Source: Polyangiaceae bacterium (GTDB lineage: Bacteria > Desulfobacterota > Binatia > UTPRO1). Taken from it: a stretch of 64,000 bases of DNA. Below the pieces are notes generated by a model. That model saw only the letters and a list, made by a program, of their open reading frames with translations, did not search any database and had not been told where the DNA came from. The DNA is taken from NCBI GenBank assembly GCA_031400185.1, contig JANNPN010000214.1:5205-69204 (forward strand), in the 5' to 3' direction. Below, piece after piece: positions 1-64,000 of this stretch; positions within the stretch are counted from its first letter, which is position 1, and each line of letters begins with the position of its first letter. Both the position numbers and the translations under genes were made by a program.

Positions 1-119
1 TTCCGTGTTTTCAGCGCCTGCTGCATCGGCGTGAACAGTAGGACACGCATCAGCTGCCAGAAGACGACGAAGCCAACGAGCTGAATGACGAATGTTATGT
101 CTGGGGGAAGCTTGATCAC
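1..119 (-). CDS. atpF: ATP synthase F0 subunit b, N-terminal fragment running off the window (GTG start at 119)
   Basis: Minus-strand translation ...VIKLPPDITFVIQLVGFVVFWQLMRVLLFTPMQQALKTR resembles the b-subunit N-terminal TM helix; in-frame stop upstream limits start to GTG at 117-119. Confidence 0.4.
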   Translation of the reverse strand, partial: MIKLPPDITFVIQLVGFVVFWQLMRVLLFTPMQQALKTR

Positions 120-214
120 GCGATCACTATCGAAAGTTGTAGGTGGAGACGGCGGCGGCCCCGAACGGCCGGCCGTCGAGATAGAACATCAGTCGTCGAG
201 CCCGCTCGCGAAAA

Positions 215-775
215 TTATTTGGCGGCCTCGGATTGCACCTTCGCGGCAAGTCCGTCGGAAATCTTATCGTCCTTCGGGAACGGCGTGACCTTGCGGTCGA
301 CCTTCGCGGTCTCTGCGCCGCCCATCGAGCAATGCCCTTCGAAGATGACGCCTTCTTGTATGATCAAGCTCGGGGTCGTCACGTTGCCGAATAGCTTGCC
401 GGGAGCACGGATTTCTACGCGCTTGCGGGCCGTGATGTCGCCGGTCACGCGGCCCTTGATGATGACCGTGCTGCCCGTGATCTGCGCGTTGACGATCGCG
501 GGTTCACCGACGATCAACGTGTCTTGCGCGTTGATCTCGCCCTCGACCTGTCCGTCGACGCGAACCGTTCCCTCGAAGTTCAGCTTGCCGGTGACGCGAC
601 TTCCCTTGCCGAGATACGCGTTCACCTCGCCGGCGACGGCCGCGGGCACCGCTTCCTTGTCGAGTCCCTCGCGCTCTATGCGCGGCGGCTCGTCGATTGC
701 GGCCCGAATTTCCTGCGATTCGAAACGATCGCTGCGATCGTTGCGATCGCGATTCTCTTTGCCGAAGAGCGCCAT
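215..775 (-). CDS. bactofilin (DUF583 beta-helical cytoskeletal protein)
   Basis: MALFGK N-terminus at internal Met with AAGGAAG RBS 8 nt upstream; repetitive V/I-x-G beta-helix core (GEPAIVNAQITGSTVIIKGRVTGDITARKRVEIRAPGKLFGNVTTPSLIIQEGVIFEGHC) typical of bactofilins. Confidence 0.8.
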   Translation of the reverse strand: MALFGKENRDRNDRSDRFESQEIRAAIDEPPRIEREGLDKEAVPAAVAGEVNAYLGKGSRVTGKLNFEGTVRVDGQVEGEINAQDTLIVGEPAIVNAQITGSTVIIKGRVTGDITARKRVEIRAPGKLFGNVTTPSLIIQEGVIFEGHCSMGGAETAKVDRKVTPFPKDDKISDGLAAKVQSEAAK

Positions 776-897
776 AGAGGGCTTCCTTTCGACGGTCTGC
801 TCGCTGTGTTGCCGACCCAAAACCGCGTCGTCTTAGCACCCGTTTCCGGGCCTTGTCAAAAATGACCGCGGCGCGGGACGACGCCAGGATCAGCCGC

Positions 898-1782
898 TTA
901 CCAGTCGCGTTTCGCGATGCGTGCGACGATGCCGTCCAACTCCTCGCGCGAGTAGTATTCGATCTCGATGCGACCACCCTTGCCTTTGGGCGTGATGCGC
1001 ACGCGCGTACCAAGGGCCGTCGAGAGATCACGTTCCAGTGCCGCGCGGTGCGGATCGCGCGTTTGAGGCCGGGCCGCGGTGCCCTTCCGTGCTGCAGCGA
1101 GTTGCTCGGCATCTCGCACGGACATCTGCCGCGTTTGAATTTGCTTCGCCGCACGAATCTGCGCGTCCGCGTCGTCGATCGAAAGCAATACGCGCGCGTG
1201 CCCTGCGGTGAGGCGACCGCGCGCCAAGTCTTTCTTGATCGATTCCGGAAGCCGCAGCAGACGGAGGGCGTTGGCGACTGCCGGCCTGCTCTTCCCGACC
1301 CGCTCCGCGACTTGCTCCTGCGTGTGCCCGAACTCCTCGATGAGTCGCTGATAAGCGGCTGCCTCTTCGAGCGGGCTGAGATCGTCGCGCTGGATGTTCT
1401 CGACGAGCGCCAGCTCGAGGCTTTCGCCGTCGGTGATGTCGCGGACGAAGACGGGCACGTGGGTCAGACCGGCGCGTTCGGCCGCACGCAAGCGCCGTTC
1501 GCCGGCGACGAGCTCGTAGTCGCCCTCGGCGCTCCGGCGCACCAGAAGCGGCTGCAGAACGCCTTGCACGCGTATGGAGTTTACGAGCTCGGCGAGTGCT
1601 GCTTCGTCGAACTCGATGCGTGGCTGGCGTGGATTGGGCCGGATCTTGTCGATGGCGACCAGCAGATCGGGAGCCGCGGACTCGGACGCCGATGCCTCGC
1701 CCGGCGAGACGCGACCCGCGCCAGGGATCAAGGCGTCGAGGCCCCGGCCGAGCGCCTTGCGCATGCCCTTGTCACCCAACAA
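898..1782 (-). CDS. parB: chromosome partitioning protein ParB (Spo0J)
   Basis: ALGRGLDALIP N-term, ParB box GERRLRAAERAG, HTH, full length 294 aa; overlaps parA by 11 nt. Confidence 0.9.
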   Translation of the reverse strand: MLGDKGMRKALGRGLDALIPGAGRVSPGEASASESAAPDLLVAIDKIRPNPRQPRIEFDEAALAELVNSIRVQGVLQPLLVRRSAEGDYELVAGERRLRAAERAGLTHVPVFVRDITDGESLELALVENIQRDDLSPLEEAAAYQRLIEEFGHTQEQVAERVGKSRPAVANALRLLRLPESIKKDLARGRLTAGHARVLLSIDDADAQIRAAKQIQTRQMSVRDAEQLAAARKGTAARPQTRDPHRAALERDLSTALGTRVRITPKGKGGRIEIEYYSREELDGIVARIAKRDW

Positions 1783-2545
1783 CGTTATGAACCAGCTCTT
1801 CCGTCAAAGCGGCGTATGCCTTCGCGCCGCGTGAATTCGCATCGTACACCATCGCCGGGACACCGTAACTGGGGCATTCGCTCAACCTGACATTTCGAGG
1901 AATTACTGACTTGAAGACCTGGTCTGGGAAGTGTTGCCTCACCTCGTTCACGACTTGATGGGCCAGGCTGTTACGAGTATCAAACATTGTTAATAAAAGC
2001 CCCTCGATTCCGAGATTTGGATTCAGACCCTGGCGAATGAAGCCGATGGTGTCGAGGAGCGCGCTCAGTCCCTCCAGGGCGTAGTACTCGCACTGCAGCG
2101 GGATGAGCACGGCATCGGCCGCACAGAGGGCATTTACGGTCAGAAGTCCGAGCGACGGCGGACAATCGATGATGATGAAATCGTATTGCCGTCGGAGCGT
2201 GGTGATAGCCTCTTGCAGCCGGAACTCACGACGCGGCAGCGGCACCAATTCGATCTCAGCGCCGATGAGATCGCGGCTCGCCGGCATCAGCGAGAGGTTC
2301 TGAACCTGGGTCGGCCGAACGATCTGTTCGATCGCCTTCTCGCCGATCAGGGCATGGTAGACCGAGGCCTCGACCTCATGAGGATGGACGCCAAGGCCGC
2401 TCGTCGCGCTCGCCTGCGGGTCGAGATCGATCAAGAGCGTCGGCTGCCCCGCCAGGGCGAGCCCAGCGCTCAGATTGACCGATGTAGTTGTTTTTCCTAC
2501 TCCGCCCTTTTGATTGGCGACCGCTAGAACCCGTCCCACGAACAC
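1772..2545 (-). CDS. parA: chromosome partitioning ATPase ParA (Soj)
   Basis: Deviant Walker A VLAVANQKGGVGKTTT, 257 aa, upstream of parB. Confidence 0.9.
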   Translation of the reverse strand: MFVGRVLAVANQKGGVGKTTTSVNLSAGLALAGQPTLLIDLDPQASATSGLGVHPHEVEASVYHALIGEKAIEQIVRPTQVQNLSLMPASRDLIGAEIELVPLPRREFRLQEAITTLRRQYDFIIIDCPPSLGLLTVNALCAADAVLIPLQCEYYALEGLSALLDTIGFIRQGLNPNLGIEGLLLTMFDTRNSLAHQVVNEVRQHFPDQVFKSVIPRNVRLSECPSYGVPAMVYDANSRGAKAYAALTEELVHNVVG

Positions 2546-2636
2546 CTCCGCGCTATCAAAACGGCCGAGCGCTCACGTAGCACAGAACCCCCCTTCAGGC
2601 AAAGCGCGATGTACGGTCATCCCCAGTTGTTCCAGT

Positions 2637-2652
2637 TGTTTCACGTGGAACA
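2637..2652. promoter_or_regulatory. parS-like site TGTTTCACGTGGAACA (1 mismatch to consensus), preceded by tandem CCAGTTGTT CCAGTTGTT
   Basis: Direct match to parS consensus TGTTNCACGTGAAACA except G at position 11; located 92 bp upstream of parA start. Confidence 0.6.
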
Positions 2653-3244
2653 TTTTGGGGATAACATGCCCGAAGCCTGACAACGGCGCGTCAGGTCGCC
2701 TTCCCGCCACCAGTTTTTGGACGCGTCGCCGTTTGCACAGCAGCACGGCTCCCGTTTCCCCATAGATGCGACAACGGTTGATCAGCGCCGCTACCGGCGT
2801 CGACGCTCGCGCGAGGTCTACCCCGGGTGGGCGACACCAACCTCATAGGACCGTTCAGCGACGCGGTCCCGAGAGACATATCGCAAGATCGTGATGCGAA
2901 TCTCACCTGAGGCGAAGCCCCATGGCATCCCAGGCCTCTGGGTTGTCGGGGTTTCTGGTTCAGATGCACCACTACTGGACAAGCGGTGACCGTAGAGAGA
3001 ATCCCGGGGGGACAAGGCAGCCGATTGGTTGGCCCTGCGGCACGAGCGATCGCCGCAGCGGATCGCAGCCCGCGTCAAGAAAGATCGGCTTCGCGGGCCA
3101 TGCTGCTCCTTGCCCAAGTTGCTCCGGCTCCCGTCAAGCTGTGACGATGAGAAGTCGCTTCCCACGACTGACCCGGAATGTCTTCAACGCGCTCCTCCCA
3201 GACTGAGCATGGGACATCCGCCCTCCACTGCAGCGCCCTTTGGA

Positions 3245-3260
3245 TGTTCCACGTGAAACA
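3245..3260. promoter_or_regulatory. parS site TGTTCCACGTGAAACA (perfect match to TGTTNCACGTGAAACA)
   Basis: 16-bp palindromic parS consensus immediately after the rsmG stop codon. Confidence 0.7.
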
Positions 3261-3905
3261 TCACCCTGGCATTGTCAGGACCTCGACGCAGCGAGGCCGA
3301 TAGTCACCGATCCGGTAGCGCAAAATCGTCTCGCGGACGTACGGGGGTGGCACCGCGTGCAACGGCTCCGAGCGCATCCAAAAGAGTCGGCCGTGGTCCG
3401 CGAGCCACTCCTGTGCAACGCCTCCAAGCGCATCATCCGACCAGGTCGCCCGCGACACGACGGCATCCGCCGTATGGGCGTACTCGGATGGCGGGGTCTC
3501 GGCTCGCTGCTCCAACACCCTGACGTTCGGCAGATCGAGCGTGCGGCGAACCTCGTGTAGGAACGATGCGCGACGCCTTCGCGCCTCGACGAGCACGAAC
3601 CTCTGGTCTGGGCGAAGAATCGCGAGCGGGATTCCGGGGAAGCCCGCGCCGGTTCCGAGGTCGACGATGCATCCACTCGGCAGCGCAGCCACGAGGGCGA
3701 GTGAATCGAGGAGGTGACGCTCGACGAGCTCTCCCGCGGAGCGACACGAAATCAGATTCATCTTTGGCGCCCAGACGTCCAGCACGTCCGCGAAGCGACC
3801 GAGGTTGGTCGCCGCCGAAGGACTGATCTCAATTCCGAGCGCCGCGGCGCCCGCGATCAGATGGTCTCGGTCAGCTTCTCGGAGTCGCAAGCTCGTCGAG
3901 CTCAC
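3261..3905 (-). CDS. rsmG: 16S rRNA (guanine527-N7)-methyltransferase RsmG (GidB)
   Basis: SAM-MTase motif [16 protein letters not shown]; conserved position downstream of mnmG; start may be later than 3905 (35-nt overlap with mnmG). Confidence 0.85.
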
Positions 3906-5706
3906 GGTCGGCTCGATGACGCTTCGACCAAACGGCGAGGATCGCGACGGCGGCCGGCGTCACGCCGGGGATGCGCGCGGCCTGACCGAGTGTCGCAGGC
4001 CTCACGCTCGCGAGCTTCTCGCGCACCTCGCGCGAGAGGGAATGCATGCGGTCGAAATCCAGGTCCGTGGGAAGGGCCTGCTCTTCGAGCCCTTTTAGGC
4101 GAACGATCTCTCGCTCCTGCCGCGCAATGTACCCCGCGTACTTGATCCGGCATTCGACCTCGCTCTGTACTTGTCTGCTGAGGTCCGGTCGAGTGGTCGG
4201 GCGGCGCGCGGCGAGGTCGGCGAGTGCCGTATCCGGTCGTCGGAGCTCGGCAGCAAGCCCCGAGCTCTCGAGGAACTCGACTTCCGACGTGATCTCCGCA
4301 AGGCGCCCCTGCACGCGCTCGAAGCGGTCGCGATCGATCAGCTTCGCCTCGAATGCGATGTCGGTGAGCCGCTCCTCGGCGTTGCCTTCACGGAGCACCA
4401 AGCGGTGTTCCGCGCGCGATGTGAACATCCGGTACGGTTCGCCGCCGATTCCACGAGTGACGAGATCATCGACCATCACGCCGAGGTACGCCTGGTCACG
4501 CCCGATCACGATCGGGGTCTCGCCGTGCGCCGAGCGGGCGGCGTTCAGACCGGCGAGGAGACCCTGTGCGGCTGCTTCCTCGTATCCCGTCGTGCCGTTG
4601 ATCTGGCCGGCATGGAACAGACCCTTCACGACCTTCGTTTCGAGCGATGCATGCAGCTGGATTGGATCGACGTAGTCGTACTCGATCGCGTATCCGGGCC
4701 GCATTATCTCCGCGTGCTCGAGGCCGGCAATCGACCGCACCATCCGCGTTTGGATGTCGAGCGGGAGGCTGGTGGAAAGGCCGTTCGGATAGATCTCGAC
4801 GGTCTCGAGACCCTCGGGCTCGAGAAAGATCTGATGCCGTTCCTTGTCCGCGAAGCGCACGACCTTGTCTTCGATCGACGGACAGTAACGCGGTCCTCGC
4901 GACGTGATGCTGCCAGAGAACATCGCCGATTCCGGGAGGCCCTCGCGCACGATGTCGTGCGTGGCGCTCGTCGTGTAGGCGATCCAGCAGGAGATCTGCT
5001 GTTGGAGGATGCCGGGTCCGTGCGCCGAGAAAGGTACGGGATCCTGATCTCCGGGCTGCTCGACGAGCGTGCCGAAATCGATCGATCGCCCATCCAGGCG
5101 AGGGCAGGTGCCGGTCTTGAGACGGCCGACGCGGAAGCCGAGCTCACCGAGATGCTGGCTCAGCCCCTGGATCGCGAGGTCGCCGGCACGACCCCCGGGA
5201 TAGCTCCGCTTGCCGACGTGAATCAGACCCTTCAGGAACGTTCCCGTCGTGAGCACGACGGTCTTTCCCGCGAAGAACTCGCCGAGCTCCGTCTCGACGC
5301 CGCTGACGTGGTCGCGGCTAGTTCGCAGGCGTTCGATGCTCGCCTGGCGAAGCGTCACCCTCGGCGCCGACTCCATCACGCGCTTCATGCGGGCGCGGTA
5401 CAGCGCCTTGTCGGCCTGAGCGCGCGTGGCTCTGACCGCGGGTCCCTTCTTGGTGTTGAGCGTCCGGAACTGGATGCCGGTCTCGTCGATCGCGCGTGCC
5501 ATCTCGCCGCCGAGCGCATCGATCTCCTTTACGAGGTGTCCTTTGCCGATCCCTCCTATTGCAGGATTGCAAGACATTTGCCCGATGTGGTCGAGGTTCT
5601 GAGTGAGTAAGAGAACGTCGGCGCCGGAACGTGCAGCCGCGAGAGCTGCCTCGATTCCCGCGTGGCCGGCGCCGACGACGATGACGTCGTAAATCGTCCC
5701 ACTCAT
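3871..5706 (-). CDS. mnmG: tRNA uridine 5-carboxymethylaminomethyl modification enzyme MnmG (GidA)
   Basis: [24 protein letters not shown] motif, 611 aa, full-length GidA-like. Confidence 0.95.
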
Positions 5707-5721
5707 GGTTCGACGCCGAAC

Positions 5722-7107
5722 CTATTTGCCGAGGCAGAAGTCGGCAAACACCCGGTCGAGGACGTCTTCGCTCGTAATCTCTCCCGTGATCCCTGCGAGC
5801 GCGACAGCAGCCGCCGCCAGGTCGCTCGCGATGAGCTCGAGCGGCGTCCCGACCCTGACCCCGTCCTCCGCACGTAGGAGATCCGCGATCGCCTTTCGTA
5901 GCGCATCGTGATGGCGCGCTCGGAATATCACGACCTCGTCGTCCCGCACGCACTCGACGAACCCGAAGAGTAGGTCGGCCAGTCGCATCGTCAGCTCCCT
6001 TAGGCCCGCGCCCGTGAGCGCGCTCACCTCGACGATGTATGCGCAATGCACGGTAGCGGCGACCGCTTCTCCATCGGCTGCCGGCGGTAGATCGGCCTTG
6101 TTGAGCACGGCGATCGTGGGTTTCTGCGCGACGGCTTCCGCGACGAGCGCATCGTCGGCCGTCAGCACCGAGCTTCGATCGAACACGATCACGACGCAGT
6201 CGGAATCGTCCACCGCCCGTCGGCTGCGTTCGACCCCCATCGCCTCGACGACGTCGGTCGCGTCACGGATTCCCGCCGTGTCCATCAGCACGACCGGCGC
6301 ACCGCGCACGACGATCGACGCTTCGACGACGTCGCGTGTGGTTCCGGGGATCGGCGTCACGATCGCGCGCTCCCTTCCGAGAAGCGCGTTCAGCAAACTC
6401 GACTTGCCCACGTTCGGCCGACCGACCAATGCAACGCGGGCACCTCGATATCGCAGCCGGCCCCGCTCGAAGGTCTCCGCCATCACTTCGAGCTCGCCCC
6501 GCACGCGCGCGAGCTGCTGCTCAAGCTCGCGCGCCGCGATCTCGGGCACGTCTTCGTCGGAAAAATCGAGCGACACCTCACAACGTGACCTTGCCTGGAT
6601 CACGCTCTCGCGGAGGCGCCCCACCTGCGCCGACAGTGAGCCCTGGAGCTGCGACCACGCCAATCGCCGGCCGGCCTCGCTCCGCGCTGCGATCAGGTCC
6701 GCGACGGCTTCGGCCTGTGCGAGATCCATGCGACCGTTCTCGAACGCGCGCTTCGTGAACTCTCCGGGCTCTGCGGGTCGCGCTCCCGCTGAACAGAGGC
6801 TTTCGAGAATTCGCTGGGTCACGAGCGTACCGCCGTGACACTGGACCTCTACGACGTCCTCACCGGTGTAGGTTCGGGGCGCGCGCATGCCGAACACCAG
6901 CACTTGGTCGATCGCCTCTTCGCCGTCTGCACCGAGGAGGTTTCCGACGTACACCCGACGCATTTCCGGGATTCCGCCGCCGCCACGCCGCCGGAAAAGA
7001 CGCGCGACGATCGCGTGGGACTCGTTGCCGCTCACGCGCACGACGGCGACGCCGCCGGCCCCCGGAGCCGTCGCTACCGCGACGATGGTATCCCGCGGGG
7101 AGGTCAC
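5722..7107 (-). CDS. mnmE: tRNA modification GTPase MnmE (TrmE)
   Basis: G-domain GRPNVGKSSLLNAL, C-terminal CLGK motif, 461 aa. Confidence 0.9.
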   Translation of the reverse strand: MTSPRDTIVAVATAPGAGGVAVVRVSGNESHAIVARLFRRRGGGGIPEMRRVYVGNLLGADGEEAIDQVLVFGMRAPRTYTGEDVVEVQCHGGTLVTQRILESLCSAGARPAEPGEFTKRAFENGRMDLAQAEAVADLIAARSEAGRRLAWSQLQGSLSAQVGRLRESVIQARSRCEVSLDFSDEDVPEIAARELEQQLARVRGELEVMAETFERGRLRYRGARVALVGRPNVGKSSLLNALLGRERAIVTPIPGTTRDVVEASIVVRGAPVVLMDTAGIRDATDVVEAMGVERSRRAVDDSDCVVIVFDRSSVLTADDALVAEAVAQKPTIAVLNKADLPPAADGEAVAATVHCAYIVEVSALTGAGLRELTMRLADLLFGFVECVRDDEVVIFRARHHDALRKAIADLLRAEDGVRVGTPLELIASDLAAAAVALAGITGEITSEDVLDRVFADFCLGK

Positions 7108-7156
7108 GTGGGACCGCGATGGGGTTGGAGACCGTGAAGCTGAGTGGAACGGCGCG

Positions 7157-8842
7157 CTACGCCGCTGCTTGCTCGGCCGGCCTCGCCGGCTCCCGATTCG
7201 ACCACCACTGCTGCGCGATCGTCAGCACGTTGTTCACGAGCCAATACAGCACCAACCCGGACGGGAAACTGATGAACATCACCGTGAACATCACCGGCAT
7301 GAGGATCATCATCATTCGCTGCTGGGCTGGGTCCATGCCCGTCGCAGGCGACAGCCATTGCTGGAGGATCATGCTGCCACCCATGAGGAGCACGAGGATG
7401 GGAATCGGGATCCCAAGCACGGCGAACTCGTTGCACCCGCTGATCGTCCCTTGTCCGGGCCACGGATAGCACTCGTGTGCCGACAAGTCGCGCACCCAGA
7501 ATGCGAACTTTGCATGGCGGAGCTCGATTGCTTGGCTGAGCGCCTGGTACAGGCCGATGAAGACCGGGAACTGCAGCAGCATCGGAAGACAGCCCCCGAG
7601 GGGGTTCACGCGATGCCGCCGGTAGAGCTCGATCATCTCCTTGTTCAGACGCTCGCGGTCGTCCTTGTACTTCTCGCGGAGCTTCACCATCTGCGGTTGC
7701 AGCCGCTGCATGTCGCGCATCGATCTCATGCTGCGATTGGTGAGCGGGATAAAGAGCACCTTCACGAGGATCGTGAGAAGAATGATGTCGACCCCGTAGT
7801 TGCGGGTGATGCTGTGGAACAACTTCAGAAGGCGGAGCAGGGGAATTGCGAGGAATGAAAACCACCCGAAGTCGACGGCGCGGTCGAGCTGATGTCCCGC
7901 CGCCGCCAGCACCTCAACGTCCTTCGGGCCGACGTACACCGTGAAACGTGTCCCTCCGTCGGGCGCGCGCGCGCTCGTGAGCAGCAACTGAACGCCGCCG
8001 TTCTCGGGGCTGACGGTCGCTCGCGCCTGCGTTGGCTCAGCCGGGATCAGCGCAGCGACGAAGTAATGATCCGCGTAGCTGACCCAGCCGACCGGTGATG
8101 CGAAGGCCTGCGGCGGCGCGGACGCGATGCTGGTCGCGAGCTCGCGCACGACCTTCTTGTCGGCGAGTACGGCGGTCCCGCGGTAGTACAACTCTGGGTC
8201 ACCCGCGACCGCCTCGACGATCTGGTGCCGCCATCCGAGCCCCACGCGCGTGAGTCGGTCGGAGGCGCCGCCCGTACGGACCTCCACCCCGATAGGATAA
8301 CTCGCACCGCTGAAAGTGAGCGTCTTCTCGATCGTCGCCCCAGAGGGCAACGTTCCACGCAGAACGACGGTACCGGTATCCGAGCCCCGAAGGGTGACCT
8401 CGCGATGATCGCTCGCGTAGGCGACCTGCGTGTCGTCCTCGACGACCTTGCCGTCGTCGGATGCGAGTCGGACACCAAGCGGGGCGGCCGCCGTCGGGCC
8501 GACCTGGATCATCTCGAGCGGGGCACTCTCGGACATCACCGCGGTGCGGTACCCCTTGAGCTTGAGGCTGACGATGCGACCGCCGACGGGCGAGATCTCA
8601 GCCGTGAAGACATCGGTCTCGACACGGATCGGCTCGCCGACCGCCACGGGCGCCGCCTCTGCCGGTGCCGGCGCCGCTGCGAGATTTCCTTCAGAGGGTG
8701 CACGGGCCTCCACGGGAGGCGATACTTCCGCGGTGGGTGCGGCTCCCTCGGGCGGCAGCGGATAGAAGTACCGCAGCGCCTCCTGGTAGCCGACCAGCAC
8801 GACGAGACACAAAACCGCTGCGAGAAGCGCGCGCCGTTCCAT
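7157..8842 (-). CDS. yidC: membrane protein insertase YidC
   Basis: 561 aa, N-terminal TM plus periplasmic domain, C-terminal 5-TM 60 kDa IMP core; conserved rnpA-yidD-yidC-mnmE synteny. Confidence 0.9.
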   Translation of the reverse strand: MERRALLAAVLCLVVLVGYQEALRYFYPLPPEGAAPTAEVSPPVEARAPSEGNLAAAPAPAEAAPVAVGEPIRVETDVFTAEISPVGGRIVSLKLKGYRTAVMSESAPLEMIQVGPTAAAPLGVRLASDDGKVVEDDTQVAYASDHREVTLRGSDTGTVVLRGTLPSGATIEKTLTFSGASYPIGVEVRTGGASDRLTRVGLGWRHQIVEAVAGDPELYYRGTAVLADKKVVRELATSIASAPPQAFASPVGWVSYADHYFVAALIPAEPTQARATVSPENGGVQLLLTSARAPDGGTRFTVYVGPKDVEVLAAAGHQLDRAVDFGWFSFLAIPLLRLLKLFHSITRNYGVDIILLTILVKVLFIPLTNRSMRSMRDMQRLQPQMVKLREKYKDDRERLNKEMIELYRRHRVNPLGGCLPMLLQFPVFIGLYQALSQAIELRHAKFAFWVRDLSAHECYPWPGQGTISGCNEFAVLGIPIPILVLLMGGSMILQQWLSPATGMDPAQQRMMMILMPVMFTVMFISFPSGLVLYWLVNNVLTIAQQWWSNREPARPAEQAAA

Positions 8843-8845
8843 CCG

Positions 8846-9088
8846 CTATCGCAAGCTTGAGGGCACGGGATCCACGCCGATCTCCGACCAGGGATGACAG
8901 CGCAGCAAGCGCCACACGGCAAACAACCCGCCGCGCACGATGCCATGGGTCAACACAGCCTGCTCCGCGTACGACGAGCATGTCGGGTGAAAACGGCACG
9001 CGGGGGCGAGAAGCGGCGACACGGCGAGCCGATACGCGCGAATGGGAAGCACGGCAAGAGTCCTCACGACGAGCATGAGACGGCTCAC
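8846..9088 (-). CDS. yidD: membrane protein insertion efficiency factor YidD
   Basis: 80 aa with [15 protein letters not shown]...RLLRCHPW...GVDPVP hallmark. Confidence 0.8.
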
Positions 9089-9453
9089 TTCGAGTTGGAG
9101 CGAGGTGAAGCGGAAGCATCGAACGCGATCGCGAGCTCGTGTTGCACAACCTGCATGGGAACGGCGCCGACGCCTTCCCTTGCAATGACGATCACGTCAT
9201 GCCCGAGTGCGTCACGTGCCGGATGGCGTCGGAAGACCTCACGAATGCGGCGCTTCAGCCCGTTCCTGGTGACCGCATCACCGACCTTACGACTCACCGT
9301 CACGCCGAGCCTCGCCTCGCCAGACGTACGACGCATGAGCAACACGAAGCTCGCCGTCCGCCGCTTTTCGCCGGTCCGTCCCAATGACAAGAACTCCCGA
9401 CGACGACGAATGCGCGCCGCCTTGGGGAAGCCCTGGCCATGCCGGGGCGTCAT
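9085..9453 (-). CDS. rnpA: ribonuclease P protein component RnpA
   Basis: 122 aa basic protein, RRRxEF / KRRIRE motifs; start overlaps rpmH stop (ATGA). Confidence 0.85.
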
Positions 9454-9608
9454 CTCGGCTGCTTCGGAGGGATCGAGACGGTCAGTCGCTTGCGACCCTT
9501 GGCACGCCTGCGCTTGAGGATGTTACGTCCTCCGGGCGTGGCCATGCGGGCGAGAAACCCATGGGTTCGCTTGCGACGGGTGTTGCTCGGTTGAAATGTT
9601 CGTTTCAT
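9450..9608 (-). CDS. rpmH: 50S ribosomal protein L34
   Basis: Manual minus-strand translation [52 protein letters not shown]; below 60-aa ORF-track cutoff. Confidence 0.85.
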
Positions 9609-9654
9609 GAAGTGTCGGCCTATCCATCACAGCGGCTGGCCGCTGTCAATTTAC

Positions 9655-9882
9655 TCACGCCACTGCAGCAGGTTCCGCGGCTGCGGCCGCCGTTTTGGTC
9701 TTACCATGCTCATCGCACTTCGATCCGACCGCACGCGGCTTTCGACATGCTTCCGCGGTGCAGATCTTGAAGCGGCCCTTTGGAAGGGTGCCCTGTCGCC
9801 ATTGCTTGTAGTGCCGTGCGCAGTAGCCCTTGCCGACCGCGTCGCGCGCACATCCCTCGAACTTACAGCTACCCTTCGACAT
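9655..9882 (-). CDS. small Cys-rich protein with two tandem C-x4-C-x9-C-x2-H motifs (putative zinc-binding)
   Basis: 75 aa; CKFEGC..YCARH and CTAEAC..KCDEH repeats; basic, Ala-rich tail. Confidence 0.5.
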   Translation of the reverse strand: MSKGSCKFEGCARDAVGKGYCARHYKQWRQGTLPKGRFKICTAEACRKPRAVGSKCDEHGKTKTAAAAAEPAAVA

Positions 9883-10025
9883 TCGAAAACCTTCCTTCCG
9901 GACCTCGGCACGTCGCCGGCGCGAGGCAGCCGGGGTGTCTCACATAGGGCCGGGCATGGCAAGCAACCGCCCACCCACGAAGTTCCTATAGGAGCCGAAA
10001 GCACGACCTGGTAGGACGCCTGCGA

Positions 10026-10631
10026 ATGTCGCTCAAGTACGCCATCCTGAGCTTGCTCTCCCACGATCCGCTGACCGGCTACGAGCTCATGAAGCTCTTC
10101 GACGGCTCCGTCGGATACTTCTGGCACGCGACGCACCCGCAGATCTACAAAGAGCTCGGTCGGCTCGAACGCGCCGGGCAGGTCGTGCACCGCAGCGTCG
10201 AGCAGCGAGGACGGCCGACCAAGAAGATCTACTCGCTGAGCGACCTGGGTCGGAACGAGCTGCTCGAATGGCTACACGTTCCCGCCGGGACGCAGCGAGT
10301 CAAAGACGAGATGATGCTGAAGACTTTCTGCTGCGGCCTCTTGTCCGAGGCGGAAGCTCTGGACCTGGTCCGCCGCCATCGTCAGCAGCACGAGGTCAAG
10401 CTGCAACGCTACCAAGAGCTGGAGCGCTTTCTCGAGAGCGGCCTCAACACGGCGAACCGCGATCGACTCGGACCGTATCTGACGTTGCTTCGCGGCATCC
10501 GCTACGAGCGCGACTACATCGGGTGGTGCGACGAAGCCGTGCGGCTGCTCCGTCGGATCGACCACGCGCTCCCGCCGCAACCCGTGTCCCGAGAGATGAC
10601 CGCGAAAGCCCCGCGCAAACGCAGGAGCTGA
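10026..10631 (+). CDS. PadR family transcriptional regulator (with C-terminal dimerization domain)
   Basis: N-terminal wHTH LSLLSHDPLTGYELMKLF...WHATHPQIYKELGRLERAG characteristic of PadR. Confidence 0.85.
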   Translation: MSLKYAILSLLSHDPLTGYELMKLFDGSVGYFWHATHPQIYKELGRLERAGQVVHRSVEQRGRPTKKIYSLSDLGRNELLEWLHVPAGTQRVKDEMMLKTFCCGLLSEAEALDLVRRHRQQHEVKLQRYQELERFLESGLNTANRDRLGPYLTLLRGIRYERDYIGWCDEAVRLLRRIDHALPPQPVSREMTAKAPRKRRS

Positions 10632-10637
10632 CGCCTC

Positions 10638-13157
10638 TTACGACCCGGTCGGTTCGACCGTACCGGCGTCGTTGGCAACACCGTTTCCGGCTGTTCCGTT
10701 GCTGGTGCCGGTGCCGCCGTCCTCCTCGTCCTGTTCCGCAAGACGCGCGAGACTGACGACGCGCTCGCCTTCCTCGATGTCGATGAGGCGCACGCCCTGG
10801 GTGTTCCGACCGATCACGCGAATGTCCGCGACGCGGAGGCGAATGATTTTTCCCGTGCTCGTCACGAGCATCAGGTTGTCCTCATCCGTCACTTGCTGGA
10901 CGCCGATCACGGCGCCGGTCCGGTCCGTCGCCTTCATCGTGATGATGCCTTTGCCGCCGCGCGACTGGACCCGGTACTCGGCGATGTCGGTGCGCTTCCC
11001 GTAGCCGTTCTCCGCGACCGTGAGCACGCTTGCACCCGGGCTAAGGATCTCGAGGCTCACGACTTCGTCGTTTTCCTCGAGCGTGATGCCCTTCACGCCT
11101 CCGGCGCTCCGGCCCATGCTGCGGACGTCGCCTTCGGCGAAGCGAATCGCCTGGCCGTCGCGAGTCGTGAGGATCACCTCTTGTTGCCCGTCCGTGAGCC
11201 GGACGCCGATCAACTCGTCGTTCGTGTCGAGATTGATAGCGATGATCCCGGACGGACGCGGGTTCGCGTACGCCATCAGGTCCGTCTTCTTTACGACGCC
11301 TTGCTTCGTCGCGAAGAACACGAAGTGGTTCTCGCGGAACTCGCGGACCGGCAAGAAGGCAGAGATCTTCTCGTCAGGCTTCAGCTCGAGCAGGTTGACG
11401 ATGGCCTTGCCGCGCGCCGCCCGTCCTGCCTGCGGGACCTCGTGCACCTTGATCCAGTACACTTTGCCTGCGGTCGTGAAGAACAGGAGGAAGCTGTGCG
11501 TCGAGGCGATGAACAGGTGCTCGACGAAGTCTTCCTCGCGCGTCGTTGCGCCGATCTTGCCCTTGCCCCCGCGACGCTGGGCTCGGTACAGGGACACCGG
11601 GTTCCGCTTGATGTAGCCCTCGTGCGAGATCGTGACCGCCATGTCCTCGTCGGCGATCATGTCCTCGATCGAGATGTCGCCGATCTCGTCGACGATCTCC
11701 GTGCGTCGGGCGTCCCCGTACGTCTCTTTGAGGTCGCGCATTTCCTGAACGATGATCTTGGAGATTTCGCGCTCGTCCGAGAGGATCGCGCGCAAGCGCA
11801 CGATCAGCGCCTCGACCTCGCGGTACTCCTCGATGATCTTGTCGCGCTCGAGGTTCGTGAGCCGTTGCAAGCGCATGTCGAGGATCGCTTGTGCTTGCAG
11901 CTCGGACAGGGAGAACGTCGCGACCAAACCATCCTTGGCGATCGCAGGGTTTGCGGCTTTGCGGATGAGCGCGATCACCGCGTCGAGGTTCTCGATCGCG
12001 ATCTTCAAGCCTTCGAGGATGTGTAGCCGGTCCTCCGCCTTCCGCAGGTCGAAGATGGTCCGTCGAGTGACGACCTCGACTCGGTGGGCGACGAAGTGCT
12101 GCAGCATGGCCTTGAGACTCAGCAGCCGCGGGCGATTCTCGACGATCGCCAGCATGATCATCCCGAAGGACTCCTGCATCGGCGTCATCTTGTAGAGCTG
12201 GTTCAGCACGATCTCCGGCACGGCATCGCGCCGGAGCTCGACGACGACGCGCATGCCTTGCCGATCGGATTCGTCGCGGAGATCGTAGATGCCCTCGATA
12301 CGCTTCTCGTTCACGAGCTCCGCGATGCGCTCGAGGAGACGGGCCTTGTTCACTTGGTAGGGGATCTCCGTGACGATGATGCTCGTTCGATTGCTCTTCT
12401 TGTCGACCTCGGTGGTGGCGCGAGCGCGGACCTGCAGGACGCCTTTCCCGGTCTCGTAGGCTTCCCGGATCGGCCCCCTGCCGTGAATGAACCCGGCTGT
12501 CGGGAAATCCGGCCCTGGAACGTGTTGCATCAGCTCGACGACGGTGATCCCGGGGTTCGCGATCAGTGCGATCACTGCGTCGGTGAGCTCGTTCAGGTTG
12601 TGCGGCGGGATGTTCGTGGTCATTCCGACGGCGATCCCCGAGCTGCCGTTCAAGAGCAGGTTCGGAAGCTTCGCGGGCATCACCCGCGGCTCTTTCAGCG
12701 TCTCGTCGTAGTTCGGGCTGAACTCGACGGTCTCCTTGTCGAGGTCCGCCAGCAGCTCGCTCGCGATTCGCGCCATGCGGATCTCGGTGTACCGCATGGC
12801 GGCCGCCGGATCGCCGTCGACCGAGCCGAAGTTGCCCTGGCCGTCGACCAGCGGGTAACGCATCGAGAAGTCCTGCGCCATGCGAACGATGGCGTCGTAC
12901 ACCGCCGAGTCGCCGTGCGGGTGGTACTTGCCGATGACGTCGCCGACAACACGCGCCGACTTTTTGTAGCCCCGATTCCACTCGTTCCCGAGGTCGTACA
13001 TCGCGTAGAGAATGCGGCGATGCACCGGTTTCAACCCGTCGCGCACGTCGGGTAGCGCGCGGCGAATGATGACGCTCATTGCGTAGTCCATGTAGGACTG
13101 ACGCATTTCGTCTTCGATGTTGACCGGAATCCGGTTGTGCTTGAGCGGTGACTCCAT
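10638..13157 (-). CDS. gyrA: DNA gyrase subunit A
   Basis: 839 aa; [23 protein letters not shown], active-site Tyr region, C-terminal beta-pinwheel repeats. Confidence 0.95.
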
Positions 13158-13168
13158 CGGTCAGGGCA

Positions 13169-15613
<2,445 letters not shown>

Positions 15614-15725
15614 CTAGCGCGACGGGGCCGACCCACGGCCCTCCCAAACCCCGCTCCATCCCCTCACCTGCAGCCTAGCAAGCGGGTGCCGAAGGGTAAA
15701 GCTTTCCGCCTTCTACATCCGCGGC

Positions 15726-16841
15726 TTAGAGCCGCATCGGCATGACAACGTAGGAGTAGGTTTCATCCTCCTGCATGCGCAGGATTCCGGGGCTCACCTC
15801 GTCGGTGAGGCCGATCTCGACGATGCCGGACACGCCGCTCAGTTGCAGCACGTCGAGCAAATAGCGAGCGTTGAACCCGATCGCGAACTCGTCGCCGGCG
15901 TAGTCTGCCTCGAGCTCCTCGCGGGCCTCACCAATGTCGGGGTTGGTCGTTGCAACCTCGAGCAGCCCGTTCTCGACGCGGAGCTTCACGCCTCGGGCAC
16001 GTTCGCTGGAGAGAATCGACACGCGGCGCAGCGCACCAAGCAGCTCTGCGCTCCCGACTCTGACATGTCGCTTGCTTTCTTTCGGAATCACCTGCCGGTA
16101 GTCGGGGAACTCACCCTCGATCAGGCGCATGAACAGCTCGACGCCGGCGCGCTCGATCCGAGCGAGATTTCCGCCGATCGAGAAGCTGATCTCGCCGTCG
16201 CCGACTTCGAGCAGACGACGCGCTTCGACGAGACCCTTCCGCGGCAGAATGACCCCGGGCTTGATCTCGACTCCCGTGACCTCGCGTTCGACGAGAGCAA
16301 GCCGGTGGCCGTCGGTCGCCACCATGCGGACCTGGTTCTTCTCGACGCTTTCGATGAACACGCCGCCGAGACTCAAACGGGTCTCGTCGGTGGAGACCGC
16401 GAACAGCGTCTTCTCGATCATCTCGCCAAGCGCGTCACTCGGGAGATGCATTACCACCGTGCCCTTTTTCGCCGCGGGAGTCGCTGCTGGAATGCTCGGG
16501 AAATCCTTCGGGTCGATCGAAAGCATACGGTACCGAGCGCGGCCGCCCGTCACCTCGACGCTCCCGCCGCCGGCCTTCAGGACCACCTCGTCGCTCGGAA
16601 GCTCGCGAACGATCTCGTAGAGCTTCCGCGCGTTCAGGGTGATCGAGCCCGCCTGTGCGACCTTTCCCCGACACGATCGGCGAACGCCGACTTCCAGGTC
16701 GGTGGCGGTCAGTTGAATGTCAGCTCCAGTGGCCTCGATCAGGACGTTCGCGAGGATCGGAAGCGTGTTGCGCTTCTCGACGACTCCTTGGGTCAGGTAG
16801 AGGCCTTGCAAGAAGTCGTTCTTTTCGACGCGAAGATCCAT
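15726..16841 (-). CDS. dnaN: DNA polymerase III beta sliding clamp
   Basis: 371 aa, three-domain clamp, position between dnaA and gyrB. Confidence 0.9.
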   Translation of the reverse strand: MDLRVEKNDFLQGLYLTQGVVEKRNTLPILANVLIEATGADIQLTATDLEVGVRRSCRGKVAQAGSITLNARKLYEIVRELPSDEVVLKAGGGSVEVTGGRARYRMLSIDPKDFPSIPAATPAAKKGTVVMHLPSDALGEMIEKTLFAVSTDETRLSLGGVFIESVEKNQVRMVATDGHRLALVEREVTGVEIKPGVILPRKGLVEARRLLEVGDGEISFSIGGNLARIERAGVELFMRLIEGEFPDYRQVIPKESKRHVRVGSAELLGALRRVSILSSERARGVKLRVENGLLEVATTNPDIGEAREELEADYAGDEFAIGFNARYLLDVLQLSGVSGIVEIGLTDEVSPGILRMQEDETYSYVVMPMRL

Positions 16842-17096
16842 CGTCCAGGGTCCCTCGGTAAGAAAGCGAGCCTTTGTAGCCTAGTGTCTTTAGAGAAGTA
16901 AATTAGAAGAGCTAGTAGTAGTAGGCACGCGGATTCGGTGGATACAGGGGCCAACTAGCGAAGGTCGCAGCGTTTCACTTGTGCACGCCGGTGGACGGAG
17001 CACCCACGATGAAGCCAACGCACGACGTCTGGTCGTCCGTGTCCCCAGGGGCTCCAGCGAGAATCCCCACGCCATCCAACGATCATCCACAGGCAG
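16842..17096. other. putative oriC (dnaA-dnaN intergenic): AT-rich stretch ~16870-16925 plus DnaA-box-like 9-mers (TCATCCACA at ~17080; GGTGGATAC; TTGTGCACG)
   Basis: Local AT-rich segment ttgtagcctagtgtctttagagaagtaaattagaagagctagtagtagtagg in a ~70% GC genome; DnaA-box variants by eye. Confidence 0.4.
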
Positions 17097-18443
17097 TCAG
17101 GATTTCGTTCGCGCGAGTCGTTCGAGCTCGTCGATCACCGCGCGGAGCTGGTGGTCGTCCTTGAGACGGCGCTCGATCGTGTTGTTCCCGTGAATGACGG
17201 TCGAGTGGTCGCGCCCACCGAAGCGCTCGCCGATGACGGGGAATGACGACCCGGTGAGCTTGCGGGCGAGAAACATCGCGATCTGGCGTGGGAACGCGAT
17301 GTTGCGTGTCCGCTTCTGCGAGAGCAGGTCGCCGAGACGAATACCGTGATGCTCGCACACGACGCGTTGGATGGTCTCGATGCTCACGGTCGACCGGTCG
17401 CGCAGGAGATCCTGGAGGACGTGGCGGGCGAAATCCACGGTGATGGCGGTCTTGGAGAGCGAGGCGAAAGCCGAAAGACGCGTCAGGCACCCTTCGAGCT
17501 CACGGACGTTCGAGTCGATCTTCGAAGCGAGGTGGATGGCGACCTCACGCGGAAGCTCGAGACCGTCAATTTCGGCCTTCTTCTCGAGGATCGCGACGCG
17601 GGTCTCCATGTCCGGCGGCTGAACATCGGCGATGAGCCCCCACTCGAAGCGATTGCGCAGACGTTCCTCCAGGCCGGGGATGTCCTTCGGTACCGTGTCG
17701 GACGTGAGGATGATCTGCTTGTGCGACTCGTGCAGAGCGTTGAAGGTGTGGAAGAACTCTTCCTGCGTGCGCTCGCGGTTCGCCAGGAACTGCACGTCGT
17801 CGACGATCAGGATATCGATCTTCCGAAACGTGGATTTGAACTCCTCCATCCGGTCGCGGCGGAGCGCTGTGATCAGTTGGGTCATGAACACTTCGGCGCT
17901 CAGATACGCGACGCGTGTCTCGGAGTCGGCCTCGAGGGCGGCGTGACCGATCGCATTCGCGAGGTGGGTCTTGCCGAGCCCGACGCCGCCGTAGAGGAAG
18001 AGCGGATTGTAGTGGTGTCCAGGTTGGGCGGCGACCGCTTTGCACGCGGCGTTCGCGAACTGGTTGCTCGCCCCGACCACGAAAGTTGCGAAGGTATACC
18101 GCGGCACCAGGGCGCCGAACCGGATCGGGCGTCGTTTGCCCGCAGGCGCGTCGCCAGGGAAAAGCTCGCCTTGCGCACGGCCCGCGACGATTACGCTCAC
18201 GCGGCACGGCTTCCCGACTGCGCGCATCGCATCCTCGAGACCGCCGGGATAGTGCAACGTCATCCAGCTCGCGGCAGTTGTCGTCGGCGCAACCAGTCGG
18301 AGCTCGTCGCCGTCCATGCCGGCGAACCGTAACGTCTCGACGCCGGATTGGAACGCTTCGCGTCCGAAGCGAGCCAACAAGATCTCACGTGCACGCTGCC
18401 ACGCGAGATCGGGCGCATCTTCAACGGGTGCCGGGCGGCTCAT
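17097..18443 (-). CDS. dnaA: chromosomal replication initiator DnaA (start moved to internal Met; ORF upstream extension looks non-coding)
   Basis: Domain I-like N-term, AAA+ GGVGLGKTHL Walker A, C-terminal DNA-binding domain; 448 aa from MSRPAPVED. Confidence 0.9.
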   Translation of the reverse strand: MSRPAPVEDAPDLAWQRAREILLARFGREAFQSGVETLRFAGMDGDELRLVAPTTTAASWMTLHYPGGLEDAMRAVGKPCRVSVIVAGRAQGELFPGDAPAGKRRPIRFGALVPRYTFATFVVGASNQFANAACKAVAAQPGHHYNPLFLYGGVGLGKTHLANAIGHAALEADSETRVAYLSAEVFMTQLITALRRDRMEEFKSTFRKIDILIVDDVQFLANRERTQEEFFHTFNALHESHKQIILTSDTVPKDIPGLEERLRNRFEWGLIADVQPPDMETRVAILEKKAEIDGLELPREVAIHLASKIDSNVRELEGCLTRLSAFASLSKTAITVDFARHVLQDLLRDRSTVSIETIQRVVCEHHGIRLGDLLSQKRTRNIAFPRQIAMFLARKLTGSSFPVIGERFGGRDHSTVIHGNNTIERRLKDDHQLRAVIDELERLARTKS

Positions 18444-18628
18444 CGCGTCCGCAGCCAATGTCGTGTCACAGGGCAGACCCAGGAACGGCGAGACGCGGAT
18501 CTGTAGACGCTTTGCCGGGGGTTCGCAAGCAAAAATCTTCGCGACCGGCGCGGAGCGGCGCACGTTGATTGCCTCTGACCGCAGTGGTACCTGCAGCACC
18601 TCGCGCTCGCCGCGCTTTCCGTGTCGCT

Positions 18629-19906
18629 GTGACGACGCTCTCGACAAAGCTCTACGACGAAGCGTCCCGGCTCTTTCCCGGGGGCGTCAACAGCCCCGTA
18701 CGCGCGTGGCGGAACGTTGACGGGACACCGCTTTTCATCTCGCGTGCGCGCGGTGCGACCATCACCGATGCGGACGGACGCACATACCGCGATTTCGTCG
18801 GGTCGTGGGGCGCCGCGATCGCCGGCCACGCGCATCCCGACGTCGTCGCCGCAGTGAATCGAGCCGTCGCGTCGGGTCTCGGCTTCGGCGCGCCGACGCC
18901 CGCAGAGATCGCGCTCGGGCGAGCCATCACCGAAGCGATGCCGTCGATTCAGCGCATCCGCATGGTGAACTCCGGCACCGAGGCGACGATGTCCGCGATC
19001 CGCGTCGCTCGCGCGTTCACCGGGCGGCCGAAGATCCTCAAGTTCGCCGGGTGCTATCACGGGCATTCCGACGGCCTGTTGGCTCGAGCCGGCTCTGGGG
19101 CGCTCACGTTCGGAGTACCCGACAGCGCAGGAGTCCCGGAGTCGGTGGCCTCGAACACGCTCGTCGCGGCGTTCAATTCGGCCGAGGCCGAGGCGTATCT
19201 CGAGGCGTACGGCAACGAGCTCGCGGCGGTCATCGTCGAGCCGATCGCGGCCAACATGGGCGTCGTCCCCCCCGCGCCCGGTTTCCTCGAGCGTCTGCGG
19301 GAAGCGACGCGGAACCACGGTACCCTGCTGATCTTCGACGAGGTGATCTCCGGCTTCCGTGTCGCGCGCGGCGGAGCTCAAGCGCTCCTCGGGATCGAGC
19401 CAGACCTTACGTGTCTCGGCAAGATCATCGGGGGCGGCCTACCCGTAGGCGCGTTCGGTGGACGACGCGACGTCATGGAGTTGCTCGCCCCGCTCGGGCC
19501 CGTCTACCAAGCAGGAACGCTCTCCGGGAACCCCGTGACCATGGCCGCGGGAAACGCGACGCTCGGCGTACTCGATGCAAAGGCTTTTGGCCGTCTCGAG
19601 ACGATGGGAAGGCACATTGCGGCCGGGCTCGAAGAAGCATTGCGCCGGACGGGCATCGTCGGCTGCGTGCAACGGGTCGGATCGATGTTCACCCTCTTAT
19701 TCGGCGTCGAATCCGCGGCGAACCTGGTCGAGGTGGAGCGTGCAGACCGGGACCGCTTCCGACGGTTCTTTTACGGCATGCTCGAGCGAGGCTTCTACCT
19801 CCCCCCCTCGCCGTTCGAGGCGTCCTTCGTGTCGCTGGCGCACACGGAAGCGGACGTCGACGCGTTTGTCGCCGCGGCGGTCGAAACCTTGCAGTCGCTC
19901 GAGTGA
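18629..19906 (+). CDS. hemL: glutamate-1-semialdehyde 2,1-aminomutase HemL (GTG start chosen)
   Basis: LFPGGVNSPVRA N-terminal signature, class-III PLP aminotransferase, ~426 aa; divergent from dnaA. Confidence 0.85.
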   Translation: MTTLSTKLYDEASRLFPGGVNSPVRAWRNVDGTPLFISRARGATITDADGRTYRDFVGSWGAAIAGHAHPDVVAAVNRAVASGLGFGAPTPAEIALGRAITEAMPSIQRIRMVNSGTEATMSAIRVARAFTGRPKILKFAGCYHGHSDGLLARAGSGALTFGVPDSAGVPESVASNTLVAAFNSAEAEAYLEAYGNELAAVIVEPIAANMGVVPPAPGFLERLREATRNHGTLLIFDEVISGFRVARGGAQALLGIEPDLTCLGKIIGGGLPVGAFGGRRDVMELLAPLGPVYQAGTLSGNPVTMAAGNATLGVLDAKAFGRLETMGRHIAAGLEEALRRTGIVGCVQRVGSMFTLLFGVESAANLVEVERADRDRFRRFFYGMLERGFYLPPSPFEASFVSLAHTEADVDAFVAAAVETLQSLE

Positions 19907-19909
19907 GCC

Positions 19910-20143
19910 GTGCCTAGGACCGGCGATCCAGGCAACGAATCCGCCTTCTTTCGCTATGCCAAGTATTCGGCGGTCGCGTTTGAGTTCATCGGGTCCATAC
20001 TGGCTGGAGTTTTCGTCGGCAGTGCGCTAGACGGCTGGCTCCGAACCGAGCCGTGGCTGGTCCTCACCATGACGATCGCTGGCACCGTGATCGGATTCTA
20101 CCGCATGATCCAGATTCTTCAGCGCCTGCAACGCAACCAATGA
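19910..20143 (+). CDS. AtpZ/AtpR-like small membrane protein preceding ATP synthase genes
   Basis: 77 aa, two TM helices, immediately upstream of atpI-atpB-atpE, GTG start. Confidence 0.5.
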   Translation: MPRTGDPGNESAFFRYAKYSAVAFEFIGSILAGVFVGSALDGWLRTEPWLVLTMTIAGTVIGFYRMIQILQRLQRNQ

Positions 20144-20511
20144 ACGTTCGCCTGAATCGCATCCAGGGTCTGGTGTTGTCGATCACGACCATAGTGGCCG
20201 TGATCGCCCTGACCGTCGGGTTCACCACCCCGTTCGGCATCGTCCTCGGTGGCATGGCAGCCTGGCTCGATTTCGTCGTGATTCGAGGGCTCGTAGCCGC
20301 GATGCTGGCGCGCAAGCCCGCTAAGGAACACATTGTGCCGATGGCGCTTGCCAAGTCACTGGTGCTGGTCACCGTTCCTGCCGTCGCGTTACTTCTGCCT
20401 GGATCGCTGGTGAGCGGCGTCTCGTTCGCGATCGGCGTCACCGCGTTGCCGGCGGCCATCGTGATCGACGCGTGTCTCGCGGTACCTCAGAGCGAAGTAG
20501 GAGAAGCGTAG
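20140..20511 (+). CDS. atpI: ATP synthase protein I (AtpI-like)
   Basis: 123 aa from MNVRLNRIQG, four hydrophobic helices, ATGA overlap with upstream ORF, directly precedes atpB. Confidence 0.55.
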   Translation: MNVRLNRIQGLVLSITTIVAVIALTVGFTTPFGIVLGGMAAWLDFVVIRGLVAAMLARKPAKEHIVPMALAKSLVLVTVPAVALLLPGSLVSGVSFAIGVTALPAAIVIDACLAVPQSEVGEA

Positions 20512-21204
20512 ATGGAGCACGGGTTTTCCTGGGTCCAGCAGATTCCGGGGTTGATGGCGCTCGAGCCGCACACGGCGACAGCGCTCTTGGTCATGGTCGG
20601 CCTCTTGTTGTTCGCGCTACGGGCGCGGCAGCAACTCGCCGCGACGGCCGACGTCACGGTTCCCGACGAGGGGTTCTCGGCGCGAAACGTCGGTGAGGTG
20701 ATCACGGAGTTCATCACGAACCTCTCCGAGAGCGTCATCGGGCATGACGGTCCGAAGTACGTCCCGCTCTTCGCGAGCTTTTTCGTCTTCATTCTCGCAT
20801 CGAACCTGATCGGTTTGATCCCGGGATTCACGCCGCCGACCGACAACTTCAACGTGACGCTCGCGCTCGGGGTCGTGTCGTTCGTCGCGTACAACTTCTA
20901 TGGCCTGCAGGCGCACGGGTTGGCGTACCTGAAGCAATTCATGGGTCCCCTGCTGCTCCTCGCGCCCCTCATGATCGTCGTCGAGCTGTTCAGCCATTTG
21001 TTCAGGCCCGCGTCTCTGGCGATTCGGCTCTACGGCAACATGTTCGCCGATCACCTGCTGCTCGGGATCTTCACCGATCTCACGAAGGTGCTGATTCCCG
21101 TGATTTTCTATTTGCTCGGTACCTTCGTCTCGCTGGTGCAGGCGCTCGTGTTCACCTTGCTCACCATGGTGTACGTCGGGCTCGCCATCAGCCACGACCA
21201 CTAG
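20512..21204 (+). CDS. atpB: ATP synthase F0 subunit a
   Basis: 230 aa; conserved LAIRLYGNMFADHLLL (essential Arg) and C-terminal helices; AGGAG RBS. Confidence 0.9.
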   Translation: MEHGFSWVQQIPGLMALEPHTATALLVMVGLLLFALRARQQLAATADVTVPDEGFSARNVGEVITEFITNLSESVIGHDGPKYVPLFASFFVFILASNLIGLIPGFTPPTDNFNVTLALGVVSFVAYNFYGLQAHGLAYLKQFMGPLLLLAPLMIVVELFSHLFRPASLAIRLYGNMFADHLLLGIFTDLTKVLIPVIFYLLGTFVSLVQALVFTLLTMVYVGLAISHDH

Positions 21205-21303
21205 GCATTCCCGCTTCATCCGGTTCGCACGGCGCCGCAGGTGGAAGAGGAAAGAGAAGGTGCGGGCGGCAGAATGCGGATCTTAACTAGGAGGGCTGTG
21301 CAT

Positions 21304-21621
21304 ATGTCGAGAATCGTGTGGTTCTTTCTTGCCGTCATCGGTTTCATGAGCATCGCGACCCCGAGCTTCGCCCAGGACGGCGGTGCCGACGCGGGGGGCT
21401 TGATCGCCCTCGGCGCGGGCCTCGGGATCGGGATCGCGGCGCTCGGCGTCGGTCTCGGTCAGGGTCGTGCGACCGCCGCCGCGATGGAAAGCATCGGCCG
21501 GAACCCGAACTCTGCCGACCGCATCTTCGTGCCGATGATCATCGGCCTGGCGCTCATGGAAGCACTCTGTCTCTACGCGCTGGTGATCGCGTTCTTCCTG
21601 CAGGGCAAGATCCCGGGCTGA
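21304..21621 (+). CDS. atpE: ATP synthase F0 subunit c with signal-peptide-like N-terminal extension
   Basis: 105 aa; TAGGAGGG RBS; helix-1 [16 protein letters not shown], helix-2 carboxylate in [13 protein letters not shown]; N-term [25 protein letters not shown] looks like a cleavable signal. Confidence 0.85.
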
Positions 21622-21665
21622 CGGCGAGGGCAAACGGACGCGCAGCGTCCAATGACCTAGCAGAC

Positions 21666-21703
21666 GCGAGGAGCGGGATGGTTTCCGCTCCTCGCGGTTT
21701 TTT
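21666..21703 (+). terminator. rho-independent terminator after atpE (GCGAGGAGCGG-loop-CCGCTCCTCGC followed by GGTTTTTTGG)
   Basis: Perfect 11-bp stem plus U-tract seen directly in sequence. Confidence 0.65.
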
Positions 21704-21818
21704 GGGGCTGCAGAAATCGCTTGGGCATTGGCGGAGCTTTGGGGTATGGTCGATTCAACCGACGCTCTGAAGCTCCGGATTTCCTGGCTCGACGTGGTGG
21801 TGGGGAAAGGAGGCTGCG

Positions 21819-22640
21819 GTGGAAGCAGTTTCTGGAGCAGCAAGAGGTGTAGCGTTCGCGGCGGGTCAGTTCATGAGCGGCCAGCGCATCTTGTTGGCCG
21901 CGATCCCGATCGAGCAGCTCCACCCCAATCCTCAACAACCGCGGAGATTCATCGACCCCGCCGGTCTCGATGAGCTCACTGAGTCCGTGCGTCAGCGCGG
22001 AGTGCTGCAGCCGATCATCGTCAAGCACGAGGGTGACGGCTATTTGATCATGGCCGGTGAGCGCCGCTACCGTGCGGCCAAAGCCGCCGGTCTGACGGTT
22101 ATGCCGGCGATCGTCCGCGACGACGATCCGAACGAGATCGCGCTGATCGAGAACCTTCAGCGCGAGGATTTGACGGCGCTCGAAGAAGCCGAAGGCCTCG
22201 GAGCGATGGTTGCCCGCTACGGCTACACGCACCAAGCCCTCGCGCAACTGCTCCACAAGAGCCGCCCATACGTTTCGAACACGCTCGTTCTGACGCGTCT
22301 TCCGGCCGAGGTGAAAGCCGAGCTGCACCGCTACCCGTCGATTTCGCGCGAGATCCTGATGACCATCGCTCGTCAGGAATCGGAAATCGAGATGCTGAAG
22401 CTCTGGCGGCGCGTCAAGCTCGCCAACATCTCCGTCCACAAGTTTCGCGAATCCCGGCGCACGGAGACCGGGGCCGAGCGTGCTCGCGAGGTGATGGCGG
22501 CCGCGCGTCGGGTGAACCGCAAGCTCCGGGATTTCGAAGCGACCGACCTGAGCGAGACGGAGCGACAGAAACTGGTTCGGGTGTTGCGCCGCACGCGCAA
22601 GCGCGTCGATCACATGCTTACCGCGATAGGTTCGTCCTGA
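21819..22640 (+). CDS. orphan ParB-like partition/DNA-binding protein paralog (start possibly internal Met ~21876)
   Basis: ParB N-domain with GERRYRAAKAAG and IENLQREDL boxes plus HTH; no adjacent parA. Confidence 0.75.
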   Translation: MEAVSGAARGVAFAAGQFMSGQRILLAAIPIEQLHPNPQQPRRFIDPAGLDELTESVRQRGVLQPIIVKHEGDGYLIMAGERRYRAAKAAGLTVMPAIVRDDDPNEIALIENLQREDLTALEEAEGLGAMVARYGYTHQALAQLLHKSRPYVSNTLVLTRLPAEVKAELHRYPSISREILMTIARQESEIEMLKLWRRVKLANISVHKFRESRRTETGAERAREVMAAARRVNRKLRDFEATDLSETERQKLVRVLRRTRKRVDHMLTAIGSS

Positions 22641-22653
22641 GCCGGTGCTTGTG

Positions 22654-23982
22654 CTAGCTCCGCGCCGCCGGGGTCTGCTCACGCGGCGTTTCTGGCTGGG
22701 ACGGCGTGAGGAGAACTTTGCTCACGCGGCGACCCTTCATCTCGATGACCTTCGCGGTGAACCCGGCGATCGCCACGAGATCTCCGATGCGCGCGATCCG
22801 GCCGAGCCGCGCGATCACGAAACCCCCGAGCGTCGAGCTCTCGTGCTCGGGCGGCTCGAAGCCGAGCCGGGCGGCGATCTCCTCCAGGAGCACGAGGCCG
22901 TCGACGACATAGCCCTCGGGCGTCGACTGCATGCGCGGCGCCTCGGTGTCGAACTCGTCTTGGATCTCCCCGACGATCTCCTCGAGCACATCCTCGAAGG
23001 TCACGAGACCCGAGGTGCCGCCGTACTCGTCGACGACGATTGCCATGTGGACCCGTCGCTGCTGGAAGTCGCGTTGCAGGAGCTCGAGCGGGCGGCTTTC
23101 GGGCACGAACAACATGTCGCGCTTCAACTTCAGGAGATCTTGGGAGTCGAGTAGTCCCTCGGCAGGCTGGAACAGGTCTTTCGCATGGATCATTCCTATT
23201 ACGTGGTCGATGTCGTCGCTGCAGAGAGGATACCGCGTGTGTTGGGTCTGGCGAATCGTCTCGAGGTTCTGCGCGAGGGATTTCTTGAGGCTCAAATGCA
23301 CGATGTCGGCGCGCGGTACCATGATGTGCTTGGCCGACCGCCGCGTGTAGTCGAAGACGTTCTCCAGAAGCTTCCGCTTCGAAGCGGAGAGCGTTCCGGT
23401 ACGGTGGGATTCCGCCAGCAGCAAGCGCAGCTCCTCCTCCGAGTGTGCCAGCTCGGATTCGGTGGCCGGCGTGATGCGGAACATGCGCAGGAAAAAGTTC
23501 GAGGATGCGTTCAGGAAGTATAGAGCCGGGTAGAAGACCCTGTAGAACAGTCGCAGCGGCGTCGCCACAAACAGCGACATCTCCTCCGGGCGGCGGATCG
23601 CGAACGACTTCGGAGCCAATTCGCCCAGGACGATGTGCAAAAACGTGATCAACGCGAACGCGATCGTGAGCGAGATGGTGTGGACCACGGTCTCGGACCA
23701 GATACCGAGCGCGCCGAGCAATGGGGTGACCAGGCTTGCGAATGCCGGCTCTCCTATCCACCCGAGGCCGAGGCTCGCGAGGGTAATGCCGAGCTGGGTT
23801 GCGGACAGATACGCGTCGAGGTTCTGGATCGCGCTCTGCACCGCGGCGGAGCCTCGTACGTTCTCGCGGACAAGCTCCTGGACGCGAGTCGAGCGAACTT
23901 TGACGATCGCAAACTCCGCAGCAACGAAGAAAGCGTTCAGGAAGACCAGGAGCGCCGCGAGCAGCAGGTAGCCTGTGCTCAT
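22654..23982 (-). CDS. HlyC/CorC (CNNM) family transporter-associated protein, DUF21-CBS-CorC_HlyC
   Basis: 442 aa; N-terminal DUF21 TM domain, CBS pair, C-terminal CorC domain. Confidence 0.85.
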   Translation of the reverse strand: MSTGYLLLAALLVFLNAFFVAAEFAIVKVRSTRVQELVRENVRGSAAVQSAIQNLDAYLSATQLGITLASLGLGWIGEPAFASLVTPLLGALGIWSETVVHTISLTIAFALITFLHIVLGELAPKSFAIRRPEEMSLFVATPLRLFYRVFYPALYFLNASSNFFLRMFRITPATESELAHSEEELRLLLAESHRTGTLSASKRKLLENVFDYTRRSAKHIMVPRADIVHLSLKKSLAQNLETIRQTQHTRYPLCSDDIDHVIGMIHAKDLFQPAEGLLDSQDLLKLKRDMLFVPESRPLELLQRDFQQRRVHMAIVVDEYGGTSGLVTFEDVLEEIVGEIQDEFDTEAPRMQSTPEGYVVDGLVLLEEIAARLGFEPPEHESSTLGGFVIARLGRIARIGDLVAIAGFTAKVIEMKGRRVSKVLLTPSQPETPREQTPAARS

Positions 23983-24171
23983 GCAAACAGGCCAGGCGTC
24001 CGGCGACCCAAAATGGCGCTCCTAAGGGAGGATGAATCAAGGGCACGCATCACGCGCGGGGCGGGACTTTAGCCAATCGTGAGCCGGCCCCGCAAGCTTG
24101 GCATTTCGGCTACTGACAGCATGGTCCACGCTGGTATAGGTTCAAGGAGAGCGAAACCGAGGAGGTTGCAC

Positions 24172-24705
24172 ATGCGAAGGGCTATGAGGACGGTGATCGC
24201 TGCGCTGGGTATGCTGACGCTCGCGACTCCATCTTTCGCGACTTCAGTGGCTATCGGACCCGGACGGCCGCTCGGAGAGCGTGGATTCGAGCGATACGTC
24301 GAGACGAATCTCGAGCTCCGTACGTTCATCACGCTGCGTGGCTATCCGGATTGGGCCGAGGTGGTCGAGGTCGATAGCGACCTGCCGCTCGATTCGTACG
24401 AGCTGCGTCTGTACTACCTCCGTCTCGACCGCGAGGTGGCGTTCACGCACGCATTCATTCTAGGCCGACCGCATGTGAGCCTCCGCCTGTTCGAGCGGCC
24501 CATTGTAGCCGTGGATCGTGCTCGCATCGAGGAAGCCTACCTCGCGCACGATCCGGCCCGGCGCGCGGAGCTCGCCGCCGATCGCGCGATGGCGACGGCG
24601 CTGCAAGCCGAACGCGCCGCAGTCGCCGCCGAGCGACTGGCTGTTCAAGCCGAGCAGTTCAGTAGTCGGATGGAAGAAGACTTCCATCGCCGCCTGCGCA
24701 AGTAA
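24172..24705 (+). CDS. hypothetical secreted protein
   Basis: GAGGAGG RBS, signal peptide MRRAMRTVIAALGMLTLATPSFA; coiled-coil-like Ala/Arg-rich C-term. Confidence 0.5.
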   Translation: MRRAMRTVIAALGMLTLATPSFATSVAIGPGRPLGERGFERYVETNLELRTFITLRGYPDWAEVVEVDSDLPLDSYELRLYYLRLDREVAFTHAFILGRPHVSLRLFERPIVAVDRARIEEAYLAHDPARRAELAADRAMATALQAERAAVAAERLAVQAEQFSSRMEEDFHRRLRK

Positions 24706-25065
24706 CCCGACCACCTCCATGAGCGCGGACACCCATCCCCGGTGGATCGGGTGTCCGCGCATTGTTTTCGGGATCGGCGCACGTCTGCACGATCGTCCCC
24801 GCGGACGCCACCGATCGTCGCCACACGCAGGCGCTCAGGCATGTCTCAGACGCGATCGCGCTGCGCCTGCGTATGCGCCGCCGCCGCAGCGGCCACCAAC
24901 CCATCGGTTTCGCGAATATTTCAAGGGGACGGACGGTCGAGACGGACGTTGGAGGGCTCTCTCCGAAGACCCTCTTTCCGGACGGGATCGGTGCGGCGGA
25001 GGGTGGCACGGAACTTGGTCAACATGACTCGCAGTCAATCGCACCTGCGAGAGGAGCAACACCTC

Positions 25066-25317
25066 ATGTTCGGCCAGCCCACCACCACTCCCCAGAGTCG
25101 TCCCGCCCTCCTCAGCGACATGCACCTCGACTTCAGGAACTCGTACGAGACCCTATTCCTCCTGATCGAGCTCTCGGATGCGATGAAACGTGGCGTACGC
25201 CACTACCGCCTCGACGGCACTCCGCTCGACCGTCTCAACAACGTGGTCGAAGCCTTGATCTTCGACGGCGAGGTCTTCTTCGACGACGCGACCAGCGCCG
25301 CGCCTCTCGGTCACTGA
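25066..25317 (+). CDS. hypothetical small protein (84 aa)
   Basis: AGGAG RBS 9 nt upstream of ATG; coding-like codon usage; followed by hairpin terminator. Confidence 0.45.
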   Translation: MFGQPTTTPQSRPALLSDMHLDFRNSYETLFLLIELSDAMKRGVRHYRLDGTPLDRLNNVVEALIFDGEVFFDDATSAAPLGH

Positions 25318-25329
25318 TCGGCACAAACG

Positions 25330-25366
25330 AAAAGGGCACGACCCCCCGCGGGAGTCGTGCCCTTTC
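25330..25366. terminator. bidirectional intrinsic terminator hairpin between convergent genes (GGGCACGAC..GTCGTGCCC flanked by A-tract/T-tract)
   Basis: 9-bp perfect stem (extendable), AAAA upstream and TTTC downstream. Confidence 0.5.
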
Positions 25367-25384
25367 GGCCACGAAGATGTCGCG

Positions 25385-25834
25385 CTACGCCGACTTCTTG
25401 AGGTACTCGCGCGGACCGGTGATGCTGTGCCGTCGCCCGTTCACACGGCGGAATGGGAACCGATAGAGGGTCGGCTGACCCTGACGGACGCGGCTGAGTT
25501 CGGCGCTCTTCCACCGGGCCATGCCGCTGCGGAGATACTCGGGCTCCAGCTCGAGCGCGGCGCACACGTTCTCGAACGAGAAGGGCCAATCGGCTTCGGC
25601 GCCCGCCATCCAGGCTTCGACCTCTTCGACTAGCCGCTGGCTCCGACGGTTCTCCGCGATCACGTGCCGCTGAAAGGTCGCGATCGCCTCTTCTAGGACC
25701 GCGAGCATCAGCCGCTTCTCGGGCTGAAACGCCGCATCCGATCCTACGCGATCGAAGTATTGCGCCGGCACTAGAGTGTCGGGCTCGAGGGGAGTGGCAG
25801 TCCGCTCTTCGGTCACTGCGCTACGCAACTCCAT
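25385..25834 (-). CDS. conserved hypothetical protein, paralog A of 28266..28670
   Basis: 149 aa; shares PDxLxPxQYF...RLMLAVLE(E/D)A...W.F.FEN(V/I)C..LE...YLRSG with the plus-strand paralog. Confidence 0.6.
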   Translation of the reverse strand: MELRSAVTEERTATPLEPDTLVPAQYFDRVGSDAAFQPEKRLMLAVLEEAIATFQRHVIAENRRSQRLVEEVEAWMAGAEADWPFSFENVCAALELEPEYLRSGMARWKSAELSRVRQGQPTLYRFPFRRVNGRRHSITGPREYLKKSA

Positions 25835-26120
25835 GGGATGGTCCTCCTCCGGCCGGGTCCTGTTCGACCGTGCACCCGACGCCTCAGCAGACCGCGTGCC
25901 AGCGTCGTCAGTTGCATCTCAAGTACGGGTAACAGCAGCAGTTCGATCCGATCGGTGCTGGTGCACCGGATCGATCCACTCGGATGCCGTGGACGCAGAA
26001 CACCACCATGATGCTGTGAAACGAGACAACTCTATCGGAGGTCGCCGTCCTCCGGTCCGAGAATGAGCTCAATCCGACCGCGTTGCCACGAGTCGGCGAT
26101 CTGGTAGCTTCCGCGCTCCG

Positions 26121-27500
26121 ATGTCGGAGTTCAAACCAGGTGACGACCCGAGCATCCGTCAGCCAATCGGCGCTGTGACCGAGCTCGTCGAGTACGTGGC
26201 CGCCGGCGCCAAGCCGCCAGCCGATTGGCGGGTTGGAACGGAGTACGAGAAGGTCGGCGTCCTGAAGGAAAGCGGTGTTGCTGCGCCATTCAGCGGCAAA
26301 CGCGGGATCGAAGCCGTTCTCGATCGGTTGGCGGAACGGTTCGGCTGGCAGCCCAAGAAGGAGCGCGGTCGGACGATTGCACTCATCGGGCGCGACGCCA
26401 ACATCACGGTCGAGCCTGGCGGGCAACTGGAGCTCAGCGGCGAGCAATGCGCGAGCATCCACTGCGCCCATCGCGAGCTCATGGAGCACATCCAGGAGAT
26501 CGTGACCGTCGCGGCGGATCTCGACATTGTTTTCCTCGGGCTCGGTATCCAACCGGTGAGCCGCGTCGACGAGATCGAATGGGTTCCGAAGCGTCGTTAC
26601 GGGATCATGGGCCCGTACATGACGCAGGTCGGTACGCTGGGACAGCGCATGATGAAGCAGACAGCGACCGTCCAAGCGAACTTCGATTTCGGCGACGAGA
26701 TCGATGCGATGCGAAAGTTCCGCGTCGCGATGGGTCTGGTTCCGCTGATCTCGGCGATGTTCGCGAACTCGTCGATCTCCGAAGGCCGATCGAACGGGTT
26801 CATGACGCTGCGCGGGCACATCTGGACGGATACCGACTCGGCGCGTTCCGGCATGCTCGAGTTCGCCTTCTCACCCGACGCGGGCATCGACGACTACGTC
26901 CAGTGGGCGCTCGACGTCCCGATGTATTTCATCATCAGAAACGGCGAGTACGTCGAGACGCATCGGACGTTCCGACAGTTCCTCACAGAGGGTTGGGGAA
27001 CCGAGCGCGCGACACTCGAGGACTGGGCATTGCATCTCACGACGCTCTTCCCGGAGGTTCGCCTGAAGCGCTACCTGGAGGTGCGCAGCGTCGACAGCCA
27101 GCCTCCCGAAATGATGCTCGCGCTGCCCGCGCTCCTGAAGGGTATCCTCTACGAGCGCGACTCGCTCGAGGGCGCCTGGGATCTCGTCCGCTCGTGGACC
27201 TGGGAGGAACGTCTCGCGATCTACCGCGATGCGCACCGCGAAGGACTGCATGCGCGGATTCGTAAGATTTCGTTGTCCGACCTCGCGCGCGAGCTCGTGG
27301 AGATCGGTGCGTCGGGTCTCAGGCGGCAGAACCAGGTGAACGAAAAGGGCGAGGACGAGCGCATCTATCTCCATCGAATGGAAGAGCTCGTCCGCCACGG
27401 CAACTCGCTCGGACGGAGCCTCGCCGCACTCTGGGACGGTCCGTGGAACCGCGACGTCGGTCGGTTGATCGAGCACGCCACGTATCGTCTGCCGGAATAA
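26121..27500 (+). CDS. gshA: glutamate--cysteine ligase, plant/GCS2 type
   Basis: 459 aa with GCS2-family core, length typical of plant/proteobacterial-type gamma-ECL. Confidence 0.8.
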   Translation: MSEFKPGDDPSIRQPIGAVTELVEYVAAGAKPPADWRVGTEYEKVGVLKESGVAAPFSGKRGIEAVLDRLAERFGWQPKKERGRTIALIGRDANITVEPGGQLELSGEQCASIHCAHRELMEHIQEIVTVAADLDIVFLGLGIQPVSRVDEIEWVPKRRYGIMGPYMTQVGTLGQRMMKQTATVQANFDFGDEIDAMRKFRVAMGLVPLISAMFANSSISEGRSNGFMTLRGHIWTDTDSARSGMLEFAFSPDAGIDDYVQWALDVPMYFIIRNGEYVETHRTFRQFLTEGWGTERATLEDWALHLTTLFPEVRLKRYLEVRSVDSQPPEMMLALPALLKGILYERDSLEGAWDLVRSWTWEERLAIYRDAHREGLHARIRKISLSDLARELVEIGASGLRRQNQVNEKGEDERIYLHRMEELVRHGNSLGRSLAALWDGPWNRDVGRLIEHATYRLPE

Positions 27501-27590
27501 GCTCGTCGCCCGCCTCGCCGGCACCGGCAGGGATGACAACGGCTGCGGAGGTCGTTTGAGCTCGCGCCCGCGTCGTCTACGCTCGGGAGC

Positions 27591-28163
27591 ATGAGAGCTG
27601 CTCAAAGGTTCGACCGGGACGCGCCCTTCGAACGCACCCCCTTTACCGTCACCAACGGAACACAACTCGAGCTTCGTGGGGTCCTACCCGCCTCCGACCT
27701 CGAGGAGGTGGGGTTCCTCTTGCCGCCGCGCGTATCATCGTCGCACGCGCGTCGCGGAAACATCCGTGCCTTCTTCGTACGTGCTGCGGTGGAGGACGCC
27801 GGACTCACGCGGGGCGACTACGTGCTCGTTGAGGAAGCCGAAACGTACGCTCCGGAATCGTGCGTGCTGGCTGCGGCAAACGGACGCTATGTCATCAGTT
27901 GCACGTCACAGCTGAACGGTCACCGGGTGCTCGGAATCTTCCTGGGGATCATCCGCAAGCGAGGATTTCGTCGTGTCGAGCCCACTACCGACCCAGCTCA
28001 ATTTCGCACTCCAACCGCAGTGGATAGTCGGCTCCGAATTTTGCGCGGTCAACTCGGCATGTTGGAGTCAACGTACGCGCGGACGCGCAATCCGCGGTTG
28101 CAAACAGCGCTCCGAAACGAAGCAGATCTGGTGAGGCGGAAGCTCCAGAATGGAGCACATTAG
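27591..28163 (+). CDS. hypothetical protein with LexA/S24-peptidase-like C-terminal fold lacking the Ser/Lys dyad
   Basis: AFFVRAAVEDAGLTRGDYVLVEE...CVLAAANGRYVISCT aligns to LexA [23 protein letters not shown]...VVVARIDDEVTVKRL but Ser and Lys are replaced. Confidence 0.45.
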   Translation: MRAAQRFDRDAPFERTPFTVTNGTQLELRGVLPASDLEEVGFLLPPRVSSSHARRGNIRAFFVRAAVEDAGLTRGDYVLVEEAETYAPESCVLAAANGRYVISCTSQLNGHRVLGIFLGIIRKRGFRRVEPTTDPAQFRTPTAVDSRLRILRGQLGMLESTYARTRNPRLQTALRNEADLVRRKLQNGAH

Positions 28164-28265
28164 CATAAGATGCCCTAATGGTTGATCGTAAGCTTTTTCA
28201 TTTCATCGACGTTTCCTCCCGCGCTAGTACTTTGCCGCAACGCGGCATCCAAGGGGGAACGGGTA

Positions 28266-28670
28266 ATGCAAGCAAGGGGAAAGAAATCAGAAGGCGGTAC
28301 CGGAGCGGGGCTGTTCGAGCCTGACATTCTTCTGCCGAATCAATACTTTGCGGCTTTTCGTCGTGGCAGGGCTGTGGAGGGAGAGCGCCGGCTCATGCTG
28401 GCGGTTCTTGAGGACGCGGTCGACAGCTACCGGAAACACGCGGCGGCCTGCGACCCGCGCGAACAAGCGTGCTTCCTTGAGGCCAAAGAGTGGTTCTCGT
28501 CGAGCGATCGCACCTGGCTATTCGCTTTCGAGAACATCTGCGACGTCCTCGAGATGAATGCCGATTACCTCCGCTCGGGGCTGGACCGTTTGCGCCGCAG
28601 CGTGGCGGTCCGGGTTGCTCAGCAGAGCAGCGAACACTACGAACACGCGCTTCAGAACGCAACCGCGTGA
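28266..28670 (+). CDS. conserved hypothetical protein, paralog B of 25385..25834
   Basis: 134 aa from ATG with AAGGGGG RBS; ~50% identical core to paralog A; AT-rich upstream region. Confidence 0.6.
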   Translation: MQARGKKSEGGTGAGLFEPDILLPNQYFAAFRRGRAVEGERRLMLAVLEDAVDSYRKHAAACDPREQACFLEAKEWFSSSDRTWLFAFENICDVLEMNADYLRSGLDRLRRSVAVRVAQQSSEHYEHALQNATA

Positions 28671-28709
28671 CGGTCGGCGGCCGAGCGCGGGATCACCGCG
28701 TCTCGGCCG

Positions 28710-29825
28710 TCACTGTTCCAGCGGATGCGAGATCGACATCGGCAATCCCGCCTGATCTCGCACTGCTCGCTGCAAGCGAGCCTGGTCAATCCTGTCCGTC
28801 CATCCTTTACGCTCGAGAATCTGCCTGGCGTTGTCTTCGAGGTTGCCTCGTAGCCCGTAGATGTCCGGATGCACCTCGACGAAGATCTCGCCGTCTCGCG
28901 AGCCGACCTTCACCGGCTGGTAGAGGAACTCGCCGGGGCTTCCCACACGCGCTTCGCGAAAGAGAATCGCGATGTCCTCGTTGTAGAGCCGGATGCAGCC
29001 GTGGCTCACCTGCATGCCGACGCCCCACGGCATGTTCGATCCATGCAGCGCATACAGGGGAAGCGTCAGCTCGAGGCGGAACAATCCTAGGGGGTTCTCC
29101 GGATCGCCTCCGGCAATGAAGGTTCGAGGGTCATTGCGCTCGCGGATGTGCTCGGCGCGAATGGATTCGGGGATGACCCAGGTAGGGTTCTCGGTCTTCC
29201 CGCGGATCTTGAAGGTGCCTTCGGGCGTCCGCCAGTCGTCACGACCAAGTCCGACCGGGTACGTCGTGAGCGAGCCATCCTGGAAATGGTAGAGGCGCAT
29301 CTCCGGAATGTTCACGACCACGCCCAGCTGTCGCGCTTCCGGCAGTACGAACTCCGTCGGAATCACTAGAACTTCCCTGGGCGAGGGCATCCACGGATCG
29401 ACGCCCGGGTTCGCGGACGTCATCTCGTTGTACCCGAGATCGAAATGCCGGCCGACGTCCAGGAGCGTATCGCCTTCCTCGACGACATACGTCTCTAGGC
29501 TTCCGACGACGCTCACTTCGGAGCTGCCCACGCCCATCCTCAGTGGGTAGCGAGTAGGGATGCGGTTCGCGAAGCTCTCCTCGGTCCAGCGCGACGCCGA
29601 CGCATCAGCCGCCCCGAGGCAGCAGCACAGCGCGATGCCGACGGCGGCCATCGTCGGCACGACCCGTCCCCCTCCCCATCGCCGCATTCCCCATCTCGGC
29701 ACCGCGACGTTCCTCATCAGCGCGGCACTTTGGAGCAAGGAGCATTCCTTGTCGAGCATGAACCGCCTGTGAAATAGTGTCGGCGCCACGCGGTGGCGAA
29801 GCTCGTCGGGAGGTTGTCGATGCAA
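28710..29825 (-). CDS. L,D-transpeptidase (YkuD domain) with N-terminal LysM domain; true start probably internal
   Basis: LysM YVVEEGDTLLDVGRHFDLGYNEMTSANPG; catalytic HGSNMPWGVGMQVSHGCIRL. Confidence 0.8.
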   Translation of the reverse strand: MHRQPPDELRHRVAPTLFHRRFMLDKECSLLQSAALMRNVAVPRWGMRRWGGGRVVPTMAAVGIALCCCLGAADASASRWTEESFANRIPTRYPLRMGVGSSEVSVVGSLETYVVEEGDTLLDVGRHFDLGYNEMTSANPGVDPWMPSPREVLVIPTEFVLPEARQLGVVVNIPEMRLYHFQDGSLTTYPVGLGRDDWRTPEGTFKIRGKTENPTWVIPESIRAEHIRERNDPRTFIAGGDPENPLGLFRLELTLPLYALHGSNMPWGVGMQVSHGCIRLYNEDIAILFREARVGSPGEFLYQPVKVGSRDGEIFVEVHPDIYGLRGNLEDNARQILERKGWTDRIDQARLQRAVRDQAGLPMSISHPLEQ

Positions 29826-31004
29826 ATCGGTAGTCGGAGGGTGTGGGGGGTGGCCGTAGCCGCGACGTTGTTTGCGTCGCAGGTAGCTGCGGCGACGAGC
29901 ACAGACGGGCCCCGCGTGACCGCGAAATCGGCGATCATCGTGGACGCCGGGAACGGCAGCGTCCTATGGGCGCAGGATCCCGACGCGCAATTGCCGCCCG
30001 CGAGTACCACCAAGGTCATGACGGCGATCCTGGCGCTCGAGAGCGGCCACCTCCGCGATCGCGTGTCGGCGAGTCCCGAGGCATGCATGGTGGCGCCGAG
30101 CAAAGTCCACTTGCGGCCGGGGCAGCGCCTGCTGCTCGAGGACCTCGTCTACGCCATCCTGTTGAACTCGGCGAACGATGCCAGCATCGCGATCGCCGAG
30201 CACCTGGCTGGATCCGTCGACGCATTCGGCGATCGTATGACGCGGCGGGCGCATCTGGTCGGAGCGACCCGCACCCGCTTCGAAAATCCCCACGGTCTCA
30301 CGCAGGACGGCCACTACTCCACCGTCCGCGACCTCTCGACGATCTTCCGCTATGCGCTCGCGGTGCCGAAGTTCCGGGAGATCCTCGGTACGAAAGCGGT
30401 CGTCGTGGGCGTCGAGAACAGCACGCGACGGATCGCGCTCCGCAGCCACAACCGCCTGCTGGATTCCTATCGCATCCCCGTGATCGGCAAGACGGGGTAC
30501 ACGATCGCCGCCAAAAAGTGCTTCGTCGGATCCGGCAGCTACAACGGTCGCGAGATCATCGTGGCCCTCATGGGCTCGCGGGACCTCTGGGGGGACACGC
30601 GCCGCCTGCTCGAGTTCGGCTTCGGCGACGACTTGCCGCCGGAGGTGGATCCCCGCGTGAAGCGCCGGCAGGCCGTCAATCGTAACCCTTCAGGGACGGG
30701 GACGGCCGGCCGTCGCGGAGCGAGCGCGTTCTCGCGTGCGACCGCCAAGGCCGAATCGACCCGCCAATACGCGATCCATGTTGGCGTCTTCGATCAGAAG
30801 GAGCGTGCCGAACGGCTGCAGCGCGCACTCAGGCGGCGCGGGTTCGACGTCGCCATCGATCGGCTGAGTGCCGGCCGCGGCAAGAATCGGCGCGTGCGCT
30901 ACCGCGTACAGGTCGGTCCCTATGCGAACCGGAGGCAGGCCGAGACGGCCGCCCGTACGATGGCCGCCCAGGTCGATTTGCCGACGCGTGTCGTGCAACG
31001 CTGA
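29820..31004 (+). CDS. D-alanyl-D-alanine carboxypeptidase (S11, PBP5/6-like) with C-terminal SPOR domain
   Basis: Signal peptide, SxxK-like ASTTKVMTA, SGN-like and KTG (IGKTGYT) motifs; C-term YAIHVGVFDQKERAERLQ...YRVQVGPYANRRQAETAA SPOR. Confidence 0.8.
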   Translation: MQIGSRRVWGVAVAATLFASQVAAATSTDGPRVTAKSAIIVDAGNGSVLWAQDPDAQLPPASTTKVMTAILALESGHLRDRVSASPEACMVAPSKVHLRPGQRLLLEDLVYAILLNSANDASIAIAEHLAGSVDAFGDRMTRRAHLVGATRTRFENPHGLTQDGHYSTVRDLSTIFRYALAVPKFREILGTKAVVVGVENSTRRIALRSHNRLLDSYRIPVIGKTGYTIAAKKCFVGSGSYNGREIIVALMGSRDLWGDTRRLLEFGFGDDLPPEVDPRVKRRQAVNRNPSGTGTAGRRGASAFSRATAKAESTRQYAIHVGVFDQKERAERLQRALRRRGFDVAIDRLSAGRGKNRRVRYRVQVGPYANRRQAETAARTMAAQVDLPTRVVQR

Positions 31005-31029
31005 GGCCCTCGATGGAGGCCAGGGTTCG

Positions 31030-31695
31030 CTAGGACGCGCCGTCCCGCAGCGCGATGCGGAGGAGCGCCGGCAACTCACGGAGCTCCGAGATCCTGTACG
31101 CCGCGCCGCTCTCGGTTCCGATCCCGACGTACGCGATCTCCGCGGCCGTCGCTGCGGCGCAATCGCTGGAGGTGTCGCCAACGAAGACTGCACCGTCGGC
31201 GGCGATGCCCGTACGCTCGAGGCAGGCGAGCAGCATGTCGGGAGCCGGCTTCGGGTGCGCGACGTCGAGGATGCCGACCCAATGCGAGAGGAACCTGTCG
31301 AGGCGGAACTCCCCGACCACGCCGGTGACCGTACGGCCGCGATTCGTCGCGAGCGCCAGCGGACAGTGCGCTGCGAGCCGCGACAGCGTCGTTTCCAACT
31401 CCGCGACGGGGCGCATGAGCCGATAGAACGGACCGTAGTCGGCCCGTGCCGCGATTTCCTTGGCACGCCGCAGCAGCGGGTGGTCGTGCTCGAAGAGATG
31501 CGACCACAGTTGCGGCCCGGAAAGGCGGTGACAAAGCTCGCGGCCCGACGCGTCGAGCGGCGGCTCGCCGAGCTCGGTTAGGATCGAATCGTAGAACGCG
31601 ACGTTCGCGTTCCACGAGTCGAACAACACACCGTCGCAGTCGAAGATGACCAGACGGACGGCGTCGCCAGTCGGCAGCGGTCGGCCGAGCGTCAC
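31030..31695 (-). CDS. HAD-superfamily hydrolase (phosphatase), GTG start overlapping glpK stop
   Basis: DxD motif VIFDCDGVLFD, HAD motifs II-IV (VFVGDTSSD). Confidence 0.7.
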   Translation of the reverse strand: MTLGRPLPTGDAVRLVIFDCDGVLFDSWNANVAFYDSILTELGEPPLDASGRELCHRLSGPQLWSHLFEHDHPLLRRAKEIAARADYGPFYRLMRPVAELETTLSRLAAHCPLALATNRGRTVTGVVGEFRLDRFLSHWVGILDVAHPKPAPDMLLACLERTGIAADGAVFVGDTSSDCAAATAAEIAYVGIGTESGAAYRISELRELPALLRIALRDGAS

Positions 31696-33152
31696 GGCTG
31701 ACGACGCGCGATCTCGACGATGGCCTTCCATCGGGCCGTTCGTTCCGCGCGTTCGTCGGCGCTCCAACACGGCTCGAAGACCCGCTCGCGTCGCCAGGTC
31801 TTTCCCACCTCCGCCGTGTCCTTCCAGAAGCCCGTGGCGAGACCCGCGAGATACGCGGCCCCAAGACAGGCCGCGTCGAACACCACAGGCCGCTCGATCG
31901 GGACGCCGCTCACATTCGCCTGATATTGCATGAGGAAATCGTTGCGGGCGGCGCCGCCGTCCACGCGTACGACGTCAAGATCCGTGTCCGGAGCGTCGGC
32001 GCGGAGCGCATCGATCACCTCGCCGCAGCGAAACGCGATCCCCTCGAGCACGGCACGTATCACCTGGGCCCGCCCGGTCGCGCGCGACAGGCCGCCGATC
32101 ACCGCCCGGACGTTGGGGTCGAGGTACGGCGTACCGAGGCCCTGAAACGCCGGAACGCACCAAACCCCGCCGCTGTCGGGGACGCTTTCCGCGATGGCCT
32201 CCGACTCCGCGACGTCGGTGAGGATTCCGAGTCCGTCCCGGAGCCACTGCATCGCGGCACCGACCGTGACCGCGCTGCCCTCGAGGCAGTAGGTGCGTGC
32301 ACCGTCGAGACCCCAGAGCACCAGTGGAAAACAGCCGTGCGGAGACAGGCGGATCGACGCGCCGACGTTCAGGTCCATCATTGCCGCCGTGCCGTACGTA
32401 ATCTTCATCATGCCCGGCTCGAGGCGGAGCTGACCGAACATGGCCGCCTGCTGATCACCGGCTCGCGAGGCCAACGGAATCGACGCACCGAGCAGTCGCG
32501 CGTCGGTCTCGCCCGCGACCGCGCTCGTCGACACGATGGTCGGGAAGCTCGCGAGGGGAAGGCGCAGACTCTCGAGCAACGCCTCGTCCCATCGTCCCGT
32601 GAGAAAATCGTAGACGCCGGTGCACGAGGCGTTCGAGTCGTCGGTGACGTACGAAGAGCCGCCCGAAAGTTTCCAGGTGAGCCACGCGTCGATGGTGCCG
32701 AAGCGAAGCCCCCCTGCCTCGGCGCGCGCCCGTGCGCCGGCCACGTTGTCGAGCACCCAGCCGAACTTCGACGCGGATTGGAGTGGGCTCAGGAGGTAGC
32801 CGCGCCGTCCGAGCTCGTTGCAAAGCTCGACCGTGCGGAGATCCTGCCAGCCGATCGCCGGGTACACCGGCTCGCCGGTGTCCGCATCCCACACCACTGC
32901 TGACGCGCGCTGATTGCATAGGCCGAGCGCGGCCACCGCGCTCGCCGGCACGTTCGCGCGTGCCAATGCATCGCGTGTGACTTCGAGCGTCCGCTGCCAA
33001 ACGATCGTCGCATCGTGCTCGACCCAGCTCGGGCGCGGGCACGTCAGCGGGATCTCTGAATAGGCGGTCGCGACCTCGCGTCCCTCGTGGTCGAAGACGT
33101 ACGCCCGAACGCCGCTGCCGCCCTCGTCGATCGCCAGGACGTGAGAGCTCAT
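31692..33152 (-). CDS. glpK: glycerol kinase / FGGY carbohydrate kinase
   Basis: 486 aa; LAIDEGGSGVRAYVFD N-term, FGGY N and C domains. Confidence 0.8.
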   Translation of the reverse strand: MSSHVLAIDEGGSGVRAYVFDHEGREVATAYSEIPLTCPRPSWVEHDATIVWQRTLEVTRDALARANVPASAVAALGLCNQRASAVVWDADTGEPVYPAIGWQDLRTVELCNELGRRGYLLSPLQSASKFGWVLDNVAGARARAEAGGLRFGTIDAWLTWKLSGGSSYVTDDSNASCTGVYDFLTGRWDEALLESLRLPLASFPTIVSTSAVAGETDARLLGASIPLASRAGDQQAAMFGQLRLEPGMMKITYGTAAMMDLNVGASIRLSPHGCFPLVLWGLDGARTYCLEGSAVTVGAAMQWLRDGLGILTDVAESEAIAESVPDSGGVWCVPAFQGLGTPYLDPNVRAVIGGLSRATGRAQVIRAVLEGIAFRCGEVIDALRADAPDTDLDVVRVDGGAARNDFLMQYQANVSGVPIERPVVFDAACLGAAYLAGLATGFWKDTAEVGKTWRRERVFEPCWSADERAERTARWKAIVEIARRQP

Positions 33153-34564
33153 GCGCTCGCGTCCGGCAGGAGCGCGCCGGGATTCATGATGCCCTGAGGG
33201 TCGAGCGCGCGGCGAATTGTGGTGAGCAGCGGGTACGCAGACCCGAGCTCGCGCGTGAGCCAGTCACGCCGGATGCGGCCGATGCCATGGTGATGCGAAA
33301 TCGTCCCGCCCGCAGCGAGGGTCGCCTCCATCGCCGCCCGCCAGATGGCAAAATACAAGCCCTCGAGCTCCTCCGGACGCTCCGGCCGTCCGGCGAAGGT
33401 GAAGTAGATGTTCGTGCCGGTGCCGTAGCTGTGCGAGCTGTGTCCGGAAGCGACGAGAATGCCGGGCACTGCGCGCATTCCCGCGAGGACGCCGGTGTAG
33501 AGGTCGTCGATCCGGTTCCACGTCGACGCGACCTCGATCGTGTCGACCACCATGCCTTGCTTGAGGAAGTACTCGAATCCCGGGACGGCGTTCCGGTGAT
33601 GCAGCCAGCTGTCCACCGGATCCGCGCCGACGGCGCGGCCGCTCGACGCCGCGGCGATGCGGACGCTCGCCGCGATCTCCTGCTCGACGAGCTCCGCCGG
33701 GCCTTCGGTGAGCACCAGGAGAAGACTCTCGCCGTCCTTCGCCGCTCCGGCGAACGACCGCCCGGCCTCGATCTCGTCGTAGAGGCGCAGCACCGCCGGC
33801 CGCCATCCCGCCCGCATGATCTGGCGCAGCGCCTCGAGCCCTGCCCGCATCGTCGGCAACGCGATGGCCTGCTTTCCCGTTGCCGGTGCGAGCGGATGAA
33901 TCTCGTAGGTGAGCTCGGTCAGAATTCCGGTCGTTCCTTCGGCGCCGAGAAAGAGATGCCGCACGTCCTGCCCGGTCGCCGCCCGTGGGACGGCGCGCGT
34001 ACGGACGACCTCGCCGTTTGGGAGCACTGCCTCGAAGGCCACGAGCATGTCCTCGATGTTGCCGTACTTCGTCGAGAACTGTCCGGCGGCACGCGTCGCC
34101 ACCCACCCGCCGACCGACGACAACGCGATCGACTGCGGGAAATGTCCCATCGAGTAGCCCGCCTCGTTCAGCATGGCCTCGAACTCCGAACCGAGGAGTC
34201 CCGGCTCGACCGTCGCGAGCAGCGCCACCTCGTCAACCTTCTTCAATGTGCGCATTGCCCCCATGTCGACCACGACGGAGTGCTCGGGCGCCTCGACCGC
34301 GCCGCACACGCCGGACCCCGCCCCAAACGGGACGACCGCTACGCGTTCACGGCATGCGTATTTCAGAATTGCGCTCACCTCCGCGGTGGTGGTCGGCCGA
34401 ACGACGCACGCCGGATCCGTGATCGGGCCGCCCTGCATGCTTCGCCAGACGGAGACGACCCAGCTGTCGCGGCGGGCGCGGGTGAGAGTGGCGGGGTCGT
34501 CGATCACGTGCGCCGGATCGACGATGGCGCGGAGGCCTGCTCGGATGTTCTCAGAGGTGGGCAT
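33149..34564 (-). CDS. FAD-linked oxidase (GlcD / AGPS-like FAD-binding PCMH family)
   Basis: FAD-binding domain VVPFGAGSGVCGAVE, C-terminal HHHGIG; 471 aa from internal Met; translationally coupled between glpD and glpK. Confidence 0.75.
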   Translation of the reverse strand: MPTSENIRAGLRAIVDPAHVIDDPATLTRARRDSWVVSVWRSMQGGPITDPACVVRPTTTAEVSAILKYACRERVAVVPFGAGSGVCGAVEAPEHSVVVDMGAMRTLKKVDEVALLATVEPGLLGSEFEAMLNEAGYSMGHFPQSIALSSVGGWVATRAAGQFSTKYGNIEDMLVAFEAVLPNGEVVRTRAVPRAATGQDVRHLFLGAEGTTGILTELTYEIHPLAPATGKQAIALPTMRAGLEALRQIMRAGWRPAVLRLYDEIEAGRSFAGAAKDGESLLLVLTEGPAELVEQEIAASVRIAAASSGRAVGADPVDSWLHHRNAVPGFEYFLKQGMVVDTIEVASTWNRIDDLYTGVLAGMRAVPGILVASGHSSHSYGTGTNIYFTFAGRPERPEELEGLYFAIWRAAMEATLAAGGTISHHHGIGRIRRDWLTRELGSAYPLLTTIRRALDPQGIMNPGALLPDASA

Positions 34565-36234
34565 CAGACATTCTCCTTTGGCAACGGCGGATCCGTCCGC
34601 CAGGCGAGCCGCGTGTCGCATTGACGCGTGAACGTCTCGATCTCGCGCGCGAGGCGCGTCGCGTCCCAGGCGAGCTCGCGGGCCGCGATCGCTGCGACAG
34701 CCGGCGCGGCCGCGCGCGCCGACGCCGTCGCAAAATAGGAGAGCCGGGTGCGCCGCTCCAAGATGTCGACCAAAGTGCAGGCCATCTCGTGGCGGATGGC
34801 GTACTGGACTTCGGCGACCGAGAGCGGCACGTTTGGAGCGACGACCGAGAGAGCATCCGGACCGTCAGCATTCCGCGCGAGCTCGAGCGCGTCGCTGCCG
34901 TAAGTCGCGACGAGCCGCGTCGATGTCTCCGGCGCAATGCCCGCCAACGCGGCGCGCACCGACGGCAGGGCGGCATACGCGTCGAGGTCGGCCGCCCCCT
35001 CGAGGTCGCCGCCGGGCAACGTCTCGGCGGCGCTCCGTGAGGGGCGGAGCGACTTCCCGACGCGCGGCGCTACGGTCTCGACCACGCGCTCGGCCATGCG
35101 GCGATACGCGGTCAGCTTGCCGCCCGCGATTGTCACGAGACCCATGGAGCTCACGACGATCTCGTCCTTGCGGGAAATTTCGGACGGCTTCTTTCCGGGC
35201 TCTCGGATCAGGGGGCGGACACCGGCCCACGCGCCGATCGCGCGCTCGGGCGCGATCGTGATGCCGCTGAACGTGCGCGCCAGCGCCTCCTGGAGATACA
35301 GGACGTCCTCGATCGTGATCGCGGGCTCGTCCGGCGGCCCGACGTACTCGGTGTCGGTCGTGCCGACGTAGATGTGGTCGCCGCGCGGCACCACGAACAC
35401 CGGGCGACCGTCGCTCGCGCGCATCACCACGCAGTTACGTGCCGGGAGGTCGCTCGCCCGGAACACGACGTGGATACCCTTCGTCAGCTGGAGGCTCGGC
35501 TTGTCCTCCGGGCGGTCGAGCCGGCGGATATCGTCGACCCACGGTCCGCTCGCGTTCACGACGGCGCGGGCGCGTACGTCGAAGGTCGTGTCGCTCTCTT
35601 GGTCGTGGACGGTGACGATCCGCGGCGTGCCGGCGGGGCCAAGCGCCGTGACGCGCACGTAGTTCGCGACGACGGCGCCCGCATGATGCGACGACTTGAG
35701 CGTGTCTAAAACGAGGCGCGCATCGTCGGTCTGGTACTCGGGGTAGAGGATCGCCCCTTGCAGACGGTCCGGTGTGAGGTAGGGCTCGGCGGTGAGCGCC
35801 TCCCTGCGGCTCAGCACGCGATGGTGCTCCTTCGCCGGGACGGCCGCGAGCTTCTCGTAGAGCGCGAGACCGACCCGCAACTTGTAGACGCCGGCACTCG
35901 TCCGGCCGTGGACCGGTAGGAACATGGGTGCCACCGCCGTGCGATGCGGCGCGATGCGCCGGAGCGACTTTCGCTCGGTCGCCGCCTCGCGGACGAGCGC
36001 GATCTCGCCTTGCTCGAGGTAGCGAAGCCCGCCGTGGATCAGCTTGGACGAGCGGCTGCTCGTGCCGGACGCGAAGTCGCGCGCCTCGACCAGCGCGACA
36101 CTCAGGCCGCGGAGCGCGGCTTCGCGTGCGACGCCCGCGCCGGTGATGCCGCCGCCGATGACCAGCACGTCGAACGTCTCGTCGGCGAGACGCTCGAGGT
36201 TGCGAGCGCGCCGTGCCGGATCAAAGCCCGACAT
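34564..36234 (-). CDS. glpD: FAD-dependent glycerol-3-phosphate dehydrogenase GlpD
   Basis: FDVLVIGGGITGAGVAREAALRG dinucleotide fold, SSRSSKLIHGGLRYL signature. Confidence 0.85.
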   Translation of the reverse strand: MSGFDPARRARNLERLADETFDVLVIGGGITGAGVAREAALRGLSVALVEARDFASGTSSRSSKLIHGGLRYLEQGEIALVREAATERKSLRRIAPHRTAVAPMFLPVHGRTSAGVYKLRVGLALYEKLAAVPAKEHHRVLSRREALTAEPYLTPDRLQGAILYPEYQTDDARLVLDTLKSSHHAGAVVANYVRVTALGPAGTPRIVTVHDQESDTTFDVRARAVVNASGPWVDDIRRLDRPEDKPSLQLTKGIHVVFRASDLPARNCVVMRASDGRPVFVVPRGDHIYVGTTDTEYVGPPDEPAITIEDVLYLQEALARTFSGITIAPERAIGAWAGVRPLIREPGKKPSEISRKDEIVVSSMGLVTIAGGKLTAYRRMAERVVETVAPRVGKSLRPSRSAAETLPGGDLEGAADLDAYAALPSVRAALAGIAPETSTRLVATYGSDALELARNADGPDALSVVAPNVPLSVAEVQYAIRHEMACTLVDILERRTRLSYFATASARAAAPAVAAIAARELAWDATRLAREIETFTRQCDTRLAWRTDPPLPKENV

Positions 36235-36285
36235 GACGCTCGGTGTAGGCGGCATCGCCGACGCGGGGTGCGCCGACGGCGAGCG

Positions 36286-36489
36286 TCAGCGCTCGACGCG
36301 GAACGAGACTTCGGCCCGAATGCGGAAGACGTCGACCTTGTCCTTGTTCATGCGAACGTCGAACTCCTTCACGCCGATGCGCGTGATGCCCCGCAACGAC
36401 TTCTGCGCCTCGGAGATCACGACCTTGATCGCATCGTCCCAACTCTTCGGTGACTCTCCAACGAGCTCGATGATCTTTACGACCGACAT
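36286..36489 (-). CDS. dodecin family flavin-binding protein
   Basis: 67 aa, MSVVKIIELVGESPKSWDDAIKVVI... matches dodecin pattern. Confidence 0.75.
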   Translation of the reverse strand: MSVVKIIELVGESPKSWDDAIKVVISEAQKSLRGITRIGVKEFDVRMNKDKVDVFRIRAEVSFRVER

Positions 36490-36537
36490 GGCACACCCCC
36501 TTCTGGTTGTGGCGGCCGACCTCGGTCGGCCGCGGCC

Positions 36538-36903
36538 TCAGTAGCCCCATTCGTCGAGATCCTCGTCGTCGATGCCGAAGAAATGCGCGAGCTCGTGCAG
36601 GACCGTAGTGCGAATTTCGTCGCGAATCTCTGCCGTCGACGTACAGGTCTCGACGATCGGGAGGTAGAAGATCGAGATTTTGTCCGGGAGCGCCGTATAT
36701 TGGTGACCGCGCTCCTCGAGCGGAATTCCTTCGTAGAGACCGAAAAGGGTGTCTTCCTCGGGATCGAGACCCGCATCGCGGATCTGCGCGTCGGTCGGCT
36801 CGTCCTCGACGACGACCTCGACGTTCTCGATACGCGACGCGAACTCAGCGGGTAGCGTTTCGAGCACCTCCGTCACGAGTCGCCGGAATTCCTTTCGAGT
36901 CAT
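36538..36903 (-). CDS. zinicin-like minimal metallopeptidase (HExxH)
   Basis: HELAHFFG zinc motif near C-term; start moved to MTRKEF. Confidence 0.55.
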   Translation of the reverse strand: MTRKEFRRLVTEVLETLPAEFASRIENVEVVVEDEPTDAQIRDAGLDPEEDTLFGLYEGIPLEERGHQYTALPDKISIFYLPIVETCTSTAEIRDEIRTTVLHELAHFFGIDDEDLDEWGY

Positions 36904-37112
36904 GACGCTCACGCCCGCGGTGGAGACGGCGCGCCGGAGAAAATGTGGTGGCACGCCACGTGGCGATTGACGGCGGGACGTTGCCACACGCGGTTTTCAT
37001 TGACAAGGACGCGGCGCGGAAGCTTGACAACCCGGGGGTCGTGGGGCAGACGATGCCGCACTCGACGTCCCACCAAAGCTTGCTCAGGGGTCCCCCCAAG
37101 GAGGTTCTCTTC

Positions 37113-38045
37113 ATGCTTCTCGACGACAAAGTTGTCGTAGTCACTGGTGCGGGTCGCGGTATCGGCCGCGAGGAAGCACTGCTCATGGCGAAGCTCGGCG
37201 CCAAGGTGGTCGTCAACGATCTGGGCGGCGGATTCGACGGCAGTGGCGCGAGCACCGGGCCGGCGCAAGACGTCGTGAACGAGATCAAGAAGGCGGGCGG
37301 CGACGCCGTCGCGAACGGCGACAGCGTCAGCGACTTCAAGGGCGCCCAGCGCATCGTCGAGTGCGCCGTCGACACGTTCGGCAAGCTGAACGCCGTCGTG
37401 AACAACGCGGGCATTCTCCGCGACCGCATGATCTTCAATATGTCCGAGGAAGACTGGGACTCGGTCATCGCGGTCCACTTGAAGGGCACCTTCGCGTGCA
37501 CGCGTCACGCGTGCGTGTACTGGCGCGAGCAGCACAAGGTCGGCAATCTCCTGAACGGTCGCATCATCAATACCGCGTCCGACTCCGGTCTCCTCGGCAA
37601 TCCGAGCCAGAGCAACTACGGCGCCGCCAAGGCGGCGATCGCGGCATTCTCCGTCATCATCGACAAGGAGATGGCCAAGTACGGCGTCACCGTGAATGCG
37701 ATTGCACCGGTCGCGCGTACCCGCCTCACGGTCGAGGCGACGCCGGCGACCGCCGCCCTCATGGGCCAGGAAGTTCCCGCAGGGCAGTTCGACGTGTTCA
37801 GCCCCGCGAACGTGGCACCCCTGGTCGCGTGGCTCGCGAGCGACGACTCCGCGGACGTGCACGGCGAGATCTTCCGTGTCGGCGGTGGCACCGTCTGGCT
37901 GATGCAGGGCTGGCATTCGGTCGGCAAGGCGAAGAAGGGCGGCGAGTGGGACGCGGCCGAGCTTGGGACGGCTCTCAAGGCCGAGCTCGCCAAGGGCGGC
38001 ACGCGCAAGGAGACGATGAACGACGTCTTCTCCGAAGGTCTCTGA
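37113..38045 (+). CDS. SDR family oxidoreductase, HSD17B4/MFE-2-like 3-hydroxyacyl-CoA dehydrogenase type
   Basis: AAGGAGG RBS; VVVVTGAGRGIGRE, VVVNDLGG...GSGA...AVANGDSV signature, YxxxK (NYGAAK). Confidence 0.85.
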   Translation: MLLDDKVVVVTGAGRGIGREEALLMAKLGAKVVVNDLGGGFDGSGASTGPAQDVVNEIKKAGGDAVANGDSVSDFKGAQRIVECAVDTFGKLNAVVNNAGILRDRMIFNMSEEDWDSVIAVHLKGTFACTRHACVYWREQHKVGNLLNGRIINTASDSGLLGNPSQSNYGAAKAAIAAFSVIIDKEMAKYGVTVNAIAPVARTRLTVEATPATAALMGQEVPAGQFDVFSPANVAPLVAWLASDDSADVHGEIFRVGGGTVWLMQGWHSVGKAKKGGEWDAAELGTALKAELAKGGTRKETMNDVFSEGL

Positions 38046-38046
38046 G

Positions 38047-38535
38047 CTGACGCACGTTCGTCGCCGCATCCTGATCGTTTGTCACGCCAACGTCAGCCGG
38101 AGCATCATCGCCGAGGCGTTGCTCAAGAAAATGTTGGCGGAACGAGGGCGCGACGACGTCGTCGTGACGTCGGGGGGCGTCGCTCCCTACGCCCGAGATA
38201 CGAGCCTGGTGTCGATGGACGCCAGGCTCGTTTTGCGTGACGACGCAATCCAGATCTCGCCCGACACCATGGCGTGCGATTTGAAACGGCACCGTGACCG
38301 ATTGCTCGAGGCCGATCTGATCGTCACGATGACGGCTGAACAGAAGCGCATGTTGGCGGATTTTCCAGAAGCAGACGGCAAGGAAGTTCTGACGCTCGGG
38401 GAGGCGGCGGGAGAGACGGCCGATGTCGAAGACCCCGCCGGACGCGACGAGGACTTCTATCGGGCGTGCCGCGATCAGATCAGACGTTGCCTCGAGAAGG
38501 CCATCGATCGGTTGGCCCCGCCCCGCGAGGCCTAG
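38047..38535 (+). CDS. low-molecular-weight phosphotyrosine/arsenate-reductase-like phosphatase (CX5R), apparent non-canonical CTG start
   Basis: ILIVCHANVSRSIIAEALL P-loop and EDPAGRDEDFY DP-loop; no ATG/GTG/TTG upstream of catalytic Cys in frame; AAGG 9 nt before CTG. Confidence 0.5.
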   Translation: MTHVRRRILIVCHANVSRSIIAEALLKKMLAERGRDDVVVTSGGVAPYARDTSLVSMDARLVLRDDAIQISPDTMACDLKRHRDRLLEADLIVTMTAEQKRMLADFPEADGKEVLTLGEAAGETADVEDPAGRDEDFYRACRDQIRRCLEKAIDRLAPPREA

Positions 38536-38538
38536 ATC

Positions 38539-38979
38539 GTGTCCACGGAGGTTGAGATGAGCCTCGGCAATCCCTCGGACGACGAGATTCGCGAGATCTT
38601 GACCACGCCGATGACGGTCGCGGTCGTCGGTTGCTCGCCCGATCCGAATCGCGACAGCCACAAGGTCGCGCGTGCGCTGCAGACGATGGGCCACAAGGTG
38701 ATCCCGGTGAACCCGCAGGCGCGCGAGATCCTGGGGCTCCGCTGCTACGGGTCGCTTCGCCACATCGAGGAACGGATCACGATGGTGGACGTCTTCAGGC
38801 GTTCGGAGCTCGTACCGGCGATCGTCGACGATACGATCGCCGTCGCGGCCGGCATCCTCTGGCTCCAGCTCGGAGTGATCCATGAAGAGGCGGCGGCGCG
38901 AGCACGCGCCGTGGGCGTCAGGGTCGTGATGGATCGCTGCCCGGCGGTCGAATACCGCCGTCTCGTATCCGCCGACTGA
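38539..38979 (+). CDS. CoA-binding domain protein (YccU-like)
   Basis: VAVVGCSPDPNRDSHKVARALQTMGHKVIPVNP Rossmann-like CoA-binding signature. Confidence 0.7.
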   Translation: MSTEVEMSLGNPSDDEIREILTTPMTVAVVGCSPDPNRDSHKVARALQTMGHKVIPVNPQAREILGLRCYGSLRHIEERITMVDVFRRSELVPAIVDDTIAVAAGILWLQLGVIHEEAAARARAVGVRVVMDRCPAVEYRRLVSAD

Positions 38980-38986
38980 GCGTCGC

Positions 38987-39544
38987 ATGCAGAAACCCCT
39001 TCACACCTGGGAGCGGCTGGCGAGCGAGATTGCGTACGCGTGCCGCATCTTCACCATTCGCCGCGACCGCTCGCGCTTCTCGCGTGACGACGCAGAGCAC
39101 GATTTCCACATCCTCGAATCGACGGATTGGGTGAACATCATTCCGATCACGGCTGCGGAAGAGGTCGTGATGGTCAGACAGTTCCGGCACGGCATCCGCG
39201 ACTGCACGCTCGAGATCCCGGGCGGCATGGTCGATGCCACCGACCTGTCGCCGCTGGTCGCGGCGCGCCGCGAGATGATCGAGGAGAGCGGCTACGATTC
39301 CGAGCGCGTGGAAGCGCTCGGCTGCATCCATCCGAACCCGGCGATCCAGAACAACCGCTGCCACTCCTTCGTCGCATACGACGTCGAGCCGAAGCACGCC
39401 ACGCACTTCGACACGACCGAGGAAACCGAGGTGGTCCTGGTACCGCTCGCGCGCGTCCCCGATCTCGTCCGCGCCGGCGACATCACCCACGCGCTCGTCG
39501 TCGTAGCGTTCCACTGGCTCGCGCTGAAGCGCGGCACCGGCTGA
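38987..39544 (+). CDS. NUDIX hydrolase
   Basis: Nudix box GGMVDATDLSPLVAARREMIEESG. Confidence 0.75.
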   Translation: MQKPLHTWERLASEIAYACRIFTIRRDRSRFSRDDAEHDFHILESTDWVNIIPITAAEEVVMVRQFRHGIRDCTLEIPGGMVDATDLSPLVAARREMIEESGYDSERVEALGCIHPNPAIQNNRCHSFVAYDVEPKHATHFDTTEETEVVLVPLARVPDLVRAGDITHALVVVAFHWLALKRGTG

Positions 39545-39552
39545 CCTGCCCG

Positions 39553-40407
39553 CTAGGATACTTTGCGGAGGGGCGTCGCTTCGTCGGCGGTCCCGACGCC
39601 GGGCAACGTCAAGGTAAACCGCGCGCCTTCACCTGGTGAGCTCTCGACCGCGACCACGCCGCCCATGAGGATCGCGAGCCGAGACGACACGGACAGCCCG
39701 ATGCCCGCGCCAGGTGCGCGGTGCTGGCGGTCGTGAGCCTGCTGGAACGGCTCGAAGATCGCGCGCTGATCGGCGATCGGGATGCCGATGCCGGTATCCG
39801 CGACGACGATGGCGACCGTTCCCTCGCCGGTCGGGCTTGCCGTCAAGACGATCGCTCCGCGCTCGGTAAACTTCACGGCATTGACGAGCAAGTTCGACAC
39901 GATCTGCTTCAGGCGGTCGGGATCGGCGCGGACGCGTCCGCAACGGTCTGCGACCTCGGCGCGAAACACGACGTCGTGGCCGGCGAGGAGCACGTCCATC
40001 ACCGCGGTCAGATCGGCGAACAGCAGGCCGAGCTCGACGTCCTCGATCTCGATACGCATTCGGCCAGCCTCGATGCGCGACAGATCGAGCAGATCGTTGA
40101 TGAGATGCGAGAGATTGCTCGCGTTCTTCGTGATGCGGTGGAGGATGTCGCGTTGCGCGGGTTCGAGCGTTCCGAAGGAGTGATCCAGGAGCAGGTCGAC
40201 GTAGCCGAGCACGACGTTCAACGGCGTTCGGAGCTCGTGGGAGACGCTGGCCAGGAACTCGTCCTTCCGAACGCAGCGCTCGTTCAGGCTCAGGTTCGTG
40301 GCGCGGAGCCCGGCGATCTCGGCGGCAAGGGAGCGCCGCCGCCGCTCGACGAGCCACACGCCCCATGCCGCTCCCACGACGGCGGCGGCGAGGATGATCT
40401 CCATCAT
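39553..40407 (-). CDS. membrane-anchored sensor histidine kinase (HisKA+HATPase_c, no sensor domain)
   Basis: 1 TM, H-box SVSHELRTPLNVVLGY, N/G boxes. Confidence 0.8.
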   Translation of the reverse strand: MMEIILAAAVVGAAWGVWLVERRRRSLAAEIAGLRATNLSLNERCVRKDEFLASVSHELRTPLNVVLGYVDLLLDHSFGTLEPAQRDILHRITKNASNLSHLINDLLDLSRIEAGRMRIEIEDVELGLLFADLTAVMDVLLAGHDVVFRAEVADRCGRVRADPDRLKQIVSNLLVNAVKFTERGAIVLTASPTGEGTVAIVVADTGIGIPIADQRAIFEPFQQAHDRQHRAPGAGIGLSVSSRLAILMGGVVAVESSPGEGARFTLTLPGVGTADEATPLRKVS

Positions 40408-40602
40408 GCGACTGGAGTCTCGGTGGTTTCGTCGCTATGCATCGAACGCGGTAACGCGGTGTGCTTCGAGCGGCACGGTGGTCGATCGTGACACGCCGTG
40501 TGCCACGCTGATGTGCCGTCCACGGCACAAACGGACGTGGACCGCTCATTTCACACGTCTATGGCGAGACCATAAGCAAGAGGCATTCCCGAGGAGGAAC
40601 GA

Positions 40603-40836
40603 GTGGCGGTCATTCGCTTGCCGGAAATCGAGGAGATCTTCACGGTGCTCGACCGTCGCGGCATCTCGCGCGAAGCCGTCGTGATCCCACTCACCAAGCG
40701 CGATCCCGGGACTGTGCGGGTGCTGCCGAACGAGAAGCTCGAGATCGTCGTGCCGGATTCGCAGACAGTCGCGGCATGGCTGCCGGTGCTCGAGCACCTG
40801 ATCGACGACGCCATGGCGGGCGAGTCGTCGACCTGA
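40603..40836 (+). CDS. hypothetical small protein (77 aa)
   Basis: GTG start with GAGGAGG RBS 6 nt upstream; divergent from histidine kinase. Confidence 0.4.
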   Translation: MAVIRLPEIEEIFTVLDRRGISREAVVIPLTKRDPGTVRVLPNEKLEIVVPDSQTVAAWLPVLEHLIDDAMAGESST

Positions 40837-40846
40837 CGGACGCGCG

Positions 40847-41452
40847 CTACTTGAGGATCAACACGGGTGTACCGAGCGGCACGATGTCGTAGAGCTCGGC
40901 CACGTGTTGGTTCATCAGCGACACGCACCCGAACGTCCAGTCGTCGCCGCGCACGTTCGAATCCTCGCGGTCGGTGCCGTGGATGCCGACCGCGCCCCCG
41001 ATGCCCGGCGCGTTGCCGTCGACGATCGGGACGCGGCCTTCGCTCAGCGCCATGGCGTAGCGGCCGCGGTCGTCGGTGTTCGGATAGCTCAGCAACATGA
41101 AGCGGCTCCAGCGCGCGTGGGAGCGCTTCGAGCTGATGCGGTACACGCCCTCCGGCGTCCGGAGATCGCCCTGGTAGACCTTCGGGCCGTACGACGCGAT
41201 GCCGAGCACGATCGGATAGACCTTCACCTGCTCGGTGCGGCGATAGACCGTGAGCGTACGCTCCTCTTTACGCACCACGACCGCGTACTCGGCGCCGTTC
41301 GTCCATCCGAACGCCGGGCTCGGTGACGGGGTCGGCGTCGGCGTCGCGACCGCTGGGGCCGGCGGCGGTTGCTTGGGAACCAGCAAGCCGCACGCTGCCA
41401 GCGTGCTGACCACCGCTACTGCCACCGCCCGCACCACCGCGTTCCAAAACAT
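40847..41452 (-). CDS. L,D-transpeptidase-domain lipoprotein (only the C-terminal 201 codons of the 571-aa ORF)
   Basis: MFWNAVVRAVAVAVVSTLAACG lipobox-like signal, Pro/Thr linker, catalytic GIHGT...WTFGCVSL. Confidence 0.7.
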   Translation of the reverse strand: MFWNAVVRAVAVAVVSTLAACGLLVPKQPPPAPAVATPTPTPSPSPAFGWTNGAEYAVVVRKEERTLTVYRRTEQVKVYPIVLGIASYGPKVYQGDLRTPEGVYRISSKRSHARWSRFMLLSYPNTDDRGRYAMALSEGRVPIVDGNAPGIGGAVGIHGTDREDSNVRGDDWTFGCVSLMNQHVAELYDIVPLGTPVLILK

Positions 41453-41515
41453 GGTCAACGCGGGCAATTTGCAATACAACCCTCGGCAGGGCAAGCCGTC
41501 CGAGCGTAGAAGCCG

Positions 41516-41995
41516 ATGACGATCGATCGTGCCGAGCTCCGTCGCGTCATGGGTCACTTCGCAACCGGGGTCGCCGTCATCACCACGCGCGACGACGACG
41601 ACCGGCCCTACGGTCTCACCGCGAACGCGCTCTGCTCCGTCTCGCTCGACCCCCCGCTGCTTCTCGTGTGCGTCGACAAGAAAGCCGAGAGCCACCCTGC
41701 GTTCACGCGGTCCGGCGTCTTCGCGGTCAACATCCTCGGACACGAGCATGAGGACCTGTCGCGGCGGTTCGCGGTCTCGGGCGGTGAGAAGTTCGTCGAT
41801 GTCGCTCATCGGACGGGCGTGACCGGGGCCCCGTTGCTCGAGGGCGTGCTCGGCGTCGTGGAGTGCCGCGTGGTTGCCGTCCACGACGCGGGCGACCACA
41901 CCATCTACATCGGTGAGGTCGCGCACCTCGAGACCGGCGACGGCCACCCGCTGCTGTTTTTTCGTGGGAAATACCGGCGGTTGCACGAAGACTGA
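41516..41995 (+). CDS. flavin reductase-like (NAD(P)H:flavin oxidoreductase, HpaC family)
   Basis: MGHFATGVAVITT...YGLTANALCSVSLDPPLLLVCV signature. Confidence 0.8.
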   Translation: MTIDRAELRRVMGHFATGVAVITTRDDDDRPYGLTANALCSVSLDPPLLLVCVDKKAESHPAFTRSGVFAVNILGHEHEDLSRRFAVSGGEKFVDVAHRTGVTGAPLLEGVLGVVECRVVAVHDAGDHTIYIGEVAHLETGDGHPLLFFRGKYRRLHED

Positions 41996-42058
41996 GCCGG
42001 TCCGCAAAGCGTTTTGCAGGTGGGAAACCGGCCTGCCGCAGTGTAGAACCAACTCCGC

Positions 42059-43605
42059 ATGTCCGTCACGCCGCAATTGGGCATCGTCGTCCTCGCCGCC
42101 GGTCGCGGCACGCGTATGCGATCCGACCGGGCCAAGGTCCTCCACGCGGTGGCTGGAAAGCCGTTCATCGTCTCCGTGCTCGAGACGGCGGCAGCCCTCG
42201 CGCCGGATCGGCTCGCGGTCGTGGTCGGTCATGATGCCGACGAGGTCGAGCGGGTCTGTGAAGCGCATTTCGCGCGCCGGCCGATCGCCGGATCCGTCGC
42301 CTATCCGCGCCAGGTCGAGCAGCGCGGGACGGGCGACGCGGTGCGCTCCGCGGCCGGCGCGTTCGAAGGCTTCGACGGCGACGTGTTGATCCTCTACGGC
42401 GACGTGCCCGGCCTCGCCGTTCCTACCCTGCAGGCCCTGCTCGATCAGCATTGCGCGCGGCACGCCGAGCTTTCGCTCCTCACGACCGAGGTCGACGACC
42501 CGACCGGCTACGGCCGCATCCTGCGCCATGCCGACGGGTCGCTCCGCGGGATCGTCGAGCACAAGGACTTGGCGCCCGCCGAGCGGGGCGTGCGCGAGAT
42601 CAACCCCGGCATCTACTGTGTGCGGTCGCGCGCGCTCTGGCCCGCCCTCGCACGCTTGCGCGCGGACAACGCCCAGAGCGAATACTACCTGACGGATATC
42701 GTGGCGATGGCCGTCGAGGCGGGAGCAACCGTCGTGACGCGTACCGTCCCCGATCCCGGCGAGGTCGCCGGCATCAACTCACGAGCGGACATGTCGAACC
42801 TGGAGCAACGGGCGCGGAAGGCGCTGGTCGAGAAGTGGATGCGCGCGGGGGTCACGTTTCGCGATCCCGCAACCGCGTACATCGAAGAGGACGTCACGAT
42901 CGGAAGCGACACGGAGATCGGACCGAACGTGCAGTTGCTCGGCCGGACGACGGTCGGCCGCGGCTGTCGGCTCGACGGCACGGCCTTTTTGCAGGACGCG
43001 ACGCTCGGCGACGGCGTGCACTTGCGTCTCGGTGTCGTGCTGACCGAGTGCGAGGTCGGCGACGGCGCGATCATTGGGCCATTCGCGCATCTCCGTCCCG
43101 GCACAGTGCTCGGGCCCGAGGTCCATATCGGCAACTTCGTCGAGGCGAAGAAGGCCAAGCTCGGACGCGGCACGAAGGCGAACCACCTCACCTATCTCGG
43201 CGACTGCGAAATCGGCACGCGAACGAACGTCGGCGCCGGGACCATCACCTGCAACTACGACGGCTTCGCGAAGCATCGGACGGTGATCGGAGACCGCGTG
43301 CAGATTGGGAGCGACACGCAGCTCGTGGCACCGGTCACGGTCGGCGACGACGCGTACATCGGGGCGGGTACCACCGTGACGAGCGACGTTCCGGCGGGCG
43401 GGATGCTCGTCGTCAGTCGTACGCCGCAACGCATGATCGCGGGGTGGGTCGAGCGCCGCCGCGCCCGTGCCTCGGCCGCGAAGGCGAGCCCGCCGGTTCC
43501 GGCGCCGCGCAAGCTCGGGGCGGCAAAGAAACGTACTCCCAAGCGCAAGGTCGTCACCGCGCGGGGAGCAGCACGCGCCCTGGGCGGGCGCCGAGGGAAG
43601 CGCTG

Positions 43606-43606
<1 letters not shown>
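42059..43606 (+). CDS. glmU: bifunctional UDP-GlcNAc pyrophosphorylase / GlcN-1-P acetyltransferase GlmU with basic C-terminal tail
   Basis: LAAGRGTRMRS nucleotidyltransferase motif, left-handed beta-helix hexapeptide repeats, Lys/Arg-rich tail. Confidence 0.9.
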
Positions 43607-45432
<1,826 letters not shown>

Positions 45433-45525
45433 CCGGCCAACGCGCGGAAAGCCCGCGAAACCCCGTCGACTCGGGCGGCGCAGCGGGTTCCCTCTCCGGC
45501 GCCGCCCGGATATGGTTTTCCGACG

Positions 45526-46728
45526 ATGAGCCCCCATCTGGTCTCGATCGAGGAAGCCATCGCCGAGATCCGCGCGGGTCGGATGATCGTCCTCATGGAC
45601 GACGAGGACCGCGAAAACGAGGGCGACATCTGCATGGCGGCCGAGAAGGTGTCGCCCGAGGCGATCGCCTTCATGGCCCGGTACGCGCGTGGGCTGATCT
45701 GCCTTCCGCTGACGGACGAGAAGCTCGCCGAGCTCGGCCTTCCGATGATGGTAGCCGAGAACAGCACGCCTCTCGGCACCGCCTTTACGCTTTCGATCGA
45801 CGCGCGCCGCGGCATCGGCTCCGGCATCTCCGCGGCGGATCGGGCGACGACGATCCTCACGGCCGTCCGCGACGGCGCAGGTCCTGGGGACGTCACCAGT
45901 CCCGGCCACATCTTTCCGCTGCGCGCGCGTCGCGGCGGGGTCCTCGTGCGAACCGGCCAGACCGAGGGCTCCGTCGACCTGGCTCGCCTCGCCGGGCTCA
46001 AGCCCGCGGGCGTCATCTGCGAGATCATGAACGAGGACGGTTCCATGGCCCGCATGCCGGATATCGAGCGATTCGCCGCGGCCCACAATCTCAAGATCGC
46101 GACCGTCGCCGAGCTGATCCAATATCGGCTCCGCCACGATTCGCTCGTGCATCGCATCGCAGAGGCACGCCTGCCGACGCGGTTCGGTGGCGACTTCCGC
46201 GCCGTCGTGTACCGGAGCGACGTCGACGGCGGTGAGCACTTGGCACTCGTGCGCGGCACCATCACCCCCGATCAACCGACGCTCGTGCGCGCGCATGCCG
46301 AGTATCTCCCAGGTGACGTGTTCGGCTACACGCAACGCGACACCGGTGCCGTCCTGCACCAGGCGATGAAGATCATCGCCGACGAGGGCCGCGGCGTCGT
46401 GCTGTACCTCCGTCGCGAGGAGCACGGCGTCGACCTCTTCACCGGGGTCGAGGGCCCGAGCGGTCAACCGAGCACCAATCCCGGTCTCCGCCTGAACGAG
46501 TTCCGCGACTACGGCATCGGCGCGCAGATCCTGCGCGATCTCGGAGTCGGTAAGATTCGGCTCCTCACCAACCATCCTCGGCGGCTCGTGAGCCTGCCGG
46601 GTTATGGTCTCGAGATCGTCGAGCGGGTGCCGCTGTCGTCGGAGCCGCCGACGACGACCGCGGGCGGGACGGCATCGCCAGCGGAGGTTCCGAAAGCAGG
46701 CACGGGAAAGGTCGCCAAGCTCCGCTAG
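45526..46728 (+). CDS. ribBA: RibB (DHBP synthase) fused to a degenerate GTP cyclohydrolase II-like domain
   Basis: N-half RENEGD, SGISAADRA, GHIFPL intact; C-half homologous to RibA but the three Zn-ligand Cys and the Arg nucleophile are substituted. Confidence 0.85.
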   Translation: MSPHLVSIEEAIAEIRAGRMIVLMDDEDRENEGDICMAAEKVSPEAIAFMARYARGLICLPLTDEKLAELGLPMMVAENSTPLGTAFTLSIDARRGIGSGISAADRATTILTAVRDGAGPGDVTSPGHIFPLRARRGGVLVRTGQTEGSVDLARLAGLKPAGVICEIMNEDGSMARMPDIERFAAAHNLKIATVAELIQYRLRHDSLVHRIAEARLPTRFGGDFRAVVYRSDVDGGEHLALVRGTITPDQPTLVRAHAEYLPGDVFGYTQRDTGAVLHQAMKIIADEGRGVVLYLRREEHGVDLFTGVEGPSGQPSTNPGLRLNEFRDYGIGAQILRDLGVGKIRLLTNHPRRLVSLPGYGLEIVERVPLSSEPPTTTAGGTASPAEVPKAGTGKVAKLR

Positions 46729-46758
46729 GTTCGCGAGCCCTACGCCAGGATGTCGACG

Positions 46759-47340
46759 TCAGCGAAAGCTCACACCTATGAGCCCGAAGATCGTGTTGAT
46801 CCCCGGGTTGCTGCTCGCCATCCCGGCGTTCGACATGTGGCGGAACCGTACCTGCAGGCCGACGGCCGCGTCGGGGCTGATCGCGTACTCGAGACCGGCC
46901 CCGATCGTCGACGTGAACTGCAAGCGCGTGCCCAAGTCCTGTTTCCGAAGGTCGGTATAGACGGCACCCTCGCCCGCCTCGATGAACGGTCGCAGGACAC
47001 CGTCGCCGTAGACGAGACGGATGAAGAGCGCATTCAGACCGATCTCGAAGCTCTCGGTCTTGTGCCGCCCGTGGGCGTCGTTGACGTACGCGATCCAAGG
47101 CTCGATCATCCAGAGCGCTCGGATGCCGTACCCTTCGAACCACTGCGAGACGGGGTCCCAGATCGCCAAGCCGACGTACGGATGGGCCGCGTAGTACTGG
47201 ATCTCGCTCGACGGGTTCACGCCGCCGCCCGCGCGCACGCCCCACTCGCGGACCACCAGATGGTCGACGTCGGCCGCTGCGGTGCCAGAACCGGCGAGGA
47301 ACGCGAGCATCACGAAGACGAGCGTGCGAGCGATCCGCAT
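46759..47340 (-). CDS. PagL-like lipid A 3-O-deacylase / outer-membrane beta-barrel
   Basis: Signal peptide MRIARTLVFVMLAFLAGSGTAAA, catalytic-like FRHMSNAG (H-x-S-N), C-terminal aromatic. Confidence 0.6.
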   Translation of the reverse strand: MRIARTLVFVMLAFLAGSGTAAADVDHLVVREWGVRAGGGVNPSSEIQYYAAHPYVGLAIWDPVSQWFEGYGIRALWMIEPWIAYVNDAHGRHKTESFEIGLNALFIRLVYGDGVLRPFIEAGEGAVYTDLRKQDLGTRLQFTSTIGAGLEYAISPDAAVGLQVRFRHMSNAGMASSNPGINTIFGLIGVSFR

Positions 47341-47409
47341 CTGGCGGCGTGGCTGTATCCGGAAGGCCAGGCCACCGCAACCCGTCGGGCTCGCCGACGC
47401 TCCATTCGC

Positions 47410-47880
47410 ATGCCCTGGCAGCTCCGGGTCACCGGGCTCCTCGCCACGTTCCTCTTTGCGACCGCGGGGTACGCGGCGGGGCCGTCGATCGACACCAAGT
47501 GGGGCATCGAGCCGCCTACGAATCCCGACACGAGCGAGCTCGCGCTCACCGTGACGGTCGAGAAGGGATGGCATCTGAACGCCAACGATCCCGACCGACC
47601 GTACGTCATTCCGACGACGCTCGAGATCGAGTCCCCGAGCGGGACGACGATCGCCAGCATCCGCTATCCCGAACCGGTGGTCCGCGAGCTCGGCTTCGCG
47701 AAAGGGACGCTGCTCCGCCTTTACGAGGGCACGTTCAAGATCGGGGTGCGCGTCGCGGGCGCCGTGCCGCCACGGTTCGACGCCAAGCTCGGCTACCAGG
47801 CATGCAACGACGAGACATGCCTCCCGCCGAAGAAGCTCGAGGTTCCGTTCGACGCCAAGGCCGTCGGAGTTGCCAAGTGA
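47410..47880 (+). CDS. DsbD N-terminal (alpha) domain-like periplasmic protein
   Basis: Signal peptide, LGYQACNDETCLPP resembles DsbDalpha YQGCxxxxCYPP Cys pair; only C-terminal part of 376-aa ORF. Confidence 0.55.
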   Translation: MPWQLRVTGLLATFLFATAGYAAGPSIDTKWGIEPPTNPDTSELALTVTVEKGWHLNANDPDRPYVIPTTLEIESPSGTTIASIRYPEPVVRELGFAKGTLLRLYEGTFKIGVRVAGAVPPRFDAKLGYQACNDETCLPPKKLEVPFDAKAVGVAK

Positions 47881-48782
47881 GCCCTCCGGCGGGCGACCTC
47901 GGCGGCACGTTGCTGCGCGCGAGCGCCGCGGGGGAGACCGTGCGCGCGCTCGCTGCCATCACCACGGGTGTGGTCGAGGAGGCGCGCCAGCGCCACGGAA
48001 CCTACCCAACGGCAACCGCCGCGCTCGGGCGCACCCTCACAGCCGGACTGCTCCTCGGGGCGACGATGAAGGACGAGGAGGGGCTCTCGATCGAGATCGT
48101 CGGCGATGGCCCGCTCCGCCGCGTCATGGTGACGACGAACGGCCAGGGCCGCGTCCGCGGGTACGTCTCGCGGCCGGAGACCCACCTGCCGTCGAGGAAC
48201 GGCAAGCTCGACGTCGCGGGCGCGATCGGCGACGGTCTCCTCTGCGTCATGCGGACGCAACCGTGGAACAAGGAGCCCTACCGGAGCGTCATGAAGCTCG
48301 TCTCCGGCGAGATCGCCGAGGACATCACGCACTACCTGGTCACCTCGGAGCAGATGCCGTCGGCGACCGCGCTCGGTGTGTTCGTGAATGCGGACGGTGC
48401 GGTCGGGGCCGCGGGCGGCTACCTCGTGCAGATCCTGAACGGCGCCGCCACGGGGCTCGCGGAGCTGATCGAGCGGAACGTCGCGCGGTTGCCGCACGTG
48501 ACCAACCTCATCCGGCGTGGCGACGGTCCGGGGGAGATCCTGACCGCCGTGCTCGCTGGGCTCGAGATCCGCACGATCGCCGACGAGCCCGTGCGCTTCG
48601 CCTGCCCGTGCAGCCGCGAGCGCGTTCTCGGCGCGATCCTGTTGCTCGGTCCGCAGGAGATCGAGGACATGATCCGCACCGAGGGTCATGCCGAGGTGCG
48701 CTGCGAGTTCTGCGCCGAGCAATACCGTGTCGAGCGCGACGAGCTCACGATGCTCGTTCGCGAGACCCAAGGCTCGGCGTGA
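47877..48782 (+). CDS. hslO: redox-regulated chaperone Hsp33
   Basis: GTG in GTGA overlap with upstream stop; C-terminal zinc centre FACPCSRER...CEFCAEQY. Confidence 0.8.
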   Translation: MSPPAGDLGGTLLRASAAGETVRALAAITTGVVEEARQRHGTYPTATAALGRTLTAGLLLGATMKDEEGLSIEIVGDGPLRRVMVTTNGQGRVRGYVSRPETHLPSRNGKLDVAGAIGDGLLCVMRTQPWNKEPYRSVMKLVSGEIAEDITHYLVTSEQMPSATALGVFVNADGAVGAAGGYLVQILNGAATGLAELIERNVARLPHVTNLIRRGDGPGEILTAVLAGLEIRTIADEPVRFACPCSRERVLGAILLLGPQEIEDMIRTEGHAEVRCEFCAEQYRVERDELTMLVRETQGSA

Positions 48783-48801
48783 TGAAAGAAGGAACCCACC
48801 C

Positions 48802-49248
48802 ATGGACGTGACCCAGGCATTGCTCGGCGAGCACGGCATCGTGCACCTGCTCGTGGAACAGCTCGACGAGTCGCTCGATCGCCACCAGACAACGGCCGAG
48901 CTCCGCGCCGCCTCCGAACCGCTCGCGATCACGCTGCTCGGCCACGCCCGGATCGAGGACGAGACGTTGTTCCAGCCGTACGAGAAGCACACGGGCTCGC
49001 TCGGGCCGCTCAAGTGTCTCCGCCATGAGCACGAGCTCATGGATCAGCAAATCCGCGCGATGTTCCGCTTGCAGGATCCCGCCGTGCTGCGGGAGCAGAT
49101 CCGTGCCCTCCTCGATGTCACCCGCCGCCATCTGGCGCGCGAGGAGGAGGTGATGTTCAAGGCGGCGCGCGACGCGATCGAGCAGGGAGAGCTCGAGCAC
49201 CTGGGACACCACTGGGCGGAGTTCCGCGGCGTCCTGCTACGGGATTGA
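48802..49248 (+). CDS. hemerythrin HHE cation-binding domain protein
   Basis: GAAGGA RBS; His/Glu-rich helices HGIVH..E, HARIEDE, HEHE, HLAREEE. Confidence 0.7.
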   Translation: MDVTQALLGEHGIVHLLVEQLDESLDRHQTTAELRAASEPLAITLLGHARIEDETLFQPYEKHTGSLGPLKCLRHEHELMDQQIRAMFRLQDPAVLREQIRALLDVTRRHLAREEEVMFKAARDAIEQGELEHLGHHWAEFRGVLLRD

Positions 49249-49263
49249 CGGTCGCGCGGTCGC

Positions 49264-50091
49264 TCACGCCGAGGAGCCGGCGGCCGACCATTCGGGACGC
49301 GACGGTGCGGGGGGCTCGAGCGTCCGCGTGATCCAGTCTTCGAGGAGCGGGACGTCGGCGAATCCCGGGAGGTCGCGGATGGTCGCGTCGATCTTGCGCG
49401 CAGCGGCCAGGCCGTCGCAGCCCCCGAAGAGATAGCCGGCGACGAAGCGCATCTCCTCGTCGGGCTGTACGCCGCTGCCGACGGGTGCCCAATAGCGCTC
49501 GATCACTGCGCGCGCGATGCGCGCGGTCACGGGGCGCTGCAGACGGCGCTCGGCCTGCTTGAAGTAAAAGAAGAAGTGGCGCGACTCGTCGAGGACGATC
49601 CGATCGAGCAGATCGCGCAGCACGGGATGGTCGACGAGCGCGGCCATCCGGCGATACGCCATCAGCGTGGTGAGCTCGTTGATGGCCCCCCAAGTCATGT
49701 GGACGGCGACGAAGTCGGGCCAGACCCGGGCGAGCCATGAGGTCAGCCGCCGCTCGACCGCTTGCCGGAAGGTCGCGGTCGAGCGCGGCCGCATCGTGAT
49801 GTCGTGCCCCGCCGCCTGGACCAACCGCGCGAGCGCCACCCCGTGGAAGGTCTCCTCGTACACCCAGCACGCCAGGAACGTCGCGACCTCGGGATCGTCG
49901 ATCGCGCGCGTGTCGAGGAGCGCGCGCAAGTAGATGATCGTGTGGCTCTCGATGTCCTGCATGTAGCGCAACGTCCGTACCGCTTCTTGCGGCAGCGGAT
50001 GCTGCGGCACCTGCTCCCAGGCGATCGCCCGGATGTCCACCGCCCGCGAGCGGCTGAGGTACGCGTCGAGATCGATTGGTGACGCCGTCAT
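49264..50091 (-). CDS. acyl-ACP desaturase-like ferritin-fold diiron protein
   Basis: Two EExxH-type motifs (YEETFHG, DESRHF) in 4-helix context, 275 aa. Confidence 0.65.
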   Translation of the reverse strand: MTASPIDLDAYLSRSRAVDIRAIAWEQVPQHPLPQEAVRTLRYMQDIESHTIIYLRALLDTRAIDDPEVATFLACWVYEETFHGVALARLVQAAGHDITMRPRSTATFRQAVERRLTSWLARVWPDFVAVHMTWGAINELTTLMAYRRMAALVDHPVLRDLLDRIVLDESRHFFFYFKQAERRLQRPVTARIARAVIERYWAPVGSGVQPDEEMRFVAGYLFGGCDGLAAARKIDATIRDLPGFADVPLLEDWITRTLEPPAPSRPEWSAAGSSA

Positions 50092-50338
50092 CTGGTTGCC
50101 CTACGTGTCATGCCGCCTCCGCGGATGGACGGTGGATCTCGGTCTGCCAATCCGGCCAGCCCCACCTCGTCGTAGGACGCCAGAAGGCCTCGTGAGGACG
50201 CAACGACCATCATCCCCCCCCGGTGGACGCTTCGTCGCCGGCGCTCCGTCCGGCGCTGCGACTGCCGTGCTCTTGTGTAGCCACGTGCCGGGTCCGGTGT
50301 CCATGCATCGGGACTCTCGATCGGCCGGCAATGCTGCT

Positions 50339-50935
50339 ATGAGCCCCCGGCGGAGCGCACGGGTGGAACAAACCGAGGATATCGACGCCGGGCTGGTCGC
50401 ACGTATGGCGCTGGGCGACGAGTCGGCGTTGACGGCGCTCTACGATCGGCTGTCGTCGCTCGCATACGGCGTGGCACTCCGGGTGGCAGGCAACTCTGAT
50501 GCGGCCGAGGACGCGGTGCAGGAGGCATTCCTCAGAGTGTGGCGACGCGCCGACCGGTTCGACGCGAGCCGCGGCCGGGCACGGCCGTGGTTCCTGCGCC
50601 TGGTGCGGAACGTCGCCATCGACCAGCGGCGGGCGCGCGGCGTGCGCGACCGAGCCGAGACCGAGAAGATCCTCGACGTCAGCGACAAGATCCCCGCCGA
50701 CCAGCCGGATGACATCGCCTCGCGCGCCGAGCGGGCGACCCGGCTCCGCGCCGCGCTCGAGCAGCTTCTTCCGGTCGAGCAGCGGCGCGCGATCGAGATC
50801 GCCTATTTCGAAGGGCTCTCCCACAGTGAGATCGCCGAGCGCGAGGGCATGCCGCTCGGCACGGTGAAGACGAGGATCCGCGACGGCGTGCTGCGCCTGC
50901 GGGCGTTCCTCGGACGTGACGGTCATGGCGCCTGA
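50339..50935 (+). CDS. ECF RNA polymerase sigma factor
   Basis: Region 2 AVQEAFLRVWRRADRF and region 4 HTH; start at internal ATG. Confidence 0.85.
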   Translation: MSPRRSARVEQTEDIDAGLVARMALGDESALTALYDRLSSLAYGVALRVAGNSDAAEDAVQEAFLRVWRRADRFDASRGRARPWFLRLVRNVAIDQRRARGVRDRAETEKILDVSDKIPADQPDDIASRAERATRLRAALEQLLPVEQRRAIEIAYFEGLSHSEIAEREGMPLGTVKTRIRDGVLRLRAFLGRDGHGA

Positions 50936-51692
50936 GCTCGAGACGAACATCGACGAGCGCGAGCTCGACGACCTCGCCATCGAGGCATTGGCGGAAGCCT
51001 ACGCCGCGCCGGCCCCGCCGCGTCTCCGCGAGCGGATCGTCGCGGCCGTCGACCGCGAGCGCGAGCGTGGGCGTTCGGCCCGGACCGTCCAGCGCACCCG
51101 GGTCGTGGGCGCGCTCGCGGCGAGCCTGGCGCTCGTATTCGCGGGCCTCTTCGCCCGCGAGCTGCAACGCGGGCGCGAGAGCGGGATCGAGCTTGCGGCG
51201 CTCGCGCGTCAGAACGAGCTTCTGGCCCAGCAGAACGGGGTGCTCGCGACTCGCCTCGACGAGCAAGGGCGGGAGATCGTCGAGCAGCGACGCGTCCTCA
51301 CGGGTCTGCACGAGGCGCTCGAGTCGCAGTCGCAAGTGCTGCGCCTCGTCGGCGGGCCGCGCGTGCGGACGGCAACGCTGGCGCCGCAGAAAGGCGTCAC
51401 CGGCACCGGGCGGGTGCTCGTCGACGCTGCGAGCGGCGATGCCGCGATCGTGCTTTCCGGCCTGCCGCCGCTCGAGGAGGGCAAGACCTACGAGCTCTGG
51501 GTGATCCGCGGCAAGAAAGCGCCCGAGCCCGCAGGTCTCGTCGCCGTCAGCGACGCGCACGGAGGCGCCGTGCGGATGCCGTCGGTACCGCGTCCGAATG
51601 AGGTCACGGCGTTCGCGGTGTCGATCGAGCCCCGCGGCGGGTCCACGTCGCCGACGGGTCCCATCGTCCTGGTCGGCCCGGTCGCCGGATAG
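50916..51692 (+). CDS. anti-sigma factor, RskA-like (anti-sigma-K C-terminal domain)
   Basis: N-terminal anti-sigma helix, one TM, C-terminal YELWVI...VSIEP domain; overlaps sigma gene. Confidence 0.7.
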   Translation: MTVMAPELETNIDERELDDLAIEALAEAYAAPAPPRLRERIVAAVDRERERGRSARTVQRTRVVGALAASLALVFAGLFARELQRGRESGIELAALARQNELLAQQNGVLATRLDEQGREIVEQRRVLTGLHEALESQSQVLRLVGGPRVRTATLAPQKGVTGTGRVLVDAASGDAAIVLSGLPPLEEGKTYELWVIRGKKAPEPAGLVAVSDAHGGAVRMPSVPRPNEVTAFAVSIEPRGGSTSPTGPIVLVGPVAG

Positions 51693-51709
51693 CGACGGAT
51701 GGGTCCCGG

Positions 51710-54079
51710 CTACACCAACGACGCCACGGTCACGCCCGGGCCGCCGGCGTTCGGCTCGGCATCGTGGAATGACGTCGCGTAGGTCGTACGGGCGAGGAGC
51801 TCGAGCACCGCGCGCTTGAGCGCGCCCGTCCCGAGCCCGTGGATGATGCGAACGGTGGGAACGCCGGCCGACTGTGCCCGGTCGAGGAACTGCTCGAGGC
51901 GGCTCAGCGCCTCGCGCACCCGCATGCCGACCAGGTGGAGCTCGTTCGGCGCGTCGTCGTCCACCGGGGGGCGTCGGCGCGGCGCCGGCGATTGCGCCGC
52001 AGCGTCAGGCAAGCGCCGCCGGAGGTTCGCGAACGGGGCCTGGAATGTGAGCGCTCCGCTGCGGAGGCGCGCCGTCTCGCCGTGGATCTCGATCAGCTCG
52101 CCCCGGATGCTGGTGCCGCGGACTTCCACGTTGTCTCCCAACCGCGGAGGCTCGGTGTCCTCGGGCTCGGCCCCCGCGACGGCGGCGGCACGCTCGGCGA
52201 TCGCGGTCGTCGCGGTGTGGGCGAACTCCCCAAGCACCTTGCTGGCGCCGGGCTCGCGCCGGCGGACGATGTCGAGCGCGGCGCGTCCCTCCGCCTTGAG
52301 CTCGCGGACGAAGGCGCGGGCCTCGTCGAGCTCGCTGCTCCAGCGCTGCCGCCGGCGTTCGGCAAGCTCCGCCACCAGGGTCGCGTGCTCGGCTTCGAGG
52401 GCGGCGAGCGCGTTGCGCTCCTCGTTCAACGCGGCCAGCTCGTCCTCATAGCGGCGCCGGCTCGTCTCGAGGCTCGCGATCGCCGTCGCGAGCTCGCGCG
52501 CCGCGGCGGCGCGGCCCGCCTCCGCCGCGTCGAGCACGTCCGCCGGCATCCGGAGGCGGCGCGCCATCGCGAGCCCGAGGCTCTCGCCGACGGAGCCGTA
52601 CACGAGACGGTAGCGCGGTGTGAAGCTCACCGGGTCGATGTCGACGGCGACGAGCTCGACGCGCGGCTCGTTCAGCGCGTAGAGCTTGACCGGTGCGTAG
52701 TGCGTCGCGGCCGCGAGGAGCACGCCGCGTGCGATCAGACGGTCGATGAGCGCGACCGCGAGCGCCGCTCCCTCCTCCGGATCGGTGCCGCCTCCCGGCT
52801 CGTCGAGCAGCACCAGCGCGGGCGGAGCGAGCCCGGCGAAGACGTCGACTAGGTTCACGACGTGCGAGGAGAAGGTGGAGAGGTTGCGTTCGATGCTCTG
52901 GTCATCGGCGAGGTCGGTGAAGACGCCCTCGACCCAGGGGACGATGCTGCCCTCGTCGGCAGGCACGAGGAGGCCGGCCCGCGCCATGAGCGTGAGGAGG
53001 CCGAGGGTCTTCAAGGCGACGGTCTTGCCGCCGGTGTTCGGTCCGCTGACGACGAGCGCGTACTTGCCGGCGCCGAGCCGGATGTCGATCGGCACCACGG
53101 TCGTCTGCCCCGCGAGCACGAGCTCGGGGTGGCGCGCGCGCCGGAGGTCGATGGCGCCGTCGCCGAACGTCGGAGACGTGGCTTGGAGGCGTCGCGCGAG
53201 CACGACGCCAGCGTTCAGCGCGTCGACCTCCGCGAGCGCGGCGGCGGCGCGACCGAGCTCGTCCCGCACGGTGCCGACCTGTGCCGTCAGCAGGGTGAAG
53301 AGCCGTCGCTCCTCGCCCTCCTCCTCCTTGCGGACCAACAGCAGGCGGTTGTTCATGTCGATCGCGAACATCGGCTCGATGAAAAGGGTCTCGCCCGAGA
53401 CCGACCGGTCCTGCACGACCCCCGGGAGGCGTGTCGCCGTCGACGCTTTCACCGGCACGACGAATCTGTTGTTGCGGATGGTGACGTAGCGGTCGGCGAT
53501 GCCGGAGCTCTCGCCGCTCACGACGAGCCGCCCGAGCCGGTCTTCCAAGTCCTGGCGCAGGTCGCGGAGTGCTCTCCTGAGCTCGGCGAGGCGCGGGCTC
53601 GCGTCGTCGTGTAGGAGGCCGGTGTCGTCGAGCATACGGGACAACGCCGCCTCGAGCTCGGGCAACGCCGCGAGGCGCTGCGGCAGGTCGGCGAGCGTCG
53701 GCATCGTCGCGATCCGGGCGGCGAGGAAGCGCCGGACGAGCTCCACTTGCCGAAGCACCGTCCGGATCTCGACCAGACGATCACCCGGGAGCATCGCCCC
53801 GTCGTGGCTCGCGAGGGCGAGCGACTCGCGGACGTCCGGAAAGCTCCCGAGCGGCAAGGCCCCGTGCACCTCGACGAGCCGAAAGAAGCTCCACTGGCGG
53901 TCGAGGGCCCGCTCGGCGGCCGACCGCGTCGGAAGCGGCGTGCGCCCGCGACAGACCTCTGCCCCCGGAGGCGACACCGCGAGCGCCGCGAGCGCGTCCA
54001 GCACCCGCGGAAAACCCAGCACTTCGAGGTCGCGAGGTCGCACGTCGTCGGTGCTACTGGAGGCCTGCCGTGGTGGCAA
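51710..54079 (-). CDS. mutS2: endonuclease MutS2 (MutS domains + C-terminal Smr)
   Basis: Walker A SGPNTGGKTVALKT, C-terminal Smr LHLVGMRVREAL...IIHGLGTGALKRAV. Confidence 0.85.
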   Translation of the reverse strand: MPPRQASSSTDDVRPRDLEVLGFPRVLDALAALAVSPPGAEVCRGRTPLPTRSAAERALDRQWSFFRLVEVHGALPLGSFPDVRESLALASHDGAMLPGDRLVEIRTVLRQVELVRRFLAARIATMPTLADLPQRLAALPELEAALSRMLDDTGLLHDDASPRLAELRRALRDLRQDLEDRLGRLVVSGESSGIADRYVTIRNNRFVVPVKASTATRLPGVVQDRSVSGETLFIEPMFAIDMNNRLLLVRKEEEGEERRLFTLLTAQVGTVRDELGRAAAALAEVDALNAGVVLARRLQATSPTFGDGAIDLRRARHPELVLAGQTTVVPIDIRLGAGKYALVVSGPNTGGKTVALKTLGLLTLMARAGLLVPADEGSIVPWVEGVFTDLADDQSIERNLSTFSSHVVNLVDVFAGLAPPALVLLDEPGGGTDPEEGAALAVALIDRLIARGVLLAAATHYAPVKLYALNEPRVELVAVDIDPVSFTPRYRLVYGSVGESLGLAMARRLRMPADVLDAAEAGRAAAARELATAIASLETSRRRYEDELAALNEERNALAALEAEHATLVAELAERRRQRWSSELDEARAFVRELKAEGRAALDIVRRREPGASKVLGEFAHTATTAIAERAAAVAGAEPEDTEPPRLGDNVEVRGTSIRGELIEIHGETARLRSGALTFQAPFANLRRRLPDAAAQSPAPRRRPPVDDDAPNELHLVGMRVREALSRLEQFLDRAQSAGVPTVRIIHGLGTGALKRAVLELLARTTYATSFHDAEPNAGGPGVTVASLV

Positions 54080-54876
54080 ATCTCGCGGCTCCGCGCGAGA
54101 ATCCGCCGGTGGAGATCGCCGGCGCGAACGCGCTCGTCACCGGGGCGTCGAGCGGCATCGGCGCGACCGTCGCGCGGGCGCTCGCAGCGAGGGGGGCGCG
54201 GGTGGCACTCGTCGCACGTCGCGCCGACCGTCTGGATGCGCTGGCGCGCGAGATGCCCGCCGGCAGCGCTGCCGCGTTCGCGTGCGACGTCCGCGATCCG
54301 GACGCGATCGGCGCGACCGTCGCTGCGGTGACGGACCGCTTCGGCCCCGTCAGCCTGCTCGTCAACAACGCGGGCGTCGGACGTTACCTCTCGTTTCTCG
54401 ACAGCAGCCCCGAGGATGTGGCGGCGGTCTTCGAAACCAATCTGCACGCGGCCCTCCACTTCACGCGCGCGGTGCTACCGGGGATGCTCGCCCGCCGGCA
54501 CGGGCACCTCGTGAACGTCGCATCGATTGCTGCCCGCATCGGGTCGCGGAACCACACGATCTATTGCGCGTCCAAGTTCGCCCTCGCCGGCTTCAGCGAG
54601 AGCCTGCTGCTCGAGCTCGAGGGCAGCGGTGTGGGCATCACGCTCGTGACCCCGGGGATCATCGCGACGCCGTTCTTCGATCACGCGTCGTTTGGGTCTT
54701 TTCCGGCGAGCGCCCGCGCGCGCGCGATCCCCCCGGAGCGAGTGGCAGCGGCGATCGTACGCGCCGTCGTACGCGGCGCTCCGGAGATCACTGTGCCCTC
54801 CACGTACGCAATCGGCACGATGCTGAAGACCGTGGCACCGGGTTTCTTTCGCCGGTTGATGCGCCGATTCGCCTGA
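54070..54876 (+). CDS. SDR family oxidoreductase (start may be GTG at 54109)
   Basis: ALVTGASSGIGATVARALAARGA, NNAG, YCASKFAL motifs. Confidence 0.8.
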   Translation: MVANLAAPRENPPVEIAGANALVTGASSGIGATVARALAARGARVALVARRADRLDALAREMPAGSAAAFACDVRDPDAIGATVAAVTDRFGPVSLLVNNAGVGRYLSFLDSSPEDVAAVFETNLHAALHFTRAVLPGMLARRHGHLVNVASIAARIGSRNHTIYCASKFALAGFSESLLLELEGSGVGITLVTPGIIATPFFDHASFGSFPASARARAIPPERVAAAIVRAVVRGAPEITVPSTYAIGTMLKTVAPGFFRRLMRRFA

Positions 54877-54910
54877 ACGCGCATCTCGCTCTTGTCACCT
54901 CGGCCGGCCG

Positions 54911-55855
54911 TTGGTACTTCAGCCCACTGCATTGCGCCGCCGTGGGGGTCACGGCGCCGTCGACGGAGGGTTCTCGAGGGTGGCTGACGGAAAGCGCAAG
55001 CTCGCGGTCGTCGATTTGGGGCGAGCTGGGGCCGGCACCGAGCCCGCGTCGAAGGTTCGGCGCCGAACCATCAAGCCCGACCGTCTCCGCCGTTCGCCAC
55101 CGGACGAGTTCGGCCTCGACCCGGAGTTCCGCTCCCGCGCGCTCCCGTTCTTTGAGGCGCTCTACGAGAAGTACTGGCGCGTCGACGCGCGTGGCGCACG
55201 GAACGTCCCGAAGCACGGCCCGGTGATCCTCGTCTCGAACCATTCCGGGGCGCTGCCGTTCGACGCGACCATGATCGCGTGCGCGCTCGAGAAAGCGCGC
55301 CACCCGCGCGCCGCCCGCTTCCTCTACGACCGCTTCGTCGAGAACCTCCCGCTCGTGCCGACCTTCTACAAGAAGGCCGGCGGGGTGGTTGCGAGCCGCG
55401 AAAACGCCGCCCGTCTGCTCGAGAAGGGTGAGCTGATCGGCCTCTTCCCCGAAGGTGTGTCGGGCCTCTCGAAGCTCTACTCCGAGCGCTACGTCCTCCA
55501 GCCGTTCAGCGGCGGCTTCGTACGCCTCGCGCTCCGCTTCGGGGCGCCGATCGTGCCGGTCGCGGTCGTCGGCGCGGAGGAAATCTACCCGCTCGTCGGT
55601 CGTCTGAAAGGCATCGGCAAGATGCTGGGCGCGCCGTACCTTCCGGTCACCCCCTTTTTCCCGTTGCTCGGACCGCTCGGCATGATCCCCCTGCCGAGCA
55701 AATGGCAGATCCGGTTCGGAAAGCCGATCGAGCTCGGAACGGCCGCGGCCGACCGTCTCGACGGCACGGCCGTTCGTGCCATGGCGGAGCAGGCCAGGCG
55801 GCGCGTCCAGGCGATGGTGCGCGCGCTGCTGAAGGAGCGCGACTCGATCTTCTGA
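54911..55855 (+). CDS. lysophospholipid acyltransferase (PlsC/LPLAT family)
   Basis: HxxxxD box VSNHSGALPFD and FPEGVSG motif. Confidence 0.75.
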   Translation: MVLQPTALRRRGGHGAVDGGFSRVADGKRKLAVVDLGRAGAGTEPASKVRRRTIKPDRLRRSPPDEFGLDPEFRSRALPFFEALYEKYWRVDARGARNVPKHGPVILVSNHSGALPFDATMIACALEKARHPRAARFLYDRFVENLPLVPTFYKKAGGVVASRENAARLLEKGELIGLFPEGVSGLSKLYSERYVLQPFSGGFVRLALRFGAPIVPVAVVGAEEIYPLVGRLKGIGKMLGAPYLPVTPFFPLLGPLGMIPLPSKWQIRFGKPIELGTAAADRLDGTAVRAMAEQARRRVQAMVRALLKERDSIF

Positions 55856-55969
55856 CGCGTGCCATCCGGGCGAAAGGTTGGCACAGAGTGCGCGCGCCCG
55901 GCACTGCGCCTTGGCAAAGCGCATCGGCAACCCGCGAGACTCACGGGGCGATTCGCTGGGGCATGACGG

Positions 55970-56920
55970 TTGCTCCGTACGACAGTCGAGATGTCACGTC
56001 GTCGCGCCTTCGTCCTCGTTCAGCTGGTCGCCGTCGCCGCTGCGGCCGCCTGCATCCTCACCCTCCATGCGGCCACCAGCCCGGCGCAGACGACATGCAT
56101 TCTCGTGGCCCTCGCCGTCGCGGCGAGCCTCGGAGTGGGCACGCTCCGAACGCTCGACCGCGAGATCATAGTCCGCCAGGACGCGCGGCGACTCAAGACC
56201 GAGATGCTCGCGAACGTGTCTCACGAGCTCCGCACCCCGCTGAACGCCATCCTCGGCTACGCCGAGATCATCGACTCCCTCCCCGGCCTCCCCGAGTCCG
56301 AACGCCGCGACATCAACGCGCGCATCCTCTCGAACGCCGTCACGCTCACCTGCGCGGTCAACAACCTCCTCGAGTACTCGTCGGTCGTCGCCGGCGAGAC
56401 CGCTGTCCGCCGCGCCAGCGTGTCGCTCTCCGAGCTCTTCGAGGAGATCGAGCCCTGGGTCGGACGCCTCATCGACGACAAGCCTGTGCGCTTTGCGTGG
56501 GATGTCGATCCGACGCTTCCCGCGATCGACACCGACCGCGGGAAGCTCCGCCAAACCCTCCTGAACTTGCTCTCGAACGCTGCCAAGTTCACCCTGCGCG
56601 GCGAGATTCGTCTCTCGGCCGCGTCCGGCCCCGCGGGTGTCGAGATCGCGGTGATCGACACGGGCGTTGGGATGAGCCCGGACCAGCAGTCGATCATCTT
56701 CGAGGATTTCCGTCAGGTCGAAGGCTCGATCACACGGCCGTTCGGCGGCATGGGTCTCGGCCTCACGCTCGTCCGCCGCTTTTCCGAGCTCTTGGGCGGA
56801 AGCGTCGCGGTCGAGAGCGCCCCTGCCAAGGGAACCCGCGTGTCGCTTCGCTTGCCCTTAACGCAGCCGCAGATTGGCCATTTCCCGCTTGAGGTCGTGC
56901 GCACGCCGGCCGCCGCCTGA
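55970..56920 (+). CDS. sensor histidine kinase, 2-TM minimal type, paralog of 39553..40407
   Basis: H-box NVSHELRTPLNAILGY, HATPase_c boxes. Confidence 0.8.
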   Translation: MLRTTVEMSRRRAFVLVQLVAVAAAAACILTLHAATSPAQTTCILVALAVAASLGVGTLRTLDREIIVRQDARRLKTEMLANVSHELRTPLNAILGYAEIIDSLPGLPESERRDINARILSNAVTLTCAVNNLLEYSSVVAGETAVRRASVSLSELFEEIEPWVGRLIDDKPVRFAWDVDPTLPAIDTDRGKLRQTLLNLLSNAAKFTLRGEIRLSAASGPAGVEIAVIDTGVGMSPDQQSIIFEDFRQVEGSITRPFGGMGLGLTLVRRFSELLGGSVAVESAPAKGTRVSLRLPLTQPQIGHFPLEVVRTPAAA

Positions 56921-57088
56921 CACACCGCCACGCTTTCGTCATGTCGACTCCCAACTTCACCATCGTAACCCTGCATCCGCCCGGCGACGCCGCCGAGGTC
57001 GAGGTCGGCACGTGGGTTGCAAACGTCGTCAACGGGTCCGTGAATGATTGGTACGCTCGCCCACACGGGCGCGCGACAGGAGGTCGTG

Positions 57089-57244
57089 ATGGAAACGCAA
57101 TCGCAACTTACGCTCCTCGATCTGATCGAAGCCGTCGCCGAGGTCACCGATTCCGAAGCCGAGCAGGTGAGCGTCGTGGCTCATCTCGTCAATAGCGGCC
57201 GCGTCCGTCTGACCGGGAACTTTCGCGGTTCGATGCTGCGCTAG
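57089..57244 (+). CDS. hypothetical small protein (51 aa)
   Basis: AGGAGG RBS 6 nt upstream of ATG; acidic helical peptide; no homology recognised. Confidence 0.3.
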   Translation: METQSQLTLLDLIEAVAEVTDSEAEQVSVVAHLVNSGRVRLTGNFRGSMLR

Positions 57245-57302
57245 GCGCGCGTAGCGAACCGATTTCCGTCGTCGCGCTCGACGGTGCTAGGAAAGCCCGT
57301 CA

Positions 57303-58052
57303 ATGAGCGAGCCCGTGCGGATCATCGGCAGCTACGTTTCGCCGTACGTGCGGAAGGTCCTGGTCATCCTCGACCTCAAGGGCATTCCGTACGAGATCGA
57401 CCCCATCATCCCCTTCATGGGGAGCGACGAGTTCTCGAAGCTCAGTCCCGTCCGCCGCATTCCCGTCCTCACCGACGACCAGGTCACGCTGACCGATTCC
57501 ACGGTCATCTGCGAGTACCTGGACGAGCGTCATCCCGATCCGCCCGTGCTGCCCGCGGGTGCCGCCGCGCGCGGCCGCGCCCGCTGGCTCGAGGAGTTCG
57601 CCGACACGCGCATGGGCGAGGTCTTCATCTGGCGGCTCTTCAACCAGGTGATGATCAACCCCTTCGTGTGGGGCGTCCCGACGGACAAGGAGGTCCTCGA
57701 CCGTACGCTGCAGGAGGACATCCCGCACGTGCTCGACTATCTCGAAGCCGAGGTGCCGTCCGAGGGCTTCCTCTTTGGTCCGGTTTCGGTCGCCGACGTG
57801 GCGATCGCCTCGTTCTTCCGGAACGCCGCCTACGCGTACTACCGCGTCGACGCCGCGCGCTGGCCGAAGACCGCGGCCTTCGTCGCACGCGTGCTCGCGA
57901 CCGCGCCGTTCCAGAAGCTCGTGCCGTTCGAGGACGCGATGATGAAGAACCCGCCGGCGCAGCAGCGCGAGGCGCTCGCTGCGATCGGCGCGCCGCTCAC
58001 CCGCACGACATGCGGCACGACGACACCACGCCGCGGGCTCATGAGGATCTGA
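57303..58052 (+). CDS. glutathione S-transferase
   Basis: GST N-terminal thioredoxin-like fold (SPYVRKV, IPVL) and C-terminal helical domain. Confidence 0.8.
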   Translation: MSEPVRIIGSYVSPYVRKVLVILDLKGIPYEIDPIIPFMGSDEFSKLSPVRRIPVLTDDQVTLTDSTVICEYLDERHPDPPVLPAGAAARGRARWLEEFADTRMGEVFIWRLFNQVMINPFVWGVPTDKEVLDRTLQEDIPHVLDYLEAEVPSEGFLFGPVSVADVAIASFFRNAAYAYYRVDAARWPKTAAFVARVLATAPFQKLVPFEDAMMKNPPAQQREALAAIGAPLTRTTCGTTTPRRGLMRI

Positions 58053-58924
58053 TGTCGTCCGCCCCCCGGCCGCCGCTCACCGTCATCATCCCGGCCGCCC
58101 ATCCCTGGCCCGCCGTCGAGTCCACGCTCGACTCCCTGGTGCCGCAGGTCGCGCGCGTCGGCGGCGAAGTGCTGCTGGTCTCGGGCGTGCCCGACGCGCT
58201 CCCGACCCCGCCTCCGCCCGGCGTCCGCGCGCGCATCATGGATTCGCGCGACGCGTTCATCCTCCGGCTCGACGCGATGCGGAGCTCGGCCGGCGAGATC
58301 ATCGCGATCGGCGAAGACCACGTGCTGTATTGCGACGACTGGGTCGAGCAGGTGCTGCGCGCATTCGCGGAAAACCCCCGGATCGCGGGTTTCATGGGCT
58401 CGGTCTCGAACGGCAAGACCAGCACGCTCGACCGCGCGTCCTTCTGGGTCACGCTCGCGCCCTGGAGCGCGCCGATGGCGACGCTCTCGCTCGACCGCAC
58501 GCCGGTCCCCGGCAATCTCGCGGTCCGCCGCACGGTGATCGAGGACCTCGTCGAGCCCGGCGTCTTCGAGTACGAGATCGTGCCGCGCTTGCTCGCGACC
58601 GGTGCGCTCCGCGGCAACGACCGCCAGCGCGTGGTGCACGACCAGTCGCTCGGGCGGATCGGCTCCTGGGTCACGCACTTCGCGAGCGGACGCGCGTACG
58701 GCGCCGCCGACGGGCGCTGTAGCCGCTGGCGGCGTCTCCGCGAGGCCGTGAAGGCCCCGGCCGTCATCCTCGGACAGACGCGCGCGGCCTGGCGTGCGCC
58801 CGGGCGCCGTGACGACACCCGCGGGTGCCAAATGCTGGTCGCGGCGCTCGGCGTCACCAACGGGCTCGGCCAGATCACCGGGATCCTCTTCGGGCCCGGC
58901 GACTCCGGCTCACGGATCGTTTGA
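58052..58924 (+). CDS. glycosyltransferase family 2-like protein
   Basis: ATG in ATGA overlap with GST stop; LTVIIPAAHPWPAVESTLDSL GT-A N-term, CDD acidic motif; distal part of 546-aa ORF. Confidence 0.55.
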   Translation: MSSAPRPPLTVIIPAAHPWPAVESTLDSLVPQVARVGGEVLLVSGVPDALPTPPPPGVRARIMDSRDAFILRLDAMRSSAGEIIAIGEDHVLYCDDWVEQVLRAFAENPRIAGFMGSVSNGKTSTLDRASFWVTLAPWSAPMATLSLDRTPVPGNLAVRRTVIEDLVEPGVFEYEIVPRLLATGALRGNDRQRVVHDQSLGRIGSWVTHFASGRAYGAADGRCSRWRRLREAVKAPAVILGQTRAAWRAPGRRDDTRGCQMLVAALGVTNGLGQITGILFGPGDSGSRIV

Positions 58925-58962
58925 TCTCCGCCCTGCTCCGATGGCTCGCCTGATTTCGGCCG

Positions 58963-60285
58963 TCAGCGCGGGACCCGACCGGTGAGCGTGCAGTTGCCGA
59001 AGCGGTCCATCACGGCGCGGTCGCCGGTGCGAAGCCAGCCGTTCGCACCCAGCACCGCCGCAGTCGCTTCGGGCCGCTCGTAGTAGCCGCACATGACCGA
59101 GGGGCCGCGGCAGCAGAGCTCGCCTTCGGCGCCGGTCGCGACCTCGACCCCGCTCGTCGGGTCGACGATCTTCACCTCGACGTCGAGGAGCGCGCGACCC
59201 GCGGTCGTGGCGCGCAGATCGATCGCGTCGTCCGGACGCGTCTGTGTGACGATCGCGGTCGTTTCGGCGAGCCCGTAGCCGACGCTGAGCTCCGGGAGGT
59301 GGAGCCGCGCGATCGCCTCCGGCACGAGCCCGACCGGGCACGCCCCGCCCGTCACGAGGCCGGTGCGGAGCGACGAGACGTCCGCGCGCAGCACGTCCGG
59401 ATGGCGCAGCATCGAGACCAGCATGCGCGGCTCGGCAAGGACCGCGGTCGCGCGCTCGGCCGCGATCGCCGCGAGCGTCCGTCCGGCGTCGAAATGCTCG
59501 GACGGAACGATGACCGTCGCGCCGCGGCCGAGGGGCGTCAGGATACCAACCACGCTGCCGTACGGCCGCGCGAACGACACCGGCACGCACAGGCGGTCCG
59601 CGCGTCCGAGCCGCATGCAGTCGCCGACCGCGGCCGCGTTCGCGACGACGCTTTGGTGGGTGAGCTTGACGCCCTTCGCGTCGCCGGTCGTGCCCGCGGT
59701 GTACTGGACGGTCGCGAGGTCGGTCGGCGCGACCGCCTCCTGACGGCGACGGAGCAGATGATCCGTGATGCCCGCGCCGGCGGCGACGACGTCGGCCCAG
59801 GGGAGCACGCCGCCCGCCGGCGCCTCGGTTCCGAGCGCGGCGATGCGTTTCAGCACGGGAAAGCGTCGGCTCGAGAAACGGCCCGCCGGGCGCTGTCGGG
59901 CGTCCGGATCGCACTCGTAGAACACGTCGGCGAGGCTCAGGCCGTCGGCGGTATCGGCGAGAAAGAGCGTCGACGCCTGCGCGTCGGCGAGCACGTGCGC
60001 GAGCTCGGCGGCATCCGCGCGTGGGTCGACCGGCACGAGCACCGCCCCGACCTTGGCGACCGCGAGCTTCAGCAGCACCCACTCGACGCGATTGGTCGAG
60101 AAGACAGCGACGTGATCGCCGGGATCGACACCGAGGCCCATGAGGCCCTTGGCGAGCTGCCTCGTACGCGCGTGGACCTCGCGGTACCGCCAATGCACGC
60201 CCTGATCCGGCGAGACGAGCGCGTCGCGCTCACCCGCCCCGAGCGCGACCCGGTCGAAGAAGTCGCCGATCGCGAGCCGCTCCAT
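58963..60285 (-). CDS. AMP-dependent synthetase/ligase lacking the C-terminal subdomain (possible pseudogene)
   Basis: A3 TAGTTGDAKG, A5, A7 WLRTGD present; ORF stops inside A8 (LTGRVPR*), 38 bp from convergent gene. Confidence 0.65.
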   Translation of the reverse strand: MERLAIGDFFDRVALGAGERDALVSPDQGVHWRYREVHARTRQLAKGLMGLGVDPGDHVAVFSTNRVEWVLLKLAVAKVGAVLVPVDPRADAAELAHVLADAQASTLFLADTADGLSLADVFYECDPDARQRPAGRFSSRRFPVLKRIAALGTEAPAGGVLPWADVVAAGAGITDHLLRRRQEAVAPTDLATVQYTAGTTGDAKGVKLTHQSVVANAAAVGDCMRLGRADRLCVPVSFARPYGSVVGILTPLGRGATVIVPSEHFDAGRTLAAIAAERATAVLAEPRMLVSMLRHPDVLRADVSSLRTGLVTGGACPVGLVPEAIARLHLPELSVGYGLAETTAIVTQTRPDDAIDLRATTAGRALLDVEVKIVDPTSGVEVATGAEGELCCRGPSVMCGYYERPEATAAVLGANGWLRTGDRAVMDRFGNCTLTGRVPR

Positions 60286-60323
60286 GTCGCGGCTTCTACC
60301 ATCCGTGCTAGGAAACGCACGCC

Positions 60324-60941
60324 GTGCCGGATGCGCTGTACTACGGGTTGAAGCGCATCCTCGCGCCCTTCGCGGATCTCTACTTCTCGCTGCGGGCGTC
60401 CGGGCACGAGTCGCTGCCGAGCGGACCCTTCATCCTTGCCGGCAATCACTCGTCGCTGCTCGACTGGATGTTCGTCGCGCGGTTCGTCGAGCGGCCGATC
60501 CGCTTCGTCCTGACGCGCGAGTTCTACGACCAGACCGGGCTCACGCCGATCTATCGCCAGCTCGGGGTCATTCCCATCCGTGACGGCAGCATCGAGCTGT
60601 CGGCGGTGCGCCAGCTCCTCGCGACCCTCGGGCGCGGTGAGATCGTCGGCGCCTTTCCCGAGGGTCGCATCACGCTCGACGGCGCTTTGCTGTCGGCGCA
60701 GCCCGGAGTGATCGCGATCGCGGCGCGCGCGCGCGTGCCGATCGTACCGGTCGGGGTCCACGGGGCATTCGAGGCGTTCCCGCGCCAGGCGCGCGTGCCG
60801 CGGCCCCACGCGGTCCGGGTCGCGTACGGGGCGCCGCTCGCGATCCCGCGCGACGTCGCCAACTCACGGGACGGGCAGGGTCGCTACGCGGACGAGCTCA
60901 TGCAGCGGATCGGCGAGCTCTGCCGGGCTGCTGCGCGCTGA
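60324..60941 (+). CDS. plsC: 1-acyl-sn-glycerol-3-phosphate acyltransferase
   Basis: AGNHSSLLD HxxxxD, FPEGRIT, VPIVPV motifs. Confidence 0.8.
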   Translation: MPDALYYGLKRILAPFADLYFSLRASGHESLPSGPFILAGNHSSLLDWMFVARFVERPIRFVLTREFYDQTGLTPIYRQLGVIPIRDGSIELSAVRQLLATLGRGEIVGAFPEGRITLDGALLSAQPGVIAIAARARVPIVPVGVHGAFEAFPRQARVPRPHAVRVAYGAPLAIPRDVANSRDGQGRYADELMQRIGELCRAAAR

Positions 60942-60951
60942 TAGCGCGTCG

Positions 60952-61392
60952 TCAGCGCACGAACGGCGTCGTCGCCTGCGCGAGCGCGTCGTCGATGCGG
61001 ATGCGGTGAACCGGCATCAAGTCCGGCGGCCACGCCGGCGGCGCGCACCACGCGAGCCCCGCCGTCTCGTCGCCGAGCGTCAGCACGCCGCCGGTCGGAC
61101 GGCAGACGAAGCACGTGCTCACGAAGTGGAAGACGTTTCCGTCGGGGTACGTGATGATCTGATGATGGTCGGGGTGGGAGTAGACCCCGACCAGTCGCTC
61201 GACCGCGACCGTCAGGCCGGTCTCCTCGAGCACCTCGCGGTGCAGCGCTTCGAGGATCGACTCGCCGAACTCGATGGCACCGCCCGGCAGTCCCCAGCGC
61301 CCGTTGTCGGTGCGCTGCTGGAGCAGCACGCGGCCGTCGGTGTCGAGGATCACGGCCGACGCGCCGGGACGGATCTGTCGGGTCGTCGCCAT
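60952..61392 (-). CDS. NUDIX hydrolase
   Basis: Nudix box GGAIEFGESILEALHREVLEETG. Confidence 0.8.
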   Translation of the reverse strand: MATTRQIRPGASAVILDTDGRVLLQQRTDNGRWGLPGGAIEFGESILEALHREVLEETGLTVAVERLVGVYSHPDHHQIITYPDGNVFHFVSTCFVCRPTGGVLTLGDETAGLAWCAPPAWPPDLMPVHRIRIDDALAQATTPFVR

Positions 61393-61404
61393 GGGGACGC
61401 TCGC

Positions 61405-62481
61405 TCAGTGCGAGACGACGCCGGCGGCGCGCTCGCGAACCTGCGCATCGACCGCGCCCGCTATCTCGAAGAAGGCTCGGCTCTGCGGATGCTCCGGGTC
61501 CGCGACGACGATCGGCGTGCCGGCGTCGCCCGCCGCACGGATCGCGCGCACGAGCGGGATCTCGCCGAGGAACGGCACGCCGAACTGGCGCGCCATGCGC
61601 TCGCCGCCGCCGTGCCCGAAGAGCTCGGCGCGCGCGCCGCAGCCGCTGCAGAGGTGGTAGCTCATGTTCTCGACGATGCCGAGAATGGGTGCCTGCACCT
61701 GCTCGAACATCGTGATGCCGCGGCGGTCGTCGAGGAGGGCGACGTCCTGCGGCGTGGTCACGATCACGCCTCCGGCGAGTGCCACCTGATGCGCGACCGT
61801 AAGCAGCGCGTCGCCCGTCCCCGGCGGCAGGTCGAGGATCAGATAATCGAGCTCGCCCCAGACGACGTTCCGGAAGAACTCCGTGATGAGCTTCGTGACC
61901 ATCGGCCCGCGCCAGATGACCGGCGTGCGCTCGCCGAGGAACATCCCCATGGAGATTGCGCGGACGCCATGGCGTTCGGCAGGCACGATGCGACGGTCCT
62001 CGCGGACGGGCGGCGCGCCCTCGATCCCGAGCATCATCGCGACGCTCGGGCCGTAGACGTCGGCGTCGAGGAGGCCCGTGCGGAGTCCCTTGGCGGCGAG
62101 TGCGCAGGCGACGTTGGCCGCGACGGTCGACTTCCCGACCCCGCCCTTGCCGGACGCGACCGCGACGATCGCCCCGACCCCAGGGATCGGCGGCTTCGGC
62201 CGGGGCGTCCCCGCGGGCGGAGGCGTAGCGCGTGCGGTCTCGACGACGATCTCGATCGGCAGACCGGTCGCGTCGCCGATCAGCCGCGCGATGTCTTTCC
62301 GGATGGCGTCCATCGCCTCGGCATTCACCGACGTCGTGGAGAGCTCGACTGTGACCCCGCGCGCACCGACCTGGATGTCGCGCACCATGCCGAAGGACAC
62401 GATGTCGCGGTTGAAGCCTGGGTATTTCACCTGGCGTAGCGACTCGAGGAGCTCCTGCGGCGTGGGCATCCGCGAACGCAT
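61405..62481 (-). CDS. apbC: Fe-S cluster carrier ATPase Mrp/ApbC (with N-terminal DUF59/MIP18 domain)
   Basis: Deviant Walker A VASGKGGVGKST, CxxC LCSGCG. Confidence 0.85.
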   Translation of the reverse strand: MRSRMPTPQELLESLRQVKYPGFNRDIVSFGMVRDIQVGARGVTVELSTTSVNAEAMDAIRKDIARLIGDATGLPIEIVVETARATPPPAGTPRPKPPIPGVGAIVAVASGKGGVGKSTVAANVACALAAKGLRTGLLDADVYGPSVAMMLGIEGAPPVREDRRIVPAERHGVRAISMGMFLGERTPVIWRGPMVTKLITEFFRNVVWGELDYLILDLPPGTGDALLTVAHQVALAGGVIVTTPQDVALLDDRRGITMFEQVQAPILGIVENMSYHLCSGCGARAELFGHGGGERMARQFGVPFLGEIPLVRAIRAAGDAGTPIVVADPEHPQSRAFFEIAGAVDAQVRERAAGVVSH

Positions 62482-62695
62482 AGCACGGGCGCCGCGGACG
62501 GGAAATTTTCCGAGCGCTCGGGCGCAGCTGGCACTCGGGACTGTGCCAGCAACGCGCAGTCGTAGGGCACACGCGATGAAAAACGCGCGATCTCAGGCGC
62601 TTAGCCGAGCGTACCCGATGGTCCGACGCTTGCTCTACCACCTATAGCTGCGCCGCTACGCGCCACTATACGCAGACACGAAGGAGACCCCCAAA

Positions 62696-62959
62696 ATGAC
62701 CGACGAAAACGTGCACCGGAGCATTCGAGAGCTGCGAATCCGTCTCGGCATGACCCAGGAAGAATTCGCCCATGCGGTCGCCGTGACATTCTCGACCGTG
62801 AACCGCTGGGAGAACGGCCACGCCAAGCCGAGCAAGCTCGCGCGGCGTGCGATCGAAGCGCTCGCACGACGCGGCAACCCGCGTCGTGAGACCAGTGCAC
62901 CCATCACCGGCGATCGCCTTGCCCCCGAGGCGATGGTTGCAGCAGAGCCGCACCAGTAA
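62696..62959 (+). CDS. XRE-family helix-turn-helix transcriptional regulator
   Basis: LGMTQEEFAHAVAVTFSTVNRWENG HTH. Confidence 0.65.
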   Translation: MTDENVHRSIRELRIRLGMTQEEFAHAVAVTFSTVNRWENGHAKPSKLARRAIEALARRGNPRRETSAPITGDRLAPEAMVAAEPHQ

Positions 62960-63631
62960 CCTCCCCTCCTCGCTGGACGCTCCCGAGGGCGACGTCCCCC
63001 CCGCCCTCGGGAGCGCGGCTCTGCATCCCACCCGCATCACCGTCGCCGCGTCCTGCGACTCGGCGAAACAGCTTCCGTAGTCCCCGCCACACCTTCGGCG
63101 CCATCCACACGACCGCGATCACGAACGCGGTGATGCCGGCGAGCATCACGAGGGGGTGGTTGAAGATCATCCAGATTCCGACGAGCGCCACGACGTCCTC
63201 GAGGACGCTCGCGATCCAGTTGCTGAAGGGCTCCGGGCTCGAGTTGAGCGCCAGCCGGGTCGTGGCTTTGGTCGCGTGGGCCGCGAATGCCACGCTGCCG
63301 CCGGCGAGTACCGCGGCGAGCTCGAGCGGCGGGCTCATCGGCCCGAACGTCCGCGCGGCGAGGATCGCGCCCGCCGGCACCCGGATGAACGTGTGGATCG
63401 CGTCCCACGCGCTGTCGACGTACGGGATCTTGTCCGCGAAGAATTCGACGACGTAGAGCACGAGCGCGATCGCAATCACTGCGGGGTGCGACAGTACCTG
63501 GAGGTCCGGGGGTAGCTGGATCGCCCCCGCCTGGGCTGCGAGCCCGAGGCGGCGACCGTCGCATAGAGGTTGATGCCGGCCGTGAAGGCCGCGCCGAGTG
63601 CCAGGCCGAGGGCCCCGATCGTGTCGTTCAT
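62904..63631 (-). pseudogene. DUF4126 family membrane protein interrupted by an apparent -1 frameshift near 63548
   Basis: N-terminal 28 aa (MNDTIGALGLALGAAFTAGINLYATVAA) in ORF 63476..63814 frame; remainder (LGLAAQ...VLYVVEFFADKIPYVDSAWDAIHTFIRVPAGAIL...) in ORF 62904..63644 frame. Confidence 0.6.
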
Positions 63632-63748
63632 GGGCGCGCTCCAAACAGCGGCGGATGGCGGTGGTGACGCTGTAGGCAGGCGTGAGTGCCGGCGAACCCG
63701 TTGCGGCCCGGCAGCCGACCCCCTATCCTCCCTCCGGCCACTCGTACC

Positions 63749-64000
63749 ATGTCGCGACGTCGCCGGCACCCGCCGCCTCCCGCTCCTACCAAGAAGCGTT
63801 CGACGCCGTTTCACGCACCGTTCGAAGAGCTCGGGAAGGTCGTTCGCGCCCGCGCGGCGACTCCGCCGAAACCCGCCGTCCGCGTGACCCCGCCGCTACG
63901 CCGGCAACCGACCCTCCGTGCGGACGACGGCGACGAGGCGGCCTCGTTCGCGGCGGCCATGGCCGACGTCCGGCCGATCGCCGACGGCTCGCGCATCGAC
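63749..64000 (+). CDS. Smr-domain protein (SmrB/YfcN-like), N-terminal fragment continuing beyond the window
   Basis: Open frame MSRRRRHPPPPAPTKKRSTPF...ADDGDEAASFAAAMADVRPIADGSRID resembles SmrB N-term; no stop before window end. Confidence 0.4.
   Translation, partial: MSRRRRHPPPPAPTKKRSTPFHAPFEELGKVVRARAATPPKPAVRVTPPLRRQPTLRADDGDEAASFAAAMADVRPIADGSRID

Follow-up and report, generated by a model that had tools for sequence, protein, structure and literature searches.

The gene lying directly behind parB in the 64 kb stretch of DNA analysed here (the window) encodes a genuine bactofilin, a small filament-forming cytoskeletal protein, and on balance this is probably a BacM-type bactofilin of the uncultured Binatia with a role in the cell envelope or cell shape rather than in the anchoring of ParABS, expressed from a promoter of its own on a transcript that would extend into the atp genes. 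The coding sequence occupies positions 215..775 of the (-) strand, as established from the list of open reading frames coupled with a match to the Pfam family PF04519, and specifies 186 amino acids from an ATG start at 775 (MALFGKENRDR...). This start is preceded, at a distance of 6 nt, by the ribosome-binding site GAAAGGAAG (782..790 of the (-) strand), which was read off the sequence. The first-pass annotation of this DNA had described a single bactofilin with a MALFGK start and a strong ribosome-binding site, on the same strand as parB and after it, and all of these features were recovered; its assignment to the bactofilin (DUF583) family was borne out by a strong profile match (E 1.6e-28, 99.3 bits against a cut-off of 27.9) spanning residues 54-149 of the protein and positions 2-97 of the 98 in the profile. 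An HMM search across all ORFs of at least 50 aa detected this one bactofilin in the window. The start codon and ribosome-binding site are kept in relatives, the motif GAAAGGA[AT]G being invariant in an alignment with two of them and present in many more loci. A longer start at TTG 820 was rejected, as the homologues begin with MALFG and the bases concerned are occupied by the conserved ribosome-binding site and promoter.

The protein is made up of the MALFGK N-terminus, a variable disordered linker (residues ~7-50), a beta-helical core (~50-155) and a tail of 33 aa, and alignment with relatives established that both termini are kept, the N-terminus as M[AG]LFG[KR][DE] and the tail with a conserved RKVTPFPKDDK...SEAAK. 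The AlphaFold2 model of the bactofilin presents a beta-helix at residues ~50-155 with pLDDT above 90, while both tails are below 50. When compared using Foldseek, this model matched the Thermus bactofilin TtBac (6RIB) with a TM score of 0.92 and an rmsd of 1.3 Å, and Caulobacter BacA (2N3D) with a TM score of 0.85. F145 aligns with the end-interface phenylalanine that is mutated (F105R) in the non-polymerising Thermus structure 6RIA, and is invariant across 20 relatives and nearly so across 46. The beta-helical fold, the end-interface phenylalanine and a short N-terminal hydrophobic-basic peptide are features shared with TtBac (6RIA/6RIB) and BacA, whereas identity to these two solved bactofilins is only 28-29% and their genomic context is different. 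We infer that the protein polymerises without nucleotide into filaments, which the MALFGK peptide probably tethers to the cytoplasmic membrane and which, held there, would scaffold client proteins. The globally defined membrane-targeting consensus of bactofilins, established by experiment, is MFSKKKK (PMC12448750), from which MALFGK deviates because acidic residues come after it: MALFGKENRDR offers a hydrophobic pair and a lysine and then turns acidic, and the membrane-targeting peptides of TtBac and BacA fit the consensus better than MALFGKE does.

In Myxococcus xanthus it is bacM that directly follows parAB, with which it shares a transcript, while bacNOP and padC constitute a separate operon (PMC5703909, PMC3899335). 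The first-pass annotation had placed bacNOP directly downstream of parAB in that organism and, from the same linkage in the window, had proposed a bactofilin-anchored partition complex. Its gene identities, the parAB linkage and the absence of padC stood, while the functional inference rested on a mistaken premise. Deletion of bacM leaves the localisation of both ParA and ParB unchanged, and BacM has been assigned to cell-shape maintenance (PMC5703909); as the parAB-linked bactofilin is BacM, and as this analogue is dispensable for ParA/ParB localisation, the analogy argues against an anchored partition complex rather than for it.

The similarity of the window protein to BacM is evident at several levels. 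Over the core, it shares 52% identity (E 3e-36) with P0376, a protein named 'bactofilin BacM' by NCBI, in a comparison that took in BacM, TtBac and BacA. BacM-family proteins begin with MALFG or MALLGK, as does the window bactofilin; the sequence features of BacM were inferred from mutagenesis primers (PMC4372379) and confirmed on the NCBI-named BacM, while N-terminal proteolytic processing of BacM is known from experiments in M. xanthus (cited in PMC5703909). In common with BacM (MXAN_7475) and its Myxococcota orthologues, the window gene directly follows parA-parB, in the same orientation and as part of a gidA-gidB-parA-parB block, and its product combines a single bactofilin domain with short tails; three Myxococcota BacM genes likewise sit in the order gidB-parA-parB-bacM. 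A search of NCBIfam gave no match for the window bactofilin or for the BacM proteins, and so offered no curated BacM model for either. By core identity, N-terminal motif and gene context the window protein resembles BacM, within a comparison made with BacM, TtBac and BacA. The two are nonetheless distinguishable: the N-terminal linker is ~50 aa in the window bactofilin and ~30 aa in BacM, the tail motif RKVTPFPK[DE][DE][KR] is found in the former and not in the latter, and the next gene is atpF' in the window but an MXAN_7474-like gene after BacM. Furthermore, the gap between parB and bacM is short in Myxococcota (about 3 to 54 nt), with an operon documented for M. xanthus, whereas the window has a gap of 122 nt that holds a conserved promoter; the median among relatives is 94 nt. 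As a counterpart of M. xanthus BacM by position and sequence, the window bactofilin would most likely contribute to the organisation of the cell envelope or cell shape. The BacM phenotype derives from one species which has three further bactofilins and PadC, and a lineage with fewer could differ in the use it makes of its bactofilin.

The genes upstream of the bactofilin form a chromosomal ParABS system, comprising a ParA ATPase, a three-domain ParB and consensus parS sites beside an origin-proximal block. The parB gene (898..1782, (-) strand) is the longest ORF from TTG 1782, its probable start being ATG 1764 (MRKALGRGLDAL...), and its product contains the Pfam domains ParB_N, HTH_ParB and ParB_C. 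The parA/soj gene (1772..2545, (-) strand) starts at GTG 2545 or, likelier, at GTG 2539, which has GGAGG in front of it, and its product matches AAA_31 (1.2e-65), CbiA and ParA in Pfam. Upstream of parA are two perfect matches to the parS consensus TGTTCCACGTGAAACA, where 0.03 would be expected by chance: the first (2637..2652) is kept upstream of parA in relatives, and the second (3245..3260) abuts the stop codon of rsmG/gidB. Pfam further identified rsmG/gidB (3261-3905), mnmG/gidA (3871-5706) and mnmE (5722-7107), all on the (-) strand, and, beyond mnmE, yidC, rnpA, gyrA and gyrB; gyrB-gyrA-rnpA-yidC-mnmE-gidA-gidB is a classic origin-proximal housekeeping block. Scanning the entire window against Rfam returned no matches. 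On the other side of the bactofilin, the window reaches 214 nt past the stop codon, and these bases carry the 5′ end of atpF′ (F-ATPase subunit b′; 1..119, (-) strand, by translation), which starts at GTG 119, 95 nt 3′ of the bactofilin stop codon, and is cut by the window edge. Its identity is based on the homologue annotated ATP-synt_B in relatives, with which tblastn agrees. Because the window ends so soon after the bactofilin, the absence of an adjacent padC had to be judged with care; the downstream gene is atpF′, and it is the same gene that follows the bactofilin in relatives, so that this earlier observation holds.

The linkage to parAB proved to be conserved, as parB immediately precedes the bactofilin gene in 62 of 69 related species loci, so that the synteny check proposed in the first-pass annotation does not refute it, and in 58 of the 69 the bactofilin has parB on one side and atpF′FHA downstream on the other. 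The related loci were gathered with the narrow alignment A2, and the sample is consequently biased towards Binatia, while statements on the parB-bactofilin order across phyla rest on few loci combined with the literature. Two loci labelled Acidobacteriota (L070 and L071) also display the adjacency, and in Bdellovibrio bacteriovorus an rRNA methyltransferase gene (gidB), parA (bd3906), parB (bd3905) and a bactofilin homologue, bd3904, come in the same order (PMC10547168); here the likeness is one of gene order, and that paper gives bd3904 no function. A bactofilin behind parAB is an ordinary conserved arrangement and not evidence of a filament-anchored partition machine. The place of the Binatia gene would reflect an old, conserved origin-proximal gene order, observed here in Binatia and some Acidobacteriota and reported for Myxococcota and Bdellovibrio.

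The same synteny can be read in favour of a scaffold at the membrane or cell pole which anchors ParB-parS or ParA, either directly or via an adaptor whose gene lies at another locus, in what would be a pared-down BacNOP-PadC system, and we consider this unlikely. Bactofilins can indeed organise ParABS, as is the case for BacNOP, three co-polymerising paralogues that act together with PadC (PMC5703909), and the M. xanthus system shares with the window the bactofilin family and a genome with canonical ParABS. An adjacency to parB which is kept in most related loci, recurs in the two Acidobacteriota-labelled loci and is known from Myxococcus and Bdellovibrio (PMC5703909, PMC10547168) could mirror a functional tie across several phyla, and the conserved short C-terminal motif could be a putative client-binding site. 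However, gidA, gidB, mnmE and yidC likewise adjoin parAB without a known functional link, and the precedent itself was mistaken, the parAB-linked paralogue of M. xanthus being BacM, whose deletion leaves ParA and ParB in place. In M. xanthus the three paralogues are encoded with padC in a separate operon away from parAB, whereas the 64 kb of the window contain a single bactofilin gene, with atpF′ instead of padC downstream. In addition, the long C-terminal tail of the BacP type binds PadC through a KKKVVVKK motif (PMC12448750), and both this motif and such a tail are absent from the window bactofilin, the tail of which is the short one described above; the bactofilin moreover has its own conserved promoter.

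A second ParB-like gene 21 kb away could speak for an adaptor. This gene, ParB2 (21819-22640), is the only other ParB-like ORF in the window; it follows atpE, and its product carries ParB_N and HTH_ParB from the N-terminus, unlike the architecture of PadC, which consists of a long disordered N-terminus and a C-terminal ParB/Srx-like domain. ParB2 was for this reason rejected as a PadC-like adaptor. A related interpretation, which appears distinctly unlikely, takes the MALFG-type bactofilin after parB to be an ancient origin-proximal module of Myxococcota, Bdellovibrionota, Binatota and some Acidobacteriota that, in lineages without BacNOP-PadC, would tether the origin/ParB or ParA to the membrane directly via its C-terminal motif, the phenotype of Myxococcus BacM being derived and masked by paralogue redundancy. 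In a variant of this interpretation the bactofilin would couple the partition and ATP synthase loci by organising the F-ATPase in the membrane.

The separation of the bactofilin from parAB is further suggested by its upstream region. The gap behind parB contains a promoter-like element of the sigma-70 type (830..859, (-) strand), with a -35 hexamer TTGACA (859-854) separated by 18 nt, the last two of them TG, from a -10 hexamer TAAGAC (835-830), and this TTGACA/TG-TAAGAC element is kept in the alignment of the parB-bactofilin gap with relatives. Of 42 loci, 31 carry TTGACA in the 130 nt preceding the bactofilin start, a frequency to be set against 1.7% among background windows; treated as a simple binomial, this amounts to 5e-46, a value which overstates the significance because related loci were counted as independent. 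The mean promoter score was 9.0 out of 12 upstream of the bactofilin, while random windows gave 6.5 and the gap between the bactofilin and atpF′ gave 6.6, and promoter scoring detected no promoter in the 95-nt gap before atpF′. A strict promoter scan did not call the 830..859 element because its -10 rule demands a T at position 6, which TAAGAC lacks. Just 3′ of the parB stop codon there is a weak terminator-like hairpin (869..886, (-) strand), the T-run of which overlaps the -35 region; with four terminator-like sites in the region as compared to 3.0 expected, this hairpin is suggestive only, and the folding energy of the two gaps flanking the bactofilin was no different from that of shuffled sequences (z -1.1 and -0.2). 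As the bactofilin gene has its own conserved promoter, its same-strand place after parB does not imply a parAB operon. The pattern indicates that the Binatia bactofilin is probably transcribed apart from parAB, to which read-through from parAB may add, and that a strong sigma-70-type promoter of its own, situated between parB and the bactofilin, would direct its expression. In the Binatia lineage the atp genes may be transcribed along with it, the bactofilin probably heading a transcript that would run on into atpF′-atpF-atpH-atpA-atpG-atpD-atpC.

Such a transcript raises the question of a functional tie to ATP synthase, whereby the bactofilin, as the promoter-proximal gene of an atpF′FHAGDC unit, would be co-produced with the stator and F1 subunits and help to position the enzyme in the membrane or to assemble it there, a proposal that we regard as very improbable. 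It could account for the position of the bactofilin between parB and atpF′ in the majority of the loci, for the strong conserved promoter before the bactofilin where none is detectable before atpF′, and for three loci (L037, L059 and L065) that keep the bactofilin-atp linkage without ParB upstream, of which L059 covers only 1.3 kb of upstream sequence. Nevertheless, the parB-linked bactofilins of Myxococcota and of the Acidobacteriota-labelled loci have no atp genes after them, and housekeeping genes that share transcription need not share function. GC-rich hairpins 3′ of the bactofilin stop codon in several loci could terminate the transcript, their stability being not above that of shuffled sequences (the z of -0.2 given above), and a direct contact between bactofilin and ATP synthase was not found in the literature searched.

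These results correct an attractive but mistaken analogy, as a bactofilin beside parAB represents the BacM arrangement, which lies outside the partition machinery of Myxococcus. The arrangement of parAB and a bactofilin was already known, having been described in Myxococcus and being visible in Bdellovibrio; what is new is its extension, with hardly any exceptions, to Binatia, an uncultured class in which the bactofilin has a consensus-like promoter of its own and is placed directly before the F1/stator ATP synthase genes. The conserved C-terminal peptide of this Binatia bactofilin subfamily is likewise new, and if it bound a component of the partition or ATP synthase machinery, this would provide a simple model for how a scaffold is used in bacteria with a single bactofilin.

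The bactofilin gene (215-775) at the left end of the window is on the minus strand, as are all its neighbours with the exception of padR. It is preceded by parA (1772-2545), encoding a typical Soj/ParA ATPase, and by parB (898-1782, probable ATG at 1764), the product of which contains all three ParB domains, and it is followed by the first 119 bases of the ATP synthase b' gene atpF' at the window's left edge. Further upstream are rsmG/gidB (3261-3905), mnmG/gidA (3871-5706) and mnmE (5722-7107), and beyond mnmE are yidC, rnpA, gyrA and gyrB, with padR on the opposite strand between gyrA and rnpA. Two perfect parS sites, where 0.03 would be expected by chance, are located between gidB and parA. 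In five close relatives roughly 40 nt separate the corresponding sites; in the window a 592-bp segment (2653-3244, 62.5% GC) lies between them. This segment has neither a second copy within the window nor a counterpart among the related loci compared, gives no convincing ORF and no Rfam match, and may represent an insertion in the centromere region.

The first-pass annotation had placed a bactofilin gene after parA-parB on the same strand, and this was borne out by a strong match to Pfam PF04519/DUF583 (E 1.6e-28, 99.3 bits against a cut-off of 27.9) and by an AlphaFold2 model based on 20 homologous proteins, with a confident beta-helix at residues ~50-155 and disordered tails. It can be superposed on the filament structure of the Thermus bactofilin (6RIB; TM 0.92, rmsd 1.3 A) and likewise on Caulobacter BacA (2N3D). 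The protein starts at the ATG at 775 (MALFGK...), with GAAAGGAAG 6 nt upstream, and both are kept in relatives. The otherwise disordered C-terminal tail (215-313, residues ~155-186) carries the motif [DE]RKV[TA]xFPK[DE][DE][KR] with a terminal SE..K, which is retained even in more distant relatives, to ~45% identity; this peptide may bind client proteins.

The arrangement had been likened to the BacNOP-PadC system of Myxococcus xanthus, on the premise that bacNOP lies directly downstream of parAB; this premise is wrong (Lin et al.), and every testable defining feature of BacNOP-PadC is missing in the window. The M. xanthus gene next to parAB is bacM, whereas bacNOP and padC make up an operon of their own (PMC5703909, PMC3899335); loss of bacM left the localisation of ParA and ParB unaltered, and BacM is assigned to the maintenance of cell shape (PMC5703909). 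The protein instead resembles BacM. An exhaustive search of cluster representatives yielded the database protein P0264, which fits the BacM peptides HTLLGKG and D[RK]GVIFEGS.KMENL deduced from published mutagenesis primers (PMC4372379), and a search with P0264 retrieved Myxococcaceae proteins including P0376, named 'bactofilin BacM' by NCBI. P0376 and two other Myxococcota members have the order gidB-...-parA-parB-bacM, and the window bactofilin is 52% identical to P0376 across a 104-residue core (E 3e-36), as against 28-29% to solved bactofilins. It also shares, as MALFGK, the MALFG.../MALLGK... N-terminus of the BacM family. The two differ in the linker before the core (~50 aa in the window, ~30 aa in BacM), in the C-terminal motif (here [DE]RKVTPFPK[DE][DE][KR]...SE..K), which is absent from Myxococcota BacM, in the gene downstream of the bactofilin, and in the parB-bactofilin gap, which is 122 nt in the window and about 3 to 54 nt in three Myxococcota loci. 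We infer its assignment to BacM at the level of paralogues from context, N-terminus and identity, rather than from a tree, the sequence comparison covering BacM and the solved bactofilins. That the bactofilin anchors ParABS, as initially proposed, appears unlikely given the missing BacNOP-PadC features; it retains some plausibility, since the Myxococcus species behind the bacM result also carries three other bactofilins and PadC, and since no partner of the tail motif is known.

Linkage to parAB, the lack of which in relatives would have counted against the first-pass annotation, is conserved. The nearest homologues, 88-91% identical, derive from MAGs under the labels Candidatus Binatia/Binatota, 'uncultured delta proteobacterium' or 'Polyangiaceae bacterium UTPRO1', which assigns the window to an uncultured bacterium of the Binatia. 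Three of three relatives (88, 64 and 58% identity) share the order mnmE-gidA-gidB-parA-parB-bactofilin-atpF'-atpF-atpH-atpA-atpG-atpD-atpC. In a genome scan of 69 loci, one genome per species, with neighbours identified by tblastn using the window's proteins, 62 loci had ParB immediately upstream in the same orientation (62/67 among those with 1.5 kb or more of upstream sequence), and 58 of the 69 also had atp genes downstream. Four loci had parB-bactofilin without atp, two of them labelled Acidobacteriota or Thermoanaerobaculia and one a Guaymas 'Deltaproteobacteria' MAG, while three had bactofilin-atp without ParB upstream, one of these (L059) with just 1.3 kb of upstream sequence. In one related locus (L047:4825-6414) the ParB frame, with a garbled C-terminus, continues into that of the bactofilin with no intervening stop codon, and in another (L001:4223-5607) mnmE is broken into two ORFs; both are long-read MAG assemblies, and the anomalies appear to be indel errors, not real features.

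The parB-bactofilin gap (median 94 nt in relatives) contains a promoter-like element at 859-830, in which TTGACA is separated from TAAGAC by an 18-nt spacer with TG at its end; the element lines up across relatives. TTGACA occurs within 130 nt upstream of the bactofilin start at 31 of 42 loci, compared with 1.7% of same-strand background windows (simple binomial P 5e-46, overstated as related loci were counted as independent); in most cases TATAAG, TACGAG or TAAGAC, extended by TG, comes 17-18 nt after it. A simple promoter score averaged 9.0/12 in the region before the bactofilin, against 6.6 over the 120 nt past its stop codon and 6.5 for random windows. A weak hairpin and T-run lie directly 3' of the parB stop; hairpins past the bactofilin stop have no T-tracts and do not exceed shuffled sequences in stability. 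On the most economical reading of these signals, the Binatia bactofilin comes first after the promoter, in a unit that may extend into the atp genes. Promoter and adjacency also suggest a functional tie to ATP synthase, and in Helicobacter pylori the protein Csd5 binds ATP synthase as well as the bactofilin CcmA; such a tie is nevertheless quite improbable, as orthologues in other phyla have no atp genes after them.

The F-ATPase gene set is split, each half abutting a ParB homologue. Directly 3' of an atpI-like ORF, atpB and atpE (20053-21621) is a second ParB gene (21819-22640, plus strand), its 273-aa product having ParB_N and HTH_ParB domains but no ParB_C, a retained GERRYRAA motif and 46% identity to the chromosomal ParB. 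The order hemL-atpI-atpB-atpE-parB2 is present in all related metagenome contigs (71-92% identity) with enough upstream sequence. The hydrophobic 152-aa ORF before atpB (20053-20511, plus strand), in the atpI/atpZ position, has no Pfam match at E 0.01 or better and is kept by relatives at 44-69% identity.

On balance, we lean towards a membrane-associated scaffold of the BacM type, with a probable role in cell envelope or cell shape, whose position after parAB would have been inherited as origin-proximal synteny; the parAB block also retains gidA, gidB, mnmE and yidC, which have no known functional tie to parAB. A bactofilin after parAB has been described before in Myxococcus, and Bdellovibrio bacteriovorus shows the same order (bd3908 methyltransferase, bd3907, parA, parB, bd3904 bactofilin; PMC10547168), and the window is therefore a further member of a known arrangement, in an uncultured class. 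What is new, albeit modest, is the near-universality of the parAB-bactofilin arrangement in Binatia, the bactofilin's own conserved promoter-like element ahead of the atp genes for F1 and the stator, and the tail motif conserved in the bactofilin.

Follow-up and report, generated by a model that had tools for sequence, protein, structure and literature searches.

The rsmG-parAB locus and the origin domain

The window, as the whole 64-kb stretch of DNA analysed here will be called, derives from an uncultured Binatia-like bacterium and carries rsmG, parA, parB and a bactofilin gene on its minus strand, with two predicted parS sites in the spacer between rsmG and parA. These features, together with the genes that define their position relative to the presumed replication origin, are as follows.

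215–820, minus strand: bactofilin gene, directly downstream of parB (Pfam Bactofilin, 1.9e-28)
898–1764, minus strand: parB (Pfam ParB_N, HTH_ParB, ParB_C)
1772–2539, minus strand: parA, Walker-type ATPase with N-terminus VGRVLAVANQKGGVGKTT (Pfam AAA_31, 1.2e-65; CbiA; ParA)
2540–3260: rsmG-parA spacer, 721 bp
2543–2604, minus strand: parA-proximal block, putative leader or promoter (invariant columns of alignment A2)
2623–2640, no strand assigned: perfect 9-bp tandem duplication, CCAGTTGTT twice (TRF score 36)
2637–2652, no strand assigned: parS-B, the parA-proximal predicted site (TGTTTCACGTGGAACA on the plus strand, TGTTCCACGTGAAACA on the minus strand)
2653–3244, no strand assigned: orphan non-coding DNA between parS-A and parS-B, 592 nt
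3245–3260, no strand assigned: parS-A, the rsmG-proximal predicted site (TGTTCCACGTGAAACA on the plus strand)
3261–3905, minus strand: rsmG (gidB; Pfam GidB, 2.3e-37)
3871–5706, minus strand: mnmG
5722–7107, minus strand: mnmE
7157–8842, minus strand: yidC
8846–9088, minus strand: yidD
9085–9453, minus strand: rnpA
9450–9608, minus strand: rpmH
10638–13157, minus strand: gyrA
13169–15592, minus strand: gyrB
15726–16841, minus strand: dnaN
16842–17096, no strand assigned: best oriC candidate, dnaA-dnaN intergenic region (low GC, DnaA-box-like 9-mers, AT-rich tract)
17097–18647, minus strand: dnaA

The spacer reaches its length of 721 bp because 592 nt of orphan DNA separate the two sites, whose start-to-start spacing in the window is 608 bp. 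parS-A adjoins the rsmG stop codon (3261–3263) with a gap of 0, as had been described, and with the parA start taken as called on the window organism's own locus (L001), parS-B lies 97 nt upstream of the GTG codon at 2539. The view of the initial annotation that the sites bracket the spacer is thus exact at the rsmG end, where parS-A abuts the gene, but approximate at the other, where parS-B stops short of parA.

A ParB loading zone had been placed next to both parAB and oriC. The first part of this claim, a predicted loading zone beside parAB, is strongly supported by the sequence, but oriC is not adjacent, its best candidate lying approximately 13.6 kb from the parS pair in the dnaA-dnaN intergenic region. 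This region is the lowest-GC stretch nearby (0.49–0.50) and contains DnaA-box-like 9-mers at 16937 and 17083 in addition to an AT-rich tract, while the cumulative GC skew passes through a shallow minimum at about 13–16 kb; it is put forward here as a candidate only. The cluster dnaA-dnaN-gyrB-gyrA occupies 10.6–18.6 kb and the parS pair 2.6–3.3 kb, so that the parS-to-dnaA distance of about 14 kb positions the pair well inside the ori domain as defined in PMC7022226. The pair is origin-proximal, not adjoining oriC.

The rsmG-parA spacer itself, with a GC content of about 60%, was considered as a location for oriC and rejected, as it holds one DnaA box with 1 mismatch and neither a box cluster nor an AT-rich tract. 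This near-consensus box (TTATCCCCA) is found on the minus strand at 2656–2664, 3 nt from parS-B, and window-wide counts of DnaA boxes are at chance level. parS-B is also seen to lie inside a longer imperfect palindrome (2616–2665, GTCATCCCCA ... TGGGGATAAC), the right arm of which holds the TTATCCCCA box and the left arm a box with 2 mismatches (2617–2625).

Several features of gene order in this region may be recorded alongside. The dnaA-dnaN-gyrB-gyrA string (10638–18647) and the string running from rpmH to parB (898–9608) share the minus strand, a co-directional arrangement that departs from the common divergent one around oriC. Between the two strings lie a PadR-family regulator on the plus strand (10026–10631) and a small Cys-rich ORF on the minus strand (9655–9882), and recF was not seen between dnaN and gyrB. 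Within 18440–18700 there is an overlap between two longest ORFs, that of dnaA, which opens with TTG at 18647, and that of a divergent class-III aminotransferase on the plus strand, which opens at 18569. Since the DnaA_N domain match in the dnaA ORF begins only at residue 83, the true dnaA start probably lies downstream, at about 18400–18450, and the short divergent intergenic region upstream of this shifted start would be an alternative oriC candidate.

The parS pair, its cognate ParB and its conservation

The two 16-mers, located where the initial annotation had reported them, are exact reverse complements of each other, and their inverted identity reaches 17 nt (2637–2653 and 3244–3260). In a pattern search each site matched the consensus TGTTNCACGTGAAACA on both strands, with 0 mismatches on one strand and 1 on the other, so that both 16-bp near-palindromes represent perfect matches. 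The earlier description of parS-A as perfect was therefore correct, but the one mismatch ascribed to parS-B resulted from reading the plus strand only, and disappears in the TGTTCCACGTGAAACA of the minus strand. For a near-palindrome of this kind orientation depends on the single degenerate position N5/N12, and in relatives the sites are palindromic or mixed, so that the inverted arrangement emphasized previously is uninformative.

Matches of this quality are not expected by chance. Four strand-matches were observed, whereas dinucleotide-preserving shuffles (n = 100) gave an expectation of 0.03 at a tolerance of 2 mismatches and of 0.30 at a tolerance of 3, and none of the 100 shuffles reached the observed four. 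No third TGTTNCACGTGAAACA site is present within the 64-kb window with up to 3 mismatches allowed, in agreement with the earlier visual search for full sites, and after these two the best 16-mers in the window carry 4 mismatches. Exact half-sites (TGTTNCAC) outside both full sites number five across the window, without enrichment over the approximately 3.7 expected.

The ParB encoded at this locus contains all three domains recognized by Pfam (ParB_N, with an E-value of 5.4e-33, HTH_ParB and ParB_C), and its residues 94–100 lie in the stretch AGERRLRAA, which matches the GERRxRA CTP-binding box. Its best matches among solved structures are parS-binding proteins, namely Thermus Spo0J (1vz0, 4e-56), Myxococcus ParB (7bnk), Caulobacter ParB (6t1f) and B. 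subtilis Spo0J (6sdk), and Noc structures are also detectable relatives in this PDB comparison. Residues assigned by Jalal et al. to parS contact or to discrimination between parS and NBS, namely Q162, G170, K171, S172, R173, N178, G201 and R204 in Caulobacter numbering (bioRxiv 10.1101/724823), are all present at the exact Caulobacter spacing (GHTQEQVAERVGKSRPAVAN...TAGHAR). Specifically, in the same numbering, R at position 173 and G at position 201 are of the parS type and not of the Noc Q/R type, while the residues at positions 179 (A) and 184 (R) are both tolerated. The adjacent ParA carries a KGGVGKTT motif in addition to its AAA_31 match.

Conservation was assessed in eleven independent related lineages represented by thirteen loci (L002, L004/L007, L005, L006, L008, L009, L010/L011, L012, L014, L015 and L016, where L004/L007 and L010/L011 are duplicates), in which RsmG is 48–66% identical to that of the window. 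An exact match to the window's RsmG was found only on one NCBI contig and one Logan contig (SRR20217204), the nearest other RsmG being only 66% identical. Those relatives that bear a name are MAGs assigned to Candidatus Binatia or "Deltaproteobacteria". All eleven lineages keep two sites with 0–2 mismatches to parS at the 3' end of rsmG, bearing out the expectation that the sites would be conserved in related genomes. The parS-A ortholog overlaps the rsmG stop or is removed from it by at most about 94 nt in every lineage, and by at most 22 nt in all except L015. The relatives' sites are mostly either the perfect palindrome TGTTTCACGTGAAACA or variants with C/T (G/A) at position 5/12 of one half or the other. 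Together with the perfect consensus, the cognate ParB and the adjacent ParA, this two-site layout in eleven related lineages makes the parS identity well supported, and on sequence grounds both 16-mers very probably function as the parS centromere of this bacterium.

A point overlooked in the initial annotation is the unusual distance between the sites. Start-to-start spacings in the eleven lineages are 26, 29, 36, 36, 36, 37, 37, 38, 38, 56 and 474 bp, so that in ten of the eleven the sites are 26–56 bp apart, leaving a gap of 10–40 nt, compared with 608 bp in the window. Judged by these comparisons, the close two-site layout is ancestral to the clade. The single expanded relative, a distant one, is L015 (ENA ERZ27248688 k141_164245, 3757–4246), in which the 474-bp spacing leaves 458 nt between the sites, the rsmG-parA gap measures 777 bp, and the expansion contains a 20-bp tandem array of 3.2 copies (3840–3903).

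Two further observations emerged from the related loci. In the unexpanded relatives (L002, L004, L005, L006, L008, L009, L010, L012, L014, L016) the parS centres are mostly 36–38 bp apart; distances of 26 and 36–38 bp correspond to approximately 2.5 and 3.5 helical turns, with an uneven fit in a small sample, and at such roughly half-integral numbers of turns two ParB dimers would sit on opposite faces of the DNA. The second concerns the gene order parB-bactofilin-atpF-atpF-atpH, which was seen in the window organism (L001) and wherever a related locus extends far enough to show it. The bactofilin gene occurs in L008 (6499–7050), L012 (6580–7137), L014 (5514–6068), L016 (5745–6098) and L015 (6384–6663), in the last of which it is cut by the end of the locus and the atp genes fall beyond it. 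The parAB-bactofilin linkage appears to be conserved across the Binatia-like clade.

The flanks and interior of the expanded spacer

On the parA side of the spacer, the segment from parS-B to parA is alignable across eight loci (alignment A2), confining the extra DNA to the interval that separates the ancestral sites. This segment carries, ahead of the parA start, the motifs CTTTGC ... TGTG[G/C]TACG ... CGGCCG ... GGAGGTG, the last a Shine-Dalgarno sequence, and the invariant blocks of alignment A2 (CTTT, TGTG-TACG, CGGCCG, GGAGGTG and the GTG start) are all kept in the window. The conservation of this leader block (CTTTGCC ... TTTGTGGTACGCC ... CGGCCG ... GGAGGTG) was observed at only about 60–66% RsmG identity to the window, whose own version of the TGTGGTACG core is TGTGCTACG. 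No sigma-70 consensus match was found in the block (2543–2604), and the idea that the parA leader folds into a conserved RNA was rejected, the RNAalifold covariation term being +1.22 with one compensatory pair. With no covariation to support a structure, the block is conserved as sequence, presumably as the promoter or leader of parA, and may be a parAB promoter or operator peculiar to this clade.

Adjoining parS-B is the tandem CCAGTTGTT duplication, the second copy of which overlaps the outer 4 nt of the site. The initial annotation, which pointed out this tandem, was right as to its existence but also read into it a further parS half-site. The sequence in question, TGTTCCAG, agrees with TGTTCCAC at 7 of 8 positions, has 5 mismatches when scored as a full site, and is not conserved. 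The window has approximately 14–20 extra nt directly after parS-B, tandem included, and since the tandem is missing from all relatives in alignment A2 it is best regarded as a lineage-specific slippage duplication, in which the final 4 nt of parS and 5 nt of flanking sequence would have been copied a second time.

The 592-nt interior is absent from related loci. An assembly artefact, in the form of a chimeric join or of a repeat collapsed or expanded at the palindromes, deserves consideration insofar as palindromes and inverted repeats can mislead assemblers, and the exact structure is seen in one organism only. However, an independent Logan assembly reproduces the region in a 6.3-kb contig (SRR20217204_908680) with 100% identity over the 851 bp compared, an interval that takes in the entire spacer together with flanking sequence on each side. 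Assembly k-mers are usually longer than the 17 nt of the repeat, and a comparable expansion exists in a second lineage (L015) from a different study. The probability that the long spacer arose in this way is accordingly close to nil.

A coding function for the spacer was examined along several lines. Codon-position GC periodicity collapses over about 2775–3225, and a hidden gene was rejected because all spacer ORFs of at least 40 aa score between -0.07 and -0.46 bits/codon under a codon model for which genes of the window served as training set, compared with +0.16 to +0.62 bits/codon for real genes. No Pfam family rose above noise for the three longest spacer ORFs (E ≤ 0.001) or for the six-frame translations (E ≤ 1), and a concatenated six-frame query against 5.8e9 proteins gave no match at E ≤ 0.01. 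A decayed noc or parB paralog was likewise rejected, as tblastx found no similarity to the window's own parB.

Searches for an RNA gene or regulatory signal were similarly negative. There is no Rfam match at the gathering threshold anywhere in the window, and for 2450–3350 the sole sub-threshold match in Rfam 15 scored 17.2 bits, compared with a cutoff of 40 (E = 2.7). A structured RNA in the spacer was rejected on the basis of minimum free energy z-scores of -0.33 and -0.85 relative to shuffles. The spacer shows no sigma-70-like promoter and no gene-strand terminator, its one terminator-like hairpin being on the non-gene strand.

Mobility of the interior was approached through its possible copies, none of which were detected by blastn or tblastx in the window or in related loci, nor was there a match among PLSDB plasmids or INPHARED phages. 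Homology between the window and L015 interiors was rejected, their local alignment score of 22.0 being compared with a shuffled mean of 21.5. An element resembling a MITE, with the 17-nt inverted repeats as its termini, the 592 nt as its cargo and the parS likeness either secondary or due to targeting or mimicry of parS by the element, would account for a perfect inverted repeat around an orphan non-coding interior of MITE-like size that is missing from ten of the eleven related lineages. Such an origin is nevertheless highly improbable. In the ten lineages whose loci are 'empty', both supposed termini stand close together without the interior, and so predate the insert. No target-site duplication, in the form of a direct repeat, is visible at the boundaries, the interior occurs in a single copy in the 64 kb and all related loci compared, no frame contains a transposase remnant, and both the absence of plasmid or phage matches and the unrelated L015 interior speak against an element that moves.

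It has also to be asked whether the DNA between the sites has a function, whether as a small RNA, as a leader or promoter of parAB, or as a spacer tuning the ParB partition complex, which could separate two loading sites or add a binding site for DnaA or another protein. The gap has expanded independently in two lineages (592 nt in the window and 458 nt in L015), the GC content of the interior is native (about 0.62), a 1-mismatch DnaA box lies next to parS-B, and the region belongs to a co-directional, operon-like string of genes. That L015 was expanded at this position as well might point to more than neutral drift. Against this, the negative Rfam result is joined by the lack of excess folding energy on either strand and of a promoter or gene-strand terminator of the types sought, nothing is common to the two expansions, the insert does not include the conserved block near parA, and DnaA-box counts do not exceed chance. 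A functional role for this DNA is thus very unlikely.

The most likely interpretation, we infer, is that the 592 nt are neutral filler at a slippage-prone pair of palindromes. Slippage at this locus is visible in the 9-bp duplication at parS-B and in the 20-bp array of L015, and the short ancestral gap would have been filled through replication slippage, template switching or repair. There is a slim chance that the inter-parS gap is a place where Binatia have repeatedly acquired DNA and that the DNA acquired is functional or mechanistically informative; it might, for example, hold a lineage-specific RNA or regulatory region lying within the centromere, or be the trace of repair or insertion provoked by ParB-loaded palindromes.

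Proposed partition mechanism and comparison with known systems

ParB dimers bind parS, form CTP-dependent clamps and slide onto flanking DNA, across which they spread over kilobases; a single parS near oriC suffices for this system, although several are common (PMC7022226). By analogy with characterised ParB proteins, each near-palindrome of the window would bind one dimer of ParB, whose gene lies approximately 0.9 kb downstream, followed by CTP-dependent clamp closure and sliding onto flanking DNA. CTP-dependent loading of ParB at these predicted sites would assemble a partition complex across rsmG-parAB for subsequent segregation by ParA. Since ParB clamps spread over kilobases, the increase in spacing from about 36 bp to 608 bp should leave function unchanged.

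The parS sites described here are a standard textbook feature, and what is new is their occurrence in an under-studied, uncultured Binatia-like lineage in which they are not known to have been described. A chromosome-partition site is now annotated for the poorly studied candidate phylum Binatota, and conservation across the clade extends to the two parS sites at the rsmG-parA junction and to the parAB-bactofilin string. These results are of use for genome annotation and for mapping of the origin region, and leave the understanding of ParABS unchanged. The split pair amounts to a small natural experiment, since loading of ParB at both sites would illustrate a lack of constraint on inter-site spacing, and the filler DNA would become modestly interesting if it proved functional or mobile.

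A parS of this consensus beside parAB in the ori domain is textbook knowledge. The Spo0J/parS centromere of B. subtilis was reportedly described by Lin and Grossman in 1998, and parS sites are said to have been surveyed by Livny and colleagues in 2007. The locus in the window shares with the B. subtilis type of ParABS the 16-bp consensus TGTTNCACGTGAAACA in an origin-proximal position beside parAB, a ParB with a GERRxRA CTPase box, a parS-type HTH and a C-terminal dimerisation domain, and a Walker-type ParA. It differs in nothing of kind, two sites being seen here in 64 kb.

In Firmicutes the ParB paralog noc is encoded between gidB and soj, so that extra DNA between rsmG and parA in the window occupies the position at which noc is carried there. 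The resemblance ends with this position, however, as the insert is without ParB or Noc similarity in any frame, the sites are parS and not NBS, and the window ParB carries R173 and G201 instead of the Noc-type Q and R.

Parallels for individual elements of this arrangement are found in Myxococcus xanthus and in mycobacteria. In M. xanthus the bactofilin gene bacM is located directly downstream of parAB (PMC5703909), about 22 parS sites are present (PMC3899335), and BacM acts in cell shape, while it is BacNOP/PadC and not BacM that organise ParABS (PMC5703909; PMC3899335). The window shares the parA-parB-bactofilin order, and its ParB is close to the M. xanthus structure 7bnk, but no PadC-like gene was seen in it. 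In mycobacteria two parS copies are found around gidB-parA-parB, located in gidB or upstream of it and inside parA; gidB and parA overlap, and ParB bound at these sites may modulate transcription of gidB and parA (PMC2346475). Both systems thus have two parS sites tied to a gidB(rsmG)-parA-parB string, but in the window both sites reside in the rsmG-parA gap, where they ancestrally formed a close pair.

What the first reader, a model, noticed from the sequence alone, without database searches (positions are those of the whole stretch)
9655..9882. Mini-protein with duplicated C-x4-C-x9-C-x2-H zinc-knuckle-like motif upstream of rpmH
This 75-aa ORF contains two tandem copies of the same Cys/His spacing (CKFEGC-x9-CARH and CTAEAC-x9-CDEH) followed by an Ala-rich tail. 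It sits between the rpmH-rnpA operon and a divergent PadR regulator. Its position at the replication-origin core and the internal duplication suggest a small nucleic-acid-binding or regulatory zinc protein. It does not correspond to any family recognised by eye.
Basis: seen in the sequence. Interest (0 to 1): 0.5.

Follow-up and report, generated by a model that had tools for sequence, protein, structure and literature searches.

The report
Conserved two-zinc-finger mini-protein beside rpmH
The 75-residue ORF is a real, strongly conserved small basic protein with two cysteine/histidine zinc-finger units of the kind that phage homing nucleases carry in front of their cutting domain; it belongs to a widespread bacterial family whose function has never been tested and which probably binds DNA or RNA.

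Summary
ORF 9655..9882 (-) encodes 75 aa with C-x4-C-x9-C-x2-H twice. These are the only two matches in the six-frame translation of the window (0.05 expected).

It is a real gene:
- more than 1000 clusters of small two-finger homologues
- all eight Cys/His invariant
- dN/dS 0.09-0.22
- a conserved Shine-Dalgarno and promoter-like block

Position is conserved but not specific to rpmH. In 82 loci, gpsA lies upstream in 58 of 78 informative cases. Downstream is rpmH-rnpA in 38 of 70 and dapB in 27 of 70.

The finger unit belongs to the Zf_WRKY19/DUF5763 repeat superfamily. The protein matches the N-terminal, non-catalytic part of phage "HNH endonuclease" PHROGs (E about 1e-8). Many multi-repeat relatives carry HNH, Endonuclease VII or GIY-YIG domains.

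NCBI names three family members "vegetative protein", the name of M. xanthus VegA. I could not test that link directly.

AlphaFold gives two knuckle-hairpin-helix fingers and a disordered tail, with no significant PDB match.

Best reading: an abundant housekeeping zinc-dependent nucleic-acid binder, more likely on DNA; ribosome/RNA association is the main rival. The "origin core" claim is unsupported. This is a new member of a named but uncharacterised family, of moderate interest.

The parts
9655..9882 (-). 75-aa ORF (stop codon included): VegA-like two-zinc-finger mini-protein
   Evidence: ORF list. 92 homologues at 59-100% identity. dN/dS 0.09-0.22 over the 62-codon core.
9811..9867 (-). 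Finger 1, C6-x4-C11-x9-C21-x2-H24 (CKFEGCARDAVGKGYCARH). The helix continues to residue 30 with conserved HY..WR.G.
   Evidence: Motif scan. C6, C11, C21 and H24 are invariant in 92 and in 89 sequences. Sub-threshold Pfam Zf_WRKY19 hit at residues 6-24. AF2 places helix 22-30 right after C21.
9763..9810 (-). End of the finger-1 helix plus the conserved basic linker (Y25..I40: YKQWRQGTLPKGRFKI)
   Evidence: Y25, W28 and R37 are invariant; G31, L33, P34, K35, Y38 and K39 are at least 90% conserved.
9706..9762 (-). Finger 2, C41-x4-C46-x9-C56-x2-H59 (CTAEACRKPRAVGSKCDEH)
   Evidence: Motif scan. C41, C46, C56 and H59 are invariant. It aligns in register with finger 1 by hhalign (prob 97.2). AF2 gives a short helix at 57-60.
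9658..9693 (-). Ala-rich, slightly acidic, predicted-disordered C-terminal tail (residues 64-75)
   Evidence: Not conserved in sequence, but the low-complexity Ala/Pro/Glu character is kept and the length varies up to about 60 aa. pLDDT below 50. Tail pI 4.05.
9890..9899 (-). Shine-Dalgarno-like GGAAGGAAGG, 7 nt before the ATG
   Evidence: Sequence. An AGGAGG/GGAAGG block sits at the same place in 10 related loci.
9936..9963 (-). Conserved promoter-like block CTTGCCATGCCCGGCCCTATGTGAGACA (TTGCCA-N12-TGTGA) in the PadR/ORF intergenic region
   Evidence: Conserved in 8-10 related loci that have PadR upstream. One of only two TTG[AC]CA-N12-TGTGA matches in the window. Its function as a promoter is inferred, not shown.
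9619..9652 (-). Context: promoter-like block AAATTGACAG-N11-TGTGATGGATAGG between the ORF stop and the rpmH ATG
   Evidence: Conserved in L003, L004, L006 and L008. It is the second of the two TTG[AC]CA-N12-TGTGA matches in the window. It implies rpmH need not depend on transcription of the ORF.
9450..9608 (-). Context: rpmH (ribosomal protein L34), 46 nt downstream
   Evidence: ORF translation [18 protein letters not shown].... Downstream neighbour in 38 of 70 informative loci.
10026..10631 (+). Context: divergent PadR-family regulator
   Evidence: ORF. The homologous neighbours carry Pfam PadR plus Vir_act_alpha_C. Upstream neighbour in the 10 closest loci.

Best explanation
The ORF encodes a small (8 kDa), very basic housekeeping protein. 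It folds into two tandem zinc fingers, each binding one zinc through Cys-Cys-Cys-His. In each finger a C-x4-C knuckle and a short hairpin are followed by a helix that begins at the C-x2-H, which is a treble-clef-like layout. A disordered Ala-rich tail follows.

The fingers are the same module that phage and actinobacterial HNH, Endonuclease-VII and GIY-YIG nucleases carry, often in many copies, in front of their catalytic domain, where it most plausibly targets DNA. Here the module exists without any nuclease, as a single-copy chromosomal gene. I therefore propose that it binds nucleic acid, most likely double-stranded DNA with low or short-motif specificity, and acts as an abundant nucleoid-associated or general transcription-modulating protein.

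The gene has its own conserved promoter-like element and a strong ribosome-binding site. Its position next to rpmH reflects housekeeping gene order, not an obligatory operon.

Shown here: the gene is real, is under purifying selection, is internally duplicated, is related to nuclease-associated fingers, and has conserved synteny.
Inferred: zinc binding, the fold, nucleic-acid binding, the preference for DNA over RNA, and abundance.
For: - Real protein: 92 close homologues and 1079 family clusters at E<=1e-8. All eight Cys/His are invariant, as are Y20 and W28; GKG, Y25 and R37 are invariant or at least 90% conserved. Third-codon-position changes dominate and dN/dS is 0.09-0.22. The SD and an upstream block are conserved.
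- Duplication: the motif occurs only here in the window. Finger 1 and finger 2 profiles align in register, prob 97.2%.
- Fold: AF2 pLDDT is 73.6, about 80-84 across the fingers. There are beta bridges at 5/14, 17/20, 40/49 and 52/55, and helices at 22-30 and 57-60 that start at the C-x2-H.
- Nuclease-associated module: phrog_5351 and phrog_1271, both 'HNH endonuclease', hit with E 8.9e-9 and 2.3e-8, and only their N-terminal profile parts are matched. The phage tblastn hits lie in genes annotated endonuclease VII and HNH endonuclease. Of 110 multi-repeat relatives, 53 hit Zf_WRKY19, 21 HNH, 17 HNH_5, 14 HNH_3, 10 Endonuclease_7 and 4 GIY-YIG. The profile finds 6702 representative proteins, with up to 26 repeats per protein.
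- Charge: pI 9.7, core net charge about +10.6.
- Housekeeping character: fixed chromosomal synteny in 82 loci beside gpsA, rpmH-rnpA-yidD-yidC or dapB. Single copy in the window. GC3 of 0.67 is like rpmH (0.66) and unlike the neighbours (0.72-0.87).
- The M. xanthus gene called 'Vegetative protein' (MXAN_7401) is transcribed at 324-1580 units throughout growth and development (PMC6791715 supplement). Its homology to this ORF rests only on NCBI naming of three family members.
Against: - DNA binding by the finger in nucleases is itself an inference from domain architecture.
- Conserved exposed aromatic residues (Y20, Y25, W28, Y38) would suit single-stranded nucleic acid or RNA equally well.
- The tail is acidic to neutral, not histone-like.
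- Adjacency to rpmH-rnpA in about half of the loci fits an RNA or ribosome role.
- The formal Pfam threshold for Zf_WRKY19 is not reached by this protein (18.1 bits against 27).
Confidence: 0.45

Rival explanations
1. A ribosome- or RNA-associated protein. It could be a lineage-specific small zinc-binding ribosomal protein, a ribosome-assembly factor, or an accessory factor for RNase P or tRNA processing. On this reading it is encoded next to rpmH and rnpA because it acts with them.
For: It lies directly upstream of rpmH-rnpA-yidD-yidC, on the same strand, in the window and in 38 of 70 informative loci from at least two phylum-level groups. There is no terminator-like site on the coding strand between the ORF and rpmH. 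It is small, very basic and Cys-rich, like bL31, bL32, bL33, bL36 and uS14 (own knowledge). Its GC3 equals that of rpmH. Weak, non-significant Foldseek hits include the 60-61-residue 30S chains 7ooc_M and 5o5j_N and the 70S chain 4wq1_5I, with E 3.6-7.7.
Against: rpmH has its own conserved promoter-like block immediately after the ORF stop. In 27 of 70 loci the downstream gene is dapB, and in 5 it is something else. The most constant neighbour is gpsA (58 of 78), which is a lipid-synthesis gene. Pfam and NCBIfam give no ribosomal-protein hit. The homologous fingers are fused to DNA nucleases, not to RNA enzymes.
Confidence: 0.2
2. A protein-protein adaptor or sensor, not a nucleic-acid binder. 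Examples would be an RNA-polymerase-binding factor (in the manner of DksA or RbpA), or a zinc or redox sensor whose Cys3His sites release metal under stress.
For: Many small bacterial zinc-finger proteins work through protein contacts (own knowledge). The best local structural resemblance, though not significant, is to the A20 ZF7 ubiquitin-binding finger: 27 residues at 1.4 A, E 7.2. The neighbouring divergent PadR regulator hints at regulated expression.
Against: There is no sequence similarity to the DksA/TraR, RbpA or ZAS anti-sigma families. The net charge of about +10 and the nuclease fusions point to nucleic acid. No conserved partner gene exists across loci other than housekeeping enzymes.
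Confidence: 0.15
3. A decaying remnant of a homing HNH endonuclease that has lost its nuclease domain and now has no cellular function, or else a spurious ORF in GC-rich DNA.
For: The only significant annotated similarities are to the N-terminal parts of phage HNH endonucleases. The ORF is short, and its GC3 of 0.67 is lower than that of most neighbours.
Against: There are more than 1000 clusters of the same two-finger architecture and size. The start codon and SD are conserved. dN/dS is 0.09-0.22. Synteny is fixed in 82 loci and shows no mobile-element signature. The motif would be expected by chance 0.05 times per window and appears twice in one frame.
Confidence: 0.03

Closest known systems
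'Vegetative protein' VegA of Myxococcus xanthus (MXAN_7401; Komano, Franceschini & Inouye 1987, J Mol Biol, cited from my own memory and not in the searchable library)
   Same: NCBI records MBI4412504.1, MBX7148216.1 and TMA83030.1 carry this name. All three are two-finger small proteins of the same family as the ORF, and the cluster holding TMA83030.1 is 69% identical to it. As I remember it, VegA was described as a gene with a strong vegetative promoter and of unknown function, proposed to be DNA-binding and histone-like. MXAN_7401 is well transcribed.
   Different: MXAN_7401 is 537 nt, or 178 aa, which is more than twice the length of this ORF. It lies between a tryptophan 2,3-dioxygenase gene and nsd, and is not next to rpmH, gpsA or dapB. 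I could not retrieve its sequence, so homology is untested here. No Myxococcus-labelled protein appeared in any of the three searches.
N-terminal zinc-finger repeats of phage and actinobacterial HNH, Endonuclease VII and GIY-YIG nucleases (PHROG 5351 and 1271; Pfam Zf_WRKY19 PF24906 and DUF5763 PF19067)
   Same: The unit is the same: C-x4-C-x9-(G/A)x(Y/L/W)C-x2-H-Y-x-(R/K)-W. Both fingers of the ORF align to the PHROG profiles with E about 1e-8. Multi-repeat relatives pass the Pfam thresholds. The family profile retrieves thousands of such proteins.
   Different: There is no nuclease domain; the protein ends 16 residues after finger 2. It has exactly two fingers, with a family-specific conserved linker (G-x-LPK-x-RYK). 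The second finger is diverged and has lost the GYC/HY..W signature. The gene is a single-copy chromosomal gene in fixed synteny, not a mobile-element gene.
A20-type and other treble-clef zinc fingers (C-x2-4-C-x11-C-x2-C)
   Same: Ligand spacing and predicted topology are similar: a knuckle, a hairpin, then a helix whose first turn supplies the last two ligands. A20 ZF7 superposes on one finger at 1.4 A over 27 residues.
   Different: The match is statistically insignificant (E 7.2) and there is no sequence relationship. A20 fingers bind ubiquitin in eukaryotes. The last ligand here is His.
Small zinc-binding bacterial ribosomal proteins (bL31, bL32, bL33, bL36, uS14)
   Same: Similar size, basicity and Cys-based zinc site, and the gene sits next to a ribosomal protein gene.
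   Different: Those proteins use CxxC pairs, whereas this one uses C-x4-C ... C-x2-H. There are no profile hits, and rpmH adjacency is not universal.

Membership tests
VegA-like two-finger mini-protein family (members named 'vegetative protein' by NCBI) | Two tandem CCCH units (C-x4-C-x9-C-x2-H, then C-x4-C-x8-11-C-x2-H) within the first ~62 residues, with the conserved (G/A)KGYC..HY..W(R/K).G..P..RYK linker | tested here: met
   Alignments A1, A2, A3 and A7. C6, C11, C21, H24, C41, C46, C56, H59, Y20 and W28 are invariant.
VegA-like two-finger mini-protein family (members named 'vegetative protein' by NCBI) | Small size (about 70-120 aa) with a low-complexity Ala/Pro/Glu-rich C-terminal tail | tested here: met
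   75 aa with the tail AAAAAEPAAVA. Homologues are 68-122 aa.
VegA-like two-finger mini-protein family (members named 'vegetative protein' by NCBI) | Significant sequence similarity to the records that carry the name | tested here: met
   The query scores E 2.5e-24 and 6.6e-27 against profiles that include P0286, P0298 and P0334. P0334, whose cluster holds TMA83030.1, is 69% identical to the query.
VegA-like two-finger mini-protein family (members named 'vegetative protein' by NCBI) | Homology to M. xanthus VegA itself (MXAN_7401, 178 aa) | not testable with these tools
   The sequence could not be retrieved. Only the gene's length and position come from the PMC6791715 supplement.
VegA-like two-finger mini-protein family (members named 'vegetative protein' by NCBI) | Family synteny: gpsA upstream on the same strand, with rpmH-rnpA or dapB downstream | tested here: inconclusive
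   The downstream rpmH-rnpA half is met. The upstream gpsA half is not met in the window, where PadR lies upstream as in the 10 closest loci, and no gpsA occurs anywhere in the window.
Pfam Zf_WRKY19 (PF24906) / DUF5763 (PF19067) | Score at or above the Pfam gathering threshold | tested here: not met
   18.1 bits against 27 (E 0.0023) for finger 1, and 13.3 against 26.3 for DUF5763. Some orthologues (P0056, P0059, P0078, P0085, P0088) and the multi-repeat relatives do pass. The unit is therefore a divergent relative, not a formal member.
HNH endonuclease (PHROG 5351 / 1271; Pfam HNH families) | Similarity to the N-terminal zinc-finger region | tested here: met
   E 8.9e-9 (residues 5-63 to profile positions 8-71 of 171) and E 2.3e-8 (residues 2-63 to positions 36-101 of 361).
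HNH endonuclease (PHROG 5351 / 1271; Pfam HNH families) | HNH (beta-beta-alpha-metal) catalytic domain | tested here: not met
   The protein ends at residue 75. Only the N-terminal part of each PHROG profile is matched, and there is no Pfam HNH, HNH_3, HNH_5 or Endonuclease_7 hit. It is not a nuclease.
Zinc-binding ribosomal proteins | Profile match to a ribosomal protein family | tested here: not met
   No Pfam or NCBIfam ribosomal hit. The only PDB hit is a low-complexity match to eL19 at E 9.8.
Treble-clef zinc fingers (structural class) | A zinc knuckle plus the first turn of a helix supply the four ligands, with a significant structural match to a known member | tested here: inconclusive

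The most novel reading that the evidence does not exclude
A DNA-targeting zinc-finger module from homing endonucleases has been domesticated, without its nuclease, as a single-copy, highly expressed chromosomal protein across Myxococcota, Binatia-like and other 'delta-proteobacterial' lineages. There it would serve as a so far unrecognised class of bacterial nucleoid-associated protein. Alternatively, it could be an unrecognised lineage-specific ribosomal protein encoded beside L34.
Probability: 0.3. Interest if true: 0.6.

Novelty: new member of a known kind. Interest (0 to 1): 0.4.

Why it matters
Small proteins are often missed or left as 'hypothetical'. This one defines a family of more than 1000 sequence clusters that sits in fixed housekeeping synteny and has no tested function. 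If the NCBI name is right, the M. xanthus namesake was described almost 40 years ago and its role is still unknown.

Showing what it binds would either add a new type of bacterial chromatin or transcription protein built from a mobile-element finger, or add a new ribosome component in a large and poorly studied part of the bacterial tree. It would also give the first functional handle on the Zf_WRKY19/DUF5763 finger, which is repeated in thousands of bacterial, phage and eukaryotic proteins.

Tried and rejected
- **Origin-of-replication role: rejected.** dnaA is about 8 kb away, DnaA boxes are not enriched, and there is no sharp skew switch.
- **Obligatory rpmH operon: weakened.** rpmH has its own conserved promoter-like block, and dapB replaces rpmH in 27 of 70 loci.
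- **YacG-like gyrase inhibitor** (considered because gyrA and gyrB are nearby): no Pfam or NCBIfam hit, a different ligand pattern, and gyrA adjacency is lost in many loci.
- **Structured RNA or riboswitch in the region:** Rfam found nothing in the whole window.
- **Antisense or overlapping ORFs** (135 aa on the + strand, 179 aa on the - strand): the conservation pattern, with invariant Cys/His and third-position changes, fits only the 75-aa frame.
- **PDB sequence and profile searches:** nothing.
- **Literature:** six searches for vegA, vegetative protein, DUF5763, PF24906 and related terms found no relevant paper. Only the M. xanthus transcriptome supplement gave the locus tag, length and expression.
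- **Direct link to M. xanthus VegA:** a third homology search, seeded with the members named 'vegetative protein', listed no Myxococcus-labelled protein.
- **Source record of the window:** look-up of the exact protein failed, as it is not on record.
- **A poor use of a capped tool:** I spent the single genome-contig scan on one sequence instead of an alignment, and it returned only 2 loci.

Full report
**1. Observation**

The ORF list shows a 75-codon ATG-initiated ORF at 9655..9882 on the minus strand. Its product is MSKGSCKFEGCARDAVGKGYCARHYKQWRQGTLPKGRFKICTAEACRKPRAVGSKCDEHGKTKTAAAAAEPAAVA.

It contains C-x4-C-x9-C-x2-H twice, at residues 6-24 and 41-59, followed by an Ala-rich tail. A regular-expression scan of the six-frame translation of the whole window finds this pattern exactly twice, both in this ORF. 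About 0.05 matches would be expected from the Cys and His frequencies.

- rpmH (9450..9608), rnpA, yidD, yidC and mnmE follow on the same strand.
- A PadR-family gene (10026..10631) is divergent.
- gyrA (10638..13157) lies beyond it.

**2. It is a real protein-coding gene**

- A search of 5.8 billion proteins returned 92 homologues of 68-119 aa at 59-100% identity, all 'hypothetical'.
- In the 92-sequence alignment all eight Cys/His are invariant, together with K7, Y20, Y25, W28, R37 and E44. At least 90% conserved are K3, G4, G17-K18-G19, R23, R29, G31, L33-P34-K35, Y38-K39, R47-K48-P49-R50, K55 and E58.
- Codon-level comparison of the 62-codon core with four relatives shows 25-34 third-position differences against 7-18 at first or second positions. 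dN/dS is 0.09-0.22.
- GGAAGGAAGG lies 7 nt before the ATG. An equivalent AGGAGG/GGAAGG block is at the same place in ten related loci.
- About 55-80 nt upstream there is a conserved block, CTTGCCATGcc-N-ATGTGA(G/A)ACA.
- GC3 is 0.67, like rpmH (0.66) and below the other neighbours (0.72-0.87).

**3. Internal duplication and fold**

I extracted finger-1 and finger-2 segments from 239 distinct family members and compared them as profiles with hhalign. They align in register with probability 97.2% and E 3.9e-11. One caveat applies: the segments were selected with a CCCH regular expression, so the four ligand columns match by construction.

In more distant members such as P0187, finger 2 still carries the full GYC..HF..W signature of finger 1. 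This supports a true duplication.

AlphaFold2 was run twice:
- With the 92 close homologues, mean pLDDT was 68.9.
- With 89 more diverse homologues, mean pLDDT was 73.6, about 80-84 across the fingers.

In the better model each finger has a knuckle, a small hairpin (bridges 5/14 and 17/20; 40/49 and 52/55) and a helix that starts at the C-x2-H (22-30 and 57-60). That is the treble-clef layout. The tail is below pLDDT 50.

**4. What the finger is related to**

Pfam gives only sub-threshold hits: Zf_WRKY19 at 18.1 bits against a threshold of 27 (E 0.0023, residues 6-24), and DUF5763 at E 0.059. NCBIfam gives nothing.

A family profile searched against 1.84 billion representative proteins finds 6702 proteins at E<=1e-3 and 849 at E<=1e-10. 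The top hits are long proteins with 4-26 copies of the unit.
- Such proteins pass the Pfam thresholds for Zf_WRKY19 and DUF5763.
- Of 110 of them scanned, the numbers with each Pfam hit were 53 Zf_WRKY19, 21 HNH, 17 HNH_5, 14 HNH_3, 10 Endonuclease_7, 4 GIY-YIG and 1 LAGLIDADG_3.

The ORF itself matches two PHROG families annotated 'HNH endonuclease'. The E-values are 8.9e-9 and 2.3e-8, and only the N-terminal, non-catalytic profile positions are matched (8-71 of 171 and 36-101 of 361). tblastn against phage genomes hits genes annotated endonuclease VII and HNH endonuclease in actinophages.

So the unit is the zinc finger that homing-type nucleases carry in front of their catalytic domain. The ORF has two of them and no nuclease.

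**5. The orthologous family and its name**

A profile of diverse small members retrieves 1079 clusters (90% identity) at E<=1e-8. They are 70-130 aa, with two fingers and an Ala/Pro/Glu-rich tail.

Three NCBI records in this family are named 'vegetative protein': MBI4412504.1, MBX7148216.1 and TMA83030.1. The last is in a cluster 69% identical to the ORF. To my knowledge this is the Swiss-Prot name of M. xanthus VegA (Komano et al. 1987), a gene with a strong vegetative promoter and unknown function that was proposed to be histone-like. That paper is not in the searchable library.

The supplement of PMC6791715 lists MXAN_7401 'Vegetative protein' as follows:
- 537 nt, or 178 aa
- located between tryptophan 2,3-dioxygenase and nsd
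- RNA levels of 324-1580 units

I could not obtain its sequence. The link to VegA therefore rests on name transfer only. The length and the genomic context both differ.

**6. Genomic context across 82 distinct loci**

| Side | Informative loci | Neighbour | Count |
|---|---|---|---|
| Upstream | 78 | gpsA, same strand, gaps of about 4-190 nt | 58 |
| Upstream | 78 | divergent PadR (the closest relatives, as in the window) | 10 |
| Upstream | 78 | gyrA | 1 |
| Upstream | 78 | other | 9 |
| Downstream | 70 | rpmH-rnpA(-yidD-yidC) | 38 |
| Downstream | 70 | dapB | 27 |
| Downstream | 70 | other | 5 |

The rpmH-linked set includes a Candidatus Binatia genome (L001). The dapB-linked set includes a 'delta proteobacterium' MAG (L002).

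Between the ORF stop and the rpmH ATG there is a conserved block, AAATTGACAG-N11/12-TGTGATGGATA(A/G)G, and rpmH has no SD. The pattern TTG[AC]CA-N12-TGTGA occurs only twice in the window: here, and upstream of the ORF. rpmH therefore probably has its own promoter, and the two genes may share a promoter type. The adjacency looks like housekeeping gene order and not a functional operon.

**7. Origin claim**

The dnaA Walker-A motif is at ~17981 and gyrB at ~15472, both on the minus strand. DnaA boxes are at chance level and none is near the ORF. GC skew is shallow. Nothing ties the ORF to oriC.

**8. Interpretation**

Shown:
- a real, conserved, internally duplicated CCCH mini-protein
- a very basic protein (pI 9.7, core about +10.6)
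- homology to nuclease-associated fingers
- single copy in the window and syntenic with housekeeping genes

Inferred:
- two zinc sites
- a treble-clef-like fold
- nucleic-acid binding

I favour DNA binding as a nucleoid-associated or general transcription protein (confidence about 0.45), because the same finger precedes DNA nucleases.

The rivals are:
- Ribosome or RNA association (about 0.2), supported by rpmH-rnpA adjacency and by the resemblance to r-proteins in size and composition.
- A protein-protein adaptor or sensor role (about 0.15).
- A nuclease remnant or a spurious ORF (about 0.03). The conservation data effectively exclude this.

**9. Novelty and score**

The protein is a new member of a named but functionally uncharacterised family. 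The finger type is catalogued in Pfam but has not been studied. Interest is moderate (0.4). It is not a surprise to a specialist, but it is a widespread 'known unknown' with a simple experimental path to an answer.

Noticed in passing
window 9627-9649 (-) and 9940-9962 (-): The pattern TTG[AC]CA-N12-TGTGA occurs exactly twice in the 64-kb window on both strands (roughly 0.06 expected, my own estimate). One copy is just upstream of rpmH and the other upstream of the 75-aa ORF. Both blocks are conserved in related loci. This could be a shared promoter type or a shared regulator site.
   Followed up: partly
window 9609-9654 (-): rpmH has no Shine-Dalgarno, and its ATG lies about 18 nt after the conserved TGTGA of the promoter-like block. 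This suggests a very short-leader or leaderless L34 mRNA. The layout is conserved in L003, L004, L006 and L008.
   Followed up: no
window ~5700-18500: The gene order dnaA .. gyrB - gyrA - [PadR, opposite strand] - ORF75 - rpmH - rnpA - yidD - yidC - mnmE is all on the minus strand. This differs from the classical divergent rpmH/dnaA arrangement. No jag/khpB gene lies between yidC and mnmE here, although it is present in L003, L004 and L008.
   Followed up: partly
window 10026-10631 (+) and loci L003, L004, L008, L026, L029, L032, L035-L037: A PadR regulator with a Vir_act_alpha_C domain is the conserved divergent partner of gpsA-veg, or of veg alone when gpsA is absent, and always follows gyrA. 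It may regulate this unit.
   Followed up: no
window 48000-62000: G+C rises from about 0.63-0.65 to 0.70-0.72 in the last quarter of the window. This may be a region of different origin or different gene content.
   Followed up: no
L012 3634-4573 and L014 3645-4600: In the most distant family members the veg-like gene is flanked by two small conserved ORFs with hydrophobic N-termini (112/85 aa and 107/90 aa, no Pfam hit), next to an HD-GYP response regulator. rpmH, gpsA and dapB are not adjacent.
   Followed up: no
M. xanthus DK1622 MXAN_7401 (external record; PMC6791715 supplement): The gene annotated 'Vegetative protein' is 537 nt and lies next to nsd (MXAN_7402). Its RNA level rises from 324 to about 1580 units during development, which does not fit its name.
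   Followed up: partly

Follow-up and report, generated by a model that had tools for sequence, protein, structure and literature searches.

RibBX proteins are defined as RibB carrying a C-terminal domain that resembles GTP cyclohydrolase II (GCHII) and lacks the zinc-binding and ring-opening residues, as the definition of Brutinel 2013 is relayed in PMC10012899. RibBX is described from Shewanella oneidensis, Aeromonas salmonicida, Bradyrhizobium, and Rhodopseudomonas palustris (Brutinel, Dean & Gralnick 2013, J Bacteriol 195:5479). RibBX has no GCHII activity, its X domain modulates RibB, and the described genes sit in ribD-ribE-ribBX-ribH operons (PMC10012899). Single RibX substitutions were found to alter flavin-linked physiology in a preprint on R. 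palustris, and the RibBX of Acinetobacter baumannii serves as an alternative DHBP synthase (DHBPS) (PMC12458113). A related case is the Arabidopsis protein AtRIBA2, which is without the GCHII zinc-binding residues; the loss of one activity was demonstrated experimentally for both AtRIBA2 and AtRIBA3 (Hiltunen et al. 2012, PMC3509567).

The gene studied here lies in a window of 64 kb, which is the whole stretch of DNA that was analyzed. The first-pass annotation had described it as a RibBA with an intact DHBPS half and a degenerate GCHII half. The open reading frame and its translation were confirmed, and both domains were found via Pfam: PF00926 (DHBP_synthase) at residues 9-200 with an E-value of 5.5e-83, and PF00925 (GTP_cyclohydro2) at residues 210-369 with an E-value of 6.8e-48. 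The gene contains no frameshift or truncation. The 120 nearest homologues of the 400-aa protein share 68-92% identity with it and come from Candidatus Binatia and "Deltaproteobacteria" MAGs; their lengths range from 387 to 441 aa, and the variation is located in the C-terminal tail. Judged by its residues, the protein is of the RibBX type, a RibB fused to a GCHII-like domain without catalytic residues, and represents a new lineage of this known class. The features of the locus are listed in Table 1.

Table 1 Features of the ribBX locus and of other genes in the window.
Feature	Position (nt)	Strand	Basis or remark
Dodecin	36289-36489	-	Pfam
Flavin reductase	41516-41992	+	Pfam
glmU	42059-43603		Pfam NTP_transferase and Hexapep; precedes glmS
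glmS, upstream neighbour	43606..45432	+	Pfam GATase and SIS
ribBX-type gene	45526..46728	+	400 codons and stop, ATG to TGA
RibB (DHBPS) domain, residues 1-205	45526..46140	+	Pfam, TIGR00506, residue table
Gln145 codon (CAG), at the Mg2+-ligand His position (E. coli His153, V. cholerae His154)	45958..45960	+
X domain, putative GCHII-like pseudoenzyme domain, residues 206-372	46141..46641	+	No Cys
Former zinc-binding loop	46303..46344	+	Tyr260/Arg271/Thr273 for Cys54/Cys65/Cys67
Former GRGIG loop and Tyr105 helix region, residues 299-327	46420..46506	+	Ends at conserved Arg327
C-terminal tail, residues 373-400	46642..46725	+	Low complexity, rich in Pro/Thr/Ala/Gly/Lys
PagL-like lipid A deacylase gene	46759..47340	-	Pfam PagL, E 1.5e-21; between ribBX and dsbD_N
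DsbD N-terminal-domain-only gene (dsbD_N)	47410..47880	+	Pfam DsbD_N, E 4.4e-10
hsp33 (hslO), redox-regulated chaperone	47877..48782	+	Pfam HSP33, E 1.9e-86

Loss of GCHII catalytic residues in the X domain

The X domain was aligned with M. tuberculosis RibA2 (4i14) and with E. coli RibA. The E. coli reference matches 2bz0 at every one of residues 1-196, so the E. coli residue numbering is sound. Against both references, Tyr260 (nt 46303-46305) aligns to Cys54, Arg271 (nt 46336-46338) to Cys65, and Thr273 (nt 46342-46344) to Cys67, which is how the three zinc ligands had been read from the sequence at first. No placement of gaps restored the cysteines; residues 206-372 hold none. The zinc motif CX2GX7CXC is absent, and no compensating Cys or His cluster was found in the X domain. 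The replacement of any single zinc cysteine abolishes zinc binding and activity, according to PMC10366380 citing Kaiser 2002.

EEHGVD stands at EGRNIG 92-97 (E. coli RibA numbering) in the same two alignments, in agreement with the reported replacement of the GRNIG loop. The loop had also been labelled a nucleophile loop, and this label has to be corrected: the nucleophile proposed in the literature is Arg128 and not the Arg of this loop (PMC10366380). Arg128 is kept in the X domain, where it is Arg327. The mechanism with a covalent adduct has itself been called into question (PMC13151069). In a set of 98 canonical GCHII domains, 48 positions reach an invariance of 95% or more, and the X domain has lost 26 of them and kept 22. 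Tyr105 is among those lost, its helix being deleted or replaced, and the catalytic and phosphate-binding set of the EGRGIG loop, Tyr105, Lys101, Gln108, Asp126, and Lys154 is not retained. Arg49, His51, Gly57, Asp58, Tyr88, Glu92, and Arg128 are canonical-invariant residues that persist and are invariant in the homologue family. Because of these persisting residues, the X domain may have a residual capacity for nucleotide or phosphate binding.

The substitutions are fixed throughout the family. The three Cys positions read Y/F, R/S, and T in all 120 nearest homologues, and the replacement residues reach 99% for Y and 100% each for P56, T67, and T118. The same substitutions are also present in more distant members at 63-67% identity. 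The Cys count of the X domain across the family is 0-2, versus at least 3 in canonical GCHII domains. At the profile level, TIGR00505 (ribA) gives a score of 118.5, its cutoff being 205.85, and all the bifunctional NCBIfam models stay below their cutoffs: NF010626 (465.5/513), NF006803 (458.4/569), NF006806 (444/764), and NF009132 (362/693). The loss of the zinc triad, the deletion of Tyr105, the 26 lost positions, and the TIGR00505 score bear out, at the sequence level, the early prediction of an inactive GCHII-like half, and this half should be catalytically dead.

The fold, as predicted, was not lost together with the residues. AlphaFold modelled both domain cores with high confidence, with pLDDT mostly 80-98 in the RibB domain. 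The low-confidence parts of the X domain are the two former active-site segments, residues 259-272 and 299-327; the others are RibB loop 2 (residues 75-99), which is naturally mobile, and the tail (pLDDT <50). The model superimposes on M. tuberculosis RibA2 4i14 with a TM of 0.87 and on A. baumannii RibBX 6mnz with a TM of 0.72, and Foldseek matched it to 2bz0 (E 1.6e-11) and to the GCHII half of 4i14. The model and the PF00925 match thus indicate that the GCHII fold and homology are retained in the X domain, as the first reading of the C-terminal half as a RibA homologue had stated.

Selection was measured for each part of the gene. The dN/dS value is 0.03-0.14 (0.029-0.135) in the X domain, the lowest value (0.029) being that of the closest pair; it is 0.041-0.044 in the RibB half and 0.27-0.86, near-neutral, in the C-terminal tail. 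As judged from its presence in all 120 nearest homologues and from these rates, the loss of the catalytic residues is old and is maintained by selection. A non-catalytic role for the fused domain had been offered earlier as one of two possibilities, and the strong purifying selection on a dead domain supports it.

RibB half with Gln at the Mg ligand position

The RibB half scores 237.1 with TIGR00506 (ribB), above the cutoff of 177.45. Its residues were compared with E. coli RibB, the M. tuberculosis protein, and 6mnz. The acidic loop D25-D34 (DDEDRENEGD), His128, Arg142, Thr146, Glu147, and Glu166 are canonical. The exception is the GHTE motif, which reads GQTE, so that Gln145 occupies the place of the Mg-ligand His. 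Gln is found here in 117/117 family members, and the remaining catalytic positions of RibB do not vary among these 117. The description of the DHBPS half as intact therefore stands for the profile match and for the other catalytic residues but not for this metal ligand.

The metal-chelating residues of DHBPS are Glu39 and His154 in V. cholerae numbering, and His154 coordinates the catalytic Mg2+ (PMC9305975). Glu30 provides the first of the pair in the present protein, and the second is replaced by Gln145. The His154Ala mutant of V. cholerae RibB is inactive (PMC5228156). Gln is nonetheless the common state among canonical RibBA: of 97 canonical RibBA loci that span 6 kb or more, 69 are of the Gln type, and these come from many phyla; 55 of the 69 lie inside rib operons. 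Gln145 is for this reason not regarded as a defect. An operon-resident RibBA of the Gln type must supply DHBPS, and this comparative genomics argues that Gln145 is a common natural variant and functional. The literature yielded no biochemical work on a DHBPS of the Gln type.

Lineage and genomic setting of the Binatia ribBX

The only verified RibBX in the comparisons is the A. baumannii crystal structure 6mnz. Both proteins have the two-domain architecture with a degenerate GCHII-like domain, both share the fold, and NF010626, which 6mnz passes (547.8/513), is also the best-scoring model for the Binatia protein, although the latter remains below the cutoff. Both types are often mis-annotated as bifunctional RibBA, as in JGI names. 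The residues differ. The Cys positions read Y/R/T here and S/K/D in 6mnz, and the RibB half is of the Gln type here and of the His type in 6mnz. The X domain is 32% identical to that of 6mnz versus 46-53% to canonical GCHII, and the RibB half is 59% identical versus 66-70% to canonical RibBA of the Desulfobacterota type, with which it shares the GQTE motif. TIGR00505 gives 118 bits for the Binatia protein, whereas 6mnz has no match at E<=1e-20. The best overall match in sequence and structure is the canonical RibBA 4i14 (RibA2/Rv1415; 360 bits). Canonical RibBA proteins, including B. subtilis RibA and those of Desulfobacterota, Nitrospirota, and Acidobacteriota, possess CX2GX7CXC, the GRGIG loop, and Tyr105; the Binatia protein has none of them.

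The Binatia lineage of RibBX looks independently derived, since canonical RibBA is closer than 6mnz to each of its halves. In NJ trees, a clade that joins the Binatia family to 6mnz and the sequences beside 6mnz received 0-1% bootstrap, and the NF010626 score, the identities, and the NJ trees do not place the family with proteobacterial RibBX by common descent. The trees are weakly resolved, and an ancient shared origin with proteobacterial RibBX may still apply.

Other degenerate RibBA proteins were found as well. The Cys positions read N/C-D-T in Blastocatellia/Pyrinomonadaceae, Y-S-D in Bdellovibrionales, and A-S-T in an actinobacterial group. A group from Acidobacteriota/Verrucomicrobiia keeps all three Cys and has Tyr105 changed to Gly and Arg128 to His. 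The N-D-T group is in a rib operon in 8/9 loci; the group with the three Cys kept is in one in 0/9 and is off-operon, like the Binatia ribBX. The substitution patterns of these lineages differ from that of Binatia, and none is linked to dsbD/hsp33. No earlier description of these lineages was found in the literature. AtRIBA2 and AtRIBA3 likewise keep both domains with essential residues substituted; they are eukaryotic, plastid-targeted, independent paralogues in a three-gene family, whereas the Binatia protein is known by its sequence. Nine unannotated "RQ..." representatives were considered as proteobacterial-type RibBX and rejected: the metal-ligand position of their RibB halves is occupied by Leu or Ile, these halves are very divergent, and the nine form a different, doubly degenerate group. 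The value of 17/48 kept GCHII positions refers to a mixed set that includes these representatives and not to pure RibBX.

The described RibBX genes belong to Proteobacteria and to the riboflavin operon, whereas the Binatia ribBX is a copy outside that operon, in a distinct setting beside dsbD/hsp33. Rib neighbours (ribD/ribE/ribH/nusB) are present in 0/13 family loci and none is in the window; ribE is nearby in 92 of 154 other RibBA loci. Downstream of ribBX, dsbD and/or hsp33 was found in 11/11 informative family loci, and the same 154 control loci gave DsbD in none and Hsp33 in 1. The stop of dsbD_N overlaps the start of hsp33 (GTGA, 47877-47880). A 176-aa DsbD_N orthologue is present in the related locus L081, and more distant relatives have a full-length DsbD at this place. 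The pagL gene, with a probable start at 47340 as suggested by its signal-peptide-like N-terminus, was also called in L081 and L085; because it is on the opposite strand, ribBX and dsbD_N-hsp33 do not form one operon in the window. The glmU/glmS synteny with ribBX is restricted to close relatives. An Rfam scan of the whole window gave zero matches, with neither an FMN riboswitch nor another RNA element found, and no promoter or terminator signal near the gene rose above the chance level.

Dodecin and a flavin reductase had been cited as giving the window a flavin-metabolism flavour. Both are real Pfam matches. Their connection with ribBX is weak: they are 9 kb and 3.5 kb away with unrelated genes between, and they are absent near the gene of a 73%-identical relative. 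A flavin island of the three genes was rejected on these grounds. As for a separate GCHII, no second one was found in the 64-kb window by tblastn, or within about 10 kb on either side in 12 related loci (about 20 kb around each). In a set of 1.8 billion representatives, the nearest canonical GCHII domains are P0128 and P0133, each in a classic rib operon. P0128 was rejected as the lineage's own GCHII, as a protein search places it in Gemmatimonadota; tetranucleotide composition did not distinguish Binatia from other soil phyla with a high GC content. The literature on Binatia/Binatota and riboflavin yielded nothing useful.

Proposed role of the X domain and meaning for Binatia

The likely explanation is that the protein is a RibBX in which a RibB half with Gln145 and Glu30 as metal ligands is joined to a dead module of GCHII origin that supports or regulates RibB. 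The X domain would be a descendant of GCHII that kept the fold; having lost the zinc site, the phosphate loop, and the Tyr105 helix, it could not open the guanine ring. It would be kept as a pseudoenzyme module that serves RibB by oligomerisation and/or allosteric control, the functions suggested for RibBX in Proteobacteria. The X domain has only 32% identity to the proteobacterial one, and its regulatory role is put forward by analogy. A paper on an A. aeolicus phosphatase was considered and proved irrelevant to what the X domain does. The GCHII for riboflavin synthesis would be supplied by another gene outside the window.

An X domain with a new function is considered unlikely. The domain would then be a ligand sensor (for a nucleotide such as GTP, for a flavin, or for an intermediate of the pathway) or a new catalyst, coupling DHBP or flavin supply to the thiol-redox stress genes dsbD/hsp33. 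In favor of it are the purifying selection, which for the closest pair is as strong as on the RibB half (omega 0.029), the invariance of the substituted residues themselves, the low Cys content, and the strict dsbD/hsp33 linkage (11/11 versus 0-1/154); in addition, Arg49, His51, Asp58, Tyr88, Glu92, and Arg128 could bind a phosphate-bearing ligand. However, the model predicts poor order in both segments of the would-be pocket, and pagL splits ribBX from dsbD_N-hsp33 in the window. All the family loci are also of one lineage, so the synteny may be mere inheritance. An extension of this idea, slightly more doubtful, is that GCHII-derived pseudoenzyme domains arose repeatedly on RibB in unrelated phyla and that the Binatia X domain is a sensor or regulator of an auxiliary off-operon DHBPS genetically coupled to dsbD/hsp33; it might sustain or tune the flavin-precursor supply when oxidative or metal stress makes Zn-thiolate enzymes fail, canonical GCHII among them.

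It is very unlikely that the whole protein is inactive, with the change of His to Gln killing DHBPS too and leaving a doubly dead paralogue with a non-enzymatic role. The role of His154 in V. cholerae, the position of the gene outside a rib operon, and the existence of doubly degenerate RibBA-like proteins in databases agree with such a loss. It was rejected because Gln is present in most operon-resident, otherwise canonical RibBA; the invariance of the other RibB catalytic positions, the TIGR00506 score above the trusted cutoff, and an omega of about 0.04 also speak against it. A protein that is still bifunctional, with a different metal site or mechanism in the GCHII-like domain, is less probable again: the homology to GCHII is clear, Arg128 and Arg49 are kept, and the window and the 12 related loci yielded no further GCHII, but three zinc ligands are gone with zero Cys to compensate, Tyr105 and the GRGIG loop are lost together with more than half of the invariant positions, TIGR00505 is far below its cutoff, and the experimentally tested proteins of this kind were all without GCHII activity (PMC10012899, PMC3509567). 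A functionless remnant decaying toward deletion is hardly credible, since the missing active-site residues, the two segments predicted as disordered, and the nearly neutral tail are outweighed by an X-domain omega that contradicts neutral decay, by fixation of the same substitutions in the 120 homologues, whose identity is 68% or more, and in members at 63-67%, by the intact reading frame, and by a fold core modelled with high confidence.

With the RibBX reading preferred, the practical weight is a matter of annotation. NCBI names the Binatia homologues plain DHBP synthase, and JGI and some NCBIfam models use "bifunctional DHBPS/GTP cyclohydrolase II". With the bifunctional label, metabolic reconstructions of Binatia would wrongly credit these genomes with the first committed step in the GTP branch of riboflavin synthesis. 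Two by-products of the analysis are the strict linkage of the Binatia ribBX lineage to dsbD/hsp33 and, for enzymologists, the finding that the Mg-ligand His of RibB is naturally Gln in a large share of bacterial RibBA. The RibBX phenomenon is extended beyond Proteobacteria. The comparison of these sequences suggests that RibBA fusions have repeatedly lost the chemistry of GCHII while keeping the domain itself, which would make the non-catalytic role of the X domain a general question and more than a proteobacterial curiosity.

Catalytic residues of the GTP cyclohydrolase II-like half

The codon-position G+C profile of ribBX is that of a real gene, with a GC3 of 0.85 in a window of 66% G+C. The RibBA-like reading frame called in the first-pass annotation was found, and both Pfam domains were matched in full length, with DHBP_synthase at residues 9-200 (E 5.5e-83) and GTP_cyclohydro2 at residues 210-369 (E 6.8e-48). 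Among the NCBIfam models, the ribB model TIGR00506 was passed (237.1 against a cutoff of 177.45), the ribA equivalog-domain model TIGR00505 failed (118.5 bits against 205.85), and all 'bifunctional' equivalogs scored under their cutoffs. Both domain cores were confident in the AlphaFold2 model (mean pLDDT 73.5, pTM 0.74), which gave a TM of 0.87 with M. tuberculosis RibA2 and 0.72 with the A. baumannii RibBX structure 6mnz. The low-confidence stretches were residues 75-99 (the naturally mobile RibB loop 2), 259-272 (the former zinc loop), 299-327 (the former GRGIG/Tyr105 region) and 373-400 (the C-terminal tail).

When the protein was aligned by HMMER with M. tuberculosis RibA2 (4i14) and E. 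coli RibA, Tyr260, Arg271 and Thr273 fell at the zinc-ligand positions Cys54, Cys65 and Cys67, and E-E-H-G-V-D fell at the E-G-R-N-I-G loop. Both replacements had been proposed from the sequence and are confirmed here. The residue numbering is reliable because the E. coli RibA reference agrees with PDB 2bz0 at every one of 196 residues. Alternative gap placement cannot bring the cysteine triad back, since there is no cysteine in residues 206-372, the X domain. The role of nucleophile earlier given to the Arg of the GRNIG loop was not borne out: the proposed nucleophile of GTP cyclohydrolase II (GCHII) is Arg128 (PMC10366380), which is kept as Arg327. The covalent-adduct mechanism of GCHII has recently been put in doubt (PMC13151069).

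The C-terminal domains were sampled as the best 150 representatives from a 1.84-billion-protein library, and 48 positions were at least 95% invariant across 98 canonical GCHII domains. The window's family kept 22 of these 48 positions and lost 26. Besides the three cysteines, the losses cover Ser52, Thr56, Ser62, Gln70, Gly93, Arg94, Ile96, Gly97, Lys101, Tyr105 (deleted), Leu107, Gln108, Asp113 to Val115, Ala117, Asn118, Asp126 and Asn151, and Lys154 is replaced by Arg. According to a passage of PMC10366380 citing Kaiser 2002, any single replacement of a zinc cysteine in GCHII ends zinc binding and activity. The loss of 26 invariant positions, the triad among them, together with the TIGR00505 score, supports the prediction that the GCHII-like half is inactive.

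No second GCHII was found in the 64-kb window or in any family-locus flank (up to 10 kb either side). The closest canonical GCHII domain, that of P0128, was rejected as the lineage's own and traced to Gemmatimonadota. In several long-read MAG contigs (ENA ERZ250395xx) genes were broken up, namely glmS in L081 (8103-9936) and, in L086 and L087, ribD and ribBA; the breaks resemble frameshifts from assembly more than pseudogenes. P0128 and another library representative, P0133, were rejected as 'stand-alone' GCHII, as both are RibBA fragments of this kind.

The RibB half and its glutamine metal-ligand position

The acidic loop DDEDRENEGD and His136, Arg150, Thr154, Glu155 and Glu174 (E. coli RibB numbering) are canonical and invariant in 117/117 family members. 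The position of E. coli His153 (V. cholerae His154) is held by Gln145, and Gln is present in 117/117 members. In V. cholerae, His154 with Glu39 chelates the catalytic Mg2+ of DHBP synthase (PMC9305975), and the His154Ala enzyme is inactive (PMC5228156). The earlier description of this half as intact thus stands for the other catalytic residues and not for the Mg-ligand histidine. The structural papers on DHBP synthase considered here treat this histidine as a fixed metal ligand.

The Gln/His census was taken over genome and metagenome loci (within L003-L167) that span at least 6 kb and encode a RibBA whose GCHII half is fully canonical. Gln-type loci numbered 69 and His-type loci 28 (Gln about 70%), and ribD, ribE, ribH or nusB adjoined 55/69 and 20/28 of them, respectively. 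The record titles of the Gln type include Geobacter, Nitrospira, Acidobacteriota, Aminicenantes, Thermodesulfobacteriota and others. GQTE is therefore the normal operon-resident state in many phyla. Gln145 is unlikely to be a second defect, since Gln occurs in most canonical RibBA loci and most of these lie in rib operons; the ribBX protein inherited GQTE. We infer the competence of Gln-type DHBP synthase from comparative genomics because no biochemical study of it was found in the literature. The central reading of the first-pass annotation, a working-looking RibB half joined to a dead GCHII-like half, is supported at the level of sequence.

Genomic neighbourhood of ribBX

Features of the ribBX region and the origin-proximal genes in the window
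Feature	Coordinates	Strand	Description
Origin-proximal genes	901-18647	-	parB, mnmG, mnmE, yidC, gyrA, gyrB, dnaN, dnaA
glmS-ribBX spacer	45481-45525		block conserved among close relatives, GTTCCCTCTCCG.CGCCG.CCGGATATGG
Hairpin in spacer block	45495-45510		5 bp, followed by T-rich run
ribBX reading frame	45526..46728	+	ATG to TGA, 400 codons, uninterrupted
Gln145 codon	45958-45960	+	motif GHTE to GQTE
pagL / dsbD N-domain / hsp33 block	46759-48782		downstream of ribBX
DsbD N-terminal-domain-only gene	47410-47880		signal-peptide-like start; about 156-176 aa in window and close relatives

The gene order is glmU, glmS, ribBX, pagL (opposite strand), the DsbD N-domain-only gene, hsp33 and a hemerythrin gene. 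A Binatia-type genome of 7 Mb shows synteny with this region, and in family members further removed another part of the arrangement is preserved. In the window and close relatives, the stop of the DsbD N-domain gene overlaps the GTG start of hsp33 (GTGA). A full-length DsbD of 621-655 aa is at the same position in the more distant L082, L085, L089, L091, L092 and L099.

A rib or nusB neighbour was present in 0/13 family loci, and ribE was near 92/154 other RibBA loci. dsbD and/or hsp33 was found same-strand downstream of ribBX in 11/11 family loci reaching downstream, and in the window (linked loci: L001, L002, L081-L085, L088, L089, L091, L092, L099), even where the upstream genes differ. hsp33 directly follows ribBX in L002 and L083, and dsbD does so in L089, L092 and L099. 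Within the 154 control loci (1.95 Mb), DsbD was absent and there was a single Hsp33, about 8 kb off on the opposite strand. Since the family loci are of a single lineage, the linkage is partly inherited synteny; a linkage that survives the rearrangement of all else is notable. It may reflect a functional tie to thiol-redox stress, or inherited synteny.

The window is replication-origin-proximal, and in the 70%-identical relative L082, ribBX lies within 6-10 kb of rpmH-rnpA-yidD-yidC-mnmE-mnmG. An rsmG-like gene was also seen, by eye only, in the minus-strand origin-proximal set. Across window positions 1-64000, Rfam gave no match of any kind at the gathering threshold, and so no FMN or other riboswitch, tRNA or small RNA family. 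The spacer block may act as terminator of glmS or as promoter or operator of ribBX; consensus scans gave nothing above chance. The dodecin (minus strand) and flavin reductase genes named earlier are real, and the flavin-metabolism flavour drawn from them is weak: unrelated genes separate both from ribBX, a relative at 73% identity lacks both in the corresponding neighbourhood, and no sign of a flavin gene cluster was seen.

Degenerate RibBA lineages, described RibBX and selection on the X half

A second degenerate RibBA lineage occurs in Blastocatellia/Pyrinomonadaceae and soil metagenomes, with N (or C)-D-T at the cysteine positions and His at Arg94, and is named DHBP synthase by NCBI (L020, L022, L024, L106, L110, L115, L116, L118, L119, L124, L128, L132, L144 and the P0139 cluster of 210 Blastocatellia members). 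Unlike the window's family, it lies inside the rib operon (8/9 loci). An Acidobacteriota/Verrucomicrobiia group keeps the zinc cysteines with Tyr105 to Gly and Arg128 to His, lies outside rib operons (0/9 inside) and may be an altered-function GCHII paralogue (L027, L037, L044, L046, L065, L068 and metagenome loci classed QCCCRH). Further independent variants are L045 (Bdellovibrionales; Y-S-D, in a rib operon), the P0134 cluster (Actinobacteria bacterium ATB1, a MAG; A-S-T, named DHBP synthase by NCBI) and the P0132 cluster (Chloroflexota; 401 aa, named plain 'GTP cyclohydrolase II' by NCBI). Unannotated proteins of 368-402 aa are degenerate in both halves (P0155, P0160, P0212-P0214, P0225, P0228, P0255, P0260), having very divergent RibB halves with Leu or Ile at the metal-ligand position, and a GCHII-like half with no Cys triad and with Gln at His51. 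The RibB acidic-loop and metal-ligand residues are missing in about half of 47 two-domain representatives, so functional loss of the RibB half also seems common.

The RibBX work of Brutinel et al. 2013 and Nouwen et al. 2021 is summed up in a passage of PMC10012899. A. baumannii RibBX is an alternative DHBP synthase under metal starvation (PMC12458113), and a parallel among eukaryotes is seen in Arabidopsis AtRIBA2 and AtRIBA3 (PMC3509567). According to an R. palustris preprint, RibBX proteins often carry a wrong RibBA annotation, and single RibX-domain substitutions alter flavin-linked physiology. The window X half shares 32% identity (64 bits) with the 6mnz X domain and 46-53% with canonical GCHII domains from many phyla; for the RibB half, identity is 59% to 6mnz and 66-70% to Desulfobacterota-type canonical RibBA. 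6mnz is His-type with S/K/D at the zinc positions by alignment, whereas the window's family is Gln-type and the window protein carries Y/R/T. TIGR00505 gave about 118 bits here and no 6mnz hit at E<=1e-20, so the window X domain is less eroded. Against a separate origin, NF010626 (PRK14019), which 6mnz passes (547.8 against 513), is also the top model of the window's family, but under cutoff (459-475) and with a marginal lead over the canonical model NF006803 (456-461 against a cutoff of 569). The product name of NF010626 is 'bifunctional DHBP synthase/GTP cyclohydrolase II', yet 6mnz passes it and is called DHBP synthase by its depositors; the name appears to spread the mis-annotation pointed out in the preprint. 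In bootstrapped neighbour-joining trees, which are weak evidence on short, fast-evolving domains, the window's family was monophyletic (78% on the X domain, 40% on the RibB domain) and grouped with 6mnz and its tree neighbours at 0-1%. On balance the comparisons favour, not decisively, an origin independent of the described RibBX as the likelier course.

In each of the 120 nearest homologues (68-92% identity), which stem from metagenomes and from MAGs under the labels Candidatus Binatia, Deltaproteobacteria or Thermodesulfobacteriota, Y/F, R/S and T stand in place of the three cysteines; the pattern is the same in more distant members (63-67% identity). The replacement residues are near-invariant in the family (Tyr54 99%, Pro56 100%, Thr67 100%, Thr118 100%, Arg154 99%). 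By the Nei-Gojobori method, the X half had a dN/dS of 0.029-0.135 and the RibB half one of 0.041-0.044, against 0.27-0.86 in the C-terminal tail; these values are approximate, being pairwise from the least saturated pairs (window, L001, L081; dS 0.66-1.26), and the contrast between tail and X half is clear nonetheless. The degenerate X half is a selected state, not decay. The window gene is a RibBX arrangement, a kind already described, in a new lineage of probably independent origin, whose genomic setting is unusual and conserved.
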